From Candidatus Calditenuaceae archaeon HR02 (GTDB lineage: Archaea; Thermoproteota; Nitrososphaeria_A; Caldarchaeales; Calditenuaceae): a stretch of DNA of 64,000 nucleotides. The DNA is taken from assembly GCA_002898395.1 (NCBI GenBank), contig BEHE01000010.1, positions 8,092-72,091 on the forward strand, in the 5' to 3' direction. Numbering within the stretch: position 1 is the first letter of the stretch; the number at the start of each line of letters is the position of its first letter. The notes under the pieces are model-generated. The model worked only from the letters and a program-made list of their open reading frames with translations. It was not told the origin of the DNA and ran no database searches. A program made the position numbers and the translations under genes. This document shows, piece after piece, positions 1 through 64,000 of this stretch.

Positions 1-239
1 CCCAGTGAGGGATTGCCAACGGCAGAGATCTTCAATTTCTCTACCTTTCTTTTAACGACTGCATCGAGTCCCCAGAAGGTAAAGAACATGTGCACTTCCA
101 TACCCATGGCCGCTCCGGTAGTGGCCAGTATGAGTGCAGGGTAGACCATATCGAGGGATCCTTTAGAGAGTATTATGCAGAGTTTCTGTGCCGTCTTCTG
201 TGCCTCTTTCTCAGAAATTGTTGTTTCCAACTTAACCAC
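1..239 (-). CDS. DsrE2/DrsE_2-family (DsrE/DsrF/DrsH-like) sulfur-relay-type protein; partial, C-terminus beyond the window edge
   Basis: Reverse translation gives ...KLCIILSKGSLDMVYPALILATTGAAMGMEVHMFFTFWGLDAV..., including the FFTFWGL motif typical of the DrsE_2 family. There is no ATG; the probable start is GTG at about 239 or TTG at about 230. Confidence 0.45.
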   Translation of the reverse strand, partial: MVKLETTISEKEAQKTAQKLCIILSKGSLDMVYPALILATTGAAMGMEVHMFFTFWGLDAVVKRKVEKLKISAVGNPSL

Positions 240-323
240 CTCGATAAATCGAATATTCGAATTTTCTAATAAACCCTAGTCCGCATTGGTATGCAAACTT
301 ATGATAACTTATAGACCTGTGCC

Positions 324-584
324 TCAGCCTCTCAGAGCAAATAATAGGTAGAGTATTGTCAGTATGATTATTGCTAGCGGCGAGGTTCCTATCTTTAGCT
401 TTCCGACTGATATTTGAGTGTAGACAATTGGGTGTAGTTTTGGTATTGATTCTAGTAGGCGTGGCGCAATTCCTATCAGCAATAGGATGATGCCCATCGT
501 TACCAAGATTATTCCTGTCAGGGTCTCTATCCTCATTCTTCTGCTGCGTGTTATTGATCCGGTGTTTAAAAACTCTTTTCCCAT
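324..584 (-). CDS. small hypothetical membrane protein (2 predicted TM helices)
   Basis: 86-aa ORF with two hydrophobic stretches, divergent from the MFS gene. No recognisable family. Confidence 0.25.
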   Translation of the reverse strand: MGKEFLNTGSITRSRRMRIETLTGIILVTMGIILLLIGIAPRLLESIPKLHPIVYTQISVGKLKIGTSPLAIIILTILYLLFALRG

Positions 585-627
585 AAGGTTTTGGCGGCAG
601 TGATGTAATATCTAAATTGTAAGCTGT

Positions 628-1830
628 GTGTTTTCTACTGCAAGATTGGATGTTGAGGTTGGGCAGATTAAAAGGCTGTATGCGAGGTCCGTATTATCCT
701 CTCTTTCAAGCGGAGCCTCGCAGCCCTTCATAGCAGTTTATGCGGCGGTTCTTGGTGCCTCCTCCTCTCAGGTTGGCTTCCTCCACGCAGTAAACAACTT
801 GGCGGCAAATGCCCTCCAACCAGTTTGGGGCTTCTTAAGCGATAAGAAAGGGTCTAGGGTGAAGCCCATCTTCTACAGCACGTTAATCTCCTCTCTCCTA
901 TGGGTGCCCATAATACTGGTTGGAGAACCGGCTGTCTATATCGCATTGGTTGGGGTACAGTTTATTGTGGCCTCGGTGTCTGCTCCCTTATACACCGCCC
1001 TGATAGGCGAGATTGTTCCGCTCGCTGTGCGTTCGATGGTTACCGCCACTATAAATTTCTGGGGACAGGTTGGCTCAATTATCTCAACCCTAGCGGTTGG
1101 CATTGTATCACTTGTGGGGCTGCCTGGCTACCAGCTCGGCTTCTCTGTCGCGGCTGTCGCAGGCATACTTTCCGCTCTTACATTCCTGAAGATGAGGGAG
1201 CCCCCGAAACATAAGATGATGGGCGGCGAGCTGACAATCACCTATGTCGCCCAGCACATTATCAATTCCCGCCACTTCCTGAAGTTCACAATCATCTCCA
1301 ACATCTATGGATTCTACATGTCTATTGCTTGGCCCTGCTTCACCCTAACCATGACAAGGATTGCAAATCTCAGCTTCTTCGAGATAGCGCTCCTCTCCAT
1401 CGTCTCTGGGGTGGTTGGCCTCGTATTCTCAAGCGTTGGCCGAGGGGTCTTCGAGAGCCTAGGGGATGTACGTTCGCTGGCATACTGTAGGGCGGCACTG
1501 GCCTTGCTGGCCACTGTCTATGCCTTCCTCCCAACCTTCTGGGCCTTCGCCCTAGCCAACATAGTGGCCGGCGCGGCCAACGTGGGAATCAGCATCTCTC
1601 TTCTACTATATATCACGCGGATAACAAGTGTGGAGGATAGGGGGACCTTTACCGCGGTCTACAACCTACTCCAGGGGGTCTCCTTCTTCTTCGGCTCCCT
1701 CGTCGGTGGCCAGCTGGTGCAACAGCTTGAGCAGAACCTAGGGCTGGAGAATGCCCTCAGAATAGTCTTAACGATCTCGGCGATCGGGAGACTGGTATTT
1801 GGATTACTGCATACGCAGTTGCCAAAATAG
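628..1830 (+). CDS. MFS-family transporter
   Basis: 400 aa, about 12 hydrophobic segments. MFS-like loop motif (GFLSDKKGSRVKP) after TM2. Confidence 0.65.
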   Translation: MFSTARLDVEVGQIKRLYARSVLSSLSSGASQPFIAVYAAVLGASSSQVGFLHAVNNLAANALQPVWGFLSDKKGSRVKPIFYSTLISSLLWVPIILVGEPAVYIALVGVQFIVASVSAPLYTALIGEIVPLAVRSMVTATINFWGQVGSIISTLAVGIVSLVGLPGYQLGFSVAAVAGILSALTFLKMREPPKHKMMGGELTITYVAQHIINSRHFLKFTIISNIYGFYMSIAWPCFTLTMTRIANLSFFEIALLSIVSGVVGLVFSSVGRGVFESLGDVRSLAYCRAALALLATVYAFLPTFWAFALANIVAGAANVGISISLLLYITRITSVEDRGTFTAVYNLLQGVSFFFGSLVGGQLVQQLEQNLGLENALRIVLTISAIGRLVFGLLHTQLPK

Positions 1831-1879
1831 GGGAGTAGTGTGACCGAGCATTTAAATGGCCGTACCGTGATTTAGACTG

Positions 1880-2368
1880 GTGGTGGAAAGGGCAGTTTTA
1901 GCGAGTGTTGACGGCTCACCTATAAGCAGAAAGGTTGCGCGAGTTGCTCTAAGGCTTGCGGAGAGGCTGGGGCTTCAGCTGGTACTCCTTCACGTCGTTA
2001 GCGAACACCTTATGGCTGGTATCCAAGCTGTTGGCAGGCCTAGCCCCGGAGAATCTGGCGCTGAACCAATCCTAGCGCTTAAAGATGAGACGCTGAACGA
2101 GGAGTTAAGGGTTGTCCACAGCATCGTCTCAGAGTTGATGGAGAGCGGTGTGAAGGTGAAATTGTTGAGCCTGACGGGCGACCCCTCCTGCATCATATTG
2201 GAGCAGGCCGAGAAGCTAGCCGCGGCCATAGTGATGGGCTATAAGGGTGGAGGGTTCCTTGACCCTAGCGGCGGCAGGGTCCTCAAAAAAGTCATAGAGA
2301 AGGCGACAGTCCCGGTGATCGTCATAACACCCAACCTCAACCCAGACATAATCGATGCACTATTCTAA
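1880..2368 (+). CDS. universal stress protein (UspA family)
   Basis: 162 aa. N-terminal AVLASVDGSPIS...LVLLHVV and C-terminal G-x-GG...VL..V....PVIVI nucleotide-binding pattern of the Usp fold. Confidence 0.65.
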   Translation: MVERAVLASVDGSPISRKVARVALRLAERLGLQLVLLHVVSEHLMAGIQAVGRPSPGESGAEPILALKDETLNEELRVVHSIVSELMESGVKVKLLSLTGDPSCIILEQAEKLAAAIVMGYKGGGFLDPSGGRVLKKVIEKATVPVIVITPNLNPDIIDALF

Positions 2369-2530
2369 TCTATGAGCACTCTCCTTTGAAAAAAGAGTGC
2401 CAATTTTCCTATATGTCTAGACGCTCTGTCTCCAAATGTGTCTTCATGCAATCCCAGTTCAGAGAACAATCCTAAAAAGCACTGGGCAGGTTCAAAATTG
2501 TATATTAGAAATATATTTAAATAATGATTT

Positions 2531-3190
2531 ATGCCTTACCTTACTATTTGCGGAATGTCCATAGTAGAGGCTATGTTCGATATTGGGATCGCTATAATCC
2601 AGCTGATATTCGGGGTAGCCCTAGCTCTCTTCAGCATAACAATTGCGATAAACATTCTCAACCGCGTCACCAAGGACATAAACGAGTTTGAGGAGCTGAG
2701 GAAGAAGAATCTCGCTGTCGGCATCTACTTGGCAGGAATCTTGGTGGCCGTGGGGAATGTTGTTGGCCAGGCAGTCTCGGGCGTGAGTAAGGCTGTGGTG
2801 CCGGGGGCTTTCAACCTAGCAGCCCTCTTAGGCGGTCTAATACAGCTGTTCATAGGACTGCCTCTAGCAATTGTCGCTGTCACGTGGGCCCAGTCGAGGG
2901 TATATAGCTGGATGATTAAGGCCGCTGCAAAGCTGCCGGGAGTACAGGTAGAGAAATTCAGCATACAGGACGAGCTTAAGAATGGAAACTTAGCCGTAGC
3001 TGTAGGTCCTTTTCGGCACATTCGTAGCCATATCACTCGTCATCAGCCAGGGAGTCGCGTTCATCGCCGAGCCAATATCATCCGCTATAAGAACTTTAAT
3101 AGGCTAGAGCAAACACACAACCAACAAATCCCTATTTTTATTTATTTTTCTAGTAATAGGCGTGTAGTGGCGCCAGCTATTTTAAGTTAG
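2531..3190 (+). CDS. DUF350-like membrane protein
   Basis: N-terminal 150 aa are hydrophobic with a KDINEFEELRKKNLAVGIY motif typical of DUF350. The C-terminal approximately 60 aa look non-conserved, so the true stop or extent is uncertain. Confidence 0.4.
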   Translation: MPYLTICGMSIVEAMFDIGIAIIQLIFGVALALFSITIAINILNRVTKDINEFEELRKKNLAVGIYLAGILVAVGNVVGQAVSGVSKAVVPGAFNLAALLGGLIQLFIGLPLAIVAVTWAQSRVYSWMIKAAAKLPGVQVEKFSIQDELKNGNLAVAVGPFRHIRSHITRHQPGSRVHRRANIIRYKNFNRLEQTHNQQIPIFIYFSSNRRVVAPAILS

Positions 3191-3244
3191 GACTCTCCAG
3201 AGTTATGGACCCACAAAGTTGCTGTGCGTTATATGCGGTAACGC

Positions 3245-6004
3245 TTAGTGTGAACAACATTGACTAGCCTCTCCCGCCGACCTGCCCGGGACTATCTCGA
3301 AATGATAATACCCGGAGCCAACCTCAAGAATTATGTAGCCTCCTTCCAGCTCTGCAGACTTGATACCCTCAACTGCGGGGACATAGCTTCCATCCCGCCA
3401 CACGAGAATTCCACTCTCATAAACCACAGGATTTGGGGTATCTTTCACGGGAAGCCAGATTACCCCTGTACTATTGGTGGGTATTGAGACCTCAACGTAG
3501 AGCTTTCCACCACTCCTTTGCCAGGAGGAGTAGATGAGGCCCCTAATGGTGTATATTGAGGCTGAAGCGTGGTTTAGACCGTTTGGCATGTGTGGTTTTA
3601 TTACTATCTTTTTGAATCCGGGCTCCTCAGCGGTGGCTTTGATACCGGCTAAAACTTTGTAGAACCATGAGTCAACGCTCCCAAACATTGCGTGGTTGTG
3701 GGAGTTCATGCCTCCGCCAGTTAGCAGCTCCCACCTCTCCCAGAGGGTTGTGGCGCCCTCCCGGATCATGTAGCCCCAGCTCGGATAGCTCGTCTGGCTA
3801 ACTACCCTGTAGGCCGTGTCTGTGTGCCCGTATTTTGATAACGTCTCGAGGAGATATCGCGTGCCTATGATCCCCGTGGCGAGGTGGTGGTCCCTACGCT
3901 GAGTTATATCCTCAAGTAGGTTCTCGAGTATACGGCCGACCTCGCCCTCAGGAACCATGTTGAGGGCTAGTGGGAGTATGTTTGATGTCTGGCTGCTAAG
4001 CGGCGCAGTCTGGTTTGAAGGTCTTACAACCCCGTAGCGTCCATCTTTCAGAAACTCGCGATTGAATGCATCCCTTATCCTCTCGGCCAGTGAGGAATAT
4101 CTCTCCCAGTCACTAATCCTGGCTAAAACCCTCGCAGCCTCAGCAAGTATCTTAACGGAGTAGTAGTAGAACCAGGTGGAGACAAGTTCTCCCGGCGTCT
4201 CGGGCGAGGTTATGAAACCAGGCCTGCACCAGTCGCCATACTTGCTCAGTCTAACTATGTTGTTTTCAGCCTTAGAGGATAGAAACTCTACCCACCGCCT
4301 CATCATCTCGTAGTTCTCCTCAAGCGCTCGGCGGTCTCCGTAGTATAGGTAGAGGAGCCATGGGATTATGGTACAGGCCGAGCCCCAGGCAGGGTCTGCA
4401 GGGTAGGTTAGCCAGTAGGGAGGCACGACGTCTGGGACGCTGCCATCCTCCGCCTGTGCCAGTCTCATATCGCGTAGCCACTTGTTGTAGAAGGCCGCCA
4501 TGTCGAAGTTGAATATCGCAGCCTCTGCTACTAGTTGCGCGTCGCCCATCCAGCCCAGTCTCTCGTCTCGCTGAGGACAGTCTGTCGGCACACCCATTAG
4601 ATTGCTCATTATCGACCAGACTATGATGCGGTGGATATCGTTGAGGAGCTGGTTTGAGCAGGAGAATCCTCCCACAAGCTCAACATCCGTGTGGACCTCG
4701 ACCCCTGTGAGAGTGTCTATGTGTGGAGTTCCAGGATATCCTGTAAGCTCGACGTATCTAAACCCATGGTATGTGAAGTGTGGCTCATACTCCTCCACAC
4801 CATCTCCCTTGAGTATGTAGACGTCTGTAGACTTGGCGGCCCTATTCGGCGCGGTATTCAACTCCCCATCCTCACTCAATAGCTCGGCATACCTCAGCCT
4901 AACCTCTCTCCCCCTCTCGCCGTCGACCCTCAGCCTAACCCAGCCTGAAAAATTCTGGCCAAAATCGAAGACGTATACGCCAGGCCTAGGGCTTAGGATC
5001 TTCCTCGAAGGGAGTAGCCTTACCCTCCTGATGGGCGGCGACGTCGTTGATGAGCGCAGCGTCTCGCATGGTTGCACTGTGACGTTGGCCTTCTTCCAGC
5101 CCGAGTCGTCGAATCCAGGCCTGTCGAACCCGGCCGCTTCAAGCCTAGCGTCATAGACCTCGCCATCATATATGTCGTCGAATACAATGGGCCCATCGGA
5201 TACCCTCCACTCCTCGTCGGTAACTATCACGACCTCTCGTCCATCTTCAAGCCATACCCATATCTCCGCCAGCAGTTTGGGCTCGGCGTCCTCATACCTC
5301 TTCACCTGTATACCCTTAATCTTCCACTCATGCCTAGGCGAGTACCTGCCGTTTCCGAGCATAACTGCGACGGCGTTCTTTCCCCTCTTAATATAATCTG
5401 TGACATCATATACTGTGTAGAGCGCCAGCTTCTCGTAGTCGGTCCATGGAGGGTCTAAGACTCTGTCCCCAATCCTCTCCCCGTTGATCCTGAGCTCATA
5501 GTATCCGAGGCCGCAGATGTATGCGCGGGCGCGCCCGACATCGCCGTCTATCATAAACTCTCTTCTGAGTAGGCGGCCGCCGCTAATCCACTTGGCTCTC
5601 CACTCCCCTTGGCTAAGTATTCCCGTCTCGAAGAATGCTATCTCGCTGAATGGGCTCTCACGACCAGCATCGTCCCACCATTTCAGTCTCCAATAATATC
5701 TGCGCCTACTCTCCAGCCCTCCGCCACCGTATTCCACGTTTGTCGACTGGTCTGATGCTACCTTGCCGCTGTCCCAGACATCTCCGATAAACCTCTCCGC
5801 CGCCTTGAGGCTGCTGGAGACTATAATGCGGTAGGCTGATTGGAGTCTACCACGTTCATGATGTCTGAGCATCCAGGAGAACCTTGGGAGACGAACGTCT
5901 AGGCCGAGCGGGTTCCTCAAATATTCGCATCGAAGGTTGAAGGGTGGAGGTGGGGCCGAATCGGTGTGCACAAGTATTGCCAGTCCTCCTCGCTTAAATA
6001 TCAA
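3245..6004 (-). CDS. alpha-L-rhamnosidase (GH78)
   Basis: 919 aa. N-terminus LRCEYLRNPLGLDVRLPRFSWML and ARAYICGLGYYELRINGERIGD match the bacterial rhamnosidase N-terminal signatures. The size fits the six-hairpin GH78 architecture. Confidence 0.65.
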   Translation of the reverse strand: MIFKRGGLAILVHTDSAPPPPFNLRCEYLRNPLGLDVRLPRFSWMLRHHERGRLQSAYRIIVSSSLKAAERFIGDVWDSGKVASDQSTNVEYGGGGLESRRRYYWRLKWWDDAGRESPFSEIAFFETGILSQGEWRAKWISGGRLLRREFMIDGDVGRARAYICGLGYYELRINGERIGDRVLDPPWTDYEKLALYTVYDVTDYIKRGKNAVAVMLGNGRYSPRHEWKIKGIQVKRYEDAEPKLLAEIWVWLEDGREVVIVTDEEWRVSDGPIVFDDIYDGEVYDARLEAAGFDRPGFDDSGWKKANVTVQPCETLRSSTTSPPIRRVRLLPSRKILSPRPGVYVFDFGQNFSGWVRLRVDGERGREVRLRYAELLSEDGELNTAPNRAAKSTDVYILKGDGVEEYEPHFTYHGFRYVELTGYPGTPHIDTLTGVEVHTDVELVGGFSCSNQLLNDIHRIIVWSIMSNLMGVPTDCPQRDERLGWMGDAQLVAEAAIFNFDMAAFYNKWLRDMRLAQAEDGSVPDVVPPYWLTYPADPAWGSACTIIPWLLYLYYGDRRALEENYEMMRRWVEFLSSKAENNIVRLSKYGDWCRPGFITSPETPGELVSTWFYYYSVKILAEAARVLARISDWERYSSLAERIRDAFNREFLKDGRYGVVRPSNQTAPLSSQTSNILPLALNMVPEGEVGRILENLLEDITQRRDHHLATGIIGTRYLLETLSKYGHTDTAYRVVSQTSYPSWGYMIREGATTLWERWELLTGGGMNSHNHAMFGSVDSWFYKVLAGIKATAEEPGFKKIVIKPHMPNGLNHASASIYTIRGLIYSSWQRSGGKLYVEVSIPTNSTGVIWLPVKDTPNPVVYESGILVWRDGSYVPAVEGIKSAELEGGYIILEVGSGYYHFEIVPGRSAGEASQCCSH

Positions 6005-7369
6005 GCCTCGAAGATTTGCGGTGTAGGATTGAAGGACTGTGTGATTGGTCCAGAGGCTTGGGAACTACTCGAGTATGAGCTGATCCAGCTCGTGGAGGAG
6101 GGCAGAGAGCTGGAAGGCATCCGGAGAGAGGAGATTTTTAGAAGGGTGGCGGAAGGAGGTCTCAAAGCAGCTGAGGCTGTCTTCAGAGAGTTGAGGTCGG
6201 CGCCTATGAGGAGGGATTATCCATACGAGGAGCCCACATCGCTAAGCGAGATAGAGTCGCGCTCTAGGGGTTGGAGGAGGGCTGAGCCTCCGCCTCCAGC
6301 AGTCGTTAGAGACAAGGTTTTAGGAGGTTTCCTCGGGAGGTGTGCTGGAAACATGCTCGGCAAGCCCGTAGAGTCGATAGGAATCTCGCAGGGGTGGAGA
6401 GGTGTCTCGCAGAGGCTGTCGAGGCTAGGCATAAAGAGGCTGGAGGGATACTTTCCAGCAGCCTTCTTTACAGAAGAGGAGCTGCAAAACACCAGCATCC
6501 GTAAAGCTACAGCCGGCAACATAGACAGGGTTCTCAGGGACGACGACATAGACTATACACTCCTCAATCTACGGTTAGTTGAGAAGAGGGGCATAGACTT
6601 CAGCAGCATGGATGTGGGGCGGGAGTGGTTGGAAAACCTACCATACGCTGGGGTCTACACCGCAGAGAGAGTAGCATACAGGAATCTTGTCAACTGTCTA
6701 ACACCGCCAGACACAGCCCTCCACATGAACCCCTACAGGGAATGGATAGGTGCACAGATCAGGGCTGACTTCTGGGGCTACATCTGCCCCGGCGTTCCTT
6801 CACGGGCCGCTGAGCTGGCCCATAGGGACGCCACGTTGAGCCACGTTAAGAATGGGGTCTATGGGGAGATGATGGTTGCGGCGATGATTGCGTGGGCTTT
6901 TGTCGAGGACGATGTGGAGAAGGTCATCGATGCCGGGCTATCCGTCATCCCTGAGAGGTGTAGGCTTAGAGAGGCTGTGGAGATCGTGGTTAATGCTTGG
7001 AAGAGGGGTACTGACTGGGATGAGGCAGTAGGCCTAATCGAGAATAGGCTACACCAATACCACCCAGTCCACACAATACCTAACGCGGCCATAGTCGCTG
7101 CATCACTCCTCTGGGGAGAGGGAGACTATACGAAATCGATAACGCTAGCCGTGTCCTGTGGCCTTGACACAGACTGCAACGGAGCAACCGTGGGCTCAAT
7201 CATAGGGGTCATGAAAGGGTATGATGGGCTTGGAGACCACGCCAAGAGGACTTGGCTCGAACCCCTGAACGACAGGCTTGAGAGCTATATTCCTGGTCTC
7301 CAGCGGCTGAAGATGACAGAGGCCGCTGAGCGGATATTCTTAGCGGCACTAAAAGCAAGCCAAGCATGA
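5966..7369 (+). CDS. ADP-ribosylglycohydrolase family protein (start uncertain; possibly at 6206)
   Basis: Catalytic-region motif GLDTDCNGATVGSIIG and Gly-rich N-terminal VLGGFLGRCAGNMLGKP are typical of DraG/ARH hydrolases. The longest ORF overlaps the divergent rhamnosidase start by 39 bp, so the real start is probably downstream. Confidence 0.55.
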   Translation: MHKYCQSSSLKYQASKICGVGLKDCVIGPEAWELLEYELIQLVEEGRELEGIRREEIFRRVAEGGLKAAEAVFRELRSAPMRRDYPYEEPTSLSEIESRSRGWRRAEPPPPAVVRDKVLGGFLGRCAGNMLGKPVESIGISQGWRGVSQRLSRLGIKRLEGYFPAAFFTEEELQNTSIRKATAGNIDRVLRDDDIDYTLLNLRLVEKRGIDFSSMDVGREWLENLPYAGVYTAERVAYRNLVNCLTPPDTALHMNPYREWIGAQIRADFWGYICPGVPSRAAELAHRDATLSHVKNGVYGEMMVAAMIAWAFVEDDVEKVIDAGLSVIPERCRLREAVEIVVNAWKRGTDWDEAVGLIENRLHQYHPVHTIPNAAIVAASLLWGEGDYTKSITLAVSCGLDTDCNGATVGSIIGVMKGYDGLGDHAKRTWLEPLNDRLESYIPGLQRLKMTEAAERIFLAALKASQA

Positions 7370-7375
7370 CCAACC

Positions 7376-8233
7376 ATGTTTAAATCGCTGCCCAAAGCAT
7401 TTGATGTCACTCCCACTTGGAGAAGGGTTGCCATCTACTCAGCCCTCTCCACACTACTGGCAGCCCTAGTGGATATAATCGTCTACCTAATGGGCGGGTT
7501 GACGGGCGTCCCCGTAACTCTAGGCTGGGGGGCCATCAGAATGTATACGCCCACGGCCTCGGCCCTCTTAGTAGCTGGGCATAGAGAAGTTAAGGGTTAT
7601 CTCCGTCTGGGCAGGAAGGTATTAGTATTCTACCTTACTTCCCCACTGATAGCTTATTTGGCTATCCTCCTCTACCTCCTTATAATAGCCCCGATAGGTC
7701 TACTAACACTTGAGCACCTCCAGGTTGAATTGCCGATTACCCTTGTCCCTGAGGTTCTGATTGTGTTGATGCTTCTCAGCGCCTACTTCCCAGCCATAAC
7801 GATAAACACGCTCTTCGCGCTGGGGGAGGAGATAGGGTGGAGGGGGTTCCTCCAAATTGAGCTGGAGGCGCTGGGCCTCAGCCTCGCAAAGGCGGCACTC
7901 CTCGTGGGACTAGTGTGGGGTGTCTGGCACGCACCAGCAATCCTTCTCTTAGGCTACAACTATCCGGATAATCCTGTGCTGGGCGCCCTCCTGTTTACAG
8001 CCTTCACTGTTACGCTATCGCTTCCTCATGCTATAATCAGGCATCTTTCATTAAGCGTCATACCTGCTGCATCTCTTCACGGGACCGTAAATGCAATCTG
8101 GGGCCTAACAGTAGTGGCAACCCGTCTCCCACGCGAGTTAGGTGGTCTCGGCCCTCTAGGCATTGCCGTGTGGGTAATAATATCGCTGATACTCCACCTC
8201 GCCCTCCGCCGGCAGAGGCGCGCTACCTCTTAG
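7376..8233 (+). CDS. CPBP (CAAX) family intramembrane metalloprotease
   Basis: Motif 1 GEEIGWRGFLQ and motif 2 WGVWH in a polytopic membrane protein. Confidence 0.7.
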   Translation: MFKSLPKAFDVTPTWRRVAIYSALSTLLAALVDIIVYLMGGLTGVPVTLGWGAIRMYTPTASALLVAGHREVKGYLRLGRKVLVFYLTSPLIAYLAILLYLLIIAPIGLLTLEHLQVELPITLVPEVLIVLMLLSAYFPAITINTLFALGEEIGWRGFLQIELEALGLSLAKAALLVGLVWGVWHAPAILLLGYNYPDNPVLGALLFTAFTVTLSLPHAIIRHLSLSVIPAASLHGTVNAIWGLTVVATRLPRELGGLGPLGIAVWVIISLILHLALRRQRRATS

Positions 8234-8486
8234 ACTGCTCCTGCCTAAGCCCACAGTACGTACACTCTTCGGCCTCAGCTGGAATCTCTCTAAGACAATA
8301 CCAGCAGAACTTCATCCCAGGATTCTCAGGCACTACCTCCTCTCTCTTCTCGGTGAAGAATCCTGCAGCAATCATCAATACCCCCGCCGCTGCAAGTATC
8401 CAGAAGGCCTGAAGACCCACAACGAAGAGAACCAGACCCGTGAGGAAGACGATGAGCCCGGAAAAAATCATCGGCGGATTCAACAA
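8223..8486 (-). CDS. small membrane protein with C-terminal zinc-ribbon (CWYC...CTYC)
   Basis: 87 aa. One TM segment followed by CxxC-x13-CxxC. Confidence 0.3.
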   Translation of the reverse strand: MLNPPMIFSGLIVFLTGLVLFVVGLQAFWILAAAGVLMIAAGFFTEKREEVVPENPGMKFCWYCLREIPAEAEECTYCGLRQEQSKR

Positions 8487-8588
8487 AGAATAGAATCATA
8501 GACCCAGCTTTAAAACTTCGCCAAAAAACGCTGAGACGGGCCATACCTCATCTGCTGTGCGGGCGAATTCAGCAAATTAATTGGCCCG

Positions 8589-8996
8589 CTACGCGGCTGT
8601 AAACCATTTAATATCCAGTATGCTCCCGCTCCTTTGTTCTCTAAAAACCGGCCTAACCCTCATACCTGTCTGTGGGTTTATGGACGGGTCGAGAATGTGC
8701 AGTAATCCCCCATCAACGCCGTCGAATTTTACGAAGACCCATGTAACTGGTGGGTTAACTGGCTCCCCCTCTATGTTGATGAAGGAGCGTGTATAGGTGA
8801 CTATCAGCCCCTTTTCTTCGATTGTTTGGTACTCTTTAATAGGCCTGTAGCATTTCAGGCAATAGGCTCTGGGCGGTATTATCATGTGATTGCATGTACC
8901 GCATTTGCTTGCAATCAGCCTGCCAAGCCTTAACCCTTCCAGGAATCTCGAGAGGGCTACACCTGCAGGATATTCGTAAAAACTCTCTATACTCAT
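8589..8996 (-). CDS. DUF35 OB-fold/Zn-ribbon protein (thiolase/HMG-CoA synthase-associated scaffold)
   Basis: 135 aa. CxxC...CxxC rubredoxin-like motif (CGTC...CLKC) followed by an OB-fold region. Same architecture as the neighbouring paralogue and typical of archaeal thiolase partner proteins. Confidence 0.65.
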   Translation of the reverse strand: MSIESFYEYPAGVALSRFLEGLRLGRLIASKCGTCNHMIIPPRAYCLKCYRPIKEYQTIEEKGLIVTYTRSFINIEGEPVNPPVTWVFVKFDGVDGGLLHILDPSINPQTGMRVRPVFREQRSGSILDIKWFTAA

Positions 8997-9664
8997 AACG
9001 CATCATCCTCAAACGGTGCGAAATATCCTATATCTAATATGCTGCCAACCCTTTCCTCTGGCTTTCTCCAAACAGGCTTTACACGCATTCCGACATGAAC
9101 TTTTTCCGGGTCAACTCCCTGAACCTTATGTAATAGGCCTGCGGCATATAGAACTGTTCTGGACGAATTCACCTTTTTAACAGTTCCGTCGAACCAAACC
9201 ACAGCAATAATTAGGGGCCTCTCAAACCTGACCTTAGGATCTGTTCCAATATATGATAACGAGTAGGTCGATATGATACCAGTCCCCGGGTGCTCGATCC
9301 ATTTGTCTACGTCTCTAAAACACCACTCACAGAAGGTGCGTGGAGGTATCAACACGCGTCCACAGCTTTCGCACCCTGTTCCAAGTATCTTACCGTTTTT
9401 TAGACCCTCGAGAAAACGGGAGAAAGCCATCCCTGCCGAGTGTCTATACATGCATGCAATATGCCAGTAGCTTAGGACAAGATTATCGACCTGCCACCCC
9501 TCCATCTCCGTGTGTCTCTTCTCTATTGATGAAGCCCAGCTGTCTAATCTCCCAAACTCTTTATCGAGTCCGTGCCTCTGTATGTACTTGACCAAGTCTT
9601 CTGGTAGTTGTTTTAAGTAGTTTGGCGAGAACCTTGAGGGTGTAACTCTTGTCATGACCTGCAC
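8993..9664 (-). CDS. DUF35 OB-fold/Zn-ribbon protein with N-terminal extension
   Basis: 223 aa. AFSRFLEGLKNGKILGTGCESCGRVLIPP aligns with ALSRFLEGLRLGRLIASKCGTCNHMIIPP of the downstream paralogue. Has an approximately 80-aa N-terminal extension. Confidence 0.6.
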   Translation of the reverse strand: MQVMTRVTPSRFSPNYLKQLPEDLVKYIQRHGLDKEFGRLDSWASSIEKRHTEMEGWQVDNLVLSYWHIACMYRHSAGMAFSRFLEGLKNGKILGTGCESCGRVLIPPRTFCEWCFRDVDKWIEHPGTGIISTYSLSYIGTDPKVRFERPLIIAVVWFDGTVKKVNSSRTVLYAAGLLHKVQGVDPEKVHVGMRVKPVWRKPEERVGSILDIGYFAPFEDDAL

Positions 9665-10806
9665 ACCACTACTTGAGCGACCTGCATCAAGTCACCCCAA
9701 GCCTGCGCAACACCGACACACGCATTCGGAACCTGTCTCTTCCCCGCCCTCCCCGATAGCTGCCAGTAAAGCTCAGCAACCTTCATCAGCCCTGCAGCCG
9801 CTATCGGGTTTCCAACACCTAAGAGGCCGCCTGAAGGGCATGTGGGATAATCTCCATCCCTTTCCAACTGCCCCTCTGCTAAAAGCTTGGGTGCGAGACC
9901 AGGCTTCCCCAGCAGAGCGTCTAGGTGGTGGAGCTCTTTGTAGGTGAATGGGTCATAGGGCTCAAATACATCGATCTCTTTGAGCGGATTGGCTATCCCG
10001 GCCATCTTGTAGGCTTGCTGCGCCGCCAAATAAACGTAGTAGGGGTATGCGAGGTCGCGGTTGGTCCAGAACTGGCTGTCCAGACATGCACCCACGCCGT
10101 CAATCCAAACAGGCGTGTCGGTTATCTTCTTGGCCTCCTCTTCCGAGGCGAAGACAAGGGCTACGGCTCCGTCTGACGATGGGCTGATGTCAAGCCTGTG
10201 CACGGGCCAAACCAGTACAGGCGACTTAAGGACGTCTTCAACGGTTATTTTTGCTCCCAGCTGGGCGTATGGATGGTCTAGGGCGTTACCCTTATTCTTG
10301 ACCGCGACTCGGGCTATCAGCTCCTTAGACAGTTTATGAGCCTCCATGTAGCGGCGCATCTCTAATGCGAATATCCATATCAGGTTTGGGCCGAGAGGCT
10401 GCTCTATAATGGGGTCGAAGATTGTCTTGAAGAGGGGCTGGGCATGTGGGTATGGGTGACTCATCTTCTCCCATGCCACGACCAAAACTTTCTTGAAGGC
10501 TCCTGACGCGACATGCCACCAGCCTGCAACAGCCACACCCACTCCCGTCCCGCCGCCCACATAGATTCTAGAATAGGGTTTTCCAACCCCGTCAGAGGGC
10601 TCAACCCCAACGAGTCCCTTATGATGGTATCCGTCGAATGCGTCGGGTGCCGACCCAGACACTACTGCGTCAATATCTTTGAACTCGAGCCCACAGTCAT
10701 CCAGGCTCTTTCTAGCGGCCTCGTATATCATTTCTTGAGGGGTCATCGGTAGCATGGAGCGGAAATATGTCATCCCCGCGCCAACGATAGCTACTTTTTT
10801 CCCCAA
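9652..10806 (-). CDS. thiolase (acetyl-CoA C-acetyltransferase / SCP-x-type)
   Basis: 384 aa. N-terminal KKVAIVGAGMTYF, thiolase-fold length, and a Gly-rich C-terminal active-site region (GGLLGVGNPIAAAG). Confidence 0.65.
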   Translation of the reverse strand: MGKKVAIVGAGMTYFRSMLPMTPQEMIYEAARKSLDDCGLEFKDIDAVVSGSAPDAFDGYHHKGLVGVEPSDGVGKPYSRIYVGGGTGVGVAVAGWWHVASGAFKKVLVVAWEKMSHPYPHAQPLFKTIFDPIIEQPLGPNLIWIFALEMRRYMEAHKLSKELIARVAVKNKGNALDHPYAQLGAKITVEDVLKSPVLVWPVHRLDISPSSDGAVALVFASEEEAKKITDTPVWIDGVGACLDSQFWTNRDLAYPYYVYLAAQQAYKMAGIANPLKEIDVFEPYDPFTYKELHHLDALLGKPGLAPKLLAEGQLERDGDYPTCPSGGLLGVGNPIAAAGLMKVAELYWQLSGRAGKRQVPNACVGVAQAWGDLMQVAQVVVCRS

Positions 10807-10810
10807 CTCA

Positions 10811-11977
10811 TCACACCCCTACACTCAGCACCACAGCCGCGCCCCCATCTACAACCTCACCATCAGGTGAGGCCACTATACACGAACTCCACTTGCCGGT
10901 TCTTAGCAGGTTGATGGACTGGGCCAGTCTCTGGAGCCCTGCAGCGTTTAACGGATAACCCATCCCAATACACCCACCCGAAGGATTCACCGGTAAATGA
11001 CCATCTATGTTAAAATCGCCATCCCGCAGAGACTTGCAAATGCTCTCCCTAACGACGCCTAGTGCCTCCAATACCGTCAGCTCGCTGTGGGCGAAAGGCT
11101 CTGAAATCTCTACAAAATCTATCCTCCTGAGCCTTGTCTGCTTAAAAGCCATGTTTGCCGCAGCCCTTGCCCAGCGTGACTGGCCCCACACCTTTAAAGA
11201 AAAGTCTGGCGAGTAGCTGCCCGCAGCAAATCCGAAAGCCTCAACCCGCACCTCTCCAAGGCTCCTCTCCGTGGTCAACAAGATGGCCGCAGCATACTCA
11301 CAGGGCGCTGCGACGTGACCCCTCCTTAGCGGCTCCGATATAACCTCCGTACCCTCAACCCCCTCGACAGACGTATCTTCAGCAAATGCCGCCGAAGGGT
11401 TTTTGAGAGCATTCCTCTTATTTTTGACTGCGACTAGGGAAAGGTCACTGGCCTCGCAGCCAGAGTTTGCAAGATACGCCTGTGCATCCAGTGCGGCAAT
11501 GGTATAGAAATGGGGGGTGAGTGGTCTGATAAGGTGTGGGTCGAAAGAGTTTAAAACGATTTCGGGATAGTTTAGAATATCTGAGGCCTTGGCATAGGCC
11601 GTAACTAAAATGGTTCTGAATTGCCCCGTCCTCAAAAGCATACACCCGTGGATAAACGCGTTCAAGGCGTCATTGGAGACGAGGGTGTTGAACTTTAGGC
11701 GTCCACCCACTTGGTCAGGCGTGTATGAATCAGTAATGCTCATACCCTCATAGAAATCCATGCCGCTGGAAACTATACCATCCACGTCTGCTGGTGTAAT
11801 CCCGGCGTCGAAGTAGGCTTTCACCGCAGCCCTGTACAGCATCTCCCTAAAATCCATGTCATCGTATCTTGATCTACAGGGGATTTCACCTACACCAGCA
11901 ATCCAAATGTCCATCCCAACACCCCTAGTAGGATTTTGGCAGACCCAAAACATGTCGGCCGATGTAGCTAAGCACAA
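10811..11977 (-). CDS. thiolase-like / HMG-CoA synthase-like condensing enzyme (probable real start about 11914)
   Basis: 388 aa, thiolase fold. MDIWIAGVGE at aa 22 looks like the true N-terminus and would remove the overlap with the upstream ACAD gene. Confidence 0.55.
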   Translation of the reverse strand: MCLATSADMFWVCQNPTRGVGMDIWIAGVGEIPCRSRYDDMDFREMLYRAAVKAYFDAGITPADVDGIVSSGMDFYEGMSITDSYTPDQVGGRLKFNTLVSNDALNAFIHGCMLLRTGQFRTILVTAYAKASDILNYPEIVLNSFDPHLIRPLTPHFYTIAALDAQAYLANSGCEASDLSLVAVKNKRNALKNPSAAFAEDTSVEGVEGTEVISEPLRRGHVAAPCEYAAAILLTTERSLGEVRVEAFGFAAGSYSPDFSLKVWGQSRWARAAANMAFKQTRLRRIDFVEISEPFAHSELTVLEALGVVRESICKSLRDGDFNIDGHLPVNPSGGCIGMGYPLNAAGLQRLAQSINLLRTGKWSSCIVASPDGEVVDGGAAVVLSVGV

Positions 11978-13064
11978 GCTCGTTGGTGACTGGGGCGGTT
12001 ATGAAGAGTCTTATAACTGGATAGAACGTTATAATGTCTGTGTCTATATCGTAGGCATTGCCCCCAAAGGTCTGCATCGCTATCTCAAAGGCCTCCAAAC
12101 CAGCCTCAGAGGCGACAAGCTTAGCCATGTTTGCCTCAGCTCCCACCTTTCCCCCACCGTCGAATAGTCTAGCCGCATGATAGTTCAGGGACCTGGCAGC
12201 CTCTAAATGCGCCTTGGCACGCGCCATCCTAAACTGAAGACCCTGATAAGACCCTATCGGCTTATCAAAGACAACCCTCTGCTTAGCATACTCGACAGCC
12301 CTCTTAAGGACATATTCCCCTAAACCTATACTACAGGCAGCTATCAATATTCTCTCCACATTAAGACAGTCGAAAAGATAACTGGCCCCCTTATCCGCTT
12401 CCCCTATCAGATTCTCATCGCCCAGCTCGACATCATCAAAATAAACAGTATACTGACTCTCCGGGGAATATAGCTCAATGTTAAGTGCCTCGAACGATAT
12501 TCCACTCGTGCTTGTCTCCACAATAAACAACGATATACCATCCTTCTTATCCTCAACCTCCTCGTATCTTTTCGTCCTAGCCACTATAAGCAGGTAGTCT
12601 GACTCGCGCGCGCCTGTAATGAATGTCTTCTGCCCGTTCAAGATATAGCCGCCGTCCCTCCTTTTTGCAAATGTTCTTATCCGCCAAGTATTCGAGCCGG
12701 CCTCGGCCTCCGTAATGCAAAAGCTTATCTTCTTTCCCTGCTCACATGTAGGTCTGACAAACTTTTCAAATTGCTGCTCAGTCCCATACCTATCTATTAC
12801 CGTCCTAGAGAGATGTGTTGTCAGAAATTGAAGGAGGGGTAGCCCGGCCCTCGCTAGGCCTTCCTGAACAAGGACGGCCTCCAAGAGCGCTGTGCCCGAA
12901 ACTCTTTTAACACCTACGCTTGTTAGGTTTGTCTTTAAGAGTTCCCCCCACAACAACTCAGGACTTTTCTTCTCACGAGCACAACGCAACCAATAATCCC
13001 TGCCAACAATTGTACCTATTCTTTCAGCTGTTTTAAGAATTAATACCTCCTCTTCTGAAAGCAT
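11925..13064 (-). CDS. acyl-CoA dehydrogenase
   Basis: 379 aa. ACAD middle and C-terminal domain patterns, including QTFGGNAY near the C-terminus. Confidence 0.65.
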   Translation of the reverse strand: MLSEEEVLILKTAERIGTIVGRDYWLRCAREKKSPELLWGELLKTNLTSVGVKRVSGTALLEAVLVQEGLARAGLPLLQFLTTHLSRTVIDRYGTEQQFEKFVRPTCEQGKKISFCITEAEAGSNTWRIRTFAKRRDGGYILNGQKTFITGARESDYLLIVARTKRYEEVEDKKDGISLFIVETSTSGISFEALNIELYSPESQYTVYFDDVELGDENLIGEADKGASYLFDCLNVERILIAACSIGLGEYVLKRAVEYAKQRVVFDKPIGSYQGLQFRMARAKAHLEAARSLNYHAARLFDGGGKVGAEANMAKLVASEAGLEAFEIAMQTFGGNAYDIDTDIITFYPVIRLFITAPVTNELVLSYIGRHVLGLPKSY

Positions 13065-13149
13065 ATGATTAGAAAGGCTCGGAGATAATTAAGCATTAAA
13101 ACAATATCACAAGTAGCCAATTCGCGTTGGGGATAAAAAACCTCGCAGC

Positions 13150-13746
13150 CTAGAGAGGAGTAAATATAGCCGCCCAGAACAAACGCCCTTTCTCGAACAG
13201 ATACGGCTCAAAACCTTTCTGCCTGAGGAGGGGGATGATCTCTGACGGCTCCGTGCCGTGTCCCAGCATCCTAGACGCTATTGGCTCATAAACCATGAGT
13301 AGGCTGTCTTGCTTCATCTTGCGTCTAACCTGGCTAAGCGCCCTCCCCTTATCCTCTATATGGTGGAGGCTTAGCATGAAAACAACCCTATCAGCAGACC
13401 GGTCAGGAACCCCATCCAACTCTTCAGCCCTAGCCCTCACCGGTAGTATGTTTTTTACACATAGTTTAGCAGCCCTCTGCCTAAGCTTCCATAGATATTT
13501 GTCGGAGATGTCCACTGCATAAACGAGGCCCTTGTCCCCTACTATCGATGCTGCAGGAAAGGCAAGAAAGCCAGTACCACACCCAACATCCAGCAAAACA
13601 TGCCCCTCCCTCAGCCCCATAACCCTTAACAACTTGTAGGGATCCTGAGCTAGTTTCCTCAGAGGCATTTCTAGGAAAAACCCCTCGAGCACAGACTGAG
13701 TACTAGTCACGCTGAAGTACCGGTAATATTTTCTCAAAGTAGTCAA
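13150..13746 (-). CDS. class I SAM-dependent methyltransferase (probable start about 13668)
   Basis: VLDVGCGTGFLA motif I. The longest ORF overlaps the upstream gene by 44 bp; the internal Met at aa 27 is the likelier start. Confidence 0.55.
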   Translation of the reverse strand: MTTLRKYYRYFSVTSTQSVLEGFFLEMPLRKLAQDPYKLLRVMGLREGHVLLDVGCGTGFLAFPAASIVGDKGLVYAVDISDKYLWKLRQRAAKLCVKNILPVRARAEELDGVPDRSADRVVFMLSLHHIEDKGRALSQVRRKMKQDSLLMVYEPIASRMLGHGTEPSEIIPLLRQKGFEPYLFEKGRLFWAAIFTPL

Positions 13747-15673
13747 GCGATTCGGGGTTGATCAAGGCATCCCTGTTTATAACTCTTCTTCCATTTATGA
13801 TGTTTGAAACCGCAATTTCCACCTTCTTCATGTTAAAAGTATACGGTATGTCAGGCACCTCTAAGATAATGTCGGGAACATGTCGAGGTGAGACTTTTTC
13901 CCTCAGCTCTTTTTTAATCATCTCCCTGAGCTCTTCCGTCAAAGAATATTTATCCGCCATTTTGACGAAAAGTATTATTCTTTGGTCACCCCGCCAGTTC
14001 TGCCCAACCGCTAGGCTGTCAGCTATCTCCTTGAATCTCTCAACCACACTGTAGATCTCAGCTGTCCCAATCCTAACTCCAGACTTCTTGATCACAGCGT
14101 CTGATCTCCCTAAGAAAGTAATTCCTCCCGTGTCGCTGTGGAATATGACGTAGTCCCCATGCCTCCACACCCTCTTATGAGTATAGAACCTGAAATATGC
14201 GTCAAGATATTTCTCATAGTCCGGATCGTTAAGGAAGTAAAGCGGCATAGAGGGGGCTGGAGCCTCGCAAACAAGTTCTCCTTCCCTGTCGTAAACCGGG
14301 TTCCCCTGTTCATCATAACACTTTATCTTCATGCCTAAAGCTGGTGATTGGAGTTGTCCTGCATAGACTGGTAACATCGGGCTACCTATAGCAAAGCAGC
14401 CATTGATATCGGTGCCGCCTGATATAGAGTTGAAGTGGTGATCCCTCTTAACCTCCTCATATACCCACTTAAACCCATCGGCAGACAGGGGGGAACCGGT
14501 CTGCGATATCTCCCGTAGTGTTGTGAGGTCAAAGCTTCTCCGCGGTGACGCATTCAGGCTCCTGAGATAATTGATATAGCTTGCACTGCATCCAAAAATT
14601 GAGACTTCATACTCGTCGATTAGGAGCCACATTCTCCTCCAGTCAGGATAGTTGGGGTCGCCGTCATAAAGTAGTAATGTAGCCCCTGTCGCGAGAGAAG
14701 TCATCAACCAGTTCCACATCATCCAGCTAGTAGAGGTTATGTACGTGATAGTGTCCGTTGGCTTAAGGTCTGTGTATATAATAAGCTCCTTCAAGTGATT
14801 GACAAGTATCCCTGCAACAGATTGTGCCAAGCATTTAGGCTTGCCTGTGGTCCCCGAGGTAAACATTATGTATATTGGGGTTGAGGAAGGAACTTGTGTA
14901 AATGAAAAACCATCTCCAGGCTTGGTGAAGTCGCTGTAAAGAATGGCATTCTCTACCATATCTATCTTAGGGTTCTCCTCTAGGTATGGTACAACAACCA
15001 CACATTTTATAGACGGTATATTGTCAACGATTTTCTTCACCCTCTCTAAGACATTGTATCTCTTACCCTTGTAAAAGTATCCATCTACTGTGATGAGTAC
15101 TTTAGGCGAAACCTGTCCAAACCTGTCGACCGCCGCTTCAGCCCCTATTTCTGTGCCTGTTGATGACCATGTTCCCCCCAGCGAGGCGGTCGCAAGCATG
15201 CCTACGCACGCTTCAACAGTGTTAGGAATGTATCCACATACCCTATCACCTTCTCCAACCCCCACGTCCTGCAAGTCTTTAGCCAACCCCACAACTTCAC
15301 GGTAGAGATCAAGGTAAGAAATCCTTCTTGAAAACCCATCTTCTCTAACAGCTATGATGGCTGTTTTACCATCCCTTACCCGGAGAAGGTTTTCAGCAAA
15401 GTTGAGCCTCGCACCTATAAACCATGAAGCTCCGGGAAACCTGCTCAAGTCATCAACTACTCGCCAGTAGAGCTTAGAGGCCTTGATCTCGACAAAGCTC
15501 CAGACCGCATCCCAGAATTCAGGTATATTTTCAATAGACCAGTTGTACAGCTTGAAATACGCGTATCTTTCAAACGGGTCTACTCCAAGTCCTTTCTTTC
15601 CATCGACATATTCGATGAATCGCCTCATGTTGGATTTTTCTATCACTTCTGTCGAAGGCTCCCAAAGAAGCAA
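13703..15673 (-). CDS. acetoacetyl-CoA synthetase (AMP-forming acetoacetate-CoA ligase)
   Basis: 656 aa. AMP-binding motifs TSGTTGKPK and YGTTE-like, and an N-terminal region typical of acetoacetate-CoA ligases. Confidence 0.65.
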   Translation of the reverse strand: MLLWEPSTEVIEKSNMRRFIEYVDGKKGLGVDPFERYAYFKLYNWSIENIPEFWDAVWSFVEIKASKLYWRVVDDLSRFPGASWFIGARLNFAENLLRVRDGKTAIIAVREDGFSRRISYLDLYREVVGLAKDLQDVGVGEGDRVCGYIPNTVEACVGMLATASLGGTWSSTGTEIGAEAAVDRFGQVSPKVLITVDGYFYKGKRYNVLERVKKIVDNIPSIKCVVVVPYLEENPKIDMVENAILYSDFTKPGDGFSFTQVPSSTPIYIMFTSGTTGKPKCLAQSVAGILVNHLKELIIYTDLKPTDTITYITSTSWMMWNWLMTSLATGATLLLYDGDPNYPDWRRMWLLIDEYEVSIFGCSASYINYLRSLNASPRRSFDLTTLREISQTGSPLSADGFKWVYEEVKRDHHFNSISGGTDINGCFAIGSPMLPVYAGQLQSPALGMKIKCYDEQGNPVYDREGELVCEAPAPSMPLYFLNDPDYEKYLDAYFRFYTHKRVWRHGDYVIFHSDTGGITFLGRSDAVIKKSGVRIGTAEIYSVVERFKEIADSLAVGQNWRGDQRIILFVKMADKYSLTEELREMIKKELREKVSPRHVPDIILEVPDIPYTFNMKKVEIAVSNIINGRRVINRDALINPESLDYFEKILPVLQRD

Positions 15674-15912
15674 GGTCTACAAAACATACGTGGCAACTAC
15701 CTATAAATTTTTTAATACACATTTAAAAGAGCCTTTCCCTAACAATTACGGATAGACCACTTCATCGCGAGACCCGCGGCTACCAAAAATATCATGAGTC
15801 CCGACACCCTCTCTTCCCCCTAACAGGGACAAAGGTACTCTTATTTTTGGCTAGGGGCGGAGGGTGGAGGTTATCGGTCCACCAGCGTAGTTAGGGTCCG
15901 CTTAACGGGTCA

Positions 15913-16233
15913 CTAGTCTGCGGCCATGGTGCTTTCTGCGTTAAACTCTGAGTCTGTTTTAGCCGCACCAGTATAAACCCTATGACCCACATGGTATTCG
16001 AGCTCATCTCTATACATGTATTTTCGGCAAGTGTGACACCAGTAAAACTCCACTCCCTCGAGACCCGAGACGCCCAGCTCAGCCAAGCCGAAGAACTCGC
16101 ATGGGTCTTCATTTCCAAATCTGATTCTGTCGTAATTTAGGCTGGCCGGGTTGGAGCACGTTCCAACCCCCTCGATGAGGGGGTAGGGGAGAAAGTGTAT
16201 ACAATCACGGCATTGAAATTCCCTTCTAGTCAC
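15913..16233 (-). CDS. small Cys-rich hypothetical protein
   Basis: 106 aa with CRDC...C...C...CHTC spacing suggesting a Zn finger or Fe-S site. No family recognised. Confidence 0.3.
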   Translation of the reverse strand: MTRREFQCRDCIHFLPYPLIEGVGTCSNPASLNYDRIRFGNEDPCEFFGLAELGVSGLEGVEFYWCHTCRKYMYRDELEYHVGHRVYTGAAKTDSEFNAESTMAAD

Positions 16234-16266
16234 ATGGTTTAAACGATCTATGGCTCTATAATATTA

Positions 16267-17334
16267 TCACATTAATGGATTTTGTCCAATATTGTTTATA
16301 GTCCTAAATTCAAAGGATGGTAGGATCAGTTTTACACCACATAACTCGTCAAGTTTCCTTAAAAGGCCGGCCAGCCTCTCGTCCTTGACTAACTGCTCCA
16401 CGTTTTTTACAAGCCTTAGCGTGGTGAGGAGTTTTCGCAACATGCGCGGCCCAAAAGGTGCCATCCTAAGAGACTTGTAGAGGGTCATTCTTTCCTCGAT
16501 GCTGAAGGTTTTCCCATAGTTTTCCTTGAAATAGGTCTCCAACTCAACAAGGAGATGCTGTAAGCATTTCTCCTGACTGCTATAACCGTAGAAGCAGTTG
16601 CGACAGTTTGGTGAAAAGACCTCCCTCATTGGCCCCTGTGGTCTCCTCCGGCTATATCTCACCCGCGCTATATGGTCGGCTTTTTTGAGTCTCTGCACTA
16701 TCTTGTATATGGCCGCTATGCTCAAGCCGTAGGGCCGCATCTTCACATATATGTCCTCCACTGATACGTATATCTCTGTACAAAGGATGGACATGACTAG
16801 TTCCTCACTCCACGTGGGAATGCTTCGAAGTATAAGCTCTAAAGCCTCAACCAAATGTCTACTTCCAGCTCTCACCACTCCACCGTCGATCAGCTTTTCA
16901 CTGTCGAGCACTCTCATTAGAATCTCCCTACATTTTGCGTGGTCTATGCCACTTACTTCTGCAATCATGTCGAGCGGGATATTTTCCCATCCTTTAGCGG
17001 AAGCTATATATAGTGTAGACCAGATGACTCGAACTGTCTCGTTTCTCCAACTTTTCCTAACTATCCATAGAAAATTTCTTAGAGCTTTGAAGACCTCGTT
17101 TTTCTGAATGAGATACGATGTTGGTGAAGTTTTTTGTTTTTGCAGCCCTAGGAGGCGAATGAGGTTTTCCAGAATAATCTCCGCCTCAGAGCGGCTTGGA
17201 AAGAGGAGGAGTCTCTCATCAAACTCCTCGATCCTGTAAAGTGGTGAGTGTATGAACCGATCCTCGCTCCATGCTAATGGAGGATGTAAGGCTAGGAGAG
17301 TCATCAATAGGTTAGCTTGACCCTTGCCCCCCAC
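16267..17334 (-). CDS. hypothetical protein with cyclin-like (TFIIB-core-like) repeat; possible divergent transcription factor
   Basis: 355 aa. WSTLYIASAKGWENIPLDMIAEVSGIDHAKCREILMRV resembles the first cyclin repeat of TFB (AAALYIACR...LDEIAEV...). There is no N-terminal Zn ribbon. CRNC...C appears in the C-terminal third. Confidence 0.3.
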   Translation of the reverse strand: MGGKGQANLLMTLLALHPPLAWSEDRFIHSPLYRIEEFDERLLLFPSRSEAEIILENLIRLLGLQKQKTSPTSYLIQKNEVFKALRNFLWIVRKSWRNETVRVIWSTLYIASAKGWENIPLDMIAEVSGIDHAKCREILMRVLDSEKLIDGGVVRAGSRHLVEALELILRSIPTWSEELVMSILCTEIYVSVEDIYVKMRPYGLSIAAIYKIVQRLKKADHIARVRYSRRRPQGPMREVFSPNCRNCFYGYSSQEKCLQHLLVELETYFKENYGKTFSIEERMTLYKSLRMAPFGPRMLRKLLTTLRLVKNVEQLVKDERLAGLLRKLDELCGVKLILPSFEFRTINNIGQNPLM

Positions 17335-17443
17335 AGTAGTTAGTTGGCTTAAAGACCTATATATTGCTTAATGAAGTCCCATTCAAATATAAGGTATTGT
17401 ATATTGGACCGAGTAGAATATTTAATAGTGTATATAATTATGC

Positions 17444-17746
17444 ATGCCGATAACGATTTGTTGGGCCTTGTCGGCTCAAGCTTTGAAAATATTGCGTGAA
17501 CCGATTAACCTAGCTTTGTTCCGGAGACCGTTGGGGCGGGTCTATGTTATACCTGAGAGGTGTAAAGAGTGTGGGTTTTGCTGGAGTTTCTGCCCCATGG
17601 ACGTTCTCGAGCGGTCTGACGAGTTCAATCCAAATGGATATAGGTATCCTAAAGTCAAGTCAGGGAAGGAAAACGACTGCGTCAATTGTAAGATGTGTAG
17701 CCTGATATGCCCTGAGCTAGCCATCTACACAGTTGAGGTGAGCTAG
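17444..17746 (+). CDS. 2-oxoacid:ferredoxin oxidoreductase delta subunit (2x[4Fe-4S] ferredoxin)
   Basis: CKECGFCWSFCP and CVNCKMCSLICP cluster motifs. The TATA box at 17431-17438 is too close to the annotated ATG, so an in-frame TTG at 17492 may be the real start. Confidence 0.65.
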   Translation: MPITICWALSAQALKILREPINLALFRRPLGRVYVIPERCKECGFCWSFCPMDVLERSDEFNPNGYRYPKVKSGKENDCVNCKMCSLICPELAIYTVEVS

Positions 17747-17750
17747 CAGT

Positions 17751-18896
17751 ATGAGTAGCGGCTTGCCGAGGCCTGGTGTCCACTTCATGATGGGAAACTT
17801 CGCCTGTGTCGAGGCTGCCATACTTGCCGGGTGTAGGTTCTTCGCAGGATATCCCATCACTCCCTCCAGCGAGATCTTCGAGAGGGCTTGTGTAAGGTTT
17901 CCACAGGTCGGAGGGATAGCCGTTGAGATGGAGGATGAGATGGCGAGCGTGGCCGCCCTTATCGGCGCATCTTATGCAGGGGCCAAAGCTATGACTGCTA
18001 CGTCCGGCCCTGGTTTCAGCTTGATGATGGAGAACATAGGATTGGCGTTCATAATGGAGGCGCCAATAGTGATCGTCAACGTTCAGAGGGCGGGGCCAAG
18101 CACCGGAATCCCCACTCTGATAGGACAGGGTGACGTTATGCAGGCTAGATGGGGTTCTCACGGGGACATTGAGACAGTAGTCTACTCTCCCAGCAGCGTC
18201 CAAGAGTTCTTCGACCTAACAATTCAGGCATTTAATACGGCGGAAAGACTCCGCACACCCGTCATCGTGCTGACTGACCAGCTAGTAGGGCTGATGTGGG
18301 AGAAAGTAGTCATTCCATCACCTGAGGAGGTGAAAGTCGTGGAGAGAAAGATTATGGATGCGCGGCTCCTCTCTACGAGGCTACCATTCGACTACACTGT
18401 AGACGTAAATCCAATGCCTATAGTGGGGACGGGCTGCAGAGTAAACATTGACAGCCTCACGCATGATGAGAGAGGCTACCCGACCACATCCCAAGAGATT
18501 TCTGAAAAAATGCTTCGATATCTACTCGGCAAGATTAGGAACCACGCCCGTGAGCTTTGGCTGTATAAGGAATTCATGATCGATGATGCAGAGGTGGTTG
18601 TGGTTGCCTATGGATCTACGGCTAGGTCGGCCTTGAATGCTGTTAAGCAGGCCCGTTCACGGGGGATTAAGGCTGGGTTACTTCAGCTCATCACCCTATG
18701 GCCCTTCCCGAGCGATGTGATTGAGAAGGTAAGCCAGCACGTCAACGCCCTCGTAGTGCCTGAGATAAACTTCGGCCAGCTCGTACACCCCATCAGGGAG
18801 TACGCCAAATGCCCAATCCTAGAGGTTAACTGGGCTCCAGGCAGTCTGATAGAACCGAACGTCATCTTAGACGCCGTGGGGGTGGCTGCGGCGTGA
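17751..18896 (+). CDS. 2-oxoacid:ferredoxin oxidoreductase alpha subunit
   Basis: 381 aa. GNFACVEAAILAGCRFFAGYPITPSSEI is a classic POR/KOR alpha N-terminus. Confidence 0.8.
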   Translation: MSSGLPRPGVHFMMGNFACVEAAILAGCRFFAGYPITPSSEIFERACVRFPQVGGIAVEMEDEMASVAALIGASYAGAKAMTATSGPGFSLMMENIGLAFIMEAPIVIVNVQRAGPSTGIPTLIGQGDVMQARWGSHGDIETVVYSPSSVQEFFDLTIQAFNTAERLRTPVIVLTDQLVGLMWEKVVIPSPEEVKVVERKIMDARLLSTRLPFDYTVDVNPMPIVGTGCRVNIDSLTHDERGYPTTSQEISEKMLRYLLGKIRNHARELWLYKEFMIDDAEVVVVAYGSTARSALNAVKQARSRGIKAGLLQLITLWPFPSDVIEKVSQHVNALVVPEINFGQLVHPIREYAKCPILEVNWAPGSLIEPNVILDAVGVAAA

Positions 18897-19744
18897 CCCA
18901 GGTAGTCAAGGCCCGGCGCCATCCCAGGGATAGCCTATTACGAAGTGAGAGGCTTCCGCACATTTGGTGCCCCGGATGTGGCATCGGCATAATCATGGCC
19001 GCCTATGCAGACGCCATAGAGGCATCAGGTATTCCACCTGAGAAGCATGTCTGCATCTCCGGAATAGGCTGTACTGGGAGGGTTTCCGGCTACATGCATC
19101 TCGACTCATTCCATACGACACATGGCCGAGCCATAGCCTTCGCCACAGGCCTATCTCTTGTGAGGCCTGACCTGGAGGTCACCGTCATCTCAGGTGATGG
19201 GGACATCTGTACGATAGGTGGGAACCATTTGATACATGCTGCTAGGAGGAACGTCGACATCAACGTGATAATGGTAAACAACTTCAACTATGGTATGACG
19301 GGGGGCCAGCACGGCGGTACCACACCCCTCGGAGCAAAGACATACACATCACCTTACGGCAATTTTGAAGCCCCATTCAACATACCCTATCTAGTGGCCG
19401 CTGCAGGAGCCTCGTTCGTGGCTAGATGGACGACCCTACACGTAAGGCAGCTGATCAATGCAATGAAGCGCATGATGAGTGTGGAGGGTTTCTCTTTCAT
19501 TGAGGTCATATCGCCTTGTCCACCCACGTTCGGCGAGTTCAACAACTTTCCTGAAGCCCTCGATATGATGGAGTACTTCAGGAAGTATTCGGTGATAGAC
19601 CATAATGCCGATCTAAGCAAGATAGGCATACGCCTCCAAGGCGAGCCACTGGTTGTCGGAAACTTCGTTGACAAGAGGAGGCCGAGCTACCAGGAGCTTG
19701 TGCAGGAAACTATCAGAAAAGCTGCCGGGAGGGAGAGCGTTTGA
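18893..19744 (+). CDS. 2-oxoacid:ferredoxin oxidoreductase beta subunit (TPP-binding)
   Basis: WCPGCG N-terminal motif and GDGD...IGGNH TPP-binding region. 4-nt overlap with the alpha subunit. Confidence 0.8.
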   Translation: MTQVVKARRHPRDSLLRSERLPHIWCPGCGIGIIMAAYADAIEASGIPPEKHVCISGIGCTGRVSGYMHLDSFHTTHGRAIAFATGLSLVRPDLEVTVISGDGDICTIGGNHLIHAARRNVDINVIMVNNFNYGMTGGQHGGTTPLGAKTYTSPYGNFEAPFNIPYLVAAAGASFVARWTTLHVRQLINAMKRMMSVEGFSFIEVISPCPPTFGEFNNFPEALDMMEYFRKYSVIDHNADLSKIGIRLQGEPLVVGNFVDKRRPSYQELVQETIRKAAGRESV

Positions 19745-20298
19745 GACACGAGGTTAGGATCACAGGGCTAGGTGGCCAAGGGGCCATAACGGCTGGTCAT
19801 ATACTTGGAAGAGCCGCGGCAATATACGGAGACAAGGAAGCAGTAGTGACTGAGGGCTACAGCCCATACATAACCGGCGGCTGGTCGAGAGCCGACGTAA
19901 TAATCTCCGACGAACCCATAGACTACCCGCTTATCACCAAGCTAGACGTCTTAGCCACAATGTATGATGAAGGTTTTGTTCAAAACCTTAGACACGTCAA
20001 AAGCAGAGGTGTAATAATAACCGTGAAAGAGCTAGTCAAACATTCTTCAAAGGATCACAAGGTTTTGCCGATACCTGCCATCGAGGTAGCTGAGCAGTTA
20101 GGAAGAAGGATAGTCGCTAATATCGTGATACTCGGGGCCATAACTGCTGTCTTGGGTACACCACCCCTAGAGTCGGTTGAGAAGGCACTGGCCGACAGGT
20201 TTCCAAAGGCGGTTGAGCTTAACCGCAAAGCTGTACAACAAGGCTACAGCATAGCATCTGAGCTGCTCGCAAGCACAGATGTTTTGGAGGAGAGGTGA
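19741..20298 (+). CDS. 2-oxoacid:ferredoxin oxidoreductase gamma subunit
   Basis: 185 aa. ITGLGGQGAITAGHILGRAA is the gamma-subunit GGQG motif. Confidence 0.75.
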   Translation: MRHEVRITGLGGQGAITAGHILGRAAAIYGDKEAVVTEGYSPYITGGWSRADVIISDEPIDYPLITKLDVLATMYDEGFVQNLRHVKSRGVIITVKELVKHSSKDHKVLPIPAIEVAEQLGRRIVANIVILGAITAVLGTPPLESVEKALADRFPKAVELNRKAVQQGYSIASELLASTDVLEER

Positions 20299-23200
20299 AA
20301 GGGCTGGCAGACGCTGTCCTGGTTATAGGAGGCGGGATAGCGGGGGTTCAGGCATCACTCGACCTAGCCAAGGCCGGTGCCAAGGTCTACCTTGTCGAAA
20401 AAAGTCCCGTGATAGGAGGGCGGATGGCTGCACTAGACAAAAACTTCCCCACCATGGATTGCTCGATCTGTATAGAGGCACCCAAGCTAAGCGAGGTGAT
20501 GCAGAACAAAAACATCAAGGTCTTAACGCTGGCGGAGGTCGTTGAAGCTCGAGGCGAGGCTGGAAACTTTCACGTAAAAGTTGTCCAGAAGCCCCGCTTC
20601 GTCACTGATGAATGTACGAGGTGCGGTGACTGTGTGCCCGCATGCCCAGTCATACTGAAGAACGAGTTTGATGTAGGGATGGGTGCTAGGAAGGCTATAT
20701 ACCTCCCCTTCGACCAAGCCGAGCCGGGGACGTACGTAATAGACATTGAGAACTGTTTAAACAAGCCGCCCAACTATCTGCCCTGTAACAGATGTGTCGA
20801 GGCATGCGGGCCAAAATGCATAGATTTCGAGATGAAAGAGAAAATCCATGAACTGAATGTGGGCGCAATAATAGTTGCAGCTGGCTCGGACCTCTTCGAC
20901 GCCTCATTAATTCCGGAGCTAGGCTATGGAAGACACCCCGACATCCTCACAGCAATGGAACTCGAAAGACTTCTACAATCGAGTGGCCCCTCAAGGGGCG
21001 AGGTCATAAAGCCCAGCAACCACCGCCACCCAGAAAGAGTAGCGTTCATCCTATGCGTGGGGGCTCGCGACAATAGGTTTTATGGTTTCTGTAGCAGGGT
21101 CTGCTGCATGTACAGCATCAAGGAGGCGTTGCAGCTTGTTGACCATGGAATCAAAGATGTCACGGTCTTCTACATGGATATAAGAGCTTATGGAAAAGGC
21201 TTCGACGAGATGTTTGAGAGAGCGAAGAAGAGTGGTGTCAGGTTTATACGAAGCAGGCCTGGAAGAGTTATACCCAATGGTGACCGCATAGAGGTATTCT
21301 ATGAGGACACGACTACTGGAGAGTTAAGGAAAGAAACTTTTGACATGGTTGTCCTTTCAACAGCTCTCGTACCATCAGAAGAGTTAAACAGGTTAGCTAA
21401 AACCTTGGGGATAGAGGTGGGCGAAGATGGCTTCATCAAAGCATATGAAATAGACGGAGACTTCGTCGGGACATCGAGGAGGGGGATATATGTCTGTGGC
21501 TGCGCAGCCGGTCCTAAAGACATTCCTGACAGCGTTACAGAGGCCGGTGCGGCTGCTGCAAAAGCGCTAACCCATCTGACTTCAAGGGTCGTAGAGCCTG
21601 AAATCTTCGAGGAGACCATAGACGCCTCGGGGGAGCCCCGGATCGGTGTATTCATCTGCCATTGTGGCTCCAACATAGCGGGAGTGGTTGATATAAAAAC
21701 TGCCGTTGAGCAGTCCAAGAAAATACCCTATGTAGTGCATGTAGAAGACCAGAAATTCTCGTGCTCTGGAGCGGGTACGAAGCATATAGAGAACGTGATA
21801 AGGGAGAAGAGGCTTAACAGGGTTGTTGTGGCGGCCTGCTCGCCGAAGACTCATAGCCCAACCTTCATGAGAGCCTGTGCCAGGGCTGGACTTAACCCAT
21901 ACCTCCTGGAGATGGCTAACATACGCAACCTTAACTCATGGGTCCACAAAAACCAGCCAGAAGAGGCCACAAGAAAAGCTATAGACCTAATCTCTATGGC
22001 GGTTGCTAAAGTGGTCTTACAAAACCCAATGACCAAGCTATCAACCCCCGTCCTGCAAAAGGTCCTAGTCATAGGAGGGGGTGTGGCTGGGATGACTGCC
22101 GCCACTGCCCTCGCAGAGATGGGATTCGAGACACATCTAGTTGAGAAGGAACATGAGCTGGGCGGTCTCCTCAGATATTTCAGAGAAATTGCTCCATCCG
22201 GCATAGATGCCCAGAGCTTCTTGCAATGGAAGATAAAACAGCTGGAGAAATCAGGTGCCAAGATTCATCTGGGTACAGAGGTAGCCGAGGTAACGGGTTT
22301 CGTCGGAAACTATCATGTTACACTTTCTAACGGAGAGGAACTCGATGTAGGCGCCATAATATTGGCCACAGGAGGTAAGGTTCACGAGCCAAGCTGGCCC
22401 AAAATAGAAGCCGATAAGCCAAGGGTCGCGACGCTACTCAGATACGAGATAGATGGCGTCCCAGAAGACGCTAGAAACATAGTCTTCATAGGATGTGTGG
22501 GTTCAAGAAACATGATCAGGGGATGCTCAAGATATTGCTGCCAAACCATCATTTATCATGCCCTCAAGCTTAGGAGAAGTGGCAAGAACGTCTCAGTAAT
22601 TGTCAAAGATGTCAGGACCTATGGGAGGGGGGCTGAGAAGCTGTATAGGAAAGCCTGCGAAGAGGGTGTGAGGTTTATCAGAGTGGAGACAGAGAAGCCA
22701 ATTGAAGACCTTGTTCGAATAGGAGAAGAAGGCATAACAGTACGAGACATCACAATTGGAGAGACACTAAACATACCCGCAGACTACATCGTTCTGGCCA
22801 CGGCCATAGACCCTCCTGCAGAGATAGCGGCGGCCCAGCAGCTCAGAGTCGCCAAGGACTCGGAGGGATTCTTCCTCGAACTCCACCCGAAGCTGGGGCC
22901 TGTCGAATCGATAACACAGGGCGTCTTCCTCGCAGGTATCGCCCAAGGACCCAAAGATGTTGGGGAGAGCATTTCGCAGGGATTGGCCGCCTCAGCAAAG
23001 GCAGCCGCACTGCTCACATCATCACAGCTTGAGAAAGAGCCCTTAATCCCAATCATAAATCCGCAAAAATGTACAAAATGTATGAGGTGCGCCCAGGTCT
23101 GCCCATATGGTGCGATTAAGGGCGAGCTGAGGAAATGGATAGAGATTATACCGGGCCTCTGCCAGGGATGTGGCGCATGTGTTTCTGAGTGCAATGTTGA

Positions 23201-23681
23201 AGGAGCTATAACAATGCCAGGATTCACGGATGAGCAATTGATGGCGCAAATAGATGCGGCGTTAGCCGAAAACCCAGAAGAGAAGGCGATAGTTTTCGCA
23301 TGTAATTGGTGCAGCTACGCCGGCGCAGACTTGGCCGGCATCCTCAAAATACAGTACCCGCCAACATGCCGGGTTATACGCACAATGTGCTCTGCAAGAG
23401 TCTCGCAGAAGCTTATTCTATACGCATTCAAAAAAGGCGCAGGTGCCGTCTTCGTCACAGGATGCTGGCCACAAGACTGCCACTACAACTATGCCAACCT
23501 CAACACAAAGAGGCGTTACGAACACTGGCTCAAAATAGTACAGGCCAGAAACATAGACCCAAAGAGACTCCAGCTCCACTGGATAAGCGCCGCCGAGGCC
23601 AAGAGATTTGCAGAGAAAATGACAGAGGCCCATGAGGTCGTAATGAGTTTGAAGAAGGATAAGATGCGGGTGGGTGGCTAA
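20295..23681 (+). CDS. hdrA: tandem-duplicated HdrA-like flavoprotein fused to C-terminal MvhD-like domain
   Basis: 1128 aa. Two FAD dinucleotide motifs (VIGGGIAG at aa about 10; VIGGGVAGM at aa about 577). Two HdrA signatures, CVGARD-x8-CSRVCC and CVGSRN-x5-CSRYCC. Several CxxCxxCxxxCP ferredoxin motifs. A C-terminal approximately 130 aa MvhD-like domain (FACNWCSYAGADLAG...). Confidence 0.7.
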   Translation: MKGLADAVLVIGGGIAGVQASLDLAKAGAKVYLVEKSPVIGGRMAALDKNFPTMDCSICIEAPKLSEVMQNKNIKVLTLAEVVEARGEAGNFHVKVVQKPRFVTDECTRCGDCVPACPVILKNEFDVGMGARKAIYLPFDQAEPGTYVIDIENCLNKPPNYLPCNRCVEACGPKCIDFEMKEKIHELNVGAIIVAAGSDLFDASLIPELGYGRHPDILTAMELERLLQSSGPSRGEVIKPSNHRHPERVAFILCVGARDNRFYGFCSRVCCMYSIKEALQLVDHGIKDVTVFYMDIRAYGKGFDEMFERAKKSGVRFIRSRPGRVIPNGDRIEVFYEDTTTGELRKETFDMVVLSTALVPSEELNRLAKTLGIEVGEDGFIKAYEIDGDFVGTSRRGIYVCGCAAGPKDIPDSVTEAGAAAAKALTHLTSRVVEPEIFEETIDASGEPRIGVFICHCGSNIAGVVDIKTAVEQSKKIPYVVHVEDQKFSCSGAGTKHIENVIREKRLNRVVVAACSPKTHSPTFMRACARAGLNPYLLEMANIRNLNSWVHKNQPEEATRKAIDLISMAVAKVVLQNPMTKLSTPVLQKVLVIGGGVAGMTAATALAEMGFETHLVEKEHELGGLLRYFREIAPSGIDAQSFLQWKIKQLEKSGAKIHLGTEVAEVTGFVGNYHVTLSNGEELDVGAIILATGGKVHEPSWPKIEADKPRVATLLRYEIDGVPEDARNIVFIGCVGSRNMIRGCSRYCCQTIIYHALKLRRSGKNVSVIVKDVRTYGRGAEKLYRKACEEGVRFIRVETEKPIEDLVRIGEEGITVRDITIGETLNIPADYIVLATAIDPPAEIAAAQQLRVAKDSEGFFLELHPKLGPVESITQGVFLAGIAQGPKDVGESISQGLAASAKAAALLTSSQLEKEPLIPIINPQKCTKCMRCAQVCPYGAIKGELRKWIEIIPGLCQGCGACVSECNVEGAITMPGFTDEQLMAQIDAALAENPEEKAIVFACNWCSYAGADLAGILKIQYPPTCRVIRTMCSARVSQKLILYAFKKGAGAVFVTGCWPQDCHYNYANLNTKRRYEHWLKIVQARNIDPKRLQLHWISAAEAKRFAEKMTEAHEVVMSLKKDKMRVGG

Positions 23682-24821
23682 ATGTACCGGAGCCTTTCAG
23701 AGCTTTTCACCGACAGGGTATTGGCCGAAAGCATCACAGCCTGCTTCCAGTGCGGAGCATGCACAGCAGCCTGCCCCCTCAACATCTTCGACGGCCTAAA
23801 ACTAAGTCCAAGACAGTTTCTCCGAAGGATGCAACTAGGCCTACCCATAAACATCGAGCCGTATCTCTGCATGATGTGCAAAGCCTGCGAAACAGTCTGT
23901 CCGCGAAATGTTAAAATCACAAAAATAATTCACGAGCTAAGAAAAATCTGGTTTAGGAACAATAGAGTCCCCACGCCTCTCACTCAAGCGCTCTGGAAGA
24001 TCTATGAGGATGGAAATCCGTGGGGCTACCCGTCACGGACAAGAGGCCAGTGGCTCGATAAGCTAGACGTAAACATATCTAAGAAGAAGGGCGAAACACT
24101 CCTCTATGTCGGATGCATCTCATCTTACGATATACGCCTCCAGGGGATAGCAACTGCTATCGTAAAACTTTTACTTAAAGCGGAGGTTGATTTCACAGTT
24201 CTCGGTGATGAAGAGAGGTGTTGCGGGGACCCAGTATACCATACGGGCGAAACAGACTTCTTAGAGGAGTTGATCAACGAAAACATAGCCAAATTCAACT
24301 CCGTGGGTGTGAGAAGAATAGTAGCCCTCTCTCCCCACTGCTACATTATGTTCCGGGATATCTATCCCAAGTATGGAGGTGAATATGAAGTCCTTCACTA
24401 CACAGAGTATCTTGCAGAACTCATAGACTCTGGAAAACTATCAATCGATACACGATTAGAAGCTAGAGCAACCTATCATGACCCATGCTATTTAGGTAGA
24501 TATGCTAAGATATACGAGCAGCCGCGAAGACTGGTAGAGAGCGTTAAAGGACTCTCATTTTCGGAGATGAGCCTCTCAAAAGAACTATCACTCTGCTGTG
24601 GTGGAGGAGGGGGACGGATACTGATGGAGTCAAAACCCGAGGAAAGGCCCTCAAACATAAGAGTCAAACAGGCAGTTGAGACGGGGGCAGAAATCCTGCT
24701 AACTTCGTGCCCCTACTGCATAATAAACTTCGAAGACTCCGCAAAGATCCAGAAAGCGCCCCTCAAGGTAATGGATGTTGCAGAGCTTCTACAAGCTGCA
24801 GCAGGTGGTCAAGATGGGTGA
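23682..24821 (+). CDS. hdrD: HdrD-like protein (2x[4Fe-4S] ferredoxin + two CCG domains; GlcF/HdrBC-fusion type)
   Basis: CFQCGACTAACP and CMMCKACETVCP motifs, then CCGDP and CCGGGGG CCG-domain signatures. Starts immediately after the hdrA stop. Confidence 0.7.
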   Translation: MYRSLSELFTDRVLAESITACFQCGACTAACPLNIFDGLKLSPRQFLRRMQLGLPINIEPYLCMMCKACETVCPRNVKITKIIHELRKIWFRNNRVPTPLTQALWKIYEDGNPWGYPSRTRGQWLDKLDVNISKKKGETLLYVGCISSYDIRLQGIATAIVKLLLKAEVDFTVLGDEERCCGDPVYHTGETDFLEELINENIAKFNSVGVRRIVALSPHCYIMFRDIYPKYGGEYEVLHYTEYLAELIDSGKLSIDTRLEARATYHDPCYLGRYAKIYEQPRRLVESVKGLSFSEMSLSKELSLCCGGGGGRILMESKPEERPSNIRVKQAVETGAEILLTSCPYCIINFEDSAKIQKAPLKVMDVAELLQAAAGGQDG

Positions 24822-25785
24822 GATCTGGTCTTTTGTGGAAGTAGGGCCCGAAGGGATCGAAGCCGTGTCACTGGAGATAATCGGTAAAGCGGCTGAGCTT
24901 GGGGATCAGAGCAACATGAGAACAGCTGCAGTCCTAACGGGGTGGGGAATGGAAAAAATTGTCAAAGAAGTCTCAAGATACCCAGTCGATAGGGTGTACT
25001 ATGTTGAACATGGCGAGTTGGCCTTTTACGATCCGGCGAAACACGCAAATGCCCTACACCAACTGGTTGAAAAGGAGAAACCCGAGATAGTGCTCTTCGG
25101 AGCGACATATAATGGAGTCGACATAGCCGCTAGGTTGGCCATTAGGGCTGAAGCAGGCCTAATAGCTCATGTGACATACCTCGGCATAGACCCCTCAGAC
25201 GGAAGGCTCGTAGGACATGTACCAGGATTCGGTGGAGGCATCGTAGCAGTCTGCAAATGCAGGCCAGGCGTTCTACAGATAGCCACAGTGAGGCCGGGGG
25301 TTTTCGAGAGACCAATCCCAACAGGACATGAGGCGGAGATCCATAGGTTTAGCCCGAAGCTCCACCCAACGAATGGGTGGAGAATCGTCGAGAGACGTGT
25401 AGCGAAGGTGGTGGACATTACGCGGGCTGAAAAAGTCGTCGTGGCGGGCATGGGGACGGGTGGAGAACTCTCCCTCGCTAAGACGCTCGCTCAGAAGTTG
25501 GGCGCACAACTGGCGGTGACAAGGCCTCTAGCAGACTTGGGGCTCGCTCCCAGAGACGTCCAAGTAGGCTCCACTGGCGTCAGCCTAAGATCCAATATAG
25601 CTTTAATCCTTGGAGTGAGTGGGGCATCACACTTCGTCTCAGGAATACGGGATGTGAAAACAGTAATCTCGATCAATATTGACAGAAATGCGCCAATATT
25701 CCAGTTCTCCGACTACTGTGTAGAGGCCGACCTCTTCAAACTAGTCCCAAAGATTATTGAAGAGTTTGAGAAGGAGGGTGCATAA
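24814..25785 (+). CDS. etfA: electron transfer flavoprotein alpha subunit (start at ATG 24814, ATGA-type overlap with hdrD)
   Basis: N-terminal Etf domain, and a C-terminal FAD-binding region (LAVTRPLADLG...) typical of EtfA/FixB. Confidence 0.7.
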   Translation: MGEIWSFVEVGPEGIEAVSLEIIGKAAELGDQSNMRTAAVLTGWGMEKIVKEVSRYPVDRVYYVEHGELAFYDPAKHANALHQLVEKEKPEIVLFGATYNGVDIAARLAIRAEAGLIAHVTYLGIDPSDGRLVGHVPGFGGGIVAVCKCRPGVLQIATVRPGVFERPIPTGHEAEIHRFSPKLHPTNGWRIVERRVAKVVDITRAEKVVVAGMGTGGELSLAKTLAQKLGAQLAVTRPLADLGLAPRDVQVGSTGVSLRSNIALILGVSGASHFVSGIRDVKTVISINIDRNAPIFQFSDYCVEADLFKLVPKIIEEFEKEGA

Positions 25786-26568
25786 ATGGAGATAGTAGTG
25801 TGTGTTAAGGTTGTTCCGAAGGTCGAGCAAGTCAGATTGGACCCTATAACCAAAACCGTAGATAGGACATCTGCTGAGAACGAGCTTAACGACGCTGATA
25901 AAAACGCCGTCGAGGCTGCGCTACAACTAAAAGACAGATATGGCAGCAGGGTCACGGTGCTATCAATGGGGCCGCTATTCTTCGAGCCTCTCCTAAAACT
26001 GTGTGTGGCTATGGGTGCTGACGATGCGATACTCCTCTCCGACAAGGCCTTCGCAGGTGCAGACACCTACGCGACATCATACGTCTTAGCCCAGGCCATA
26101 AAGAGGCTAAGACCGGACATAATCCTCTGCGGCGAAAGCACCTCCGACTCAGGGACTGCCCAGGTTCCTCCCCAAATAGCAGAGTGGCTCGGATACCCGA
26201 ACATCTCCTACGTATCACACATCAGCATAGAGGATAGAGTTGTAGTGGCTAAACGCACAGTAAAAGGCGGATACGAAGTAGTGAAAGTACCATTACCTGT
26301 AGTTATGTCGGTAGAGCTAGGAAGCAACACGCCGAGATTCCCTGACTTTAAGAGAAAGAGATGGGCCGAACGAGAATTCAAAATAACCATATGGACCGCT
26401 AACGACCTCGAGCTAGACCTAAACCTCACGGGCAAGACAGGGTCAAAGACAGAAGTAATAGAGCTCCACCCAATAGCACCACCACAGAGGCTGAGAAAGT
26501 TTCTAGAGGGTTCAGAAGAAGAAAAAGCGAGGGCAATCATAAAAATAATCAGAGAGTCAAAAGGCTAA
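25786..26568 (+). CDS. etfB: electron transfer flavoprotein beta subunit
   Basis: MEIVVCVKVVP... N-terminus and CGESTSDSGTAQV motif typical of EtfB/FixA. Starts 1 nt after the etfA stop. Confidence 0.7.
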   Translation: MEIVVCVKVVPKVEQVRLDPITKTVDRTSAENELNDADKNAVEAALQLKDRYGSRVTVLSMGPLFFEPLLKLCVAMGADDAILLSDKAFAGADTYATSYVLAQAIKRLRPDIILCGESTSDSGTAQVPPQIAEWLGYPNISYVSHISIEDRVVVAKRTVKGGYEVVKVPLPVVMSVELGSNTPRFPDFKRKRWAEREFKITIWTANDLELDLNLTGKTGSKTEVIELHPIAPPQRLRKFLEGSEEEKARAIIKIIRESKG

Positions 26569-26916
26569 TACTTGAAGCATTCCCATCTTCCTCACAGGGA
26601 TAAGCTTAAACCCACCTAAATAATATCCACGTCTGTGCAAAGATACTTGGTCGAGAGATGGTTTCTAAAGTCAGAGGAATATTTTTAGAATTAGACCATG
26701 AGAGCATGCAATAGGGTAACAGTATAATGCGGTCAAAGACTTTCACGAATTAGAAAGTAATTAATTTTTGATTCTATGCTCCATAAAAGGGCTACTTATC
26801 CAATAATCAATCACGTCCATCAGTATTTATGTCACTCGCTAAGTGTTCGTTAAGAGGCAGGCTGTTATAACAGTTGATCTGCCCACAGTAGTGAGTGTTG
26901 CAACCTTTTGATAAGT

Positions 26917-26926
26917 TTTATATATG
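26917..26926 (+). promoter_or_regulatory. TATA box (TTTTATATAT) about 25-34 nt upstream of ATG 26951; leaderless-type promoter
   Basis: AT-rich octamer at the canonical archaeal distance, preceded by a purine-rich BRE-like stretch. Confidence 0.4.
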
Positions 26927-26950
26927 AGAAGATGAGTAGCATTTTCTGCT

Positions 26951-28471
26951 ATGTCCAGTCAAGAAGGAAGGGTCTCTAGGAGGGCGATGCTTGGTACAAT
27001 CGGCGGTATTGTGGGTGGGTTGGCAATAGGTGCTGCAATAGGGTGGGTCACGAAGCCAGAGGTAGTCAGGACAGTGACACAGACTGTAGGAGGTCCAGCT
27101 CAGACAGTAACTGCGACGGTTGAAAGAACGATAACGCAGTTAGTTACTGCCCCACCAAGAGAGAAAACCAAGGTAAGCGTTATAGCATTCGCCCAGGGTT
27201 TTGCTTGGCCAGAACTATTCGGCTCTGATGGCACGACTGAGACAAACTTGTTAAAGAGATTTGAGGCATCAGAAAACGTAGACGTCACTATTGAGTGGGG
27301 CGATGAATGGGCCGTAAGAGAAAAAGTAGCTGCGGATGTGATGGCTCAGGTGGGTAAGTACGACATAGTCCTGGTAGGAAGCGATGGCGCTGTCCAAGCA
27401 TACGGGTATGCTGGATACCTAGAACCACTTGATGAATATTTCACTAAGTATCCACAAGACTACTTTGACCCAAACGATGTCTATCCATCATTCCTAGACG
27501 CCAATAGGATAGAGGGGACACTCTACGCCCTTCCATACTACTCATTCGGCCCAGGCGTCATATATAGGCGGGACATATTCGAAAAATATGATGCGGAACT
27601 TCCGAAAGAGAACTGGACTACCGATGATCTAGAAGCAGCTATGGAGAAGATACTTGAAGGACTTAGGGGTGATGGGATTACAGATGTATATCCCCTCACA
27701 ATGAGAGCAGGTCCTGGTGAGGAGCCAACACTTGACCTAGCAGGCTTCATCTACGCTTATGCTGGTTATCCAGCTTGGTTTGAAGGAGGCGTGATCTGGC
27801 CAGGTGAAATAAAGAATAGAAAAGCCAAGCCAATATTTGATTCGTCAGACTTCGAGGCCGGGTTCAGAGCCTTCACAGACTGGGCGAAGCGTTTCGGCCC
27901 ACCAGGCATCTCTACTCATACATGGGTTGACATGATGAATACTTACGCGGTGGGGAAAGCCGCGATTCTGTTGCCATCGGCTATTAATGGTTATGCAGCA
28001 TTGGGAATAACTAAGGATGAAAATGTGAAGAAGAATTCTAAGTTTATGTTGACACCTTTCGGCCCCGGTAAGAAGAGGATAAACAGTTATTGGACCTTTT
28101 CGCTAGGTATCAACAAATTCTCAAAGAATAAGGAAGCGGCGTGGCGTGTGCTTACCTACTTGACGGGGCGTAAGTCAATGGAAGCATTTGCGGAGAGGAC
28201 TGGATGGCCCAATGTAACCATGAGGTCAGTTCTATACTCTTACCCTCTGATAAAGAAGTATGGAATTGAGGAGATTGAGCTTAATGAGCGCTCAATATTG
28301 GAGAACCCCGCAATATATTTCCCTTACATCCCTGAGCTCGACCTATTCATGGATAAGATAGGAACGATGGCCTCAGAGGTAGTAGCGGGGGCAAAGACAG
28401 TTGAGTCCGCGTTATCAGAACTGCAGAAGTGGGCTACCGAGTTAATGACTAGCCGGGGATACTACGGCTAG
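26951..28471 (+). CDS. ABC transporter substrate-binding protein (family 1, carbohydrate-type) with signal/anchor and Thr/Val-rich linker
   Basis: 506 aa. N-terminal RRAMLGTIGGIVGGLAIGAA signal or anchor, then a T/V-rich linker and the SBP fold. Followed by MalF/MalG-type permeases. Confidence 0.65.
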   Translation: MSSQEGRVSRRAMLGTIGGIVGGLAIGAAIGWVTKPEVVRTVTQTVGGPAQTVTATVERTITQLVTAPPREKTKVSVIAFAQGFAWPELFGSDGTTETNLLKRFEASENVDVTIEWGDEWAVREKVAADVMAQVGKYDIVLVGSDGAVQAYGYAGYLEPLDEYFTKYPQDYFDPNDVYPSFLDANRIEGTLYALPYYSFGPGVIYRRDIFEKYDAELPKENWTTDDLEAAMEKILEGLRGDGITDVYPLTMRAGPGEEPTLDLAGFIYAYAGYPAWFEGGVIWPGEIKNRKAKPIFDSSDFEAGFRAFTDWAKRFGPPGISTHTWVDMMNTYAVGKAAILLPSAINGYAALGITKDENVKKNSKFMLTPFGPGKKRINSYWTFSLGINKFSKNKEAAWRVLTYLTGRKSMEAFAERTGWPNVTMRSVLYSYPLIKKYGIEEIELNERSILENPAIYFPYIPELDLFMDKIGTMASEVVAGAKTVESALSELQKWATELMTSRGYYG

Positions 28472-28511
28472 TGGACGTAAAGATATTTAGGTAATTTTTA
28501 ATTATCCTTGA

Positions 28512-29375
28512 TTGGTGTTAAGACAATTGAGAGAAGAATACAAGTTACTATTGCCCGCAGTGGGAGTGTTAGCGTTCCTCGTTGCAGCTCCTACATTCTA
28601 TCTGTTTTACACGAGTCTACTAAGATGGTTTCTGAGAGACCCAGCCGGACCAATATTTGTGGGGGTTGAGAACTATATTAGACTAATACAGTCTGCAGAC
28701 TTCTCAACTTCACTAATCGTGACTTTAATATTTAGCTCTGCATCAGTAGTCTGTTCTTTGATGCTGGGGCTTGGACTAGCATTATTATTTAGTGAGAATG
28801 TACGCGGCAAAAGAGTTATGAGGACTATCATTGTCTTACCCATCGTTCTCCCACCAGTGGTGGTAGGATTTACATGGAAGTTCCTTCTGAGCAGTGAGGT
28901 AGGAGTTATAGGTGCATACTTCATACGGCTGATAGGCTTAGGGAACTTTAGCCTCCTTGGTGACCCGCAACTAGCACTGGCATCCGTAATCATTGCAGAC
29001 ATTTGGGGAAAAACGCCTCTACCATTTCTGATTTTCTTGGCCGGTCTTGCTGGAATACCACCAGTATTTTATGAATCAGCTAAGATAGATGGCGCTGGCG
29101 GATGGCAAACTTTTCGTTCCATCACACTTCCGAACCTGAAAAAACCATTAGTAGTAGCTGCAATCCTAAGGACAATAGACGCGTTTAACAGCTTCGATGT
29201 AATATTTGTGATGACGAAAGGTGGGCCCGGAATGGCGACGCATACTTTACCAATGCTGGGCTGGAAGATTGGTTTTTATTATTTTGATGTGGGGACAGCC
29301 TCTGCTATCGGAGTGATATTGCTGTTGATTGTCATGTTTCTGAGTATGCCGCTAATTAGGTCCATTAGTAGGTGA
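28512..29375 (+). CDS. ABC transporter permease (MalF/UgpA-like)
   Basis: EAA-loop ESAKIDGAGGWQTFRSITLP. Six TM segments. Confidence 0.75.
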   Translation: MVLRQLREEYKLLLPAVGVLAFLVAAPTFYLFYTSLLRWFLRDPAGPIFVGVENYIRLIQSADFSTSLIVTLIFSSASVVCSLMLGLGLALLFSENVRGKRVMRTIIVLPIVLPPVVVGFTWKFLLSSEVGVIGAYFIRLIGLGNFSLLGDPQLALASVIIADIWGKTPLPFLIFLAGLAGIPPVFYESAKIDGAGGWQTFRSITLPNLKKPLVVAAILRTIDAFNSFDVIFVMTKGGPGMATHTLPMLGWKIGFYYFDVGTASAIGVILLLIVMFLSMPLIRSISR

Positions 29376-30205
29376 GTGTTATGCGGGGCGACTTAATTAG
29401 GTCAATCCTTTTACATACGTTGGCAATTATAGCGTGCATATTAATTGTTTTTCCGATAGCCTGGCTAGTAATCTCTTCATTTAAGACTATGTATCAAATA
29501 TTCCAGATTCCGCCTCCACTGATATTTGAGCCCACGCTCGATAATTATCGAAGACTCTTTTTTGGTGGACAGCTAATGAACGCATTCTTCAATAGCTTAA
29601 TTATCTCAGCCATAACAGTAATAGTATCGTTAGTTTTAGCGATTCCCGCCTCATATTCCTTATCAAGGCTGAATAATGCTGTAGGAAGGAATATAGGATT
29701 TTGGATCCTCTCAGTACGGATGGCCCCCTCATTTGCAGTAATAGTCCCATACTTTATAATCATGTACCACTTAAAGCTCATCGATACAATATGGGCTGTC
29801 GCAGTCACATATCTAGTCTTCGCTATACCCTTCTCCACGTGGTTGCTAAAAATCACCTTTGAAGAGCTTCCGAGGGAGCTCGAGGAATCGGCCCTCGTAG
29901 ACGGAGCTACAAAGGCAGCGGCGCTTATGAGAATTATTCTTCCAAACGCCGTACCAATGATAGCTTCAGTAAGCATACTTACATTTGTACTCGCATGGAA
30001 CGAATTCCTGATGGCATTTATCTTAACTTCAAGGGACGCGAGGACAGTTCCTGTACTAATAACAGCGCTATCAGGAACACATAAACTAGATTGGCCAATA
30101 ATGGCCGCTATAACTACCATTTCAATGATACCTGCATTCATATTCATAACATTCGTGCAAAGATATTTGGTTAAGGGCCTTACGATGGGTTCGCTGAAGT
30201 CATAA
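29372..30205 (+). CDS. ABC transporter permease (MalG/UgpE-like)
   Basis: EAA-loop ESALVDGATKAAALMRIILP. 4-nt overlap with the upstream permease. Confidence 0.75.
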   Translation: MSVMRGDLIRSILLHTLAIIACILIVFPIAWLVISSFKTMYQIFQIPPPLIFEPTLDNYRRLFFGGQLMNAFFNSLIISAITVIVSLVLAIPASYSLSRLNNAVGRNIGFWILSVRMAPSFAVIVPYFIIMYHLKLIDTIWAVAVTYLVFAIPFSTWLLKITFEELPRELEESALVDGATKAAALMRIILPNAVPMIASVSILTFVLAWNEFLMAFILTSRDARTVPVLITALSGTHKLDWPIMAAITTISMIPAFIFITFVQRYLVKGLTMGSLKS

Positions 30206-30389
30206 CCATACTGGAATAATACCTCATGTTATGTCCAATCAGGGGATGCTTACGTAGCCTGAAATAATAAATGAGGTGGGTTGCTAGATGATATTAGTGT
30301 GAGATTGCCGCAATTAATTTTACCGCACTATTATGTGGTTATTGTCCTACACTTTTTGCTAAACTTTCTTGCCTTTATATATTGGGTAA

Positions 30390-31475
30390 TTACATGTTTA
30401 GTATAGTGCAACTGTTAAACCCAATAACAATCTCCTTGCCCTTAGAGTCTAGAAAGTTGAATCGTTCAGAGCCGTATGTGTCTACCTTTAGTACCAGCCC
30501 ATTAATGTTTATGTTTAATCTTACAATTGTTCCAATGAAGATGGCATCTTCAATAGTGCCCTTAAAAGAATTTAGATAACTTTCCTGATCATTAGGGTTA
30601 ATCACTTTTATGTCTTCTGGTCTTATGCTGATGAAGTATCTCTTCCGCTTGTCTAGGATGCTTGGATGCCTGACTTTTATCTCTAGTCCAGCAGCCTCAA
30701 GTGTCGCGATACCACTCTTCTCGTCATAATCCTTTATGCTCGTCTCTATGAAGTTAGTTGTTCCTATGAATGCGGCGATGAAAGGTGTTCTAGGATTCAT
30801 GTATATTTCAAGCGGTGTTCCTTCTTGTTCGATTCTCCCATTGTTCATGACGTAGATTCTGTCGGATATCGCGAAAGCCTCAGCCTGGTCGTGGGTCACG
30901 TATATCAACGTCTTCCTAGTCTCTCTTTGTATCCTTCTAATCTCGTACTTCAGCTCGTCCTTGAGCTTAGCGTCTATGTTGCTGAGAGGCTCGTCAAAGA
31001 GGAGGACCGCGGGATCAGTGGCCAGGACTCGCGCAATTTCCACCCTTTGGGCTTGACCACCGCTTAGCTGGGAGGGCATTCTATCCTCATACCCTTCCAT
31101 GTGTACCAGCCGCAGAGCTTCCTTTACTTTTTCCTTAATCATACTTTTTGGCATTTTCCTCATTTCTAGCCCAAAAGCAACATTCTTGTATACATTCATG
31201 TGAGGAAACAGAGCTACCCGTTGAAAGACGAATCCTATGTTCCTCTTGTCCGGAGGAAGAGAAGTGACATCTTTCTCGTCAAAAAATATTCGCCCCCCAT
31301 CAGGCGGTATGAGGCCCGCGAGTATACGCAGTGTTGTGGATTTGCCACAACCACTTGGACCAAGAATGGTTACTAACTCGCCTTCTCGTGCCCTGAGAGT
31401 AACCCTATCTACAGCAACGAATGAGCCATATCTCTTGACGAGATCTATGGCCTCCACTCTCGTCATAAACTCCAC
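30390..31475 (-). CDS. ABC transporter ATP-binding protein (PotA/MalK-like with C-terminal TOBE-like domain)
   Basis: Walker A GPSGCGKST, signature LSGGQAQRVEIARVL, Walker B LLFDEPLS, and a C-terminal approximately 120-aa regulatory or transport-associated domain. Confidence 0.8.
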   Translation of the reverse strand: MEFMTRVEAIDLVKRYGSFVAVDRVTLRAREGELVTILGPSGCGKSTTLRILAGLIPPDGGRIFFDEKDVTSLPPDKRNIGFVFQRVALFPHMNVYKNVAFGLEMRKMPKSMIKEKVKEALRLVHMEGYEDRMPSQLSGGQAQRVEIARVLATDPAVLLFDEPLSNIDAKLKDELKYEIRRIQRETRKTLIYVTHDQAEAFAISDRIYVMNNGRIEQEGTPLEIYMNPRTPFIAAFIGTTNFIETSIKDYDEKSGIATLEAAGLEIKVRHPSILDKRKRYFISIRPEDIKVINPNDQESYLNSFKGTIEDAIFIGTIVRLNININGLVLKVDTYGSERFNFLDSKGKEIVIGFNSCTILNM

Positions 31476-31480
31476 CCAGA

Positions 31481-32293
31481 TTAGATCATTATGGCCCCCC
31501 TCAAATATTTTGTGCCAAAGAATTTTAGATAGAGAACTACGATGGCGAGTGATACTAGTTGGAGGACAGTCGCCTCTGCGGCAACGAATGGCTGAATCCC
31601 TGCATGTCTAATGTCGCTGAAAACCTGTAGCGGAGCAGTCTTGACCCTTGTTGGACCGGATAATAACAGGGCAGTGATAAATTCATTCAACGATAATACC
31701 AGGATGAGGACAACACCAGCGGTAATGCCAGGGCCAACCAAGGGTAATGTTACTTTGAAGAAGGTTTTCAGTCTTCCAGCCCCAAGACACCTAGCCGCCT
31801 CTTCATAAACAGGGTCAAGATTCCTGAAGGCTACTATCGCGGTTAAGAGCGCTAAAAGCATGAAGCCGGTGGAATATGCAACTACAAATCCCCAGAATCC
31901 TAAGAGGAATTTATAGACAAAGTAATAACTTAGAACAAGTGCGAGACCATATGATATGCCAGGAACGTACCAGACGCCGTTAAGATACGTGAAGAGCAGC
32001 CTCTTAGCCTTAAATTCATATTTCACAAGGGCATAGGCCGCTGGGACGGCTACAGCAACATCTATCGCAACGGTAAGCAACGAAATTGAAACATTTACTA
32101 GCACCTTGTCCCAGAATGCTTCAGATATCATTGTGTAGGATTGGAATGATATTGTCATGCTGCCGTCAGGCCTGGTGACGACAACGGCCCTATAGAGAGT
32201 TATGGACAGGGGGAGGAGTATCGCTGTGCAAATGAGGATAAGGTAAAGATAAGATAGAGTGGATGAAAGTCTTTCATGCATTCTTCTGCTCAT
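31481..32293 (-). CDS. ABC transporter permease (PotC-like)
   Basis: EAA-loop EEAARCLGAGRLKTFFKVTLP. Confidence 0.7.
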   Translation of the reverse strand: MSRRMHERLSSTLSYLYLILICTAILLPLSITLYRAVVVTRPDGSMTISFQSYTMISEAFWDKVLVNVSISLLTVAIDVAVAVPAAYALVKYEFKAKRLLFTYLNGVWYVPGISYGLALVLSYYFVYKFLLGFWGFVVAYSTGFMLLALLTAIVAFRNLDPVYEEAARCLGAGRLKTFFKVTLPLVGPGITAGVVLILVLSLNEFITALLLSGPTRVKTAPLQVFSDIRHAGIQPFVAAEATVLQLVSLAIVVLYLKFFGTKYLRGAIMI

Positions 32294-33135
32294 CAGACCA
32301 GAACACCTCGGCTTAACTTAACCACAACGTAGAAGACAACCATAGTTATTGCTACGACCATGACGCCAATAGCAGCGCCCATTCCGAAGTCGGACGTTAC
32401 TAGGCTTGTTGTCCATATCTGGTTGGATAAGACTCTGGTTCCAAGTATTGGTCCACCGAGAAGTACAGGTATGGCAAGGGTGCCAAGATTCCATCCAAAG
32501 CTTGTTAGCCAGCCAGTTATTATTCCGGGAAGACTTAGCGGTAGGGTCACCCTCATAAAAGTCTTCAGTCTACTAGCCCCTAGGCATCTTGCAGCCTCTT
32601 CATATGAGCGGTCTATCCCTTGTAGTGATATGCCAATGTTGTATACCGCGAATGGTAAGGTATAAAGTGACATTCCAAATATAGCCATAGGGGCTGAGTA
32701 TAGGACATCTAGAGGTGATATGCCGAGGGCGTCAAGGAGGCGGGAGACAGGCCCGCCAGGAAGGATTAGATATAGGAGACCGTAAGCTATGTAGAGCTCG
32801 CCGAAGAGGGGTATAATTAGTATCGCCCTGAATACATCTGCAAACCGTGTGACTTTGCGTAGAAGTATATATGCAAATGGATAGCCTATTATTATATCTA
32901 TTACACCAGCTGTACCGGCCAAGAAAAATGTGTTCTGAAAATCTATCCTATATATTCTAAACATCTTGACATAATTGTCAAAGGTATAGATAGGTGAAAA
33001 GAAGAATGAATCTCTGATTGTAAAGCTCACAATTAAGATCATGAAAAGCGGCAAAAAGAAAAAGAGGGATTGGAGAGCGATAGCAGGGGTTACCAGAGGA
33101 AGCGTTACCCATCTACGTCCCACAGACGGCATCAC
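32293..33135 (-). CDS. ABC transporter permease (PotB-like)
   Basis: EAA-loop EEAARCLGASRLKTFMRVTLP. Confidence 0.7.
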   Translation of the reverse strand: MMPSVGRRWVTLPLVTPAIALQSLFFFLPLFMILIVSFTIRDSFFFSPIYTFDNYVKMFRIYRIDFQNTFFLAGTAGVIDIIIGYPFAYILLRKVTRFADVFRAILIIPLFGELYIAYGLLYLILPGGPVSRLLDALGISPLDVLYSAPMAIFGMSLYTLPFAVYNIGISLQGIDRSYEEAARCLGASRLKTFMRVTLPLSLPGIITGWLTSFGWNLGTLAIPVLLGGPILGTRVLSNQIWTTSLVTSDFGMGAAIGVMVVAITMVVFYVVVKLSRGVLV

Positions 33136-33147
33136 CTATTGTATTTT

Positions 33148-34461
33148 TCAGGCGCCTATCAATTCTTTATAAATGTTAATCCATTCTGGAGCATGTTCGT
33201 TCACATATAGCCAATCAATCTTCGGGAATTTTCGAGCTTCCTCAATGGTGGGAAAGACTTCATATATGCCTTTGGGTCCAAGAGCGTTTACCCAATCAGG
33301 CACGTATTGCTCATAGTCAGGGCCCAGAGGTCCTTCTTCTGTTCTTAACCAGAGTTCTTTCGTGTATTGTTTGTATTTGTTTATGTCGGGGAGTTGGTGC
33401 AATGGGCTAATTAACCAATCAGCAGCCACTTGTGCGAGGAGAGGATGCTCAACGTCTTTTGGAATCCATAGCACCCCCGGCAGGTTCGGGTGTTGGCTGT
33501 TAAACTTCCAAGGTAAAACTTGACTTCCCTTAAGCTCGGGTCGAGTTATAGAGTACCCTTCCCCTAAGGCGCACCAGTATGCAGAAACCCAACTTATGTC
33601 TCTGCCAAGCAGCTCATCTAATTCGGCTTCATCGCTGGTGTACTTTAAAACATTGGGGTGCACATTCTCTGCCACCCACTTAAGGACTTCTCTCATCTCT
33701 TCTGGGTTCTTATAATTCTTGCCCAGCTCTTGTGCCATTACGACAAGCCATCCCCAGAAGCCATTGTCCTCGAATACCCATAACGTTATTTTTCCTTCGA
33801 GCCTCTTGTCTGCCAGCGCACGCCAGGAATTGAACCAATCTCCAACCTGCTTTGTGTTTACTGTGAAATTCGCGAGAGCATGTTGCTGAAACTGTATTCC
33901 GTATGGTAGCTTTAAGAAGTAATAGTCAACCATTGCCGCATTTGGCACTAGTGGTGATGGTAGGAAGGGCATAGCTATTCCCTTTGCCACAGCTTCTTCA
34001 AAGAAATTTTCTTCGATGTGCATTATATCATATGGTGCTTTAAGACCTGCTGAGTACGCTGAATAAAGCTGGAACATGAATCCGCCCTTAGCCTCTTGGG
34101 TTCCCAGAATATCGATATCTACATTAACATCGTACATCATAGCCACATAGTCCTTAAACTCTTGGACAAAGGCTGTATCAACCAGGCCCCAGTATGTCCA
34201 ATTGGCTACTGTAAGCTTTCCCTCGCTCGCTAATGAGTCTTGGACCTCTTTAAAGGTCATATACTTGTTCACGATTGGTATCCACCGCTTTCCCTCCCAG
34301 CCTTTTTTAGCAACAGGCACCTCAACCTCCGTTGTTACTATTTGGGTGATCCTTTGTGGGAAGGCCAATGAACCAAGGGCAGCACCGACGACTAATCCAC
34401 CGACCGTCCCTGCGACGGTTCCTAGAAATGCGCGTCTATTTGACTTTGGTTTTTCGGCCAT
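33148..34461 (-). CDS. ABC transporter substrate-binding protein (PotD/family-1-like)
   Basis: 437 aa. N-terminal RRAFLGTVAGTVGGLVVGAALG TAT-like signal or anchor. First gene of a minus-strand SBP-permease-permease-ATPase operon. Confidence 0.6.
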   Translation of the reverse strand: MAEKPKSNRRAFLGTVAGTVGGLVVGAALGSLAFPQRITQIVTTEVEVPVAKKGWEGKRWIPIVNKYMTFKEVQDSLASEGKLTVANWTYWGLVDTAFVQEFKDYVAMMYDVNVDIDILGTQEAKGGFMFQLYSAYSAGLKAPYDIMHIEENFFEEAVAKGIAMPFLPSPLVPNAAMVDYYFLKLPYGIQFQQHALANFTVNTKQVGDWFNSWRALADKRLEGKITLWVFEDNGFWGWLVVMAQELGKNYKNPEEMREVLKWVAENVHPNVLKYTSDEAELDELLGRDISWVSAYWCALGEGYSITRPELKGSQVLPWKFNSQHPNLPGVLWIPKDVEHPLLAQVAADWLISPLHQLPDINKYKQYTKELWLRTEEGPLGPDYEQYVPDWVNALGPKGIYEVFPTIEEARKFPKIDWLYVNEHAPEWINIYKELIGA

Positions 34462-34699
34462 TTTCGAAATTGTAGAGATGGTAGCAGCATATAAATTTTA
34501 ACTACTAAGCTCTAATTGCTTTACTCAAAGCTAGCTATTTTGAGGAGGTAGTAGCTGTCCGGTCTGTCTGCATCCGCTCGGAAAGCCCAGACTTGTGCTG
34601 CTCAAGGATATCTCAAACCTTTCTACTTACACGCTTCTAAAGGAGACGTCATAACTCGAAGACCGCCTCGCCTCTGAAGCTGATAAATAGTTTGTATGT

Positions 34700-35131
34700 T
34701 TATTGCGGCTGTCTACTCCATATTAAATGGATGAGACCTAGAACTATTGGAGTCAGCCCGGACAGCAGACCTAGGGCATACATCGCTACTAAGTTGAAAC
34801 TGAATAGCCACCTCCACATGATCAGCATGATGAGTGTAGTCGTCACAACACCAGAGGATATCAAAAGAATCCCTACATAGCGTTTTGAACCTACGCTAGT
34901 CAGTAAGAATAAGGACGTTGAAGCTGCTTGCAACAGAAATCCGGTAACCCAGAGAGCTAGATATGGATGGGGGAGCAGGAGGGTCTGGAGCAAGGTGAGG
35001 TCGCCGAATAGGACTGATTGGCGCCCTTTTAAACCCATAGATGAGAAGGGCAGATTAACCCAAACCCAGTTTACAGCCAGCGATGAGATGGAGCCAGCAA
35101 ATAAAATCAGTCTAATGGCTCTCCCCATCAA
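34700..35131 (-). CDS. hypothetical polytopic membrane protein
   Basis: 143 aa with 4 hydrophobic segments. No family recognised. Confidence 0.35.
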   Translation of the reverse strand: MMGRAIRLILFAGSISSLAVNWVWVNLPFSSMGLKGRQSVLFGDLTLLQTLLLPHPYLALWVTGFLLQAASTSLFLLTSVGSKRYVGILLISSGVVTTTLIMLIMWRWLFSFNLVAMYALGLLSGLTPIVLGLIHLIWSRQPQ

Positions 35132-35294
35132 AGTCAGAAAACAGACCTTATGCTAAAAACCTTTACAAAAATTCTTTCAAATGCTCACAGGCATAATACA
35201 CAGAACCTGAAATATGCATTCCCAGGCGGGAATCTTATGGGGACAGAACATGGAATCAGCTATTATTACGTTGGCTTGAAGCGTACTCATTTCT

Positions 35295-35304
35295 TTTTAT
35301 ATAC
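35295..35304 (+). promoter_or_regulatory. TATA box (TTTTTATATA) upstream of M20 peptidase; implies leaderless start at GTG 35326
   Basis: Perfect TATA only 7-16 nt before the annotated ATG 35311. An in-frame GTG lies at 35326, about 26 nt downstream of the TATA centre. Confidence 0.4.
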
Positions 35305-35310
35305 CTCCAG

Positions 35311-36456
35311 TTGTATGAAAATCCCGTGAAGGTTGAGGAATTAGCAGCCCAACTAGTATCTTTCCCAACCGAGATGCCGCCGGGGAATGAGGAAGAGTGC
35401 GCAGCATATCTCAGAGACTATTTCAACGACTTGCATATAGAAGGGAGCGTGGTTGAAATGCATAGGTTTGCTGATAAGAGAGCAAACCTTGTTGTTCGTA
35501 TCGGTCCTTCAGGCAAGGCAGGGCTTCTCTTATCTGGGCATCTTGATGTCGTTCCGGCTGGTGATCCGACTTTATGGGACACCCCGGCCTTTGAACCTAA
35601 AATCCGCGAGGGACGACTCTATGGAAGAGGAGCTGCCGACATGAAGGGGGGAGTAGCCGCCATGGTTAAAGCTATTGAGACTTTCAAGAACAAAGAATTG
35701 GAGCGTGGAATAATCTTCGTGGCCACAGCTGGCGAGGAAATGGGCTTCGACGGGCTCAAGGCTCTCATCAGAGACGGAAAACTGAAGGATAATGATGCGC
35801 TTTATGGGGTTATTGGGGAGCCAACAGAGCTACGCCCAGTCAGGGCCCATAAGGGAGGCACAATATTCAAGATAACTTTTCATGGGCGTAGCGCCCACTC
35901 AAGCAGGCCCGACCTAGGCATAAACGCCATAGAGAACGCTGCGCATTTCATAGTAGAGTTGATAAATATGAGGAAGAGACTAGGCGAAATACAGGATCCT
36001 GATCTCGGGGCGTCAGTACTCTCCACAACAATTATCGAAGGTGGGATAAAAGAAAACGTAATACCGGAAAGCTGCCAAGTGGTCGTTGACTGCCGCAGAA
36101 TCCCATCACACAGCAGAGAATATATCTACTCAAAGCTCGAAGAATTAGCGTCAAGCCTCAGAGAAAGACTCCCCACCCTCCAGTTAACTATAGCGGAGAT
36201 ACTCAGCTACGACCCACTCAACACGCCGATAGACCACCCACTCGTTAAGCTATGCGAAGAAATTACAGGCCAAGCATCCGAAACCGCCCCGTACGGCACA
36301 GAAGGCTCACTATACCAAAAATTGAATATACCCACAATAATACTCGGACCTGGAAGCGTAAAGCAAGCACACATTCCAAACGAGTATGTGGAGATAAAAC
36401 AGCTCCACCAGGCACAATCACTTTACGAGGAACTCATAAGACGTATCTGCCTCTAA
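35311..36456 (+). CDS. M20-family metallopeptidase / deacylase (ArgE/DapE/CPG2-like)
   Basis: GHLDVVPAG and GRGAADMKGG motifs and a ...AGEE... metal-ligand region. The likely true start is GTG 35326. Confidence 0.7.
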   Translation: MYENPVKVEELAAQLVSFPTEMPPGNEEECAAYLRDYFNDLHIEGSVVEMHRFADKRANLVVRIGPSGKAGLLLSGHLDVVPAGDPTLWDTPAFEPKIREGRLYGRGAADMKGGVAAMVKAIETFKNKELERGIIFVATAGEEMGFDGLKALIRDGKLKDNDALYGVIGEPTELRPVRAHKGGTIFKITFHGRSAHSSRPDLGINAIENAAHFIVELINMRKRLGEIQDPDLGASVLSTTIIEGGIKENVIPESCQVVVDCRRIPSHSREYIYSKLEELASSLRERLPTLQLTIAEILSYDPLNTPIDHPLVKLCEEITGQASETAPYGTEGSLYQKLNIPTIILGPGSVKQAHIPNEYVEIKQLHQAQSLYEELIRRICL

Positions 36457-36553
36457 ACTCGCATGCTACGCATAGCTAACAAATAGCTAGGGGTAATTTT
36501 CTAGCTCAACTAACATTACAATCACGCCACTATACAACTTAAATACAACATTT

Positions 36554-37579
36554 GTGATGAGTGTTGGTGATTTGGAGGTAAATAGAGTTTCTTTAGGGTT
36601 TTATCCTACACCATTCCATCCAATGACTAACCTGTCCCGCCATCTTAAGGGTCCGCGGATATATGTAAAGAGAGATGATTTAACTGGTCTAGCACTAGGA
36701 GGAAATAAGACGCGCATATTAGAGTACGTTTTAGGGGATGTCGTGAGTAGGGGTGCCGATGTGGTGATTGCCACATCGGGGGTCCAATCTAATTGGGCTA
36801 GACAAATCACTGCAGCGGCAAGAATTCTTGGAATTAAGCCCGTATTAGTCCTAAGAACTGCTCAGTTTACAGGCACAAGTATTGACTATACTGGGAACCT
36901 ACTTCTTGACTATTTGATGGGGGCGGATGCGCGAATAGTTGAGGCCTCAATAAGGGATAACATTTTAAGGGAGATGGAGAAGGTCGCGGACGAGTATAGA
37001 GCTATGGGACATAATCCTGCAATAATCACCGATGAACCCGCGGTCGGGGTGTTAGGATATTATGATTGTGCACGAGAAATAATAGAGCAGTCGGAAAAGC
37101 TAGGCATAGAGGTTGATTATGTGGTGCACGCCACTAGTGGTGGGCCGACGCAGGCAGGGTTAATCCTTGGATTCTCAGCCGCGGGCAAAAGAACTAAAGT
37201 TATAGGGGTAAATTCCGCAGCATATGACAGGGCCACAACAGCATCTAGGATACGCAACTTTATAGAGAAAGGGGCCGAGCTTATTAATTTAGATAAGGAG
37301 AAGCTATCTAGTATCGCTGTAGAAGTACTAGATGGGTATGGCGATTATGGTGAAGCTACTGAGGAGGTCATTGACGCCATACTACTAACAGCGAGGCTCG
37401 AAGGAATAATTCTCGACCCTGTATACTCTGGGAAAGCCATGGCCGGCCTAATCGATATGATCCAGCAGAGGCAGATTGACAATGACGCTAACGTGGTTTT
37501 CATACATACTGGAGGCATACCCGCTGTATTCGCATATAAAGAACTATTGTTCAAAAAGATTCAAAGCCTGCCCCAATAA
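36554..37579 (+). CDS. PLP-dependent enzyme of the ACC deaminase / D-cysteine desulfhydrase family
   Basis: LALGGNKTRILEYVL contains the PLP-lysine motif of this fold-type II family. Size 341 aa. Confidence 0.65.
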   Translation: MMSVGDLEVNRVSLGFYPTPFHPMTNLSRHLKGPRIYVKRDDLTGLALGGNKTRILEYVLGDVVSRGADVVIATSGVQSNWARQITAAARILGIKPVLVLRTAQFTGTSIDYTGNLLLDYLMGADARIVEASIRDNILREMEKVADEYRAMGHNPAIITDEPAVGVLGYYDCAREIIEQSEKLGIEVDYVVHATSGGPTQAGLILGFSAAGKRTKVIGVNSAAYDRATTASRIRNFIEKGAELINLDKEKLSSIAVEVLDGYGDYGEATEEVIDAILLTARLEGIILDPVYSGKAMAGLIDMIQQRQIDNDANVVFIHTGGIPAVFAYKELLFKKIQSLPQ

Positions 37580-37584
37580 TATCC

Positions 37585-38595
37585 TTGACGATCCATATGA
37601 GGAAGGTTGGAGTGGGGGTAATCGGGCTAGGTGATTTCGGAGAAAGGCACGTACAGGCTATCAAAGCAATTCCATGGGCGGAGCTAATCGCGGTTTGTTC
37701 AAGGTCTGAGAGTAGGGCCAAAGAGGTGGCGCAAAGATACGGTGCGAAGAGATGGTATATTGATAGAAGAAAGATCGTGGAGGATGTGGAAGTAGACGTT
37801 GTTACAATAGCCACGGCTGACGATGACCATGCCGAACCCACCATACTAGCGAGTGAGGCGGGTAAACATGTTCTGCTCGAGAAGCCCATAGCTACAACAC
37901 TTGAAGATGCAGATAAAATCATATCGACTATTAAGAGTTCCGGTGTGATATTCATGGTGGGACACATTTTACGGTTCGACAGGAGATACAGGATGGTGAG
38001 GGAGATGAGACTGAGGGGCGAACTCGGCGAAATTATCTCGGTCTATGCCAGAAGAGTTGGCTCATCCCGCGCAGCCGAGAGATTTCTCAACAGAGTTTCA
38101 CCAATAGTCCAACACGGGATACATGATATAGACATCATCAGGTGGGTCTGGGGGAAGGAGGCAAAAAAAGTTTATGCAAATGCTATAAAGTTTAGAGAGT
38201 ATAAATATCCGGACGTCTTCTGGACCATTGTAGAGTTTGAAGGCGGTAAGGTCGGCGTAGTTGAGTGCGGTTTCATACTCCCAAATACATACCCACACTT
38301 CATAGACTCTTTCTTTGAACTTCTGTCGGAGGATGCAGCGATACACATATACACGCCTGGAGAATATTTCACCATCTATCATGATAAGCACTTATCTAAG
38401 CCTGACGTGACATACTGGCCCCAATTAAACCAGTATGCAGAGGGCGCGCTAAAAGATGAGATCGAGTACTTCTTACGATGTGTTGTGAGTGGGGTGCAAC
38501 CTGACCTCATAGCCCCAGAAGATGCGAGAAGAGCCCTAGAGATAGCCTTAGCAGCGGAAAAATCCGCTCTAGTTGGATCAACTGTGATGCTCTAA
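37585..38595 (+). CDS. Gfo/Idh/MocA-family NAD(P)-dependent oxidoreductase
   Basis: N-terminal Rossmann motif VGVIGLGDFGERH and the EKP motif (LLEKPIATTLEDA). Confidence 0.7.
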   Translation: MTIHMRKVGVGVIGLGDFGERHVQAIKAIPWAELIAVCSRSESRAKEVAQRYGAKRWYIDRRKIVEDVEVDVVTIATADDDHAEPTILASEAGKHVLLEKPIATTLEDADKIISTIKSSGVIFMVGHILRFDRRYRMVREMRLRGELGEIISVYARRVGSSRAAERFLNRVSPIVQHGIHDIDIIRWVWGKEAKKVYANAIKFREYKYPDVFWTIVEFEGGKVGVVECGFILPNTYPHFIDSFFELLSEDAAIHIYTPGEYFTIYHDKHLSKPDVTYWPQLNQYAEGALKDEIEYFLRCVVSGVQPDLIAPEDARRALEIALAAEKSALVGSTVML

Positions 38596-38739
38596 ACGTA
38601 TACAATGTAGCGGAGATGCTCTTGTATAGTAGTATCCTCTAACCCACTGTTATGAACTTTAGGTAAATTTGTTACATCTATGTTTAAGACTATGGTGTGG
38701 ATTAAACTTATCTCCTAGTGGAACATAGGCTTAACTGAG

Positions 38740-39483
38740 TTGAGAATAACTAGAGAAATTTACATGGTGGGAGATGGGAAGCGAGGGCTATCTCACCCAC
38801 TAGATTGTTGCATATACCTAGTAGATTGTGGCGGGATATATGTCTTGATCGATGCCGGTGTTGGATTAGATAGCCCGCGTATACCTGATAACATAGTTAG
38901 CGAGGACATTAGTCTCGACAAGGTTCGGCACCTATTCGTAACCCACGCCCACTCAGATCATGCTGGAGGTGCAAAATACTTCCAAGAGAACTTGAGTATC
39001 GAGGTTTTAGCACCTTCAATAGAATCAGAGATAATGTCTGCTGGAAGCGATGAGGAGCTTGGATTAAACATGACTCGCGGGTCCATATATCCTCCTGAAT
39101 ATAAATTCATGCATTGTAAGCCCGATAGGGTGCTGGTTGATGGTGAAGAGATTAAGATTGGAGGGAAAACCTTTAAACTGATTCAGGTTCCGGGGCACTC
39201 GCCGGGCGCTTCTTGTATCCTAGTTAAAGAGGAAAAGACCCTCTTTTCCGGCGATGTGGTCTTCCATGGCGGTACTATAGGCCTAGGTAATTGGCCTGGA
39301 TGTAGCCTAGATGAGTATAGGAAGAATATTGGAAAGCTAGGGGGTCTAGGCATTAAGAAACTCTTCCCTGGACATTTTCTCTTCACACTCGACGACGGAC
39401 AAAAACACATCGATACGGCTATAAATAATCTAAAAGGGCCATGGATACCCCCCGCGTGGCAGCATAATCATCCACATTACTAG
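38740..39483 (+). CDS. MBL-fold metallo-hydrolase
   Basis: HAHSDHAGG (HxHxDH) motif and downstream His/Asp ligands. Confidence 0.7.
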   Translation: MRITREIYMVGDGKRGLSHPLDCCIYLVDCGGIYVLIDAGVGLDSPRIPDNIVSEDISLDKVRHLFVTHAHSDHAGGAKYFQENLSIEVLAPSIESEIMSAGSDEELGLNMTRGSIYPPEYKFMHCKPDRVLVDGEEIKIGGKTFKLIQVPGHSPGASCILVKEEKTLFSGDVVFHGGTIGLGNWPGCSLDEYRKNIGKLGGLGIKKLFPGHFLFTLDDGQKHIDTAINNLKGPWIPPAWQHNHPHY

Positions 39484-39511
39484 GAAGACTCATCCTTTTT
39501 GGGAGGGTAGG

Positions 39512-39988
39512 CTAGATGTAGCGTGGGTGCCATTCTACACCTTCCCAGCTCACCAAACTCCTAGGAGTCACTCTAATCAGATATCGTGGCCGATTCAACG
39601 TGGGGGTAAGATATTCTGGTCCTCTCTCACCCAGATATCTCAGGGCCATCTTATTTGCGATCTCAACCCACCTGCCACCAACAATGGGCCCCTCAACTAT
39701 CTCTGCAAGCCCCTCCACAAGAACCCGTGTATAAGGTGGGTCGTCTCTGCTTATCTGTACCGCCACCCGCGGATCGTTCTTGATGTGTTCAACCCACACC
39801 GATTTTGCACGGGCGACAAAATAAAAATACGGCTCCTCGTAATAGAACCATGCAGGAACTATGTAAGGCGATCCATCCTTTTTTAAAGTCGCAATCCTAG
39901 CAATATATGGCTTTGCCAAAAACTGGGAAAGCTCCTCTTTAGTTAGACCACGCATCTTACCCATCCATTGGGGATACTTATCTCCCAT
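39512..39988 (-). CDS. PNPOx-like FMN-binding split-barrel protein
   Basis: 158 aa. A GSPYIVPAWFYYE pattern typical of pyridoxamine-5'-phosphate-oxidase-like/F420-binding split-barrel proteins. Confidence 0.45.
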   Translation of the reverse strand: MGDKYPQWMGKMRGLTKEELSQFLAKPYIARIATLKKDGSPYIVPAWFYYEEPYFYFVARAKSVWVEHIKNDPRVAVQISRDDPPYTRVLVEGLAEIVEGPIVGGRWVEIANKMALRYLGERGPEYLTPTLNRPRYLIRVTPRSLVSWEGVEWHPRYI

Positions 39989-40683
39989 CGAATATCATCT
40001 ATTCGGCTTTGTATATTAAAATTTCCTCTATAAGAGCAGGGTTATAACATCTTTAAGATACAAGCTCGTTTCTCAGCTATGTGGTCGAAAGAGTTTAATA
40101 TCTTGGTGCGCGGAGTTATGGGATAATTTTTATTGTAGAATTAATTACTTCAGAAACTATTCACGTGGTGAGATATATAAGAAGGGTGGATAATTGAAAC
40201 TAAGCGTAATACCGTGACATTTAAATGTATATAACTGGTTTTAAGAATCTTGCTCGGTACTGCCGAGTTAAGTCTGCCCATTCCTTGATCCATCTCTCAG
40301 ATATCTTGGGTTTGTAAGTAGAGAAGCACGTATTGAATTATTTTATCTTCCCATGACACAATCGAGGAGATGAGAAGATGCCGAAGACGTGTTAGAATGC
40401 CCCAGCTGGCCCCTCTCTAGACCGTTATTCTCCATTATCTTCGGGCCGCTGGCATAAGGAGAAAGGGAATGGAGTCCGATGCCAATGTCAGCTCGCTGGT
40501 CATGCTATTCGCGTTACTGGAAGAACCTCTTTATTGCGTCCTGATCTCTTCGCGGTGATCGATGTGGGTCAGTAGGTTGCAGGAGTCTGAGGAGGAATGG
40601 TCTTATGGGCCTTAATCCTATGTACTCCCTGCAGGAAGTGCGGGATTCGTCACGAGGGAGATTCTCCGAAGGTTCGGTAAGTC

Positions 40684-41340
40684 TCAGGAGAGGTAACCCT
40701 GCGTGGCTATGTAGCTCCTGACCATCCTCCTCACCCCCCTCCTGATCATGACGGAGAGCGATGCAGGTGATAATCCGAACTCCCTAGCTGCTTCGCGGAT
40801 GGAGACCTTTCTAGGGACGTCGAAGTAGCCCATCTCCAGTGTCCTCATTATCACGTTTAGCTGGGGGGACAAGATCTCGCTATGGCCCTCGAGCTCGACG
40901 CACTCGGTCAGCTCCGCTTCTTCTCCCCTCTCTCTCAACGCCTCTAATATCTTAGGGACCTCTCTATCCGTAGCGACGAATGTCCAGAACAGTTTCCCCT
41001 CCTTAACCCTGTACTCCCCTCTTTTCATCAGACACCTCTTTGCCACGACGCCGCACAAATCACACTTACTCGATCTCACCAGTCCTGAGACAGAGCTGTT
41101 CGGCTTGTTCGGTCTGACGAAGACAATTTCATCGACGTTCATCGACTTCTTGAGAATGCTCATTACCTTCGAGGACGTCATACTATTTCCTGTCTTTATG
41201 AGGAAGAGGTGTGTTATCGATCCGTCGTCGTTTTGGATGCAGTCCAGAATACTTATCGATTTCACACCACACCCCACGATATCTCTAGCCCATGCGGTCA
41301 GTGGGACTTTTAAAGCAACCGTGACCCTCTTTAAAGTCAA
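40684..41340 (-). CDS. HTH_10 (Bat/DmsR-like) transcriptional regulator with Cys-rich N-terminal domain
   Basis: C-terminal LEMGYFDVPRKVSIREAAREFGLSPASLSVMIRRGVRRMV matches the bacterio-opsin-activator HTH_10 domain. The N-terminal domain carries CDLCGVVAKRC (C-x2-C-x6-C). Confidence 0.55.
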   Translation of the reverse strand: MTLKRVTVALKVPLTAWARDIVGCGVKSISILDCIQNDDGSITHLFLIKTGNSMTSSKVMSILKKSMNVDEIVFVRPNKPNSSVSGLVRSSKCDLCGVVAKRCLMKRGEYRVKEGKLFWTFVATDREVPKILEALRERGEEAELTECVELEGHSEILSPQLNVIMRTLEMGYFDVPRKVSIREAAREFGLSPASLSVMIRRGVRRMVRSYIATQGYLS

Positions 41341-41459
41341 GGCTGACTCCTTTTAAAATAGCGGACCCTTGAAATATAACTTAATGTATTCAAGTGTGTG
41401 CGAATGCATACAAATGTATACAAGATCCTGGTGAAATGTGGTGTATAGGGGACTATCGG

Positions 41460-42284
41460 TCAGAGGTCGCCTTTGGAGAACGTGAGCATCGCTATTAAAG
41501 TGCAGGCGGTTCCGATGGCGATCTGGGAGCCGATAAGCACGGATGCCAGGGTTTCGCCGAACTCCCTCTGGATGAAGGCTCCGAACTCTCCTAGGAGCGA
41601 CATCGAGGGGTCGAAGGTCTTCACAATAACGAGCCTCGAGGCTTGGACGGGGTTGGCCAGCAAGAGGGGGGTGACGTCCAACGGACTTAGGTTGAGGAGG
41701 ATGACCGCCGCCATTAGGACGACCTCATAGACCATCACGAGGCCTATCCAGACTCCGAGGGAGAGGGCCAAGGCCGCGAACCTGCTCCTAACGAGGGAGG
41801 AGATCAGGAGACCTATGCCGGCAAAGGAGTAGGCCAGCACGATCGATGCCCACAGTATACTTAGGTAGATCAAGAGGTCTGTCTCGGAGACGAGGAGCCA
41901 TAGGAGCCAAGACGCGAGGCCGTAGCCCAAGACGATAGCAGCCGATATCGAGACTACATTTGATACTAGTCTGCTGAAGACTATCTCCCACCTTGAGGTC
42001 GGGAGCGAGAGCAGAAATTCCATCGTTCCCTTCTCCCTCTCCGATACTAGTGAGAGAGAAGAGGCTATGACCGCTGCTAATGGGACTGCATAAAGGTTCA
42101 GGTTGATGATCCCGGCTATTGCGGCGCTATAGGCCCTGAAGCCGACCTCTCCGAGGCCTAGGGCCCCTAGATAGGAGAAAGCCGAGCCTAATCCGGCGAA
42201 GGAGATTGAGAAGCCGTAGAGCCACCTGCTGCGGAGCGCGGAGATTAGGTCGCGCTTCAAAAGCAGAAGGACTGTAGCCTTCAT
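41460..42284 (-). CDS. nosY: ABC-2-type permease, NosY-like
   Basis: 274 aa, 6 TM segments, directly downstream of and 4-nt overlapping with the nosF-like ATPase in the nos cluster. Confidence 0.55.
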   Translation of the reverse strand: MKATVLLLLKRDLISALRSRWLYGFSISFAGLGSAFSYLGALGLGEVGFRAYSAAIAGIINLNLYAVPLAAVIASSLSLVSEREKGTMEFLLSLPTSRWEIVFSRLVSNVVSISAAIVLGYGLASWLLWLLVSETDLLIYLSILWASIVLAYSFAGIGLLISSLVRSRFAALALSLGVWIGLVMVYEVVLMAAVILLNLSPLDVTPLLLANPVQASRLVIVKTFDPSMSLLGEFGAFIQREFGETLASVLIGSQIAIGTACTLIAMLTFSKGDL

Positions 42285-43105
42285 CCTCCCACGAACTTCA
42301 ACAGCTCCTCAGCATCAGGCTCCTCTATCCACGCATTCCGGAGATCCTTTCCACTCTCCTGAAGCTCTGTAAGGGTAGCGAAGAGGTCCTCGGTCCTGTA
42401 TGTGGTCCAGCCATTATCACTCTTCACATGTACCTTGTAGACCGGTCTCAGGGTCCTCAGCACGTCCTCTGAATGGTAGACGCCTACCATTCTCCCCTCC
42501 TTCAGGACCACTATCTTCTCGAAGGCCGTGATCAGGCCGCTGATGTTGTGAATGCTTACGATCAGACTCTTCCCCCCTCTCATCATCTCCCTCATCATAT
42601 CGTGAACCGTGTTCCTCATCATGGGGTCGAGGTTGTTGAATGGCTCGTCCATGATTATCAGTCTAGGGTTTCCAATCAGTGAGAGCGCGATGGCGAGCCT
42701 CTGGCGTAGGCCGCCCGAGAGTGACCCGACCGGGCTGTTGACGGTGTCCATCAGCCCGAAAGGGCTGAGGGTCTCCTCCAGCGTGATGTCGACCCCCTTC
42801 ATGTCGGATACGAAGTCAACGAGGTCGTAGACCGTCATCTCCTCGGGGAACCTGACCTGCTGAGGAACGTACCCGACCATTCTCCTGACATCCTTCCCCT
42901 TCTTCCTGACATCGAGACCCATTACCATCACTTCGCCCTCGAAGTCGATTAAACCCAAGATGCATCTTAGGAGTGTGGTCTTGCCGGCACCGTTAGCACC
43001 CATTACCAGCACTGATTCCTTGAGCCCGAGCTCGAGGTAGATCGAATCCAGAGCCACGTTCTCTCTGAAGCGCTTCGTCAGGTTCCTGACCTCTATCGCC
43101 TTCAT
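42281..43105 (-). CDS. nosF: ABC ATPase NosF-like
   Basis: Walker A GANGAGKTT, signature LSGGLRQR and Walker B IIMDEPF. Position between nosD and nosY. Confidence 0.7.
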   Translation of the reverse strand: MKAIEVRNLTKRFRENVALDSIYLELGLKESVLVMGANGAGKTTLLRCILGLIDFEGEVMVMGLDVRKKGKDVRRMVGYVPQQVRFPEEMTVYDLVDFVSDMKGVDITLEETLSPFGLMDTVNSPVGSLSGGLRQRLAIALSLIGNPRLIIMDEPFNNLDPMMRNTVHDMMREMMRGGKSLIVSIHNISGLITAFEKIVVLKEGRMVGVYHSEDVLRTLRPVYKVHVKSDNGWTTYRTEDLFATLTELQESGKDLRNAWIEEPDAEELLKFVGG

Positions 43106-44427
43106 CGCCGGCTCGCCGCGATGGCGGCAGCCACGGGTGGGAGCGTTAGCGCTAAAGCAGCAGCTAGCCAGACTGATGACCCTGCATTGACTGTTGGTCT
43201 GAGGGCATTGGGTGACTTGGCTGGGAACTCGTCAATCGCCTTGACGGAGGATCCGAGCCCGCTTAGCGACCTAGAGGTCTTGATTGCTGAGAATCCAGGT
43301 CCGTAGGCGAAGGCCCAGAGCACCGGCCATCTATCTAAGAGATCTTCGACCGTCGACTTGGCGAGGTACTTCTCGCCGATCTGGAGGCCTCTATCGCTCC
43401 AGAAGTTCCTCATCCAAAGGCTCGTGGCCGAGGGCGTTAGGAGAGATATCTGCTGGGCGTTCTCGACTAGGTCGTTCCTCTCGAAGACCGCCGAAGCCCA
43501 GCCGTCAAATCGTACCCCAACGTTATTGAAGGCTATGACGTTCATCCTGAAGCGAAGGCCACCCTCCCTAGGATATGGGGAGTTGACTACGTGGAGGCCT
43601 ACCGCGTTGCCGACGACCAAGTTGCGCTCGAGATAGACATCGGACGACTCCCTAATGAATATCCCCTCGCTGACCGCAAGGCCTCTATTCTCCCTAACGG
43701 TGTTGTTGGTGACCATCAATCTGAATGAGTACATCAACGCCATGCCCACTAGGTTCCCACGTATCACATTCCGATCGATGACATGGCGCGCCGAGTACAT
43801 CAGGTGTATCCCATATCTTGAGCCGAATATCTCATTCGCCATCACTGTGACATTATATGAGTGGTCTGAGTAGACGCCGTCCTTGACGTTCTCAATCCTG
43901 TTCTCTGAGACCCCAACCCCTACCGAGTACCAAAGGTAAACTCCATGTCCCCTATCGTTGACCGATCTCTCGGGGAAGCTCGTCAGGTGGTTTTTGGTGA
44001 CCTTCACGTCCGTAGAGTTGACGACGTAAATTGCGTGGATCACGTTCTCTATCCGGTTACCAGTAATTGTGACGTTCCTGCTGTTGACGATCTTAATTCC
44101 AGCAGGCTCGAACGCCACATCGGGAAAGGAGTTTATGATCCTGAAGCCCTCGAAGATGACGTCATCCGCCTTGATAACGACCACATCACCAGACCCTTTT
44201 CCGTCTACCACAACGTCACCCGCCCCCTTGAGCGCAAGTGGCTTCCATATCCTTATGGGTCCCGCGTAGATTCCCGGCGGAGCCGGTATCGTCGAGTAAG
44301 GTTCGGCGGAATCGATTAGCGATTGGAGATCGGAGATCTGGTGTTTTTCTGGGTAAGCCATGTCGGGAGCGGACTGGACAAGCAAAAAGGTCGTTAAGGA
44401 TATGAGAAGGAATATTGTGTGTAGCAT
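43102..44427 (-). CDS. nosD: NosD-like periplasmic right-handed beta-helix protein
   Basis: 441 aa. N-terminal signal, and repeated about 22-aa units (N-x-I/V-x-x-N...GI.L...) typical of the NosD/CASH beta-helix. Context between nosL and nosF. Confidence 0.65.
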   Translation of the reverse strand: MLHTIFLLISLTTFLLVQSAPDMAYPEKHQISDLQSLIDSAEPYSTIPAPPGIYAGPIRIWKPLALKGAGDVVVDGKGSGDVVVIKADDVIFEGFRIINSFPDVAFEPAGIKIVNSRNVTITGNRIENVIHAIYVVNSTDVKVTKNHLTSFPERSVNDRGHGVYLWYSVGVGVSENRIENVKDGVYSDHSYNVTVMANEIFGSRYGIHLMYSARHVIDRNVIRGNLVGMALMYSFRLMVTNNTVRENRGLAVSEGIFIRESSDVYLERNLVVGNAVGLHVVNSPYPREGGLRFRMNVIAFNNVGVRFDGWASAVFERNDLVENAQQISLLTPSATSLWMRNFWSDRGLQIGEKYLAKSTVEDLLDRWPVLWAFAYGPGFSAIKTSRSLSGLGSSVKAIDEFPAKSPNALRPTVNAGSSVWLAAALALTLPPVAAAIAASRR

Positions 44428-44431
44428 CGCA

Positions 44432-45034
44432 TCAGCTCGCTTTCCTTAAGGTCACTAAACCGATGGCGATGGCGGCCATCATGAGACCGATTGAGAGCCC
44501 GAAGTAGCTGCGGACCGTAATGTTTGCTATCCTATACTCTCCCAAGAACGGGGGGTCGAAGGGCTCTATCTTGATCGGTGCGTCTGGATGAATCGTGTGC
44601 GTGAACCTGTAGAGCCATATGTAGACGAAAGTGAAGAGGCTGATCACCAATGCTGCCAGAAGGATGAGCAAGACCGGCGCCGACTTCCTCCGTCTGGTTG
44701 AGACGGAGAAGCTGTAGGCTGCAGTCACAGCGATCACAGAGGCGTAGAAGTATGGCAGATAAGATATCTCAGGTACGTGTTCGTTGCCGATCATGCTGAG
44801 CCCAACGTAGTGGTTTATGACGTTGACGTCGTTCACAGCTCCCTGTATGCCGCTGAGTGGATAGATGGTGACCTCAGGCCACTTCTGTCCGAAAAACGGG
44901 GCGTTGAATTGGAAGTGCCAGAGGGGGAAGAAGATAGACATGGCTACGAGAAGAAGCGGTACAGCTGAGGCCGCTGCAAGGATGAATCCGCGCTTTTGCA
45001 TGCACATCACCGGAACCTGCTGAGCATGGACCAA
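44432..45034 (-). CDS. hypothetical membrane protein embedded in nos operon
   Basis: 200 aa, about 4 TM helices with a large extracytoplasmic loop (HYVGLSMIGNEHVPEISYLPYFY). No family recognised. Translationally coupled within the operon. Confidence 0.4.
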   Translation of the reverse strand: MVHAQQVPVMCMQKRGFILAAASAVPLLLVAMSIFFPLWHFQFNAPFFGQKWPEVTIYPLSGIQGAVNDVNVINHYVGLSMIGNEHVPEISYLPYFYASVIAVTAAYSFSVSTRRRKSAPVLLILLAALVISLFTFVYIWLYRFTHTIHPDAPIKIEPFDPPFLGEYRIANITVRSYFGLSIGLMMAAIAIGLVTLRKAS

Positions 45035-45489
45035 AAGTCCATCACCTCTCCTTGAAACCTCTCGGCCAGGTTTTCGGCCTCCCCTCGCGACCCAACGGCC
45101 ACCACGCCGTAGCTCATGGGCGTCCAGAGGTTCTTGGGGTCAGCTAGGACGTAGTAAGCTCTTTGCGCATCCAGTTCCTCCTTCGAGATGTAGTCGAAGA
45201 CCCTGGCATCGGCTACAGTTTTACCGGCAGATAATAGGTCGTTGTAATCGCTCGCGAAGCAGCCTACGTCGTCGTAGAAGCGCCATCTTTGCTCGCCTTG
45301 GAGAAGTAGTCCAGCCGCGAACTCGAGCCTGCTGATGAACATCCCACACCTCCTGCATCTGTCCTCACCCAACCTGATCTGAAGACGTGGAGCCACACCT
45401 ATACGCCACTGCAGCGCGATCGCGGCTGCGGCGCCCACCACGGCGACCCCACCTAGCGCAATAAGAAAGGCCCTGCGCTTCATGCTCAC
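45007..45489 (-). CDS. nosL: NosL-like copper chaperone lipoprotein
   Basis: 160 aa. N-terminal signal, and a CRRCGM motif (C-x2-C-x-M) typical of the NosL Cu(I) site. Position next to nosD. Confidence 0.5.
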   Translation of the reverse strand: MSMKRRAFLIALGGVAVVGAAAAIALQWRIGVAPRLQIRLGEDRCRRCGMFISRLEFAAGLLLQGEQRWRFYDDVGCFASDYNDLLSAGKTVADARVFDYISKEELDAQRAYYVLADPKNLWTPMSYGVVAVGSRGEAENLAERFQGEVMDFWSMLSRFR

Positions 45490-45953
45490 GGCAGTACGTT
45501 GATCACGGCTCCCTTATGCGGGTGAAGTGTGCAGTAGATGTTGTACTCGCCTGGGGTCCTGAAGGTGTACCTGAAACTCGCACCAGGATTGATGGGACCA
45601 GAATCGAAATCCGCCGGCGCCTTCCCCTTCATAGTAGTGAAGGTGTGCGGGGTCTCATCCTCGTTGACGTATTCGATGGTGTCCCCCACGTTGAGCGTCA
45701 CTCTGCTGGGGTTGTAGTACTTGTCGCTTATGGTCGGTGGATCTCCAAGCTTCCACCCCTCCGGGGGGAGATATGAGCCTTTCTGGCTGACGATCCTAAC
45801 TACCTTACCCTGCCTCGGCGCTGCACCCCCTCCCAGCATACCTGAAGCGAAGATGGCTCCAACCACTGCTGCCACCACGATTACCACCACAACAGCAGCA
45901 ACGAGAGTCCTGCCCGCCAATCCAACCACCTCAAAGATAATTGGGTTGGGCAC
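45486..45953 (-). CDS. membrane-anchored type-1 copper (cupredoxin) protein, probable electron donor to NosZ
   Basis: 155 aa. N-terminal TM anchor. Cupredoxin ligand pattern H(ETPHTF)...YNIYCTLHPH, but the usual axial Met after the second His is absent. Confidence 0.55.
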   Translation of the reverse strand: MPNPIIFEVVGLAGRTLVAAVVVVIVVAAVVGAIFASGMLGGGAAPRQGKVVRIVSQKGSYLPPEGWKLGDPPTISDKYYNPSRVTLNVGDTIEYVNEDETPHTFTTMKGKAPADFDSGPINPGASFRYTFRTPGEYNIYCTLHPHKGAVINVLP

Positions 45954-45976
45954 GTTATAAATGCGTGGTTAACGTG

Positions 45977-48028
45977 TTAATCGGGCTCAACCTCAAGCCA
46001 CCCAGCCATCTCTAGGTGTAGTGGCGAGCAGAACTCGACGCAGTAGAAGCAGAACACGCCTGACACGTCTGCGACGAACTCTACTGTAGTTGTCTCGCCG
46101 GGCTCGACGCTGGCCATCACGTTATACTCGCTGACAGCGAACGCGTGGGTTGCGTCCTTCGTCGTCTCCACGTTCGTCAGGTGTATCCTCACCAGATCGC
46201 CCTGCTTCACCCTGATGATGTCGGGCGTGATCGTGCTCCTAATGAGGGTGGCGTAAACCTCGGTCACCCACTTCCCATTCTCCTGCTTCCTCTCGATCCT
46301 CTCCTGGCCCTTCTTAATGGCGTACGGGCTGACCTCGAAGGTCTCGGGATCGAACCCCACCGGCGAGTAGACCTCCCACGGCTTCAGCTTCGTCGTGAGG
46401 ATCATCTTGGCGTAGTGTGGCTCGCCGATTCCGATCGGCATGTCGTAAAGGAGCTCCATCTTGTCTCCGGAGATGTCGATCAGCTGGAAGTTCTGCGGCA
46501 GCAGCGGCCCCACGTCAACGAACCTGTCAACCGACCACTTGTTCAGGGCGATGAGGTACTTCCCCTTCGGCGAAGGCGAGTTGCTCTCAGTGGTGCAGAT
46601 GTGTCCGACGTTGTAGTGGATGGGTATCTCGCCGATTTTAGTGAAGGGCTTGTCTCCGGTATAGTCCGGAGGCCCGAGCGTGTACTGGTCCACGGTGTTC
46701 CCGATGAAGCAGCTCACGTACCCGCGCCCCTTGTCGTCGAACTCGTTGTGCAGGGGGCCGAGGCTCGTCTCGATCTGCGCCGCCTTGACGTCCTCGAACC
46801 TGAGGACCGGTACGCCGTACCTGTCAGTCCCCGCGAACCTCTGGTTCCTGATGGCGTCCTTGATCTTCTCGACGTCGTAGATCGTCACCGCTGGCGCCAG
46901 CTTCCCTCCTATAACGACGTACCTGCCGCTGGGAGAGATGTCGCAGCCGTGCGGACTCTTGGGCTCAGGAGCGAAAAAGAGGACGCCCTCCTTGGCAGCC
47001 ACATCGAGCGGCACCGCCTTAATCCCGTTCATCTCGACGTACTTACCCTGCCTGACCAGCTCCTCAGCCCTCTTCCAGTTGATGATGTGGAGGTAGTCGA
47101 AGTCGTTCTTGGAGGCACCGACCTCCAGCGACGGCTTACCCTCCAGAACGCCCCCTATGTGGAGCTCCGTGTTGATGGAGTTCATGAAGGCCCAGCCGTC
47201 GCTCGGCCCCCATCCGACGACCTCAAGGTCCTGCATGTACGGCGGAAGCTCGATCTGGAAGCTCCTGCTCAGGTCGAACCTACCGGTCTTCCTGTCAAAG
47301 GCGATGAAGTTGGCTGTACCCCTGAAGAACTCCTCGAAGTTCTTCTCGGTGAGCTTGATGTAAGTCTTCCCGGGCTTATATCCCTTGCCCGGCTCCCATG
47401 GCGCTGGGAACTGGCTGCCACATGCCACGTACTCGGTGTTCGGCGTCGCGCATGCTCCTCCGTGCTGGGTCTGGGTGTTAGGGAGCTTCACGATGTCCTT
47501 CGTCTCGAAGTCCCTGAGGCTGATCGAAGCTATTCGGGCGTTGAGCTTGTCGCCGATGAAGGCCCACTCGCCGTCGTACTCCGCATTCGTCCTGCTGATC
47601 TCCGGATGGTGCGTGTCGCCCAGCGTCAGGAGTCTGATGCCGTTAGATCCCTTGTAGAGGAGCTTCATTGTCTTGACGTCTCCGTATCCGTAACCCTGCC
47701 AGGGCTCGGGCGTGAAGACCGCGATGACCTTGAGGAGCCTCATCGAGGGTACGCCTATCACTAGGACCTGACCCGAGTGGCCGCCCGAGGAGATCATGAG
47801 GAACTCGTCCTTCCATCCTCCAGGGACGTATGTCTTCAGGGCGGCCCTAGCGTGGATCAGTTCGAGCTTCCTCTGCTCGATTATTTCGACGAGCTCCTTC
47901 CCTAGCGGGGGTGCCGTCGGCGTGAGGAGTCTTCCCCCCGTGAAGCCGGCCGCGGCCCCGGCCACTAGTCCGGCACTGAGAACTGATAGGAACTTCCTCC
48001 GGCTGCTGTTAGACTTAACTACGCCCAA
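45977..48028 (-). CDS. nosZ: nitrous-oxide reductase NosZ (TAT-dependent, clade I type)
   Basis: 683 aa. Twin-arginine signal SRRKFLSVLSAGLVAGAAAG. Beta-propeller His ligands. C-terminal CuA motif H...CFYCVEFCSPLHLEM. TTG start preceded by a GGTGA Shine-Dalgarno. Confidence 0.85.
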   Translation of the reverse strand: MGVVKSNSSRRKFLSVLSAGLVAGAAAGFTGGRLLTPTAPPLGKELVEIIEQRKLELIHARAALKTYVPGGWKDEFLMISSGGHSGQVLVIGVPSMRLLKVIAVFTPEPWQGYGYGDVKTMKLLYKGSNGIRLLTLGDTHHPEISRTNAEYDGEWAFIGDKLNARIASISLRDFETKDIVKLPNTQTQHGGACATPNTEYVACGSQFPAPWEPGKGYKPGKTYIKLTEKNFEEFFRGTANFIAFDRKTGRFDLSRSFQIELPPYMQDLEVVGWGPSDGWAFMNSINTELHIGGVLEGKPSLEVGASKNDFDYLHIINWKRAEELVRQGKYVEMNGIKAVPLDVAAKEGVLFFAPEPKSPHGCDISPSGRYVVIGGKLAPAVTIYDVEKIKDAIRNQRFAGTDRYGVPVLRFEDVKAAQIETSLGPLHNEFDDKGRGYVSCFIGNTVDQYTLGPPDYTGDKPFTKIGEIPIHYNVGHICTTESNSPSPKGKYLIALNKWSVDRFVDVGPLLPQNFQLIDISGDKMELLYDMPIGIGEPHYAKMILTTKLKPWEVYSPVGFDPETFEVSPYAIKKGQERIERKQENGKWVTEVYATLIRSTITPDIIRVKQGDLVRIHLTNVETTKDATHAFAVSEYNVMASVEPGETTTVEFVADVSGVFCFYCVEFCSPLHLEMAGWLEVEPD

Positions 48029-48077
48029 CCTTCACCACATCCTTCCAACATTATCGATTTAGCGGATAAAGAAAAGT

Positions 48078-48101
48078 ATGTGTTTAACATGTTAGACACA
48101 T
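48078..48101. promoter_or_regulatory. 24-bp near-perfect palindrome ATGTGTtTAACATGTTAgACACAT about 60 nt upstream of nosZ start; candidate operator/activator site
   Basis: 11 of 12 symmetric pairs are complementary. It lies upstream of a TTTATC TATA-like element in the nosZ promoter region. Confidence 0.5.
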
Positions 48102-48290
48102 CTTAAGGAGCACCCTATTCTTTCCCTCACACCGTGTTTCCCCCGGCATCAACCTAGAGTATACGATATCACTGAAGATAGATATTACCACGACCTCTGA
48201 ATTCTTAGCGTTGAAGACCCGGTCGACTAAATTAAAACAGAGTGCGTAGTATTGGGTTCGAGATTATGTATTTTTCATCCTTTTTCTCCA

Positions 48291-48688
48291 CTACCCTTGT
48301 TTTATCAACGTTTCTAGGAGGCGTGATAGTTGTGCATTTGGGATTGACCTGTTCTCCCATAGCTCTACAGCACGTTTAATATCTGACCATCTCACATTAC
48401 CCTTAATTATGGCTCTCAAAATCTGTTTGTAATGTCGTGAACGGTGGAATAGGTGGGATAATTCGCTTTTAACCATCGCCATTGCCTCCGCCAAAACAGC
48501 CTCTAGAAGATTCTCATCAACTCTTTTTTCATGGATGCTCTATATCCGAAATAGGTTAACCATCCCACGACTTTGTCCAGAACATCCATGGTCCTTCGCA
48601 ACACATTTTCATCGGGGTTTATGCCTTGCTCCCTAAAGCCTTCTCTGAGGAAGCGGAGGGACTTTTCACTGCTAAACTTTTCAAGCAC
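48291..48688 (-). pseudogene. frameshifted remnant of an archaeal AAA+ ATPase (Arch_ATPase/DUF234 C-terminal region)
   Basis: Two adjacent short ORFs carry ...VVGWLTYFGYR... and ...VRWSDIKRAVE...LSRLLETLIKQG, resembling the C-terminal wHTH/DUF234 part of COG1672 ATPases. No Walker motifs remain. More ORF-poor debris extends to about 49640. Confidence 0.4.
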
Positions 48689-49647
48689 TATTTCTTCTCT
48701 GACTCTGCGTGCAGCGGGCTTTCAGGGTCATCGGCTCCTATAAAATCCATCAGCAGGCCGACCTCGAAGCCAGTGAGATGGGACCTGATGCGTGGGAGAT
48801 TGTCGTGTGAATAGGTTGATGACGCTCCTGAAATCTAATAAAGCGCCGACGAGGGAAGAGCTTAGGAAAATAGTTATGGCAGCGGACTTGAGAGGAGAGG
48901 CCTTATTAACGATGTTCCGTCAAGCGAAATGGGAATAGGAGAGCTTCTAAGCCTAAGGGTTAAAGATGTAGACTTCAACAAGAGGCTAAGGTGCAAAGTT
49001 TTTATGTCCTAGTGTGATGAGTGCCCCCATAATATTGTGTAGAGCGCTATGCCTAGCTGAAAACAGGCATGAGAGCTTAGCAACTATGCAGAAAGCAGAC
49101 AGATATGTATATGACCCAAGAAGACGTCTCTTCTAAAGGTTGGTCTGGATGAGGACGGACAGCCATATGTCTATTTGGACATGGGAGGAAAGGGAAGATC
49201 GAGCGTTATCGCAAACTGTCTTGGAGTTCAACTTTTTCATGAAGCTTTGCGCTCTTGATGTCGGCATCATTAAAATCAAACACTTCTTAACACCGTGGAC
49301 ATAATCCTTTATCGTGTGCGGAGCAATACCTATTCTGCTCAAGTAGCTTACAAACTCATCATAGGAGCTAGTATGGATCAGGCCTTCCTGCCTTTATTTC
49401 CCATAGTACATCGTTAGGTAGCCGTTTTTGAAGCTGCAGATGACGCATAAGGTAGTTAGCCTTACCTCCTTGGAGTTGGTGCTCTTAAACCTTCTATAAG
49501 TCTTCTCGAGGAAGCCTTTTATCTGTGCTTCTATCTTGTTTTTATGTTCCTTTCCTCACCGGTAAGCTTCTTGGTCTAGTATCTTCGTCTTCAATAAATA
49601 GAAACGAATTTTGCTTATAATATTTTATAAAAAGTCAAAGTATATAG

Positions 49648-51165
49648 CTAGATGTCGAAGTAGAGGTAGAATTCGTAGGGGTGTGGGCGTGCGGAGACCT
49701 GTGTGTGTTCTTTCAGACCGTTCTCTATTATTGTCTCTATGAGTTCGCTTGGGAATATGGGTTTTAGGAAGTCGTGGTCTGATTCAAGCTCTTCTATGGA
49801 CTCTCTGAGGCTTCCGGGGAGCTGCTTGATTCCAAGCTGCCTCCTCTTTTCAGGCGATAGCTTGTATATGTCCTCGTCGACTGGGTCTCCTATGTCGATC
49901 TTCTTCTTGATTCCGTCGAGTCCGGCAGCCATCATGGCTGCGAAGCAGAGGTATGGGTTGCATGATGGGTCTGGTGTCCTGAATTCGATTCTTTTCTTCG
50001 CGCTTGCGGCGCGGCCCCTGTGGTATACGGGTACTCTCACGTTTGCTGATCTGTTGCTTCTGCTCCAGGCTATGAAGACTGGGGCCTCGTATCCGGGTAC
50101 GAGTCTCCTGTAGCTGTTGGTTGTGGGTGCTACTATTGCGCAGAGGGCTCTGCTGTGCTCTAGTAATCCTCCTCCGAAGTATCTGCCGAGCTGGCTTAGC
50201 TCAGCGTAGTCATCATTCTCGTCGTAGAACAGGTTTTCATGACCATCTAGCTGTAGGATGGTGTGGCCGGGGTTTGACTTGGTCTTTCCGCTTCTCTGCC
50301 ATAGGCTGACGTGGGTGTGCATGCCTGATGCGTTGTCGCCAAAGATTGGTTTTGGCATAAATGTGGCGATCATTCCGCTCTTGGCTGCTAGGTTTTTGAC
50401 AACGAATTTGTATGTTATGGAGTTGTCTGCCATATTTGTGAGGGTGTCCCTGTACATGTCTATCTCACACTGCCCCGCTGTAGCTACTTCGTGGTGGTGG
50501 GCGTCGCAAGGTATGTGGAAATGATCCGAAAGTATATTGACGCACTCGGACCTGAAGACCATTAACGTGTCGTGGGGTGGAGCGGGGTAGTAGCCCTCCT
50601 TAAACCTGATGGGATAGTTGGTTCCTGCGCTACTCCAGGCCGCCTCCTTCGACTCAATGCTATAAGACTGTCCCCTGTAGGCGTCTAGGACGTCCCAGTG
50701 GACTTTGTCGAAGACGAAAAACTCGATCTCGGGCCCCCAGAAGGAGAGGTCATATCCCTGCTCAGCCGCATACATCTCCGCCTTCTGAGCAACATGGCGT
50801 GGGTCCTTCTCCAGCCTTCCACGCGCCATTCCCCAGCCGACATTGCATATCATCCTCGCGGTCTTCACATGGTCAGGTATCCATGGGATGATGGCATAGG
50901 TTGAGGGGTCTGGATATAGCACTAGGTCGGACTCGTGTATGTCTACGAATCCCCTGATAGATGAGCCGTCAAGCTTTGGGACGCCTGAGGAGAATGAATC
51001 CTCGTCAAGGAATTTGGCTGGAATCGTTACGTGCTGGAGCCTGCCCGGAACATCCGTGAACTGGAGGTCAATGTATTTTATGCCATCCCTTTCAACGCTC
51101 TCCAACACTTGGTCAAGGCCCATCCTCCACGGTACGAGTTCGCCGTTCTCAAAGACAAATGGCAT
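49648..51165 (-). CDS. glnA: glutamine synthetase
   Basis: 505 aa. GS signature region (DGSS...; ...MHTHVSLW...) and overall GS fold. Confidence 0.75.
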   Translation of the reverse strand: MPFVFENGELVPWRMGLDQVLESVERDGIKYIDLQFTDVPGRLQHVTIPAKFLDEDSFSSGVPKLDGSSIRGFVDIHESDLVLYPDPSTYAIIPWIPDHVKTARMICNVGWGMARGRLEKDPRHVAQKAEMYAAEQGYDLSFWGPEIEFFVFDKVHWDVLDAYRGQSYSIESKEAAWSSAGTNYPIRFKEGYYPAPPHDTLMVFRSECVNILSDHFHIPCDAHHHEVATAGQCEIDMYRDTLTNMADNSITYKFVVKNLAAKSGMIATFMPKPIFGDNASGMHTHVSLWQRSGKTKSNPGHTILQLDGHENLFYDENDDYAELSQLGRYFGGGLLEHSRALCAIVAPTTNSYRRLVPGYEAPVFIAWSRSNRSANVRVPVYHRGRAASAKKRIEFRTPDPSCNPYLCFAAMMAAGLDGIKKKIDIGDPVDEDIYKLSPEKRRQLGIKQLPGSLRESIEELESDHDFLKPIFPSELIETIIENGLKEHTQVSARPHPYEFYLYFDI

Positions 51166-51519
51166 GCCTTCGACACACCCCCACTAAGGAATTAGGCTGA
51201 GGAGTTGCCGCGGCCGCGTTGACTGTCTGTCCATCAATAAAGGCTACTTTGTGTCCATCTGCTACGATTTTTCCACGTCTTACCGTTTTATGGACCATCA
51301 TTTGGCGAATATTGGCTAATAAGTCATATTTAAACATGTCATTAGCCGAGGCGATAAATATTGAGTAAAGTAAACAATTTCTCCCCCAATCCGGGCATTC
51401 ATTAAACATTATTCAAATCGTGCTGACGTGTAATGCAGGCGCTCATGAGCCGAAGGTAAAACTCCTTTCGCTCTGCGCGGGAAGTAGATATTTAGGTGAG
51501 AGTACCTTAGTTTTCATCT

Positions 51520-53817
51520 GTGCAGTCAGCGGTCTATGTCGGTAAGCCTATTCCGCGGAAGGAGGATCTGAGGTTTTTAACAGGTAGGGGCAGGTTCATA
51601 GATGATATAAGTCTCCCGAGGATGCTCTATGCGGCCTTTCTTAGGAGCCCTTACGCCCACGCGAGGATAACTAGTATCGATGTATCTGGCGCACTTCAAA
51701 ACGGCGCGGTGGCCGCCTTCACCGGCCAAGAGCTTAACAAGATGTGTGGTGGCATACATCTAGATGTACCGCGGGGGCGGAAGGATTTTGTGGTTAAGCC
51801 TCTCGCAGAGGGCAAGGTTAGGTATGTTGGCGAGCCTGTCGCTGTTGTAGTTGCTAACGACCCCTACACCGCGCGGGACGCTCTGGAGTACATTAACGTG
51901 GATTACGAGAGGCTTGAGCCGGTTGTGGATCCTCTTGAGGCTTCTAAGCCCGGTGCGCCTATCATACACGATGATTTCCCGGACAATATCTGCTTTACTA
52001 GGAAGCGTGTCTATGGCGATATCGAGGCGGCCTTCAGGGAGGCCGACAAGGTCGTTGATGTCCAGTTGAGGATACAGCGGCTTGTCCCCTCTGCGATGGA
52101 GTGTCGTGGTGTGGTGGCCATTTTTGACGAGGGTGTCGGATACCTGAGGATCTGGGCCACTAAACAATTCCCGCACGACTTTCGAGGCTGGACGGCAGAG
52201 GCCCTCGGAATATCTGAGTCGAAGATTCATGTTATAGCGCCAGACATAGGCGGGGCATTTGGCTCGAAACTCGAGCACTACCCTGAAGATGTAGTGATTC
52301 CCCTCTTAGCTAAATTGCTTGGACGGCCTATAAAGTGGATTGAGACGCGTAGTGAGAACTTCCACTCCACAACTCATGGAAGGGGTAGTGCGGCTTGGGT
52401 TGAGGCGGCCGTGAAGAATGACGGCAGGCTACTCGGGGTTAGAGCTAAGATCTTGACAGATCTCGGCGCCTATCCATACTTCTCCACGATACAGGTTCCC
52501 GAGGGGATTGTCGGGATGTTGCCGGGTTGCTATAAGCTGAGAGGCTTGGAGGCTGAGGTAACTGGCGTCTTCACCAATAAAGTTCCAACGGCGGCGTATA
52601 GGGGTGCGGGCAGGCCAGAGGCCTCATACATTATTGAGCGGACTATGGATAGAATTGCGAGAGAGCTGGGAATCGACCCAGCCGAGGCTCGGAGAAGAAA
52701 TTTCATCAGGCCAGAGGAGTTCCCCTACGAGACAATAACCGGCCACAAGTATGACTCTGGGAACTATGAACAAGCGCTTAACAAGGCGCTCAAGATTGTG
52801 GGCTATGAGGAGCTCAGGCATAGACAGTCAGAGCTAAGGGCTGCTGGGAAGCTGCTGGGCATAGGAATCTCAAGCTACATCGAGGTATGTAACTTTGCCC
52901 CTACCCCCGCTATAGTGAGTGTGGAGAAGGATGGGAGGGTCAAGGTGGTATCTGGAACGCTGCCGCACGGTCAGGGCGAGGAGACTGCATTCGCCCAGAT
53001 AGCTGCTGACGCGTTGGGTGTGGATATAAAAGATGTCGACGTCATATTTGGAGATACTTCTCTAATCGGGTGGGGGCCGGGGACAGCGGGTAGCTGGACA
53101 CTAGCGTCCGGCGGTAATGCGGTCCTACAAGCTTCTATGAAGGTGAGAGACAAGATATTGAGACTTGCAGCCCACATGCTGGAGGTTAGGCCCGAGGACT
53201 TGGAGATCGTTGACGGCAAGGTTGGAGTGAAAGGCGTCCCAGAGAAGTCCGTGAAGATTAAGGAGGTCGCTGCCCTAGCGTATGACCCTTCAGGACTGCC
53301 TGCCGGTATTGAGCCTGGACTCTCTGCAGAGGTGGGCTACAGTCCACAGCTGACGTATCCATTTGGGACGCATGTGGCCGTAGTCGAGATTGATTTGGAG
53401 ACGGGAAGGGTAGAGGTGAAGAGGCTAGTGCTTGTCGATGACTGTGGAAGGGTTGTTAACCCGCTTCTAGTTGAGGGGCAGGTAATTGGCGGGGCGGTCC
53501 AGGCCCTAGCTCAAGCCCTCTACGAAGAGGCTTTCTTTGATAGTGATGGAAACCTAGTCAACTCCAACTTTGGGGACTATCTTATTCCTACTGCCGTCGA
53601 GATACCTGAAATCCAGACGGAGAGGACCGAGACGCCTGCCCCTAACCCGCTGGGGGCAAAAGGTGTCGGGGAGGCTGCGACAATAGGCTTGACACAGGCC
53701 GTGGTAAATGCTGTTGAGGATGCACTCGCACCGCTCGGTGTAAGGGTAGTGGATACGCCGCTAACACCCTACCAGGTTTGGCGCATAATACGGGAAAAAC
53801 TCCCGAAATCGGGTTGA
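51520..53817 (+). CDS. molybdopterin-dependent hydroxylase large subunit (CoxL/XdhA/aldehyde oxidoreductase family)
   Basis: 765 aa. N-terminal GRGRFIDDI, a mid-region active-site loop (GAFGSK), and C-terminal dimerisation motifs of the xanthine-dehydrogenase family. No adjacent small or medium subunit genes. Confidence 0.7.
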   Translation: MQSAVYVGKPIPRKEDLRFLTGRGRFIDDISLPRMLYAAFLRSPYAHARITSIDVSGALQNGAVAAFTGQELNKMCGGIHLDVPRGRKDFVVKPLAEGKVRYVGEPVAVVVANDPYTARDALEYINVDYERLEPVVDPLEASKPGAPIIHDDFPDNICFTRKRVYGDIEAAFREADKVVDVQLRIQRLVPSAMECRGVVAIFDEGVGYLRIWATKQFPHDFRGWTAEALGISESKIHVIAPDIGGAFGSKLEHYPEDVVIPLLAKLLGRPIKWIETRSENFHSTTHGRGSAAWVEAAVKNDGRLLGVRAKILTDLGAYPYFSTIQVPEGIVGMLPGCYKLRGLEAEVTGVFTNKVPTAAYRGAGRPEASYIIERTMDRIARELGIDPAEARRRNFIRPEEFPYETITGHKYDSGNYEQALNKALKIVGYEELRHRQSELRAAGKLLGIGISSYIEVCNFAPTPAIVSVEKDGRVKVVSGTLPHGQGEETAFAQIAADALGVDIKDVDVIFGDTSLIGWGPGTAGSWTLASGGNAVLQASMKVRDKILRLAAHMLEVRPEDLEIVDGKVGVKGVPEKSVKIKEVAALAYDPSGLPAGIEPGLSAEVGYSPQLTYPFGTHVAVVEIDLETGRVEVKRLVLVDDCGRVVNPLLVEGQVIGGAVQALAQALYEEAFFDSDGNLVNSNFGDYLIPTAVEIPEIQTERTETPAPNPLGAKGVGEAATIGLTQAVVNAVEDALAPLGVRVVDTPLTPYQVWRIIREKLPKSG

Positions 53818-53865
53818 AGTAATACTTTCGTATTATTCTAAATAAGTTGATGCAAATGTTTATAT

Positions 53866-53873
53866 AGGGGACC
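53866..53873 (+). promoter_or_regulatory. TATA box (TTTATATA) for the downstream ncRNA
   Basis: Perfect archaeal TATA about 20-25 nt upstream of the first G of the GC-rich structured element. Confidence 0.45.
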
Positions 53874-53885
53874 ATAATTTCTTAT

Positions 53886-54075
53886 GGAGCGGGGCGCCCG
53901 GGATAGGGGAGATCCGAGAGGCGTCAGGGAAACCTGGCGTCTCTGGGAGCCTCCAGTCTCGTGGACCCAACGGGAAACCGTGGGCAAAGGGATTGGAGAG
54001 GGTGCTCACGGTGTGCGTGGGGCCTAGGGGTCTAACACGCACGTCGCGCGCCCTCCCCGAAAGGCGCCCCGTCTA
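53886..54075 (+). ncRNA. structured GC-rich ncRNA (about 190 nt; class unassigned; candidate minimal RNase P RNA or other stable RNA)
   Basis: Terminal helix GGGGCGCC/GGCGCCCC. Two GAAA (GNRA) hairpins with 12-bp and 7-bp stems. A third 8-bp hairpin (UGUGCGUG/CACGCACG) whose loop GGGUC can pair with GACCC in the junction, a possible pseudoknot. The segment has sharply higher GC than the flanks, no protein-like ORF, and its own TATA box. Confidence 0.5.
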
Positions 54076-54077
54076 AT

Positions 54078-54776
54078 TTACGGAGCAAACATGTGTCTGA
54101 GGACCCTCTCATAATACTGTTCCGGGGAATATTCTATCATCTCCAGGTCGTCGATGTTGAGGACGATTATGGAGTGTATTCTGCAGTTGCGTAGCTCGTC
54201 TATCTGGATGGGAGGCCTGCTGTAGTAGATGTCGCAGAGGCTCTTCAGCGACTCCACTTCTCCAGCCTCTCTAAGCCTTGGCGGCTTCAACAAGGGTTCC
54301 GGGATCTCCAGAATGTTGTAGCGGGGGGTTGCTAGGCTGAACTTGTCAGCATACTTACTGTATCGCGCAACCTTACTAACCACTCGGGCCCGGAGATACC
54401 TCTGAGGGTCGAGGGCGGCTTCAGGCGGGGCGAAACCGGTTTCTATCTCAATGATGTGGGTGCTTCCTCCCTTCTCGCCAAAGACGTCACAGACGAGTGA
54501 ATCGCCGAGATACCTTTCCACATCAACCTCATACCCAAGCCTCGCCAAGTGCCCCGCGCAGATAACCTCCATCACCGAATGATTAATCTTAACTAGTCCT
54601 CTCTGATGCATGTCGATGAGCTTCGCTCCAATCCTGTAGAGCTGATCTCTGAGAGACTGGCCTAGCAACCCTGCTAGCCTCTCTACCAACGCGGTGATGT
54701 CTCTAGCAAAATCGCTTTCACTCGGTCTATCAGCGTGCTTGGCTACTTCCCGCTCACTCGGCTGGTCGCTGCTCAC
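54078..54776 (-). CDS. hypothetical protein (possible PD-(D/E)xK-like nuclease fold)
   Basis: 232 aa. An acidic N-terminus, then ...GYEVDVERYLGDSLVCDVF...HIIEIETG, resembling a D...D/E-x-K nuclease core. No confident family. Confidence 0.35.
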   Translation of the reverse strand: MSSDQPSEREVAKHADRPSESDFARDITALVERLAGLLGQSLRDQLYRIGAKLIDMHQRGLVKINHSVMEVICAGHLARLGYEVDVERYLGDSLVCDVFGEKGGSTHIIEIETGFAPPEAALDPQRYLRARVVSKVARYSKYADKFSLATPRYNILEIPEPLLKPPRLREAGEVESLKSLCDIYYSRPPIQIDELRNCRIHSIIVLNIDDLEMIEYSPEQYYERVLRHMFAP

Positions 54777-54893
54777 TGATGAATAAGTAGGTTTGGTCTT
54801 GTCATTAAAGTCTATCTCTTTCCGCCTGGCCCTTCACTTTAAAACGTTTCGCGACGAGTAATTCTTAGCTAGGGTGGAGGGGTGGTGTCAGTG

Positions 54894-55664
54894 TCACTCC
54901 AGCCTCGGTGCTATGAGGTATTCGAGCCTGCCTGCGGGGAGTGTGAAGGTCAGCTTTACGGGCTTGTTGCTGCTCAACTGTATAAGCGTCTCCTCGGACA
55001 GATCCCTACCAGGCTTAACTATCCGCTCCAGGTAGGCTAGACTAAAACTTGCTACAACCTCGTGGGGAGCCTCCACCTCGTATACTAGCGCGCCGTCCCT
55101 TGAGAGCTTGTTCTCGACCACGCCCATGTCGCCCTTAGCCATCAGTATCACAGCGGAGGGCTGGATGATTATCTTAACGGAGTCGGAGACTAGGCTTGCA
55201 TCCTCCACGGCCTCCCATAGCGCCTCCGAGTTTACCCTTGCCCTCGCCTCGAAGACTAGCTTGGGAGAGGCACTGGTGCCCGCGACGGGTTCGAGCGTGT
55301 TGAGCTGGTATCTCCTCTCCCGCGACTTGGTCGGGTCTGTCAGGATTATATCCAGCTTCCTCTTCTCCTCTTCGTATACGAGTGTCAGGGACTCACCCTT
55401 CTTAGCCCTCTTGAGGAATTTGAGTAGCTCCTGAAGGTTGACTGTCAGCTCTGTCTCCTTGTCTGCCACGAACTCCTCGGCGGCCTCCTTCCTCAGCTCA
55501 AAGTCTACAAGACTCACGTGAGCTGGATCCATAGACACGAGCCTCAACGAGTCTTGAGTAATCTTGAATGAGGCCTCATCAACTACAGCGGCAACTGCCT
55601 TAAAGAGGTCTGCGGCATAATCTGCGTTAGGGATCCTCATAGTAAACATGGTGCTCCCTCCCAC
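54894..55664 (-). CDS. pcn: DNA polymerase sliding clamp PCNA
   Basis: about 250 aa. N-terminus FKAVAAVVDEASFKITQDSLRLVSMDPAHVSLVDFEL is typical of archaeal PCNA. The real start is probably MFTMRI a few codons in. Confidence 0.75.
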   Translation of the reverse strand: MGGSTMFTMRIPNADYAADLFKAVAAVVDEASFKITQDSLRLVSMDPAHVSLVDFELRKEAAEEFVADKETELTVNLQELLKFLKRAKKGESLTLVYEEEKRKLDIILTDPTKSRERRYQLNTLEPVAGTSASPKLVFEARARVNSEALWEAVEDASLVSDSVKIIIQPSAVILMAKGDMGVVENKLSRDGALVYEVEAPHEVVASFSLAYLERIVKPGRDLSEETLIQLSSNKPVKLTFTLPAGRLEYLIAPRLE

Positions 55665-56130
55665 TTATTAGTTACTGGTCTCCTTGCTTAAAATATTTGG
55701 CTGTAAGCGGTGCGGGAAGCCTATGCTGGCTATACCTGGGAAATAGCTTCAGAAGCCAAGTGGCCGGAAGCCTACTCTAAACTGATATGTGCGAAGCGGG
55801 TGGTCTGCCGTAATTGCTAGTCAAATCCCTGCGGAGAGAATACATCCAAACCCTGTTAAGCTCATGTTGATGAGGGCATAGATATAAGTCATCAAAAACC
55901 CAAGACCATATGCGAGAGCTTAAGGAGTGGTCCGACTTTGCTGTACTAGGCCCGATTGAGGGTTACAGAAAGGTTAAGTGGACGCTCTAGGCTTTTCAAA
56001 TACATTCTTTTCCCACCCCCTCACCGCCTAGTTATGTAGCCGTTAACTAAGCCTGCTAGATAAAACGTAGCCCGGAACCTATAACTGACTTATATCCTAG
56101 TTTAAAGCATGGGCGCCGCACAGAAGGACC

Positions 56131-56928
56131 GTGCCGATCTTCAGTCCTGTTAAAGAGTCAGACATTACGAGAGCCATAGCCTCATCCTTCATAGAGATGT
56201 TCAGCGAGTATGCGCGGAGCGACGTGATCGTGGTGGGTGCAGGCCCTGCGGGCCTAATGGCGGCTAGGGAGCTGGCGAGAAGTGGAGTACGCGTCCTAGT
56301 GATTGAGCAGAACAACTACCTCGGTGGGGGGTTCTGGATTGGAGGATATCTGATGAACCCTGTAACCTTCAGGGCTCCGGCCCAAGAGATACTCGACGAG
56401 CTCGAAGTTCCGTATAAGAAGTATGTCGAGGGGCTTTACGTGGCTCACGGACCGCATGCATGCTCTAAACTCATAGCCTCAGCCTGCGACGCCGGCGTCA
56501 AATTCCTCAACCTGACAAAGCTCGACGACGTTGTTGTTAGGGATAATGCTGTGAGGGGTGTTGTGGTTAACTGGACCCCAGTCGAGGGTCTTCCAAGACA
56601 GATCACTTGTGTCGACCCGATAGCCTTGGAGGCCAGCCTTGTGATCGACGCCTCCGGGCATGACGCTGCTGCGGTGAAAAAGCTTGAGGCGCGAGGCCTT
56701 GTTAAGATTAGGGGGATGGGGGCGATGTGGGTGGAGAGGTCTGAGGACGCCGTGGTCGAGTATACCGGCGTTGTCTACCCGGGGCTGATAGTCGCTGGAA
56801 TGGCCGTGGTGGAGACCTATGGTCTACCTAGGATGGGGCCGACCTTCGGGGCGATGCTGCTGTCTGGCAGGAGGGCGGCTGAGATAGCCCTAGAAGAGCT
56901 CAAGAGGCTGGAGGCCGAGACCGTCTAG
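56131..56928 (+). CDS. thi4: thiazole synthase Thi4 (ribulose-1,5-bisphosphate-isomerase-like flavoprotein)
   Basis: [19 protein letters not shown] motif. 265-aa length and overall Thi4 family pattern. Confidence 0.75.
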
Positions 56929-56943
56929 CGCGCTGGGAAACAT

Positions 56944-57777
56944 TTGTCCCTTAAGCCCTACAGAGGGCTCAGGCTATACATCTACAAAGACCCGTCTACG
57001 CGGGCAATCAGATATCCCGAGCTGACCTGGTACCTCCAAGAACACATTCCCCACTGCACCGTCGAGGTTAGGGATGAATTCCTAACATACGCCCGTGAGC
57101 ACTGGGGCGCCGAGCCGCGGCGCCTCTCACCAGCGATAGCCTCTGCTAGGGTTATCGATGTTTTGAGATGTGAACCTGTAGGTGAACCTCTGCCAGGCGA
57201 GGTTACATTCGAGGAGAGAATACTGTCAGACCCGGCTAGGAGGGTTGGGGGTGTCCTCTACGAGGGCTATACACTCCAAAACCTCTTCCAATCACTCATC
57301 CCACGCGAAGAGCTAAGACTCGGGATACTACACGCTATACTGACTCAGAGGATGCTAGTCACAAAGGAGCTGGGCGACGGGAGGGGCCACGCTAGGACCA
57401 TTATTCTGGGCCAGCCCGTCCTCATCTCGACGACAGGGCTCGTGGAGGCCCCAGCCCTCCCCAGGGAGGTCTACGTCAAGCTACAGCTCTTCAGGAGCCC
57501 CGATATGCAGCAGCTCCTCCTCGAGGAGGAGAGGCGAAAGCTAGGGGAACTAGTCCTCTCACCAGATGATGAGAGGTTAACAGAGGTTGTCAAGGGCTAC
57601 GTGCTTATGGGAGTCTTCTACTACCTCTTCGGCGAGGCCTTCTGCGACGACATGAGGTGCAGACTATACAATGCCCACACCCATGAGGAGCTGGTTGAGG
57701 CTCAGATCAGAAGCGGGAGACTCTGCACCACTCATCAGCAGATGCTAGACTCTCTGAAAACAGCTCCAGCAACCTAG
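56944..57777 (+). CDS. hypothetical protein
   Basis: 277 aa. C-terminal CDDMRCRLYNAHTHEE is a possible metal site. No family recognised. Confidence 0.35.
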   Translation: MSLKPYRGLRLYIYKDPSTRAIRYPELTWYLQEHIPHCTVEVRDEFLTYAREHWGAEPRRLSPAIASARVIDVLRCEPVGEPLPGEVTFEERILSDPARRVGGVLYEGYTLQNLFQSLIPREELRLGILHAILTQRMLVTKELGDGRGHARTIILGQPVLISTTGLVEAPALPREVYVKLQLFRSPDMQQLLLEEERRKLGELVLSPDDERLTEVVKGYVLMGVFYYLFGEAFCDDMRCRLYNAHTHEELVEAQIRSGRLCTTHQQMLDSLKTAPAT

Positions 57778-57778
57778 G

Positions 57779-58750
57779 CTATTCCTCAACCATAGGGAAA
57801 ACCCGCTTAGCGTTACCGTAGGTCATCTTCCAGAGAATCTTATCGGAGACCGAGTTCTCCAGAAGCCATCTGACACATCTGGAATAGCTCTCAAGGCTTC
57901 TTATCCCTGAGAGGTATGGTGGTCCATACTTTTCCCACGGAGCATGCGGCGCGTGGTCTGTCTCGAGAAAGTCAACCTCATCGTTCCTGACCCGCTCAAG
58001 GAGTCCCTTAGCAAGCCCCTTCTCCCTAAGCGGCGGATTCACCTTAAGGGCTATGCCGCCGGGACCGGCCATATCCTCCACGCTCAGCATGAGATGGTGA
58101 GGAGTTACTCCACAGACCACGCGAAGGCCACGCTCTCTCGCCTCCTTGACATGGTCTAGGGACGCAGGGTTACTTATGTGGACGAAGTAGAGGGTCCCGG
58201 AGAACCCTGCCTCTATAGCTAGCGATATCTGGTCCTTGACAGACTCGGACTCCGCCTCCGGAGGTCTACAGAGGCTCCAAGTCCAGGGGTGGCTAGGGTC
58301 CCACAAATCCTCGCGAAAGAGGCTTGCCTTCTCGCAGTGAACCGCTATAACGCCTCCGTAGCCGAGCTCGGACAACCTCCGGTAGACGAGGCGCTGACTC
58401 TCGACGTCTCGTGCCTCAAGACCCTTCATGGGTGCAGTATACATTTTGAACCCTACCACCCGCCTTAGCTTCTTGGCGGCATCCACCGCCTCCTCGAGCT
58501 GCCTCTCATCTGGAGTGGCTGCAAGGTATAGATAGTAGCCACTCTCTACACCCTCGCGCCTCGCGGTCTCTAGCCGCCTCTCCGCAAGCTCCAAACTCGT
58601 GATCGGTGGCACCGTGTTCGGCATATCGAGTATGGCTACTACTCCCTGACGCCTAGCAAGTTCCGCGACCTCCCTAATTGTCGACTTGTAAGCCTCCCCC
58701 CAATCCCTACAGTGCACGTGCGGATCAATACATCTCCATTCCAGGGCCAA
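57779..58750 (-). CDS. pyrC: dihydroorotase-like amidohydrolase
   Basis: IDPHVHCRDWGE metal-binding HxH motif and DHAPH later. Directly downstream of pyrB-pyrI. Confidence 0.6.
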   Translation of the reverse strand: MALEWRCIDPHVHCRDWGEAYKSTIREVAELARRQGVVAILDMPNTVPPITSLELAERRLETARREGVESGYYLYLAATPDERQLEEAVDAAKKLRRVVGFKMYTAPMKGLEARDVESQRLVYRRLSELGYGGVIAVHCEKASLFREDLWDPSHPWTWSLCRPPEAESESVKDQISLAIEAGFSGTLYFVHISNPASLDHVKEARERGLRVVCGVTPHHLMLSVEDMAGPGGIALKVNPPLREKGLAKGLLERVRNDEVDFLETDHAPHAPWEKYGPPYLSGIRSLESYSRCVRWLLENSVSDKILWKMTYGNAKRVFPMVEE

Positions 58751-58762
58751 CCAGGGCTCACA

Positions 58763-59239
58763 CTAGTCGACCAGAAAATCTGGGATCCTCTCTATCTCTA
58801 GTAAGGTATCGCAGTACTCGCAGGCTATGACGCCGTGCTCCTTCATAACGATGTAGCGCGGAGTCGCGGGCTCCCTCTCCACGTTGGTAATGCAGCTCGT
58901 CTCAGGGCATCGTATCTTACCCACGATCCTCTCAGGCAGGCCTGGGCTATGCTTCTTGACCTTCCAGTCCCTGATGTAGTTTATGGTTATCTGTGGGAGG
59001 ACGAGTGCAAGTATCTTGGCCTCATCCTCGCTGACCATGTAGTGGTATAGCTTTACGATGTCTTTCCTGCCGAGTTTTTTGCTAGGTACGTTATGAAGCA
59101 CTATGACTGAGACGTCGGGGTCCTGTTTGAGGGATTCTAAGTTCAGGAGTTTTATCACTTGGTCCGCCTTCCAGGCCGGTATATGGTCGAGGACTGTGCC
59201 CCAGTCAATTTTTCTAACTAGGAGCGACTCGCTACTCAT
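58763..59239 (-). CDS. pyrI: aspartate carbamoyltransferase regulatory subunit
   Basis: 158 aa. C-terminal Zn domain CPETSC...CEYC. 4-nt overlap with pyrB. Confidence 0.8.
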   Translation of the reverse strand: MSSESLLVRKIDWGTVLDHIPAWKADQVIKLLNLESLKQDPDVSVIVLHNVPSKKLGRKDIVKLYHYMVSEDEAKILALVLPQITINYIRDWKVKKHSPGLPERIVGKIRCPETSCITNVEREPATPRYIVMKEHGVIACEYCDTLLEIERIPDFLVD

Positions 59240-60243
59240 CCTGCCCCACCAAGAACTAGGTGGAGGAGTGCTTTCCTTATAGGTAAACCATTCCTAGCTT
59301 GCTCAAAATACCACGCGTTGGGGAGCTTATCCACCTCGGGCGAGAGCTCGTCGACCCTGGGGAGCGGGTGCATGATGCCCAAATCTCTCCTACCATAGGA
59401 GAGGAGTTTAGCGTCAACAACGTATGAGCCTCTCACGCGTTCGTACTCTGTCGGGTCAGGAAACCTCTCCTTCTGTATGCGCGTTACATACAAGACATCC
59501 AGATCAGGCATCACTTCCTTGATCTCATCAGCCGCCATCGCCTTCCTATAAGTCACGCCCCTCTCAGAGAGGTAGAGCTCCACCTCTCTTCTTACTTGGA
59601 GAAGTGGTGGCGCCATGAAAAATATCTCGACGCCGTTATAGTTTGCGAGGAGATAGCAGAGCGAGGGGATGGTCCTAGAGTATCTAAGGTCTCCCAGCAT
59701 ACCTATCTTGGCCCCGTCGACCCTGCCGAGCCTAGACTTGATTGTGAATACGTCCAATAAGGCCTGTGTGGGGTGTTCTTGGCTTCCGCTTCCAGCGTTG
59801 ATGACAGGCACAGAAGTAGTCTCTGCCACGAACCTTGCCGAGCCGCGCGCAGGGTGTCTCAAAACAATACAGTCCACCCCATACCCCTCAATCATCTTCA
59901 CAGTATCATAGAGCGTCTCTCCCTTCGCGATAGAGGACACCGCAGGGTCATGTATCGAGAGGACTTCTGCGCCGAGCGACCTCGCAGCTACGTAGAAGCT
60001 TTGGAAAGTCCTCGTCGAAGGCTCGACAAAGATTAAAGCAACCCTCCTCCCGGCGAGGGTGTCCTCTAAATGAATGGTTCCGGAATTGACCCCCTCAGCC
60101 AGCCTGAAGACTAGCTCCGCATCCTCTCGGCTTAGGTCCTTGCAGCTTATGATGTCCCGGCCAGCGAGAGTGTTTTTGAGGCCCAGTGGGGCTCCAACCT
60201 CTCGCCCCCCACTTAGTGATGAGGGCAAAACTAAACCCACCAA
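59236..60243 (-). CDS. pyrB: aspartate carbamoyltransferase catalytic subunit
   Basis: EPSTRTFQSF (STRTR) carbamoyl-phosphate motif and the HPLP motif (IMHPLPRV). Confidence 0.85.
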   Translation of the reverse strand: MVGLVLPSSLSGGREVGAPLGLKNTLAGRDIISCKDLSREDAELVFRLAEGVNSGTIHLEDTLAGRRVALIFVEPSTRTFQSFYVAARSLGAEVLSIHDPAVSSIAKGETLYDTVKMIEGYGVDCIVLRHPARGSARFVAETTSVPVINAGSGSQEHPTQALLDVFTIKSRLGRVDGAKIGMLGDLRYSRTIPSLCYLLANYNGVEIFFMAPPLLQVRREVELYLSERGVTYRKAMAADEIKEVMPDLDVLYVTRIQKERFPDPTEYERVRGSYVVDAKLLSYGRRDLGIMHPLPRVDELSPEVDKLPNAWYFEQARNGLPIRKALLHLVLGGAG

Positions 60244-60310
60244 CTCGTACGGTTGGCGCGGATTTAAGCATATACCAGGAAAATTTTCGATAGGAGCCAG
60301 GGTGGCGAAA

Positions 60311-60649
60311 CTATGGTTTTATGCCAAAGGCCCGGGCAAGGGCCTCAAAACGCCTAAACTCTTCTATAAACTTGGCTCCGTTCACGGTTAAAGTATAGAC
60401 GGGTTGGCCACCATCCCGCCTCTCTAGGAGGCCGCGGTTTACGAGCTCATCCAAATACTTCACAAGCCTGTCATGCGGAAGATTCGCATCCCTCATGATC
60501 GTTGTTATTCGGGCGGCGCCCTCAGAGGAAACAGACTCCAAAATATCCACGTAGATTCTAAGCCTAGACCTGTATTCTTTCCCCCCACGCGGTCGGTCCT
60601 CCCCAATTGGCGCCATACCTGAACTAACACCATCCTCCGCGGCTCTCAA
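60311..60649 (-). CDS. winged-helix transcriptional regulator (small archaeal wHTH)
   Basis: 112 aa. ITTIMRDANLPHDRLVKYLDELVNRGLLER is a wHTH recognition region. Confidence 0.45.
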   Translation of the reverse strand: MRAAEDGVSSGMAPIGEDRPRGGKEYRSRLRIYVDILESVSSEGAARITTIMRDANLPHDRLVKYLDELVNRGLLERRDGGQPVYTLTVNGAKFIEEFRRFEALARAFGIKP

Positions 60650-60659
60650 AAAGGCTCAT

Positions 60660-62507
60660 CTAGCTTTTCTCCAATTTAGACGCGTTTGTCCCTTTTCTAC
60701 CACCTATGCTGAATACACGTATCCTCTCCCCCTTTAAGAGGCTCTTCATGGTCGCTACCCCCACATCTCCCTTCTTCGAGAGCCTGATCCTTCCCCCCTT
60801 ACCCACAGTAGCCAATGTTACGAACTTGTCTCCGACATAAATTGCGACCTTCTCACCCTCCCTCTCCACCGGTAACCTGAGCTCAAGGGAGGCGCCCCCC
60901 TCGCTAACAGTACACTCTATCTCCTCGCCCGTGGTCAGGAGTTTTGGGACTAGTTCGATCTCGACCCCGAGTCTCTTTTCAAGCCTCCTAATACTCTTAG
61001 CATGGTGTTTGAGAAGCCTCGCTAAGTCCTCCCGCTCACACTTGACCACGACCTTCTCGCCCTCTAGCGAGACTTGAAAATCCCTGAGAAACCGTCCCAG
61101 GGTCCTTGACACGACACTCACAGCCCTCTCAACGTCAACGGCCTTTATCTCTCGGTCTGACAGTTTAACCACTGTGACCTGCTCCCCAAAAACATAGATC
61201 TCATACTCTAGCCTCGAGGTTTCTAGGTCTACTACCTCGACTATGGGCCTCGCCAGGTCCCTGTCAGACATGCCTGTGGGTACTCGGACAGCCTGTCTGA
61301 GCTCGTAAACCCTGTCAACCCGGCCATCCCTTATGAAGATGACCGTGTCAACTATGTAGGGGAGGAGTCCGAGGTCAATTTTAGAGATGAAGCGCTGAAT
61401 CGCGTCTATTGGGTCGCTCGCATGTATCACGCCGACCATCCCCACTCCCGCAAGCCTCATGTCTACATAGACTTGGAAGTCCCTCTGCTTTCTCATCTCG
61501 TCGAATATGGTGAAGTCGGGCCTGATTAAGAGGAGAATCTCGGCGCTTTTTTCGAAATCGCCCTCCAGCGGTCCGAACTGCGTTATCTCGGGACCCACCT
61601 GAAGGTCTCGCGGCGATTCAAAAGTCTTGACAATCTTTCCGAGGCTCCAATAGTATTCGGCGAGGCTTGAGGCGAATGTCGTCTTGCCCGAGCCAGGCGG
61701 GCCAGCTATGAGTATACCCTCCGCCTTGGTGGATAGGCGTTGAAAGAGCTTCTCCGATAGGTTATAGTCATGTATCGTAAGCTTGGTTATCGGTCTTACA
61801 ATCGTTATCTCGATGTCGTCGCTGAAAGGAGGCCTAGTCATCGAGACGCGGTACTGGCCCATCTGGATGACGGACGCCCCACTCCTAGAGATCTCCACCG
61901 ACGAGTCTTCACTGTGCTGCACCAGCCACATGATGTCGTTAATCATTGCTTCAGCCTCTTCGCGGGTAAAGGGCTCTTCTCTAAGTTTGACGAGGGCGAA
62001 GCTCCCGGGCCTACCCCTCTTCGCCATGGGGGGTGCACCAACCTTCAGGTGGAGGCTCATAGTGTCCTCTGTAAAATATTGCTGGAAGGGCGGCTCCCTC
62101 CTCGGCTCCACCACCTTAAAGTGCCTAGCGGCGACCCCCTCAGCCTCCGCCACAAGGTACTGGACGTAGTCTGAGGTGTAGAGGGTTCCACCCTCCTTAC
62201 GGGCCACATCCCGGATAAGCGCGTCTATCCTCCCGCCTCGCGCCAGTCTGATGTCCTCCAGGCTAGGCCTCTCACCCGCAAACCTAACCTCAACTCCATG
62301 CGCCGCGGCAAGCTCCCTAATCCGTTTCACCTCACCGATCCCAACAAAACCCTCAGCCCTACCCCTCGAAGCCTGTGCCTGAAGCTCATCTAGCGCGGCC
62401 ATAGGTATCACTATCTCGACATCCCTCAGCTCTCCGCGCTCCAACATGGAGGAGAGAATCCGGTTAATCAGCACACTAGTGTCCGGAACTATCTTCTCCC
62501 TGCTCAA
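60660..62507 (-). CDS. PIN-domain / PhoH-like ATPase / KH-domain protein (COG1855-type archaeal ATPase)
   Basis: N-terminal PIN (IVPDTSVLINRIL...), Walker A GPPGSGKTT, and C-terminal KH-like region. Conserved archaeal architecture. Confidence 0.7.
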   Translation of the reverse strand: MSREKIVPDTSVLINRILSSMLERGELRDVEIVIPMAALDELQAQASRGRAEGFVGIGEVKRIRELAAAHGVEVRFAGERPSLEDIRLARGGRIDALIRDVARKEGGTLYTSDYVQYLVAEAEGVAARHFKVVEPRREPPFQQYFTEDTMSLHLKVGAPPMAKRGRPGSFALVKLREEPFTREEAEAMINDIMWLVQHSEDSSVEISRSGASVIQMGQYRVSMTRPPFSDDIEITIVRPITKLTIHDYNLSEKLFQRLSTKAEGILIAGPPGSGKTTFASSLAEYYWSLGKIVKTFESPRDLQVGPEITQFGPLEGDFEKSAEILLLIRPDFTIFDEMRKQRDFQVYVDMRLAGVGMVGVIHASDPIDAIQRFISKIDLGLLPYIVDTVIFIRDGRVDRVYELRQAVRVPTGMSDRDLARPIVEVVDLETSRLEYEIYVFGEQVTVVKLSDREIKAVDVERAVSVVSRTLGRFLRDFQVSLEGEKVVVKCEREDLARLLKHHAKSIRRLEKRLGVEIELVPKLLTTGEEIECTVSEGGASLELRLPVEREGEKVAIYVGDKFVTLATVGKGGRIRLSKKGDVGVATMKSLLKGERIRVFSIGGRKGTNASKLEKS

Positions 62508-62607
62508 CCCGTCAAGTAATAGGTTGGTAAGGACTATTTATCAGGTGAGAGGACAAGGTGTTTTGAGGAGATAAGGATAAGAGGACAGAAGTCTATCTAT
62601 TGGCTGG

Positions 62608-63183
62608 ATGCTTAACAGGCTGCGTCCGAGGTTAGATCCCTTCGTTCCAACAGGCTGGGATTTGGTTGGAAAGATCATAGACTTCGCGGGGCCTGGTGAG
62701 GACTCTGTAGTCGTAGACCTCGGCTCAGGCGATGGAAGACTCGTCATTGAGGCAGCCAAGAGATACGGTTCTCTCTCTATGGGTATTGAGCTCAACCCAC
62801 ATCTGGTAGAGATAGCTAAGAGGAGGGCGGGGGAGCTTAGACTGGAGAACGTGGCCTTCCTAAACACTGACGTAAGAGTGGTCAGCCTCCAGGGTGTCAC
62901 ACACATTGTAGCCTACCTCACAAGCAGAGCGTTAAAGAAGATTGAGCACGTGCTTCTAACGGCTCCAAAAGACGCAGTCATTGTGACGCATAATTACCCT
63001 ATTCGCGGCTGGATCCCCATTGAGGTTTTGGAGACATGGTCAAGCAGTGATGGGAAACTGCATAGGCTCTACAAATATACTCCAAGGCTGAGTGCGCCAG
63101 CTTCCAAGCAAGCTAGACCTCCAGAGACGAGGGCCCTGAGGCTAGACACTGTTCTAAACTCACTTAAGGCCCGGCACCTCTGA
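62608..63183 (+). CDS. SAM-dependent methyltransferase (small, class I)
   Basis: VVDLGSGDGRLVIEAA motif I and the VVS...THIVAY motif II/III region. Confidence 0.5.
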   Translation: MLNRLRPRLDPFVPTGWDLVGKIIDFAGPGEDSVVVDLGSGDGRLVIEAAKRYGSLSMGIELNPHLVEIAKRRAGELRLENVAFLNTDVRVVSLQGVTHIVAYLTSRALKKIEHVLLTAPKDAVIVTHNYPIRGWIPIEVLETWSSSDGKLHRLYKYTPRLSAPASKQARPPETRALRLDTVLNSLKARHL

Positions 63184-63981
63184 GGCATGGCGCGGCAGTT
63201 TATTAAAATGGGTCCTCAGCCTCTTCAATACATAGTAAGTAAGCATAGCTCCACTTACTAGTAGCGTTAAGTAATATGTAAGTATCCGCCACAGTATGAC
63301 TGCAGTCCACGAATAAACCCCTAGGACCCTGCTGGAGAAGAGGTAGACTCCGGCCTCGGTCAAGCCCGCGCCACCGGCAGTCACGGGAAGGACTCCTAAT
63401 GTATTCCCTGCGTGAAAAGCGTAGATTGCGTCCACGAATCTTATCGCCGTATAGCTCGAGAAGACTGCGTAGAGTGTGACGGCGGGTATAAGCATCACGA
63501 CCACCGTAGCGGATAGGAGGCCTGCGGAAATTGATTTACCCCGACTAAAAATCAGCGGCTTGAGAAAACCCTGCGGGTCAGGGCCTGGCTGTTTAAACAT
63601 ATTTAATACTCCTCCAAATACTGGTAGGCGCCCCTCAATCCGGCTTATCAATCTGTTGAGGCGCGCCAATCCCCGATGCCTAGATTGCGTAAGCAAGGCG
63701 GTGACCAGTATGAGCTGTAGAGCAGGTATGGTGACCAGCACCATCGCCACGCTTATCACGCCATGGGACATGGCTGCGAAACCTGATAGGAGGGCTATCG
63801 GGGCAGCGACCAGCACGTCTAGAATTAGCTCGACGAACGCTATCCAGAGGGCTACGACAGGGTTCTCTCCCCTCTCCATCAGTATCCACGCCCTGACGGC
63901 CTCGTCTGCCATGAAGGGGATGGTGGTCAGTGCAAAGAACTCGCTCACACCCCTAACCATGAACGCTTCGCCCATACTCAT
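63160..63981 (-). CDS. polytopic membrane protein (UPF0104/flippase-like region)
   Basis: 273 aa, about 7-8 TM helices. Weak resemblance to the lysylphosphatidylglycerol-synthase TM region family. Confidence 0.4.
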   Translation of the reverse strand: MSMGEAFMVRGVSEFFALTTIPFMADEAVRAWILMERGENPVVALWIAFVELILDVLVAAPIALLSGFAAMSHGVISVAMVLVTIPALQLILVTALLTQSRHRGLARLNRLISRIEGRLPVFGGVLNMFKQPGPDPQGFLKPLIFSRGKSISAGLLSATVVVMLIPAVTLYAVFSSYTAIRFVDAIYAFHAGNTLGVLPVTAGGAGLTEAGVYLFSSRVLGVYSWTAVILWRILTYYLTLLVSGAMLTYYVLKRLRTHFNKLPRHASEVPGLK

Positions 63982-64000
63982 AGACGTGGTCGAGTAATGC

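Follow-up and report, generated by a model that had tools for sequence, protein, structure and literature searches.

The window analysed here, a stretch of 64,000 nucleotides from Candidatus Calditenuaceae archaeon HR02, an aigarchaeal MAG of the Caldarchaeales, carries on its minus strand a nos gene cluster that begins with the nitrous-oxide reductase gene nosZ, continues through a block of accessory genes and ends with a gene for a protein with a C-terminal HTH_10 domain. The product of nosZ matches the Pfam families nos_propeller and cupredoxin/COX2 and is 94% identical to the NosZ of Ca. Calditenuis fumarioli. The features of the locus are as follows.

40684-41340, minus strand: 218-aa NarO-like regulator with C-terminal HTH_10, closing the nos cluster; candidate protein for binding the dyad (no binding data)
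41383-41424, minus strand: array in which TGTATACA-like units recur exactly every 10 bp, immediately 5' of the regulator gene's TATA-like TTATATTT
41460-45953, minus strand: nos accessory genes, whole block
41460-42284, minus strand: nosY
42281-43105, minus strand: nosF
43102-44427, minus strand: nosD
44432-45034, minus strand: gene for a 200-aa membrane protein
45007-45489, minus strand: nosL
45486-45953, minus strand: cupredoxin gene
45969-45980, no strand assigned: weak second-box candidate, TTAACACGTTAA on the minus strand, overlapping the nosZ stop codon
45977-48028, minus strand: nosZ, nitrous-oxide reductase with Tat signal, TTG start, product beginning MGVVKSNSSRRKFL; proposed target of the dyad
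48032-48036, minus strand: GGTGA, Shine-Dalgarno-like element 4-8 nt 5' of the TTG, read directly from the sequence
48064-48076, minus strand: T-rich TATA-like stretch CTTTTCTTTATCC, inferred from position, without transcription start data
48078-48101, no strand assigned: 24-bp candidate operator ATGTGTTTAACATGTTAGACACAT, identified by palindrome and rarity
48084-48095, no strand assigned: conserved 12-bp dyad core, CTAACATGTTAA on the nosZ strand, identified by cross-lineage conservation and as the top matrix match

Remains of a decayed mobile element lie in the 1.6 kb upstream of the dyad, among them part of an MCM C-terminal winged helix (E = 1.5e-8).

The 24-bp element is a near-perfect palindrome without spacer, in which 11 of 12 symmetric pairs are complementary and the core, TAACATGTTA, forms a perfect 10-bp palindrome; its centre lies 61.5 nt upstream of the nosZ TTG. 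Palindromes of this length with at least 11 of 12 pairs occur only twice in the 64 kb, where 0.15 are expected from first-order Markov simulations (0.14 by an analytic estimate), and the chance expectation in any given 150 nt is about 3e-4. The second of the two, at 59566-59589, sits within an ORF and was dropped. Scanning the window with a 16-bp matrix trained solely on sites from other lineages ranked positions 48082-48097 above every other match, with 17.4 bits; in shuffled sequences the top score had a mean of 13.0 and a standard deviation of 2.2. A match within the regulator ORF (40942-40957, 13.9 bits) did not exceed the shuffled maximum and was treated as chance.

Reading the minus strand onwards from the dyad, one meets ACTTTTCTTTATCC (48077-48064) and then the GGTGA element (48036-48032). 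The TATA-like stretch begins 7 nt past the 12-bp core and aligns with CTTTTAC, CTTATAA and CTTTC of orthologous promoters. An earlier note, made from the sequence alone, had described a 24-bp dyad with 11 of 12 pairs and a perfect 10-bp core, centred about 61 nt upstream of the nosZ TTG and lying 5' of a TATA-like element and GGTGA, all of which held, the dyad exactly at 48078-48101. The TTTATC proposed there as the TATA-like element needs refinement: the element that aligns across lineages is CTTTTC, which sits a few bases upstream of TTTATC.

Comparison with related archaea demonstrates that the inner 12-16 bp of the dyad, with the consensus GTCTAAC-AT-GTTAGAC, are all that is conserved ahead of nosZ as a block in the majority of the lineages examined. 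In an alignment of ten nosZ upstream regions, from genera whose NosZ proteins are 74-94% identical, only the dyad core and the start-codon region are conserved, while the flanks have diverged. The core is kept 5' of nosZ or nos-operon genes in L001/L084, L085, L081-83, L003/5/7/11/90, L004/8, L086, L088, L089/L010 and L172 (lineages are given by their L numbers where they need to be told apart), and the 12-bp family consensus is C(T/G)AAC-NN-GTT(A/C)G. When one mismatch at most is allowed, 14 of 22 archaeal-type loci have the 10-bp core in the 200 nt preceding nosZ, as against none of 141 bacterial nosZ loci (27 kb of upstream sequence in total).

Position is conserved as well as sequence. In most sites the box lies 47-70 nt from the start codon, which is true for nosZ and nirK alike, and the spacing from the core to the T-rich TATA-like element is fixed across lineages, being 7-9 nt in the window and the lineages nearest to it. 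L004/L008 and L086 have a good TATA box only 2 nt beyond the end of the dyad (CTAATATGTTAGG-TATAAT and CTTACATGTAAGG-TATAAAA). The changes between lineages are symmetric, as in CTTACATGTAAG of L086 and in the flanks GTC...GAC, CCC...GGG and ACC...GGT, which is as expected of a two-fold symmetric dimer. Related loci carry two to four boxes, before nosZ, cupredoxin, hemerythrin, nirK or regulator genes: L086 has one before nosZ and one before a cupredoxin and hemerythrin-like operon, L089 one before nosZ and one before a divergent cupredoxin gene, and L088 one before a cupredoxin-nosZ operon and one before the regulator gene. The window has one strong box and one weak candidate. The comparative evidence thus supports the dyad as a genuine conserved cis-regulatory DNA element, although its binding by a protein is inferred, and conservation shows the conserved unit to be the inner 12-20 bp and not the full 24 bp, the function of that unit again being inferred.

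The box is nearly identical to an element already known from halophilic archaea. The haloarchaeal denitrification semi-palindrome is CGAAYATDKTYG (Hattori et al. 2016, J Bacteriol 198:1077; Miralles-Robledillo et al. 2023, PMC10062603), and in H. mediterranei CGAACATGTTCG is present in the promoters of both nosZ and nor, at 66-79 nt from the ATG on its upstream side (PMC10062603, PMC11218638). Mutating this sequence lowers nosZ and nor promoter activity, so that the haloarchaeal motif is activating (PMC10062603); NarO or Bat-like HTH_10 proteins have been proposed to bind it (PMC10062603, PMC11218638), and its binder was described as undisclosed as of 2024. Both boxes are 12-bp dyads centred on AACATGTT, with 10 of 12 bases the same (CGAACATGTTCG against our lineage consensus CTAACATGTTAG), and the window core conforms to the haloarchaeal layout of a semi-palindrome around AAYATGTT; both lie tens of nucleotides before the start of nosZ and, in related loci, of nirK (66-79 nt in Haloferax, 47-70 nt here); both accompany HTH_10 regulators without PAS and GAF domains; and some Nitrososphaeria sites have one half-site of the haloarchaeal type (CTAAC-NN-GTTCG). 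They differ at symmetric positions 2 and 11, which are T and A here and G and C in the haloarchaeal box: of 23 sites, 19 have T at position 2 and 19 have A at position 11, only a few Nitrososphaeria half-sites reading CGAAC or GTTCG, and the outer half-site bases CGAA and TTCG of the haloarchaeal box are not matched by the window-type box. The hosts differ too, being thermophilic and uncultured Nitrososphaerota and a Ferroglobus MAG rather than Halobacteria, and mutagenesis and reporter data exist for the haloarchaeal motif but not for the CTAAC variant. Promoter function of the CTAAC variant is assigned by analogy.

The family of the 218-aa protein numbers at least 261 members, of about 220 aa each. 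HTH_10 (PF04967) was matched at residues 160-205 (E = 4.8e-10), and no other domain was found, PAS and GAF included. Cys34, Cys93, Cys96 and Cys103 are kept without exception across 37 sequences sharing 22-60% identity with it, and a domain survey of the nos island identified no other regulator. A profile-profile comparison by hhalign aligned this family with that of NarO, the oxygen-responsive activator of denitrification genes in Haloferax volcanii (WP_004041376, encoded on pHV3), at 98.6% probability and E = 6e-16 over 120 columns, which run from the Cys region through the middle domain into the HTH and on to the C-terminus but leave the first ~80 residues unaligned. Pairwise BLASTP aligns merely 31 residues of the HTH, and the profile-profile comparison is therefore needed to see the homology. 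This comparison supports the window protein as a distant relative of NarO. The two are of similar length (218 and 211 aa), each with a C-terminal HTH_10; both have four conserved cysteines, one early and three clustered about 60 residues further on (C17, C80, C82 and C90 in NarO); and both are encoded beside denitrification genes. They differ in cysteine spacing, C-x58-C-x2-C-x6/7-C here against C-x62-C-x-C-x7-C in NarO, the pattern for NarO-type regulators being CXnCXCX7C, and in the residues aligned at the HTH helix (PASLSxxLRR against RSTFxEHL). PF24277 and PF15915, the models for N-terminal or middle domains recorded for NarO-family proteins, matched none of 11 window-family members at E <=1, and the NarO-family matches all carry PF24277. 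It should be noted that the cysteine spacing and the absence of these Pfam matches count against a NarO-type reading. A tblastn search of plasmids with the regulator gave one weak match only, to the HTH, in Natribaculum, and a sequence search of the PDB found no relative. The AlphaFold model of the protein (pLDDT 81) had a single significant fold match, Ta1207 of Thermoplasma (5m86, E = 1e-4), a model-based prediction that leaves the sensor domain unidentified.

The regulator gene and the box travel together. Members of the family adjoin nos clusters in ten lineages (the window, L001/84, L085, L081-83, L003, L005, L090, L088, L089 and L172), and in eight loci without nosZ the regulator gene lies between a hemerythrin gene and nirK, the latter called by TIGR02376 at 324 bits against a cut-off of 296. 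In these loci, from uncultured Nitrososphaeria, a box reading CCCTAAC-NN-GTT(A/C)GGG stands ahead of all three genes (nirK, hemerythrin and regulator); 106 kb of such loci contain 13 exact box matches where 0.40 are expected, and 12 of these 13 are within 1.2 kb of the regulator gene. The dyad thus accompanies the regulator gene even where nosZ is absent, a co-occurrence that is shown. The linkage is not universal: the available sequence of L004/L008, L086 and L006 contains the box without a regulator gene, and when only the nos lineages are considered, a Fisher test yields about 0.1. The nos lineages without a canonical box (L009 and L038/L087) are also without a linked regulator.

Two further elements deserve mention. 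The TGTATACA array in the regulator's own promoter constitutes a second, different conserved cis-element, whose binder is unknown; in Caldarchaeales it is tightly and exclusively tied to the regulator gene, and it is absent from L088, L089 and the Nitrososphaeria loci, which have regulator and box. The possibility that the array is a disguised copy of the box was rejected, as nothing in it corresponds to the conserved centre AACATGTT. The weak second-box candidate at 45969-45980 is followed after 6 nt by a ATTTATAA element (45955-45962) ahead of the cupredoxin gene, and has degenerate counterparts in L001 and L085 (TTAACCAGTTCC and CTAACCCGTTCG). It is not among the top matrix matches in the window, and a second box therefore remains speculative.

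We propose that the dyad is the operator of the nosZ promoter and would be bound by a dimer of the NarO-like regulator encoded in the nos cluster, a protein predicted to consist of two alpha/beta domains carrying the four invariant cysteines and the C-terminal HTH_10. Each half-site would read C-T-A-A-C, the two separated by two bases, with symmetric flanks stretching the site to about 16-20 bp. Lying ~14-16 nt upstream of a weak T-rich TATA-like element, the site would be centred near -45 from the transcription start, itself inferred. The bound regulator would most likely help to recruit TFB and TBP and so switch nosZ on, and low oxygen and/or nitric oxide would be sensed at the Cys4 site, which probably holds a redox-sensitive metal centre such as an Fe-S cluster. 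What the data show is that the palindrome is rare, that it is conserved at a fixed position and co-occurs with the regulator family, that it is nearly identical to the haloarchaeal box, and that the regulator is distantly homologous to NarO. That the regulator binds the dyad and activates nosZ is a step beyond this, towards which we lean by a modest margin; binding, activation as opposed to repression, the signal and the transcription start are all inferred, and binding of the box by a protein has not been demonstrated in any experiment, either here or in haloarchaea.

Measured against this proposal, the earlier note fares well. Its view that the position of the dyad fits an activator site is supported by the location just 5' of the T-rich TATA-like element at fixed spacing. 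Its statement that an HTH_10 protein with a Cys-rich N-terminal domain is the only regulator in the island held, the cysteines being the four invariant ones, while the label Bat/DmsR-like is refined to distant NarO-like. The choice of this protein as prime candidate for the binder is strengthened by the co-occurrence of family and dyad, including at the nirK/hemerythrin loci, although binding is still inferred. The 24-bp operator is supported, its functional unit being narrowed to the inner 12-20 bp, and its response to N-oxides or oxygen finds support in the comparative data and the haloarchaeal precedent, with the signal and the direction of regulation inferred.

Other known systems offer looser parallels. 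The UAS of Bat in the bop regulon of Halobacterium is reportedly ACCcnactagTTnG, located around -52 to -39 (Baliga and DasSarma 1999). Bat resembles the present system in being an HTH_10-family activator with a UAS just 5' of the TATA region, of xAC-NN-GTx layout and at a similar position; it differs in having PAS and GAF domains and in controlling purple-membrane genes, and the resemblance of its UAS to the box is a lead only. The boxes of the bacterial DNR, NnrR and FNR regulators, of the FNR/CRP family, are TTGAT-N4-ATCAA. These too are dimeric sensors that act on a dyad upstream of nir, nor and nos core promoters in answer to oxygen or nitric oxide, with a Cys4 Fe-S cluster in FNR; protein fold, DNA motif and transcription machinery, however, are different. 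No CRP-family gene was found in the nos island, and the sequence of the dyad is not TTGAT-N4-ATCAA.

The alternative that survives best, although we consider it unlikely, is that the same regulator acts on the same operator as a repressor, occluding BRE/TATA and being released on nitrous oxide, nitric oxide or anoxia. In its favour, the dyad of L004/L008 and L086, 2 nt from the TATA box, covers the BRE position, as is typical of archaeal repressors; boxes before the regulator gene itself (L088, L167, L168 and L174) fit negative autoregulation; and bacterial NO-responsive Fe-S regulators such as NsrR repress. Against it, activity of nosZ and nor falls when the near-identical haloarchaeal box is mutated, and deletion of narO abolishes denitrifying growth (Hattori 2016, as cited in PMC10062603); in the window and the lineages nearest to it, the TATA-like element is weak and 7-9 nt past the core, as would suit a promoter that depends on an activator.

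It is likewise unlikely that the operator is genuine but bound by another, unlinked transcription factor, with the HTH_10 protein binding elsewhere, for example at the TGTATACA array. This reading gains from the lineages that have the box and no regulator gene in the sequence available (L004/L008, L086, L006), from the exclusive tie of the array to the regulator gene in Caldarchaeales, which could equally make it the regulator's site, and from H. mediterranei, reported to have the box and to lack a NarO homologue. However, the box follows the regulator gene into loci without nosZ, where nearly all exact matches lie close to it; L088, L089 and the Nitrososphaeria loci have regulator and box with no array; the nos lineages without a canonical box also lack a linked regulator; and a Bat-like HTH_10 gene inside the nirK-nor cluster of H. 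mediterranei was named the likely regulator in a 2024 study.

A third possibility, that the palindrome is a nucleic-acid structure, whether a DNA cruciform, a hairpin or terminator in the RNA of an upstream transcript, or a recombination site of the decayed mobile element, appears very unlikely. The dyad can be drawn as a hairpin and mobile-element debris lies upstream, but the fold is no stabler than that of shuffled sequence (z = -1.07), a terminator scan of the region was negative and Rfam gave no match at E <=1; in addition, the centre, which would be the loop, is most conserved while outer stem positions vary, and the box is kept in loci without mobile-element debris and before genes on either strand. 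Finally, that the palindrome arose by chance and has no function is all but excluded: one palindrome where 0.15 are expected is not decisive alone among the many features that could be picked in 64 kb, but conservation across genera, fixed position and absence upstream of bacterial nosZ refute it.

Returning to the activator model, a bolder reading would be that NarO-like sensors and C(T/G)AAC-NN-GTT(A/C)G operators constitute an old and widespread archaeal N-oxide/oxygen regulon, a view that could as readily prove wrong as right. Its targets would be NosZ and NirK, both copper enzymes, together with the cupredoxins that donate electrons to them and proteins of the hemerythrin/RIC-like kind, and it would span Halobacteria, Archaeoglobi (Ferroglobus), Caldarchaeales and mesophilic Nitrososphaeria.

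Nitrous-oxide reductase is, to our knowledge, the only biological sink of N2O, and regulation of nosZ in archaea is almost unknown. The locus described here offers a compact pair of one 218-aa regulator and one 20-bp site, in which the proteins, being those of a thermophile, should be stable, and the comparative data predict the pairing of protein and sequence in four archaeal lineages. Should the bolder reading be true, it would put a name to the still-unknown binder of the haloarchaeal denitrification box and provide a concrete candidate for the oxygen/NO sensor of ammonia-oxidising archaea, which a 2026 paper lists as not identified (PMC13464753), although the presence of the family in cultured ammonia oxidisers is not established. 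If the activator model is correct, Nitrososphaerota would thereby gain their first regulator-operator pair for N-oxide respiration, giving a motif by which the N-oxide regulons of uncultured archaea could be predicted from sequence alone, and a lead on how relatives of the ammonia-oxidising archaea sense oxygen or nitric oxide.

The palindrome at window positions 48078-48101 reads ATGTGTTTAACATGTTAGACACAT, with arms of 12 nt each, no spacer, 11 of 12 positions paired and a perfectly palindromic inner TAACATGTTA. Its centre lies 61.5 nt upstream of the TTG of nosZ, a minus-strand ORF whose product begins MGVVKSNSSRRKFL, carries a Tat signal and matches nos_propeller and cupredoxin/COX2. An earlier note had described this sequence, its pairing, its perfect core and its position before the TTG, all of which held as written; the TTTATC that it read as a TATA-like element is part of a T-rich stretch, CTTTTCTTTATCC, at 48076-48064. 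In a scan of the whole 64 kb, just two 24-bp palindromes reached 11 or more of 12 pairs, where 0.15 would be expected from first-order Markov simulations and 0.14 from an analytic estimate (3e-4 per 150 nt). The other, AGAGAGGTAGAGCTCCACCTCTCT (59566-59589), lies within a minus-strand ORF of 335 aa (59236-60243). Scored with a matrix, the dyad reaches 17.4 bits, which exceeds the shuffled maximum by about two standard deviations; alone this is not overwhelming, and the case stands on orthologous conservation. The runner-up in the window, CTCTAATATCTTAGGG (40942-40957, 13.9 bits), falls inside the coding sequence of the HTH_10 regulator and is likely a chance match, since shuffled sequence yields a mean maximum of the same height.

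The dyad precedes the following cluster.

Genes of the nos cluster in the window
45977-48028, minus strand, nosZ
45486-45953, minus strand, cupredoxin
45007-45489, minus strand, nosL
44432-45034, minus strand, predicted 200-aa membrane protein
43102-44427, minus strand, nosD
42281-43105, minus strand, nosF
41460-42284, minus strand, nosY
40684-41340, minus strand, 218-aa HTH_10 protein (the regulator)

HR02, an aigarchaeal MAG from a bioreactor at 65-70 °C, was the first nosZ-bearing Aigarchaeota genome reported (PMC5877337), and the regulator is 100% identical to its HRbin02_01134. The flanking genes are housekeeping (glnA, molybdopterin oxidoreductase, PCNA, Thi4, peptidase, PLP enzyme), with no regulator among them. 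Neither Pfam nor NCBIfam has a match for the predicted membrane protein encoded between nosL and nosD, which is conserved in place in every archaeal nos cluster examined (34-68% identity). The 1.6 kb separating the dyad from glnA (48100-49648) has a G+C content of about 44%, against 60% in nosZ, lacks a long ORF and shows broken reading frames, one minus-strand fragment (48291-48494) matching the MCM C-terminal winged helix (E = 1.5e-8); it looks like the decayed remnant of a mobile element integrated beside the nos island. Two related loci, L001 and L085, have an intact divergent gene at this position.

Searches of genome and metagenome collections for NosZ yielded 141 bacterial and 22 archaeal-type loci, the latter 66-94% identical to the window NosZ and derived from Calditenuis, Caldarchaeum, Pelearchaeum, other Nitrososphaerota and Ferroglobus. 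With a 10-bp core query derived from the window alone, a match with at most one mismatch was found within 200 nt upstream of nosZ in 14/22 archaeal and 0/141 bacterial loci. When ten archaeal upstream regions were aligned, only the dyad core and the start-codon region formed conserved blocks.

Dyad sites in the window and in collected loci (L numbers), before nosZ unless stated
Window: GTGTCTAACATGTTAAACAC
L081: GTGTCTAACATGTTAGACAC, a perfect 20-mer
L003/5/7/11/90: GCGTCTAACATGTTAGACGT
L001/84: TTGTTTAACACGTTAGACGC
L085: CGGTTGAACACGTTAAACGC
L004/8: GCCCCTAATATGTTAGGTAT
L086: ATACCTTACATGTAAGGTAT
L088, before a cupredoxin-nosZ operon: ATACCTAATATGTTAGGGAC
L089/L010 (Ferroglobus-type): ACCACTAAAATGTTAGGGTA
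L172, between divergent nosZ and cupredoxin: CTGTATAACATGTTAGACGA

Changes between lineages tend to symmetry, as at positions 3/10 in L086, where A/T becomes T/A, and the flanks are GTC...GAC, CCC...GGG or ACC...GGT depending on lineage. Because the changes are symmetric and the centre, the would-be hairpin loop, varies least, the pattern indicates a two-fold symmetric protein dimer rather than an RNA stem. The canonical box is missing in two nos lineages, L009 and L038/L087, and L006 has only a degenerate version, CTAATATGTATG. A T-rich TATA-like element is still present in L009 (~5990-6030) and L038/L087 (~5920-5945 in L087), preceded by the loosely similar CCTAAAGATTAAGG and TCTAACCGTATATTTAAGG, possibly degenerate or differently spaced boxes.

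In most of 23 sites the dyad centre is 47-70 nt upstream of the start codon, and 7-9 nt past the 12-bp core there is a T-rich element, CTTTTC, CTTTTA, CTTATAA or CTTTC (CTATTC in Nitrososphaeria). The Pelearchaeum and L086 sites have a good TATA box just 2 nt past the core. Taking the T-rich element as a TATA box centred near -26 would put the dyad centre near -45 and give the window a 5' leader of about 16 nt that includes GGTGA; both are inferred without transcription start data. In L086 a second box, CTTACATGTTAG (10498-10509), abuts TATAAT ahead of a membrane cupredoxin gene (9999-10484, minus) that, judged from sequence, it drives; a hemerythrin/RIC-like gene (9434-9997) with weak matches to YtfE/DnrN comes after that gene. 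The window has TTAACACGTTAA on the minus strand at 45969-45980, overlapping the stop codon of nosZ. After a gap of 6 nt comes ATTTATAA (45955-45962), with the GTG annotated for the membrane-anchored cupredoxin gene directly behind it. This might be an internal box-controlled promoter, with a leaderless transcript starting about 25 nt further in; its counterparts in L001 and L085 are degenerate, and the matrix scan of the window gave it no support.

The C-terminal HTH_10 domain (E = 4.8e-10) is the regulator's only match in Pfam or NCBIfam. At least 261 relatives, about 220 aa long, came out of a profile search; those with source names all come from uncultured MAGs, and presence in cultured ammonia oxidisers is not established. 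Cys34, Cys93, Cys96 and Cys103 are invariant in 37 sequences 22-60% identical to the window protein. The AlphaFold model (pLDDT 81) predicts two alpha/beta domains followed by the HTH, and its sole significant PDB fold match is Ta1207 from Thermoplasma; the low confidence of Cys loop 100-104 is consistent with an unmodelled metal site.

The nos cluster contains or adjoins a family gene in the window, L001/84, L085, L081-83, L003, L005, L090, L088, L089 and L172. The available flanks of L004/8, L086 and L006, where a box is present, showed none, nor did those of L009 and L038/87, where the canonical box is absent, and within nos lineages alone the linkage is statistically weak (Fisher test about 0.1). 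Eight contigs of uncultured Nitrososphaeria, some carrying the label Bathyarchaeia, have the regulator gene flanked by a hemerythrin gene and nirK (product 324 bits against TIGR02376, cut-off 296, with a plastocyanin-like domain), and CCCTAAC-NN-GTT(A/C)GGG stands before all three genes. The pattern CKAACNNGTTMG has 13 exact matches in 106 kb versus 0.40 expected, 12 of the 13 within 1.2 kb of the regulator gene. Because boxes cluster at the regulator in these nosZ-free loci, the box accompanies the regulator gene and not nosZ, which is the strongest argument for the regulator as binder, albeit without binding data. The cassette in L165-L171, L173 and L174 (e.g. L169 5189-8807) comprises a divergent hemerythrin gene, the regulator, nirK fused to the plastocyanin-like domain and a ThiS-like gene; every intergenic region carries dyad boxes, and L173 and L174 have extra ones before cupin and unknown genes.

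In Haloferax mediterranei the nosZ and nor promoters carry CGAACATGTTCG and that of nirK CGAATATGTTCG, 66-79 nt before the ATG; nosZ and nor promoter activity falls when the box carries point mutations, and denitrification promoters of other haloarchaea share the motif (PMC10062603). Two symmetric positions, 2 and 11, are all that separates the aigarchaeal box from CGAACATGTTCG, and several Nitrososphaeria sites are hybrids, CTAAC-NN-GTTCG. The protein binding the haloarchaeal motif was still undisclosed as of 2024 (PMC11218638). NarO of H. volcanii, an HTH_10 protein with a CXnCXCX7C motif, is needed for denitrifying growth and regarded as an oxygen sensor; in the pHV3 sequence its cysteines are C17, C80, C82 and C90, with GCGAATCCGTTCGC in the intergenic region between narO and nar. 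Pairwise BLASTP aligned only 31 HTH residues of NarO with the window protein, whereas profile-profile comparison of the families gave 98.6% probability (E = 6e-16) over 120 columns spanning the Cys region, middle domain and HTH. NarO-family proteins match PF24277 and sometimes PF15915, and the window family neither; given the profile homology, the regulator is thus a distant NarO relative of the same architecture, outside the curated domain family. The Bat UAS of the bop regulon is similar to the dyad in layout and position, a resemblance that is only a lead.

All functional statements on dyad and regulator, including the candidate N-oxide/oxygen-responsive operator of the earlier note, are comparative inference. 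We propose that a dimer of the NarO-like regulator binds the dyad, each HTH_10 domain reading one CTAAC half-site, and that at about -45 it would aid TFB and TBP on a weak TATA element, switching nosZ on. On balance we favour this chain as a whole, if by a modest margin, and prefer activation because of the haloarchaeal mutagenesis and the promoter geometry. Repression by the same regulator remains a live, if clearly less likely, possibility, most plausibly at sites where the dyad directly adjoins the TATA box or stands before the regulator gene. A different, unlinked protein could also bind the dyad, chiefly because the promoters of the Caldarchaeales regulator genes themselves carry a different conserved element; the clustering of boxes at the regulator gene speaks for the regulator instead. 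An RNA stem was rejected, the fold being unremarkable (z = -1.07), and scans of the dyad region found neither a terminator-like site nor an Rfam match.

That different element consists of 2-4 TGTATACA-like units arrayed at exact 10-bp spacing, with their sole cluster in each Caldarchaeales locus directly upstream of the NarO-like regulator gene. In the window (41383-41424, minus) it reads TTGTATACAT TTGTATGCAT TCGCACACAC TTGAATACAT, then TATA-like TTATATTT.

TGTATACA-like arrays in other loci
L001, 16655-16672
L085, 12644-12671
L003, 7424-7451
L005, 7431-7448
L081, ~9933-9952
L172, ~4905-4945

L088, L089 and the Nitrososphaeria loci lack the array and have the dyad box in its place. The array, whose binder is unknown, may mark a second regulator above the NarO-like one in a cascade. 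The literature searched contained no description of this regulator family, or of the box, from Aigarchaeota or Thaumarchaeota; the haloarchaeal NarO and denitrification-box system is already known, and the dyad and its regulator represent a variant of that system.

What the first reader, a model, noticed from the sequence alone, without database searches (positions are those of the whole stretch)
53866..54075. Unannotated, highly structured ~190-nt GC-rich RNA gene with its own TATA box
Between the CoxL-like gene and the 232-aa ORF there is a segment with GC content far above the flanks. It has no credible ORF; the only ORFs are antisense 60-77-aa artefacts. A perfect TTTATATA lies about 20 nt upstream.

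The structural evidence is:
- The ends pair (GGGGCGCC with GGCGCCCC).
- Inside are two GNRA (GAAA) hairpins. One has a 12-bp stem with two symmetric G-U wobbles, GAGAGGCGUCAGG-GAAA-CCUGGCGUCUCU.
- A third hairpin, UGUGCGUG...CACGCACG, has a loop (GGGUC) that can form a pseudoknot with GACCC in the junction.

The size and the pseudoknotted three-way junction suggest a stable catalytic or structural RNA. The roughly 200-nt 'type T' minimal RNase P RNA of Thermoproteaceae is one candidate. SRP RNA seems too long to fit. It could equally be a class not yet described.
Basis: seen in the sequence. Interest (0 to 1): 0.72.

Follow-up and report, generated by a model that had tools for sequence, protein, structure and literature searches.

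The report
Uncatalogued structured RNA gene in archaea
This is a real gene for a tightly folded ~184-nt non-coding RNA, a short member of a family conserved across Aigarchaeota, ammonia-oxidising Thaumarchaeota and some Bathyarchaeia, which matches no catalogued RNA family and nearly always sits beside the same nuclease-like gene.

Summary
Window 53889-54072 (+) is a stand-alone gene for a 184-nt, 68% GC RNA. A TTTATATA box lies 22 nt upstream and no reading frame is conserved.

It is not RNase P RNA or SRP RNA. No Rfam 15 family matches it, even at permissive thresholds. It has no CR-I motif and no P4-type topology. The organism is a Caldarchaeales (Aigarchaeota) archaeon, not a member of Thermoproteaceae.

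Relatives of 178-240 nt occur in about 69 of 160 related loci, from Caldarchaeales, Nitrosocaldales, ammonia-oxidising Nitrososphaeria and some Bathyarchaeia. A covariance model built without the window's clade finds this element as the only hit in 64 kb (E = 1.2e-07).

The fold is a terminal stem, a 3-nt bulge, a 4-bp helix, a 6-nt A-N-A-G-R-R bulge and a short helix, which opens onto a four-way junction with three hairpins. Across 50 sequences, 43 of 47 pairs show compensatory changes. Relatives also have a covarying pseudoknot between hairpins B and C.

The only conserved neighbour is a 232-aa PD-(D/E)XK-fold protein with no Pfam family. Function is unknown. My best inference is a trans-acting RNA that works with protein, possibly this neighbour.

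The parts
53852..53866 (+). Archaeal promoter: purine-rich BRE-like AAATG followed by the TATA box TTTATATA (53859-53866). It lies 22 nt upstream of the first paired base.
   Evidence: Read directly from the sequence. TTTATATAG is invariant in window, L001, L002 and L003. Ammonia-oxidiser members have AAAAGTTTATAT at the same distance. Transcription itself is inferred.
53889..54072 (+). The RNA gene, 184 nt and 68% GC. It is a single copy in the window.
   Evidence: R1 gives one hit at 181.8 bits. R2, built without this clade, gives one full-length hit at 31.6 bits, E = 1.2e-07. MFE z = -7.8.
53889..53898 (+). P1, 5' strand (GCGGGGCGCC). It pairs with 54063-54072.
   Evidence: All 9 modelled P1 pairs have compensatory double changes across the family.
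53899..53902 (+). P1b, 5' strand (CGGG). This 4-bp helix pairs with 54056-54059 (CCCG).
   Evidence: All 4 pairs covary across the family, for example AU:31/GC:16 and AU:33/GC:15.
53903..53908 (+). 6-nt 5' bulge AUAGGG. The family consensus is A-N-A-G-R-R, with its 1st, 3rd and 4th bases 94-100% conserved.
   Evidence: The G-rich 3' half can alternatively pair with the same 3' strand that P1b uses.
53909..53911 (+). P2, 5' strand (GAG). It pairs with 54053-54055 (CUC) and closes the four-way junction.
   Evidence: All 5 P2 pairs in the family model covary.
53912..53949 (+). Hairpin A, with a 12-bp apical stem, two G-U pairs and a GAAA loop at 53929-53932. It corresponds to the apical half of the longer hairpin A in relatives.
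   Evidence: Many compensatory changes within the clade and across the family. The R2 alignment shows the basal half deleted here.
53951..53998 (+). Hairpin B. The basal stem covaries. The apical part (GACCCAACGGGAAACCGUGGGCAAAGG) is almost invariant within the clade. GAAA loop at 53974-53977.
53962..53968 (+). UGGACCC, the candidate pseudoknot partner of the hairpin C loop.
   Evidence: 7-bp complementarity. Changes are one-sided only (L003 G to A, L083 C to U). Shuffles reach it 3-9% of the time. Not proven in this clade.
53998..54002 (+). Conserved junction strand GAGGG between hairpins B and C. In the family model its middle two G's pair with an invariant CC near the 3' end, and the last G is 100% conserved and unpaired.
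   Evidence: (pairs GC:50 and GC:48).
54000..54052 (+). Hairpin C domain. The middle stem covaries. The apical sequence GUGGGGCCUAGGGGUCUAACAC is invariant in the clade.
54028..54034 (+). GGGUCUA in the apical loop of hairpin C, the candidate pseudoknot strand.
   Evidence: In Nitrosocaldus-type relatives the homologous loop forms a pseudoknot in which 4 of 5 pairs covary (0 of 500 shuffles reach the score). L025 carries the same GGGUCUAAC loop.
54060..54062 (+). 3-nt bulge AAA on the 3' strand, between P1b and P1.
   Evidence: A 3-nt bulge with its first base A in 94% of members.
54063..54072 (+). P1, 3' strand (GGCGCCCCGU).
54073..54080 (+). Weak T-tract (CTAATTTA) after the RNA, a likely termination region. 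It overlaps the stop codon of the convergent gene.
   Evidence: Relatives have T4-T5 runs at this position. Termination is inferred.
54078..54776 (-). Conserved neighbour: a 232-aa protein with a PD-(D/E)XK (restriction-endonuclease-like) fold. It has no Pfam, NCBIfam or PDB sequence match and is convergent with the RNA.

Best explanation
Window 53889-54072 (+) is a stand-alone gene for a stable, highly structured non-coding RNA. It is a shortened, 184-nt member of an RNA family that is absent from Rfam 15. The family is conserved in Nitrososphaeria (Caldarchaeales/Aigarchaeota, Nitrosocaldales, ammonia oxidisers) and in some Bathyarchaeia.

Shown:
- A BRE/TATA promoter sits 22 nt upstream of the first paired base, and relatives have a T-tract just after the last paired base.
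- The 5' and 3' ends are locked in a 10-bp helix, P1.
- P1 leads through a 3-nt bulge, a 4-bp helix, a conserved 6-nt A-N-A-G-R-R bulge and a short helix P2 into a four-way junction with three hairpins.
- The helices covary. The junction strands are purine-rich and nearly invariant.
- Relatives have a covarying pseudoknot between hairpins B and C.

Inferred:
- The RNA is transcribed on its own.
- It acts in trans through its three-dimensional fold rather than by antisense pairing, as the RNA part or ligand of a ribonucleoprotein.
- The prime candidate partner is the PD-(D/E)XK-fold protein encoded next to it in every lineage. The RNA could scaffold or regulate that protein, or be processed by it.

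The biochemical activity is unknown.
For: Real structured RNA:
- MFE z = -7.8.
- Within-clade alignment A4 has 14 of 66 pairs with double compensatory changes.
- The Bathyarchaeia-type alignment A5 has 98.3% of cells paired, against 31-42% when partners are slid. It has 15 covarying pairs, and 0 of 500 shuffles reach the observed values.
- The family alignment A9 (50 sequences including the window) has 97.6% of cells paired, against 77% shuffled and 32-40% slid. 43 of 47 pairs covary, with 0 of 500 shuffles reaching the observed values.

Homology shown independently: model R2, built only from ammonia-oxidiser and Bathyarchaeia sequences, finds the window element as its only hit in 64 kb. The hit is full length with E = 1.2e-07.

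Own gene: the TATA box is conserved. Ammonia-oxidiser members have AAAAGTTTATAT 25-30 nt upstream and a U-tract after P1, even though they lie downstream of a protein gene.

Not coding.

Not a known family.

Pseudoknot in relatives.

Linkage to the PD-(D/E)XK gene:
- The RNA abuts or lies within about 1.5 kb of the gene in about 69 of 160 loci.
- This holds in convergent, tandem and upstream arrangements.
- All other flanking genes differ among four lineages.

Protein fold.
Against: - There is no expression data, so transcription, transcript ends and abundance are all inferred.
- There is no direct evidence of any RNA-protein contact. Linkage could be inherited synteny.
- In Calditenuis-type loci (L005-L009, L011), the other Bathyarchaeia loci, Thermoprotei, Methanomethylicia and Marsarchaeota, the protein gene has no detectable RNA within 6 kb.
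- In L082 and L085 the two genes are 1.4-1.6 kb apart.
- The RNA has no unstructured variable segment that could serve as a guide.
- The A9 alignment was fitted to the model's structure, which inflates pair counts somewhat.
- The literature search was by keyword and covered open-access papers only.
Confidence: 0.6

Rival explanations
1. The RNA is real and belongs to the same new family, but it works independently of the neighbouring gene, for example as a ribozyme or as a scaffold for other proteins in RNA processing or translation. The adjacency would be inherited gene order or shared use of promoter and terminator space.
For: The fold is complex, with a pseudoknot and invariant purine-rich junctions, as in catalytic or ligand-binding RNAs. 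Many loci carry the protein gene with no RNA nearby. Spacing and orientation vary between lineages.
Against: The adjacency survives inversion and complete turnover of all other neighbours, across class-level divergence. That is unusual for unrelated genes in prokaryotes.
Confidence: 0.28
2. It is a cis-acting element of the neighbouring nuclease-like gene. It could be a structured 3' UTR or bidirectional terminator, an antisense regulator of the convergent mRNA, or a riboswitch-like leader.
For: In the window the RNA's 3' end lies 5 nt from the stop codon of the convergent gene. In ammonia oxidisers it lies about 90 nt downstream of the gene on the same strand. The four-way junction plus pseudoknot resembles riboswitch aptamers.
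Against: It has its own BRE/TATA at a fixed distance in every lineage, including the tandem arrangement. Its orientation relative to the gene flips, and in soil Nitrososphaera it lies about 1.4 kb upstream. Its ends are sealed by P1. No gene consistently follows it. No riboswitch model matches.
Confidence: 0.07
3. The base of the RNA is a relaxed bulge-helix-bulge (BHB) site. The tRNA-splicing endonuclease would cut in the two bulges and a ligase would circularise the inner ~160-nt RNA. This would add to the best explanation rather than exclude it.
For: The strand topology is exactly that of a BHB motif: an outer helix, a 3-nt bulge on the 3' strand, a 4-bp central helix, a bulge on the 5' strand and an inner helix. 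All three helices covary.
Against: The second bulge is 6 nt with a conserved sequence, not 3 nt. The promoter and T-tract place the transcript ends at P1, so P1 looks like part of the mature RNA. No expression data exist.
Confidence: 0.08
4. It is a minimal or divergent RNase P RNA (type T or similar).
For: The size of about 190 nt, the high GC content, the closed terminal helix, the stand-alone promoter and the archaeal host are all superficially similar. There is also a loose resemblance between GAGGG..AAAC / AGAAAGCC and the CR-I / CR-V motifs.
Against: No RNase P model matches at E <= 10 in any of five forms of the RNA, nor at gathering score. There is no CR-I match at up to 2 mismatches. 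The helices are nested, with no P4 pseudoknot. Two hairpins, not one, precede the GAGGG strand. The host is Caldarchaeales, not Thermoproteaceae. Nitrosopumilus, an ammonia-oxidising thaumarchaeon from the group in which this RNA also occurs, already has a conventional type-A rnpB (PMC2996960).
Confidence: 0.02
5. It is an SRP (7S) RNA or a fragment of one.
For: Two hairpins are capped by GNRA-type loops, as with SRP helices 6 and 8.
Against: No Archaea_SRP match at any threshold. The size is 184 nt against about 300 nt. The tetraloops are not conserved across the family. There are no helix-8 loop motifs.
Confidence: 0.01

Closest known systems
Type T (minimal) RNase P RNA of Thermoproteaceae, Rfam RF02357
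   Same: An archaeal RNA of about 200 nt that is GC-rich, has a closed terminal helix and is encoded by a stand-alone gene. It is a reduced form of a larger RNA, much as the window's 184-nt version is a reduced form of the 220-240-nt family.
   Different: No covariance-model match, no CR-I or CR-V, and no P4 long-range helix. The junction layout differs, as does the host lineage. The family also occurs in ammonia-oxidising Thaumarchaeota, a group in which Nitrosopumilus has a conventional rnpB.
Structured RNAs encoded next to nuclease genes, such as omega RNAs of IscB/TnpB (including HEARO) and tracrRNA
   Same: A structured RNA gene of about 200 nt that is persistently adjacent to a nuclease-fold protein gene, which suggests an RNA-protein pair.
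   Different: The protein here has a PD-(D/E)XK fold, not RuvC/HNH. The locus is single-copy, sits among housekeeping genes, and its distribution follows host lineages. I saw no transposon ends or repeats. Both RNA ends are base-paired and there is no variable guide segment.
Archaeal bulge-helix-bulge (BHB) processing motifs of pre-tRNA and pre-rRNA
   Same: The order of elements at the base of the RNA is identical: outer helix, 3-nt bulge on the 3' strand, 4-bp helix, bulge on the 5' strand, inner helix.
   Different: The second bulge is 6 nt and conserved in sequence (A-N-A-G-R-R), not 3 nt. The outer helix begins at the predicted transcript start.
Large riboswitch aptamers with a four-way junction and a loop pseudoknot, such as SAM-I and cobalamin
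   Same: A four-way junction, a loop-to-strand pseudoknot, and invariant purine-rich junction strands.
   Different: It is not upstream of any consistent gene, it has its own promoter and terminator, and no riboswitch model matches.
Tan1 (Thalassoarchaea ncRNA 1), an abundant 229-nt ncRNA of unknown function in Marine Group II Euryarchaeota (PMC5069720)
   Same: An archaeal RNA that is abundant, structurally complex, distinct from RNase P and SRP RNA, and 229 nt long. That is the length of the Bathyarchaeia-type members here.
   Different: It comes from a different phylum.

Membership tests
RNase P RNA (archaeal type A RF00373, type T RF02357) | A significant match to the family covariance model | tested here: not met
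   cmscan at gathering score gave 0 hits in the window. At E <= 10 on 53700-54250 there was no RNase P hit. The same holds for relatives L038, L114, L093, L111 and L141 and for 19 further loci at gathering score.
RNase P RNA (archaeal type A RF00373, type T RF02357) | The universally conserved CR-I sequence (AGGAAAGUCC-like) and a P4 long-range helix formed with CR-V | tested here: not met
   No CR-I match inside 53889-54072 at up to 2 mismatches. All covarying helices are nested around a four-way junction, and the only pseudoknot joins hairpins B and C.
RNase P RNA (archaeal type A RF00373, type T RF02357) | For type T: restriction to Thermoproteaceae, which lack a conventional RNase P RNA | tested here: not met
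   The host is Caldarchaeales/Calditenuaceae-like. The family also occurs in ammonia oxidisers, a group that has a conventional rnpB (PMC2996960).
RNase P RNA (archaeal type A RF00373, type T RF02357) | Cleavage of the 5' leader of pre-tRNA | not testable with these tools
   This needs a biochemical assay.
Archaeal SRP RNA (RF01857) | A covariance-model match, a length of about 300 nt, and the helix 8 loop motifs | tested here: not met
   No match at any threshold. The length is 184 nt. The tetraloops are not conserved among family members.
Canonical bulge-helix-bulge (BHB) splicing motif | A 3-nt bulge on the 3' strand next to the outer helix | tested here: met
   AAA at 54060-54062. The bulge is 3 nt across the family.
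Canonical bulge-helix-bulge (BHB) splicing motif | A central helix of exactly 4 bp | tested here: met
   CGGG:CCCG in the window. All 4 pairs covary across the family.
Canonical bulge-helix-bulge (BHB) splicing motif | A second 3-nt bulge on the 5' strand, followed by an inner helix | tested here: not met
   The bulge is 6 nt (AUAGGG, consensus A-N-A-G-R-R). A 3-nt bulge would leave only 0-2 bp of inner helix.
Canonical bulge-helix-bulge (BHB) splicing motif | Cleavage by the splicing endonuclease, followed by ligation or circularisation | not testable with these tools
   This needs RNA-seq junction reads or an enzyme assay.
RNA-guided nuclease systems (omega RNA / tracrRNA type) | A structured RNA encoded next to its nuclease gene | tested here: met
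   Adjacent or within about 1.5 kb in about 69 of 160 loci.
RNA-guided nuclease systems (omega RNA / tracrRNA type) | A variable, unpaired guide segment at one end of a conserved scaffold | tested here: not met
   Both ends are paired in P1. Variable positions lie in covarying stems.
RNA-guided nuclease systems (omega RNA / tracrRNA type) | A RuvC/HNH-type effector in a mobile or defence context | tested here: not met
   The protein has a PD-(D/E)XK fold. The neighbours are housekeeping genes that differ by lineage, and the element is single-copy.
Riboswitch / cis-regulatory leader | A position in the 5' UTR of a consistently regulated gene, and a match to a known aptamer class | tested here: not met
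   No consistent downstream gene. It has its own promoter and T-tract. No Rfam match.

The most novel reading that the evidence does not exclude
The RNA and the PD-(D/E)XK-fold protein encoded beside it would form a previously unknown, vertically inherited ribonucleoprotein of Nitrososphaeria and Bathyarchaeia, a group that includes the globally abundant ammonia-oxidising archaea. In this reading the nuclease-fold protein depends on, is regulated by, or matures a dedicated pseudoknotted RNA of about 200 nt. The RNA might also be excised at its BHB-like base and circularised. That would be a new kind of housekeeping RNP, alongside RNase P and SRP.
Probability: 0.3. Interest if true: 0.9.

Novelty: categorically new. 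Interest (0 to 1): 0.8.

Why it matters
Large, conserved structured RNAs with complex tertiary folds are rare. Those that have been characterised have generally turned out to be ribozymes, riboswitches or cores of essential RNPs.

This family spans class-level divergence in Thermoproteota and occurs in ammonia-oxidising archaea that are central to the global nitrogen cycle. Even so, it matches none of the 4227 Rfam 15 families, and I found no published name for it.

Its covariation signal (43 of 47 pairs) is as strong as for well-established RNAs. Its persistent linkage to an uncharacterised PD-(D/E)XK protein family gives a directly testable hypothesis for the function of both genes.

The window's 184-nt version is a naturally minimised, very GC-rich form. 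That makes it a convenient target for structural and biochemical work.

Tried and rejected
1. Rfam. I scanned the whole window and 19 loci at gathering score, and five forms of the RNA at permissive thresholds. Only chance-level hits appeared (miRNA-like, S6-S18 leader and similar, E 0.04-10).

2. RNase P and SRP. Rejected; see the membership tests.

3. tRNA or tmRNA. ARAGORN finds none in the window.

4. Repeat or mobile element. The element is single-copy, with no meaningful direct repeats and no second CM hit.

5. Protein-coding. Rejected.

6. K-turn at the P1/P1b bulge. By eye, the bases flanking the bulge form Watson-Crick C-G pairs rather than tandem sheared G-A pairs, so this was rejected. 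This is inference from the sequences.

7. Global MAFFT alignment of all subgroups (A3). It was unreliable in the interior, and MAFFT's structural modes are not installed. I replaced it with subgroup alignments and covariance-model-based alignment.

8. Per-sequence complementarity as a test of the pseudoknot. It was not significant on its own, with shuffles matching it 3-90% of the time. Only covariation at homologous columns supports the pseudoknot.

9. Bacterial sigma-70 promoter and intrinsic-terminator scan. It is not informative for an archaeon and found no terminator.

10. Literature. Seven keyword searches found no name for the RNA. The Tan1 sequence is not in the held text or supplements.

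11. AFDB fold search. The library was unavailable.

12. Sequence searches for the neighbouring protein (Pfam, NCBIfam, PDB sequences). No hits.
Full report
**Observation.**
- Window 53889-54072 (+) is 68% GC. The 100-nt windows just upstream are 40-42% GC.
- It folds at -122 kcal/mol, with z = -7.8 against 200 dinucleotide shuffles. The reverse strand gives z = -4.7.
- TTTATATA is at 53859-53866, 22 nt before the first paired base.
- The ends pair over 10 bp. Both GAAA-capped hairpins and the third hairpin are as described.
- Two corrections: the RNA is 184 nt long, and the junction is four-way rather than three-way.

**Organism and context.** The flanking genes are glutamine synthetase, a CoxL-type molybdopterin subunit, a 232-aa ORF with no Pfam match, PCNA and Thi4. 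Homologues of the 232-aa protein and the closest genomic loci are labelled Calditenuaceae, Caldarchaeales, Aigarchaeota or Nitrososphaerota. The host is therefore an aigarchaeote, not a member of Thermoproteaceae. That already argues against a type T RNase P RNA.

**Relatives.** I fetched 160 loci around homologues of the 232-aa protein, 80 from genomes and 80 from metagenomes.
- BLASTN found the element at the same position in close relatives at 75-92% identity.
- Reading the equivalent interval in distant loci revealed longer RNAs of 196-240 nt with the same end motifs.
- A descriptor search, four subgroup HMMs and two covariance models together detect the RNA in about 69 of the 160 loci.

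The members fall into these groups:
- the window's clade, 178-187 nt;
- other Aigarchaeota-like lineages such as Terraquivivens and Geocrenenecus, 209-220 nt;
- Nitrosocaldus-type, about 220 nt;
- ammonia-oxidising Nitrososphaerales and Nitrosopumilales, 226-240 nt;
- a subset of Bathyarchaeia, 223-229 nt.

The decisive homology test used model R2, which was built only from 12 Bathyarchaeia-type and 10 ammonia-oxidiser sequences. It finds exactly one hit in the 64-kb window: 53889-54072 (+), full length, 31.6 bits, E = 1.2e-07. The alignment shows that the window's clade has lost the basal half of hairpin A and part of hairpin B. The window's RNA is therefore a minimised form of the family.

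**Structure.** All groups share one architecture:
- P1 of 9-10 bp joins the two ends.
- A 3-nt bulge, A-rich, sits on the 3' strand.
- A 4-bp helix, P1b, follows.
- A 6-nt bulge on the 5' strand has the consensus A-N-A-G-R-R.
- A short helix, P2, closes a four-way junction that carries hairpins A, B and C.

Covariation is strong at every level:

| Alignment | Sequences | Cells paired | Pairs with double changes | Controls |
|---|---|---|---|---|
| A4, window clade | 7 | not counted | 14 of 66 | not run |
| A5, Bathyarchaeia-type | 18 | 98.3% | 15 of 68 | slid 31-42%; 0 of 500 shuffles |
| A9, whole family | 50 | 97.6% | 43 of 47 | shuffled 77%; slid 32-40%; 0 of 500 shuffles |

A9 was aligned to the model, which favours the structure somewhat. 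The slid controls and the independent MAFFT alignments give the same answer.

The nearly invariant unpaired bases are:
- the A-N-A-G of the 6-nt bulge;
- a GAGGG..A.C strand between hairpins B and C, two of whose G's pair with an invariant CC;
- G....CCaCaU before the closing strand.

The 3' strand of P1b can alternatively pair with the G-rich half of the 6-nt bulge, and that alternative is also always possible. It may reflect a conformational switch. The nested version is the one in which every pair covaries.

**Pseudoknot.** In the window's clade this complementarity extends to 7 bp (54028-54034 with 53962-53968). Both strands are almost invariant, though, and 3-9% of shuffled loops do as well. 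In Nitrosocaldus-type relatives the homologous loop pairs with a strand of hairpin B, and 4 of the 5 pairs show double compensatory changes. Examples are AGGCU:AGCCU, AAGCC:GGCUU, GGGCU:AGCCC and AGACC:GGUCU. No shuffle in 500 reaches the covariation score. Ammonia-oxidiser sequences fit the same pairing. A B-C pseudoknot is thus a feature of the family. In the window it is likely but unproven, and the partner strand lies on the other side of B's apical hairpin.

**Gene signals.** TTTATATAG is invariant in the four closest sequences. Ammonia-oxidiser members have AAAAGTTTATAT 25-30 nt before P1 and a U-tract directly after P1, although they lie downstream of a protein gene on the same strand. 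Close relatives of the window have T4-T5 after P1. The window has only TTT, which overlaps the stop codon of the convergent gene. I infer a self-contained transcription unit whose product begins and ends at P1.

**Not coding.** Relatives differ by 1- and 2-nt indels at five places. L001 and L003 have stops in all six frames. Substitutions show no codon periodicity.

**Known families.** None of the 4227 Rfam 15 families reaches its gathering score in the window or in 19 related loci. Permissive scans of five forms of the RNA give only chance-level hits, and none is to RNase P, SRP or a riboswitch. There is no CR-I sequence and no P4-like helix. Nitrosopumilus maritimus, an ammonia-oxidising thaumarchaeon, is recognised by standard type-A rnpB models (PMC2996960), and this RNA occurs in ammonia-oxidising Nitrososphaerales and Nitrosopumilales. 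So this RNA is additional to RNase P RNA rather than a substitute for it. ARAGORN finds nothing.

The RNA is convergent with this gene, 5-25 nt from its stop codon, in Aigarchaeota and Bathyarchaeia. It is tandem, about 90 nt downstream, in Nitrosocaldales and marine-type ammonia oxidisers. It lies about 1.4 kb upstream in soil Nitrososphaera.

Every other neighbour differs between lineages:

| Lineage | Genes flanking the pair |
|---|---|
| Window clade | PCNA; CoxL, GlnA |
| Terraquivivens | nitroreductase; SBF transporter |
| Bathyarchaeia | nitroreductase; radical-SAM genes |
| Ammonia oxidisers | 3HCDH; AspDH, NadA |

**Mechanism.**
- Shown: the RNA is a conserved, independently promoted, non-coding, pseudoknotted four-way-junction RNA that is genetically linked to a PD-(D/E)XK gene.
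- Inferred: it acts in trans through its fold as part of an RNP. Its sealed ends and the absence of a variable single-stranded segment argue against a guide or antisense role.

My estimates are about 0.95 that this is a genuine member of an uncatalogued RNA family, about 0.6 that it is a trans-acting RNA working with protein, and about 0.4 that the neighbour is its partner. The base module has the strand topology of a BHB splice site but with a 6-nt second bulge. Processing and circularisation is therefore a minority possibility, at about 0.1.

**Caveats.**
- No expression data were available.
- The literature search was by keyword and limited to open-access papers.
- Tan1, a 229-nt unknown RNA of Marine Group II archaea (PMC5069720), could not be compared.
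- Many loci carry the protein gene with no detectable RNA nearby.

Noticed in passing
window 54078-54776 (-): The 232-aa neighbour belongs to a large protein family in Thermoproteota (2485 hits) that has no Pfam, NCBIfam or PDB sequence match. Its confident model has a PD-(D/E)XK nuclease fold, and its invariant acidic and basic residues (E69, D96, E109, E111, K134) are consistent with an active site.
   Followed up: partly
window 1-64000: No tRNA gene and no Rfam-recognised RNA of any kind in the whole 64 kb.
   Followed up: no
window 53899-53911 with 54053-54062: The 3' strand CUCCCC can pair either with CGGG (P1b) or with the GGGG of the 6-nt bulge. Both alternatives are possible in every lineage, which could indicate a conformational switch.
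   Followed up: partly
L070 6653-6861 (-) and 7286-8561 (+): In this Aigarchaeota MAG the RNA gene is divergent from the 16S rRNA gene, which starts about 420 nt away. In L007, L009 and L011 the 23S rRNA gene lies about 4.6 kb from the nuclease-like gene.
   Followed up: no
L082 3130-4717 and L085 2919-4278: In two close relatives about 1.4-1.6 kb of extra DNA separates the nuclease-like gene from the RNA. I did not examine its content.
   Followed up: no
L028 4436-4673 (-), L044, L051, L053, L136, L138, L156, L157: Soil Nitrososphaera-type members are about 238-240 nt long. They lie about 1.3-1.5 kb upstream of the nuclease-like gene on the opposite strand, which is a third arrangement of the pair.
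   Followed up: partly
PMC5069720 (literature): Tan1 is an abundant 229-nt ncRNA of unknown function in Marine Group II Euryarchaeota, with a complex predicted structure. Its length matches the Bathyarchaeia-type members.
   Followed up: partly
L163 2584-3161 and 11520-11684: HEPN and nucleotidyltransferase (NTP_transf_2) gene pairs, which look like toxin-antitoxin modules, flank the syntenic region in the closest complete relative.
   Followed up: no
L093 2446-2545 (+): A weak C/D-box snoRNA-like hit (snoR41, 27.4 bits, E = 0.26) lies about 600 nt downstream of the RNA in an ammonia-oxidiser contig. It could be an archaeal C/D sRNA.
   Followed up: no

What the first reader, a model, noticed from the sequence alone, without database searches (positions are those of the whole stretch)
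53866..54075. Unannotated, highly structured ~190-nt GC-rich RNA gene with its own TATA box
Between the CoxL-like gene and the 232-aa ORF there is a segment with GC content far above the flanks. It has no credible ORF; the only ORFs are antisense 60-77-aa artefacts. A perfect TTTATATA lies about 20 nt upstream.

The structural evidence is:
- The ends pair (GGGGCGCC with GGCGCCCC).
- Inside are two GNRA (GAAA) hairpins. One has a 12-bp stem with two symmetric G-U wobbles, GAGAGGCGUCAGG-GAAA-CCUGGCGUCUCU.
- A third hairpin, UGUGCGUG...CACGCACG, has a loop (GGGUC) that can form a pseudoknot with GACCC in the junction.

The size and the pseudoknotted three-way junction suggest a stable catalytic or structural RNA. 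The roughly 200-nt 'type T' minimal RNase P RNA of Thermoproteaceae is one candidate. SRP RNA seems too long to fit. It could equally be a class not yet described.
Basis: seen in the sequence. Interest (0 to 1): 0.72.

Follow-up and report, generated by a model that had tools for sequence, protein, structure and literature searches.

The report
New archaeal structured RNA, nuclease-linked
The GC-rich segment is a real, separately transcribed gene for a roughly 180-base folded RNA that matches no catalogued RNA family, is conserved in several groups of hot-spring and sediment archaea, and almost always sits beside one uncharacterised nuclease-like protein gene, so the two probably work together.

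Summary
Window 53891-54070 (+) encodes a ~180-nt RNA. It has a TTTATATA box 25 nt upstream and a T-run after its 3' end. It folds far better than shuffles (z = -8).

Its structure is a closing helix P1, a purine-rich internal loop, P2, three hairpins (A, B, C) and a B-loop/C-loop pseudoknot. Compensatory changes in relatives support each of these.

It is not RNase P RNA or SRP RNA. The same genome carries canonical copies of both elsewhere. No Rfam 15 family matches this RNA or its relatives.

The host is a Caldarchaeales ("Aigarchaeota") MAG. The RNA family also occurs in Nitrosocaldus-type and some Bathyarchaeia genomes.

In these lineages the RNA gene abuts one ~220-aa protein gene (window 54078-54776, -). 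That protein has no Pfam family and a PD-(D/E)XK nuclease fold. The orientation is convergent in Caldarchaeales and Bathyarchaeia and tandem in Nitrosocaldus-type genomes. Every other neighbouring gene differs between clades. One genome has duplicated the pair as a unit.

Best reading: a new family of trans-acting structured RNA that works with this nuclease-like protein, probably as a ribonucleoprotein. Expression and binding are untested.

The parts
53859..53866 (+). TATA box (TTTATATA) of the RNA gene, preceded by an A-rich BRE-like stretch
   Evidence: Read. Invariant in all 7 genus-level homologues. A TATA-like hexamer lies 26-35 nt upstream of the RNA 5' end in 31 of 36 family members from three lineages.
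53891..54070 (+). Predicted mature RNA, about 180 nt, 67% G+C
   Evidence: MFE z = -7.98. Covariance-model hits: R1 206.6 bits, R2 132.9 bits, R3 86.6 bits. Ends are inferred from promoter spacing and the closing helix; they are not mapped experimentally.
53891..53898 (+). P1, 5' strand (pairs with 54063-54070)
   Evidence: Across 24 Caldarchaeales sequences, 7 of 9 P1 pairs change on both sides and 92.6% of cells are paired.
53899..53905 (+). 5' side of the conserved purine-rich internal loop (CGGGAUA here; CGGAAAA in most relatives)
   Evidence: Nearly invariant columns G11, G12, A14, A16, G17 in alignment A5. The same motif occurs in Nitrosocaldus-type and Bathyarchaeia copies.
53906..53911 (+). 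P2, 5' strand (GGGGAG; pairs with CUCCCC at 54053-54058)
   Evidence: helix 2, 91% of cells paired, 2 pairs with compensatory changes.
53913..53948 (+). Hairpin A: 12-bp stem with two G-U pairs, GAAA loop at 53929-32
   Evidence: In one search, 9 of 10 apical pairs change on both sides across genera.
53951..53998 (+). Hairpin B, with internal loops and a GAAA-capped tip (53971-80)
   Evidence: In one search (helix 5), 11 of 13 pairs are compensatory in genera g9, g13 and g15.
54001..54052 (+). Hairpin C, whose apical loop holds the pseudoknot partner
   Evidence: In one search (helices 8 and 9), 9 of 16 pairs are compensatory.
53962..53968 (+). Pseudoknot, 5' strand UGGACCC in the internal loop of hairpin B; pairs with GGGUCUA at 54028-54034 in the loop of hairpin C
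   Evidence: Equivalent loops pair with different sequences in other genera: CAUGAAC/GUUCAUG, CGUGAGC/GCUCACG, UGCGGGC/GCCCGUG, UCACGAC/GUCGUGG. In one search (helix 6), 4 of 7 pairs are compensatory. In Nitrosocaldus-type copies GGGGG/CCCCC becomes GGAGG/CCUCC in L073.
54059..54062 (+). 3' side of the internal loop (GAAA)
   Evidence: CCGAA is nearly invariant across the family.
54063..54070 (+). P1, 3' strand
   Evidence: As for the P1 5' strand.
54077..54079 (+). Short T-run (TTT), the likely archaeal terminator; it overlaps the stop codon of the convergent gene
   Evidence: Relatives have T4-T8 within 10 nt of the RNA 3' end.
54078..54776 (-). Partner gene: 232-aa protein with a PD-(D/E)XK nuclease-like fold and no named family
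   Evidence: No Pfam, NCBIfam, PADLOC or PDB-sequence hit. AlphaFold model pLDDT 89. Best structural matches are XisH 2okf (Z 9.2), 3dnx (Z 9.2), AF1548 (Z 8.6) and NucS. It is adjacent to the RNA in Caldarchaeales, Nitrosocaldus-type and some Bathyarchaeia genomes.

Best explanation
Window 53891-54070 (+) is the gene for a stable, trans-acting, structured non-coding RNA of a family that is not in Rfam.

What is shown:
- It has its own archaeal promoter (BRE/TATA about 25-30 nt upstream).
- It ends at a T-run.
- It folds into a closing helix P1, a conserved purine-rich asymmetric internal loop (5' CGGRARAG / 3' GAAA), a short P2 and a four-way junction carrying hairpins A, B and C.
- A 5-7-bp pseudoknot joins an internal loop of B to the apical loop of C. 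This would lock B and C side by side into a compact fold.
- The family is inherited vertically in Caldarchaeales (families f1 and f3). It also occurs in Nitrosocaldus-type Nitrososphaeria and a subset of Bathyarchaeia.

What is inferred:
- The RNA works together with the product of the gene that abuts it, a ~220-aa PD-(D/E)XK-fold protein. That protein has invariant acidic residues on the core strands (D97, E110, E112) and an invariant K135.
- The most likely arrangement is a ribonucleoprotein. In it the RNA would be a scaffold, specificity factor or regulator of the nuclease-like protein, or its dedicated substrate.
- The conserved internal loop and the A-rich loops of hairpin C are the most likely protein-contact or tertiary-contact sites.
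For: Real structured RNA:
- z = -7.98 on the + strand.
- 13 of 67 pairs are compensatory within one genus.
- 22 of 30 pairs are compensatory across 24 Caldarchaeales sequences, with 0 of 500 shuffles reaching the observed score; 83% of cells pair, against about 40% when partners are slid.
- 36 of 62 pairs, including the pseudoknot, are compensatory in 12 sequences of three genera, with 92.7% of cells paired.
- RNAfold finds the same four-way architecture independently in 24 Caldarchaeales, Nitrosocaldus-type and Bathyarchaeia copies.

Own transcription unit:
- The TATA element sits at a fixed distance in 31 of 36 members, and T-runs follow the 3' end.

Not a known family:
-.

Linkage to the protein:
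- In the order, 39 genomes have both the RNA and the protein, and 27 have neither. Nine have the protein only, and one has the RNA only, at a contig end.
- The apparent double absence in the same-genus genome G007 is an assembly break inside the neighbouring PCNA gene.
- The pair is convergent in Caldarchaeales and Bathyarchaeia but tandem in Nitrosocaldus-type genomes.
- All other neighbours differ between clades: PCNA, P-type ATPase, HtrA, THUMP methyltransferase, B12-binding protein, MPG synthase, ABC ATPase, SDR.
- G063 carries a second, decayed RNA copy next to a second, stop-containing copy of the protein gene.
- In a 151-genome sample of the phylum, all 11 RNA-positive genomes have the protein, against 61 of 151 overall. 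This includes G100, where the two genes lie on different contigs.

Protein fold:
-.
Against: - There is no expression, end-mapping or binding evidence of any kind. All genomes are MAGs.
- The protein is far more widespread than the detectable RNA. It occurs in 61 of 151 genomes of the phylum sample and in at least 507 loci in species genomes.
- In most Bathyarchaeia loci there is no room for the RNA next to the protein gene.
- Calditenuis (g2, 6 genomes) and g5 (3 genomes) have the protein but no RNA that my models or a motif search could find. So the protein does not universally need this RNA, unless the RNA has diverged beyond detection.
- Because the two genes are adjacent, their joint absence from incomplete MAGs is partly trivial.
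- Related genomes are not independent observations.
- The catalytic motif is atypical (E-x-E instead of (D/E)-x-K), so nuclease activity is not certain.
Confidence: 0.55

Rival explanations
1. It is an autonomous housekeeping or regulatory structured RNA whose function has nothing to do with the neighbouring protein. On this reading the adjacency is inherited synteny, perhaps kept because the two genes share a terminator region.
For: - The protein occurs without detectable RNA in many lineages.
- In G100 the two genes are unlinked.
- In this window the RNA's T-run overlaps the protein gene's stop codon. This could by itself make the junction hard to break.
Against: - Adjacency survives a change of relative orientation (convergent versus tandem) and complete turnover of all other neighbours across class-level distances.
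- The pair was duplicated as a unit in G063.
- Every RNA-positive genome in the phylum sample has the protein.
Confidence: 0.25
2. The RNA is a dedicated inhibitor or regulator of a potentially harmful nuclease. This would resemble a type III toxin-antitoxin pair or an RNA 'immunity' factor, rather than a working subunit.
For: - The arrangement is a nuclease-fold protein next to a strongly promoted structured RNA.
- The distribution within the order is patchy: absent from 17 of 18 f4 genomes and from g14.
- One probable transfer or mis-binned contig exists (G041).
Against: - There are no tandem repeats, unlike type III antitoxin RNAs.
- It is single-copy and largely vertically inherited; protein identity tracks taxonomy.
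- There are no PADLOC, PHROG or viral relatives.
- The protein exists without the RNA in many genomes, which a toxin should not tolerate.
Confidence: 0.1
3. It is a minimal (type T) RNase P RNA or a truncated SRP RNA.
For: Its size (~180 nt), its pseudoknot and its G+C-rich, GNRA-capped helices resemble small catalytic RNAs in a general way.
Against: - The RNaseP-T model finds no hit here; its best hits in the genome are 11.6 and 11.3 bits, elsewhere.
- A canonical RNaseP_arch RNA (156.8 bits) and an Archaea_SRP RNA (120.1 bits) are encoded elsewhere in the same genome.
- The pseudoknot joins a hairpin internal loop to a hairpin loop. It does not have the P4 topology.
Confidence: 0.01
4. It is a cis-regulatory element (riboswitch, leader or 3' UTR structure) of a neighbouring gene.
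For: - Four-way junctions with loop-loop pseudoknots are typical of large riboswitch aptamers.
- In Nitrosocaldus-type genomes it lies on the same strand, downstream of the protein gene.
Against: - Here, and in all Caldarchaeales and Bathyarchaeia copies, it is convergent with the only adjacent gene and is followed by a T-run, so no gene lies downstream of it.
- It has its own TATA box even in the tandem arrangement.
- No riboswitch family in Rfam matches.
Confidence: 0.04
5. It is not a gene: either a chance G+C-rich inverted-repeat region or a small protein-coding gene.
For: Antisense ORFs of 60 and 77 aa overlap it.
Against: - No frame is conserved.
- Substitutions are compensatory in helices, and G-U pairs are strand-specific.
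- It is conserved across three archaeal lineages with a promoter at a fixed distance.
Confidence: 0.01

Closest known systems
Type T (minimal) RNase P RNA of Thermoproteaceae (Rfam RF02357)
   Same: Archaeal; about 200 nt; G+C-rich; a closing helix, several hairpins and a long-range pseudoknot; its own promoter.
   Different: No covariance-model match. The host already has a standard RNase P RNA. The pseudoknot topology and the conserved single-stranded nucleotides differ. It is linked to a PD-(D/E)XK protein gene, not to RNase P proteins.
Bacterial Y RNAs (YrlA) encoded next to rsr (Ro60 orthologue)
   Same: In working terms only: a structured ncRNA of unknown catalytic role whose gene is kept next to the gene of the protein it binds. 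The RNA's distribution is nested within that of the protein.
   Different: No sequence or structural relationship. The partner is a nuclease-fold protein, not a Ro/TROVE ring. No tRNA-like domain was detected. Binding here is only inferred.
Orphan large structured RNAs found by comparative genomics (for example HEARO/omega RNA with IscB, and the raiA, OLE and ROOL motifs)
   Same: Found through G+C content and covariation. A complex multi-helix fold with a pseudoknot. Function is suggested mainly by the conserved adjacent protein gene.
   Different: Those are bacterial or mobile-element-associated, and all are in Rfam. This one is archaeal (Thermoproteota), single-copy, not associated with transposon or phage genes, and shows no obvious variable guide segment.
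XisH / MmcB-like / AF1548-type PD-(D/E)XK proteins (closest structures to the partner protein)
   Same: The alpha-beta-beta-beta-alpha-beta restriction-endonuclease-like core is shared, with Z 8.6-9.2 over about 100-115 residues.
   Different: 12-17% identity and no profile match. The partner protein has an extra N-terminal three-helix segment and a C-terminal subdomain. None of these families is known to have an RNA partner.

Membership tests
RNase P RNA, type T (RF02357) | Match to the family covariance model at or above 60 bits (this covers P1-P4 and the conserved CR regions) | tested here: not met
   No RNaseP-T hit at E <= 10 on window 53750-54200. The best hits in the whole genome are 11.6 and 11.3 bits, at other loci.
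RNase P RNA, type T (RF02357) | It is the organism's RNase P RNA, with no standard RNase P RNA present | tested here: not met
   A canonical RNaseP_arch RNA lies at G000:C7:17698-17996, scoring 156.8 bits against a cut-off of 84.
RNase P RNA, type T (RF02357) | Catalyses 5' maturation of pre-tRNA | not testable with these tools
   This needs an in vitro cleavage assay.
Archaeal SRP RNA (RF01857) | Match to the family covariance model (helices 5, 6 and 8 and the Alu domain) | tested here: not met
   No hit here. The genome's SRP RNA is at C3:90751-91064, scoring 120.1 bits.
Any Rfam 15 family (4227 models) | Match at the gathering score, or a plausible sub-threshold match | tested here: not met
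   The whole window gave 0 matches at gathering. The permissive scan gave only chance miRNA or leader hits of at most 24 bits. Ten relatives from four lineages gave 0 matches at E <= 0.1.
Riboswitch / cis-regulatory leader | Lies in the 5' UTR of a co-oriented downstream gene | tested here: not met
   It is convergent with the only adjacent gene and followed by a T-run. The same holds in other Caldarchaeales and Bathyarchaeia copies.
Type III toxin-antitoxin RNA | Antitoxin RNA made of tandem direct repeats upstream of the toxin gene | tested here: not met
   TRF finds no repeats in 53700-54300. The RNA lies downstream of, or convergent with, the protein gene.
tRNA / tmRNA | Cloverleaf or tRNA-like domain detectable by ARAGORN | tested here: not met
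   No tRNA or tmRNA in the window.
PD-(D/E)XK nuclease superfamily (partner protein) | Restriction-endonuclease-like alpha/beta core fold | tested here: met
   AlphaFold model pLDDT 89.2. The top Foldseek hits are almost all PD-(D/E)XK proteins. VIA-align gives Z 9.2 (2okf), 9.2 (3dnx) and 8.6 (1y88) over residues ~63-218.
PD-(D/E)XK nuclease superfamily (partner protein) | Catalytic D...(D/E)-x-K signature on strands beta2 and beta3 | tested here: inconclusive
   D97, E110 and E112 are invariant on consecutive strands, but the third position is E rather than K. An invariant K135 lies on the following helix. Activity is untested.
New RNA family defined here (models R2, R3) | P1, purine-rich internal loop, P2, three hairpins and a B-C pseudoknot, with its own promoter | tested here: met
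   R2 scores 132.9 bits and R3 86.6 bits on the window copy. The structure is supported, and the promoter.

The most novel reading that the evidence does not exclude
The RNA is the obligate RNA subunit of a previously unknown archaeal ribonucleoprotein built on a PD-(D/E)XK nuclease. This would be an RNA-dependent, or RNA-directed, nuclease of cellular rather than mobile-element origin. It would be ancestral to a large part of Thermoproteota, with the RNA diverged beyond recognition in lineages where only the protein is now detected.
Probability: 0.3. Interest if true: 0.88.

Novelty: categorically new. Interest (0 to 1): 0.76.

Why it matters
Archaea have very few known large structured RNAs beyond rRNA, tRNA, RNase P RNA and SRP RNA. 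A ~200-nt RNA with a four-way junction and a covarying pseudoknot, conserved across Caldarchaeales, Nitrosocaldus-type ammonia oxidisers and some Bathyarchaeia, would be a new entry on that short list.

Its tight genetic coupling to a conserved but unnamed PD-(D/E)XK protein gives two things at once. First, it gives a function lead for that protein family, which has at least 2485 members, all labelled 'hypothetical'. Second, it gives a directly testable hypothesis: do the RNA and the protein form a complex, and what does that complex cut or bind?

Some hosts can be grown in culture or enrichment (Nitrosocaldus, Wolframiiraptor). Ordinary RNA-seq, pull-downs and in vitro assays could therefore settle the question.

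Tried and rejected
- Public RNA sequencing runs for window 53600-54400: no RNA holder was listed, so expression could not be examined.
- Realigning distant copies with the narrow genus model R1. This produced an alignment contaminated by antisense and partial hits, which I discarded. I used MAFFT alignments with a structure voted from single-sequence folds instead.
- mafft-qinsi is not usable in the sandbox.
- Strict and relaxed sequence/helix descriptors found no further RNA copies next to the protein in 57 loci, mostly Bathyarchaeia. Most of those loci have under 150 nt of free space downstream. Model R3 found only one more copy, L090, cut off at the locus end.
- Search for the RNA in Calditenuis (g2) and g5 genomes, which have the protein. 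Nothing was found near the gene with filters off. A motif search gave no more than its control, and none of the motif loci matched R2. The loci around the protein gene in the three g5 genomes are about 23% G+C, with no G+C-rich island within 1.5 kb of the gene.
- Literature searches for a described RNA of this kind in Thaumarchaeota, Aigarchaeota or Bathyarchaeota returned nothing relevant.
- Protein annotation attempts all gave no family: Pfam, NCBIfam, PADLOC, PHROGs, PDB sequences. No longer fused forms were found and no viral relatives.
- An unconstrained search for B-C complementarity is noisy in G+C-rich sequence; single-sequence shuffles are not significant. The pseudoknot therefore rests on position-equivalent covariation, not on single-sequence statistics. 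It was not established for g6, g4 or Bathyarchaeia.
- The 'class' level of the genome tool turned out to equal the order, so it added no breadth.
Full report
**1. What is in the sequence**

Between a CoxL-like molybdopterin oxidoreductase gene (51520-53817, +; Pfam MoCoBD_1/2) and a 232-aa ORF on the minus strand (54078-54776) lies a 260-nt spacer. Its central 180 nt are 62-65% G+C, against 40-55% next to it.

- TTTATATA lies at 53859-53866, and the first G of a terminal helix is at 53891.
- Only antisense ORFs of 60 and 77 aa overlap the segment.
- As RNA, the + strand folds to -122.3 kcal/mol. Dinucleotide shuffles give -85.1 +/- 4.7, so z = -7.98. The - strand gives z = -4.1.

**2. It is not a known RNA**

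Rfam 15 finds nothing in the whole 64-kb window at gathering thresholds. A permissive scan of the segment returns only chance miRNA-like hits of at most 24 bits. ARAGORN finds no tRNA or tmRNA.

The RNaseP-T model has no hit here. Its best scores in the genome, 11.6 and 11.3 bits, are at other loci. The same genome (1.73 Mb, 36 contigs, 94% complete) carries a standard archaeal RNase P RNA at C7:17698-17996 (156.8 bits). It also carries a standard SRP RNA at C3:90751-91064 (120.1 bits).

Relatives of the element from four other lineages also match no Rfam family at E <= 0.1.

**3. It is conserved, with its promoter, and the helices covary**

BLASTN finds the element in 6 of 7 other genomes of the genus, at 75-94% identity. 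The alignment keeps TTTATATA invariant, and a T-run follows the 3' end. RNAalifold on the trimmed alignment gives 67 pairs, 13 of them with compensatory double changes.

The seventh genome (G007) seemed to lack the element. However, its contig ends inside the neighbouring PCNA gene, so the locus is simply unassembled.

**4. The key extra observation: a partner gene**

A covariance model of the genus copies (R1) hit one genome of another family (G041). There the RNA again abuts, convergently, a 224-aa ORF that is 61% identical to the window's 232-aa ORF.

That protein occurs in 48 of 76 genomes of the order. I extracted the DNA beyond its stop codon from 30 genomes. This showed a ~205-220-nt G+C-rich element in the same convergent position in five more genera. 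Its ends are different but complementary, and it has shared motifs (5' ...CCGGAAAAGGAG, 3' CUCCGAAAG...).

RNAfold gives every copy the same architecture: P1, an internal loop, P2 and three hairpins.

**5. Structure across the order**

I used an alignment of 24 copies with a structure voted from the single-sequence folds (30 pairs).
- 22 pairs change on both sides.
- 83% of cells pair, against about 40% when partners are slid.
- No shuffle in 500 reaches the observed covariation.

I then used 12 copies from three genera (g9, g13, g15).
- 36 of 62 pairs are compensatory.
- 92.7% of cells pair.

In this window UGGACCC (53962-68, internal loop of hairpin B) pairs with GGGUCUA (54028-34, loop of hairpin C). 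At the equivalent positions other genera have:
- CAUGAAC/GUUCAUG
- CGUGAGC/GCUCACG
- CGUGGGC/GCUCACG
- UGCGGGC/GCCCGUG
- UCACGAC/GUCGUGG
- CCGCAAC/GUUGUGG

In Nitrosocaldus-type copies GGGGG/CCCCC becomes GGAGG/CCUCC in one genome, and GGGG/CCCC in another. I could not establish the pseudoknot for g6, g4 or Bathyarchaeia.

**6. Who has it**

Record titles identify the hosts as Caldarchaeales ('Aigarchaeota'). The window's genus belongs with Ca. Calditenuaceae MAGs. Family f3 includes Ca. Terraquivivens and Ca. Geocrenenecus.

With the broader model R2, the RNA is found in 40 of 76 genomes of the order. Cross-tabulated with the protein:

| Protein | RNA | Genomes | Note |
|---|---|---|---|
| present | present | 39 | |
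| absent | absent | 27 | includes 17 of 18 genomes of family f4 (Caldarchaeum and relatives) and all of genus g14 |
| present | absent | 9 | Calditenuis g2 (6 genomes) and g5 (3 genomes) |
| absent | present | 1 | G066; the contig ends where the protein gene should be |

G063 has a second, degraded RNA copy (50 bits) directly beside a second copy of the protein gene that contains stop codons. The pair was therefore duplicated as a unit.

Outside the order, the protein has at least 507 loci in species-representative genomes. These include Nitrosocaldus, Nitrososphaerales, Nitrosopumilus, Bathyarchaeia, Brockarchaeota, Marsarchaeota, Methanomethylicia and Thermofilaceae. It has 2485 database relatives, all 'hypothetical'.

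Among the best 80 loci, 23 have the RNA next to the gene.
- In the Caldarchaeales loci and three Bathyarchaeia loci it is convergent.
- In eleven Nitrosocaldus-type loci it lies on the same strand, downstream, with its own TATA box.

The other flanking genes differ in every clade: PCNA here; elsewhere a P-type ATPase, HtrA, a THUMP methyltransferase, a B12-binding protein, MPG synthase with a JAB protein, an ABC ATPase and an SDR.

A family-wide model (R3) was run on a 151-genome sample of the phylum.
- It finds the RNA in 11 genomes.
- All 11 have the protein, against 61 of 151 overall.
- In G100 the two genes lie on different contigs.

The RNA's distribution is thus nested within that of the protein.

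**7. The partner protein**

There is no Pfam, NCBIfam, PADLOC or PDB-sequence match. PHROGs gave only one weak hit of unknown function (E = 0.31). There are no viral relatives and no longer fused forms.

The AlphaFold model is confident (pLDDT 89, pTM 0.84). Foldseek's best hits are almost all PD-(D/E)XK proteins: a CdiA-CT tRNase, XisH, SfsA, NucS/EndoMS, restriction enzymes and Can2. An exhaustive structural search gives XisH 2okf (Z 9.2), 3dnx (Z 9.2) and AF1548 (Z 8.6) over residues ~63-218.

The following residues are invariant in 18 diverse homologues: E70, E87, D97, E110, E112, K135, R131 and R138, together with the ETGF and ALDP motifs. The arrangement D97...E110-x-E112 on consecutive strands, with K135 on the next helix, looks like a variant nuclease active site. 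That is inference only.

**8. Interpretation**

*Shown.* This is a real, single-copy, independently promoted gene for a compactly folded RNA. The family is absent from Rfam and conserved in at least three lineages of Thermoproteota. Its gene is kept next to one particular PD-(D/E)XK-fold protein gene through changes of orientation and complete turnover of the rest of the neighbourhood.

*Inferred.* The two products act together, most simply as a ribonucleoprotein. The RNA would be a scaffold, specificity determinant or regulator of the nuclease-like protein, or its dedicated substrate.

*Against an obligatory partnership.* The protein is much more widespread than the detectable RNA, and two genera of the same order have the protein alone.

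*Less likely.*
- An antitoxin-like inhibitor. There are no repeats, inheritance is vertical and single-copy, and there are no defence or phage signatures.
- A cis-regulatory element. It is convergent with its neighbour, has its own promoter and is followed by a T-run.

There are no expression data, because no RNA run was listed. Transcript ends, abundance and binding all remain to be measured.

**9. Verdict**

The RNase P and SRP readings are rejected, and the 'undescribed class' reading is upheld and extended. The element defines a new structured-RNA family with a candidate protein partner. It is worth experimental follow-up.

Noticed in passing
G000 contig C7:17698-17996 (-) and C3:90751-91064 (+), outside the window (loci L010, L011): Canonical archaeal RNase P RNA (156.8 bits) and SRP RNA (120.1 bits) of the same genome. 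They serve as positive controls showing that this organism has a standard set of these two RNAs.
   Followed up: partly
G063 contig C26:63613-63818 (RNA) and 64040-64369 (protein fragment); locus L165: A second, decayed copy of the RNA (46-50 bits) lies next to a second copy of the partner gene that contains a TGA and a TAG. This is a duplicated and degenerating RNA-protein module.
   Followed up: partly
G041 contig C46 (3.1 kb; loci L019 and L027): This is the only genome of family f4 ('Ca. Caldarchaeum sp.' by its record title) with the module. The RNA has genus-g1-type loops and the protein is 61% identical. The contig is short and the MAG has about 350 contigs, so this is either horizontal transfer or a mis-binned contig.
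   Followed up: no
L044:612-802 (-) (G067 contig C23): Model R1 gave a 19.5-bit full-length hit about 450 nt away from the true RNA copy in that locus. It may be another G+C-rich structured region or a chance hit.
   Followed up: no
L125:2932-3102 (-) and L090:1-192 (-): Weak family-model hits (23.9 and 30.6 bits) lie about 0.8 kb downstream and 1.3 kb upstream of the partner gene in two unclassified Thermoproteota MAGs. They are possible divergent copies that are near the gene but not abutting it.
   Followed up: no
L162-L164 (genus g5; G019, G025, G022): The loci around the partner gene in these Caldarchaeales-order genomes are only 23-24% G+C. This is strikingly AT-rich for the order, and there is no G+C-rich island within 1.5 kb.
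   Followed up: partly
window 54894-55664 (-), 56131-56928 (+), 49648-51165 (-): A PCNA gene lies directly upstream of the partner gene on the same strand, with a 117-nt gap. Thi4 thiazole synthase and glutamine synthetase genes are nearby. PCNA adjacency was seen only in this genus, so it is probably not informative about function.
   Followed up: partly
window 1-64000: No tRNA gene (ARAGORN) and no Rfam family at gathering score anywhere in the 64 kb.
   Followed up: no
hairpin C of the g15/g13 copies (alignment A8, columns 154-156 and 200-202): A symmetric 3x3 internal loop, GAA/GUA, is flanked by conserved pairs and resembles a sarcin-ricin/loop-E (bulged-G) motif. Nitrosocaldus-type and Bathyarchaeia copies have A-rich loops (GAAAA/GAAAG) at the same place, followed by a conserved GCCAC. 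It may be a protein-binding site.
   Followed up: no
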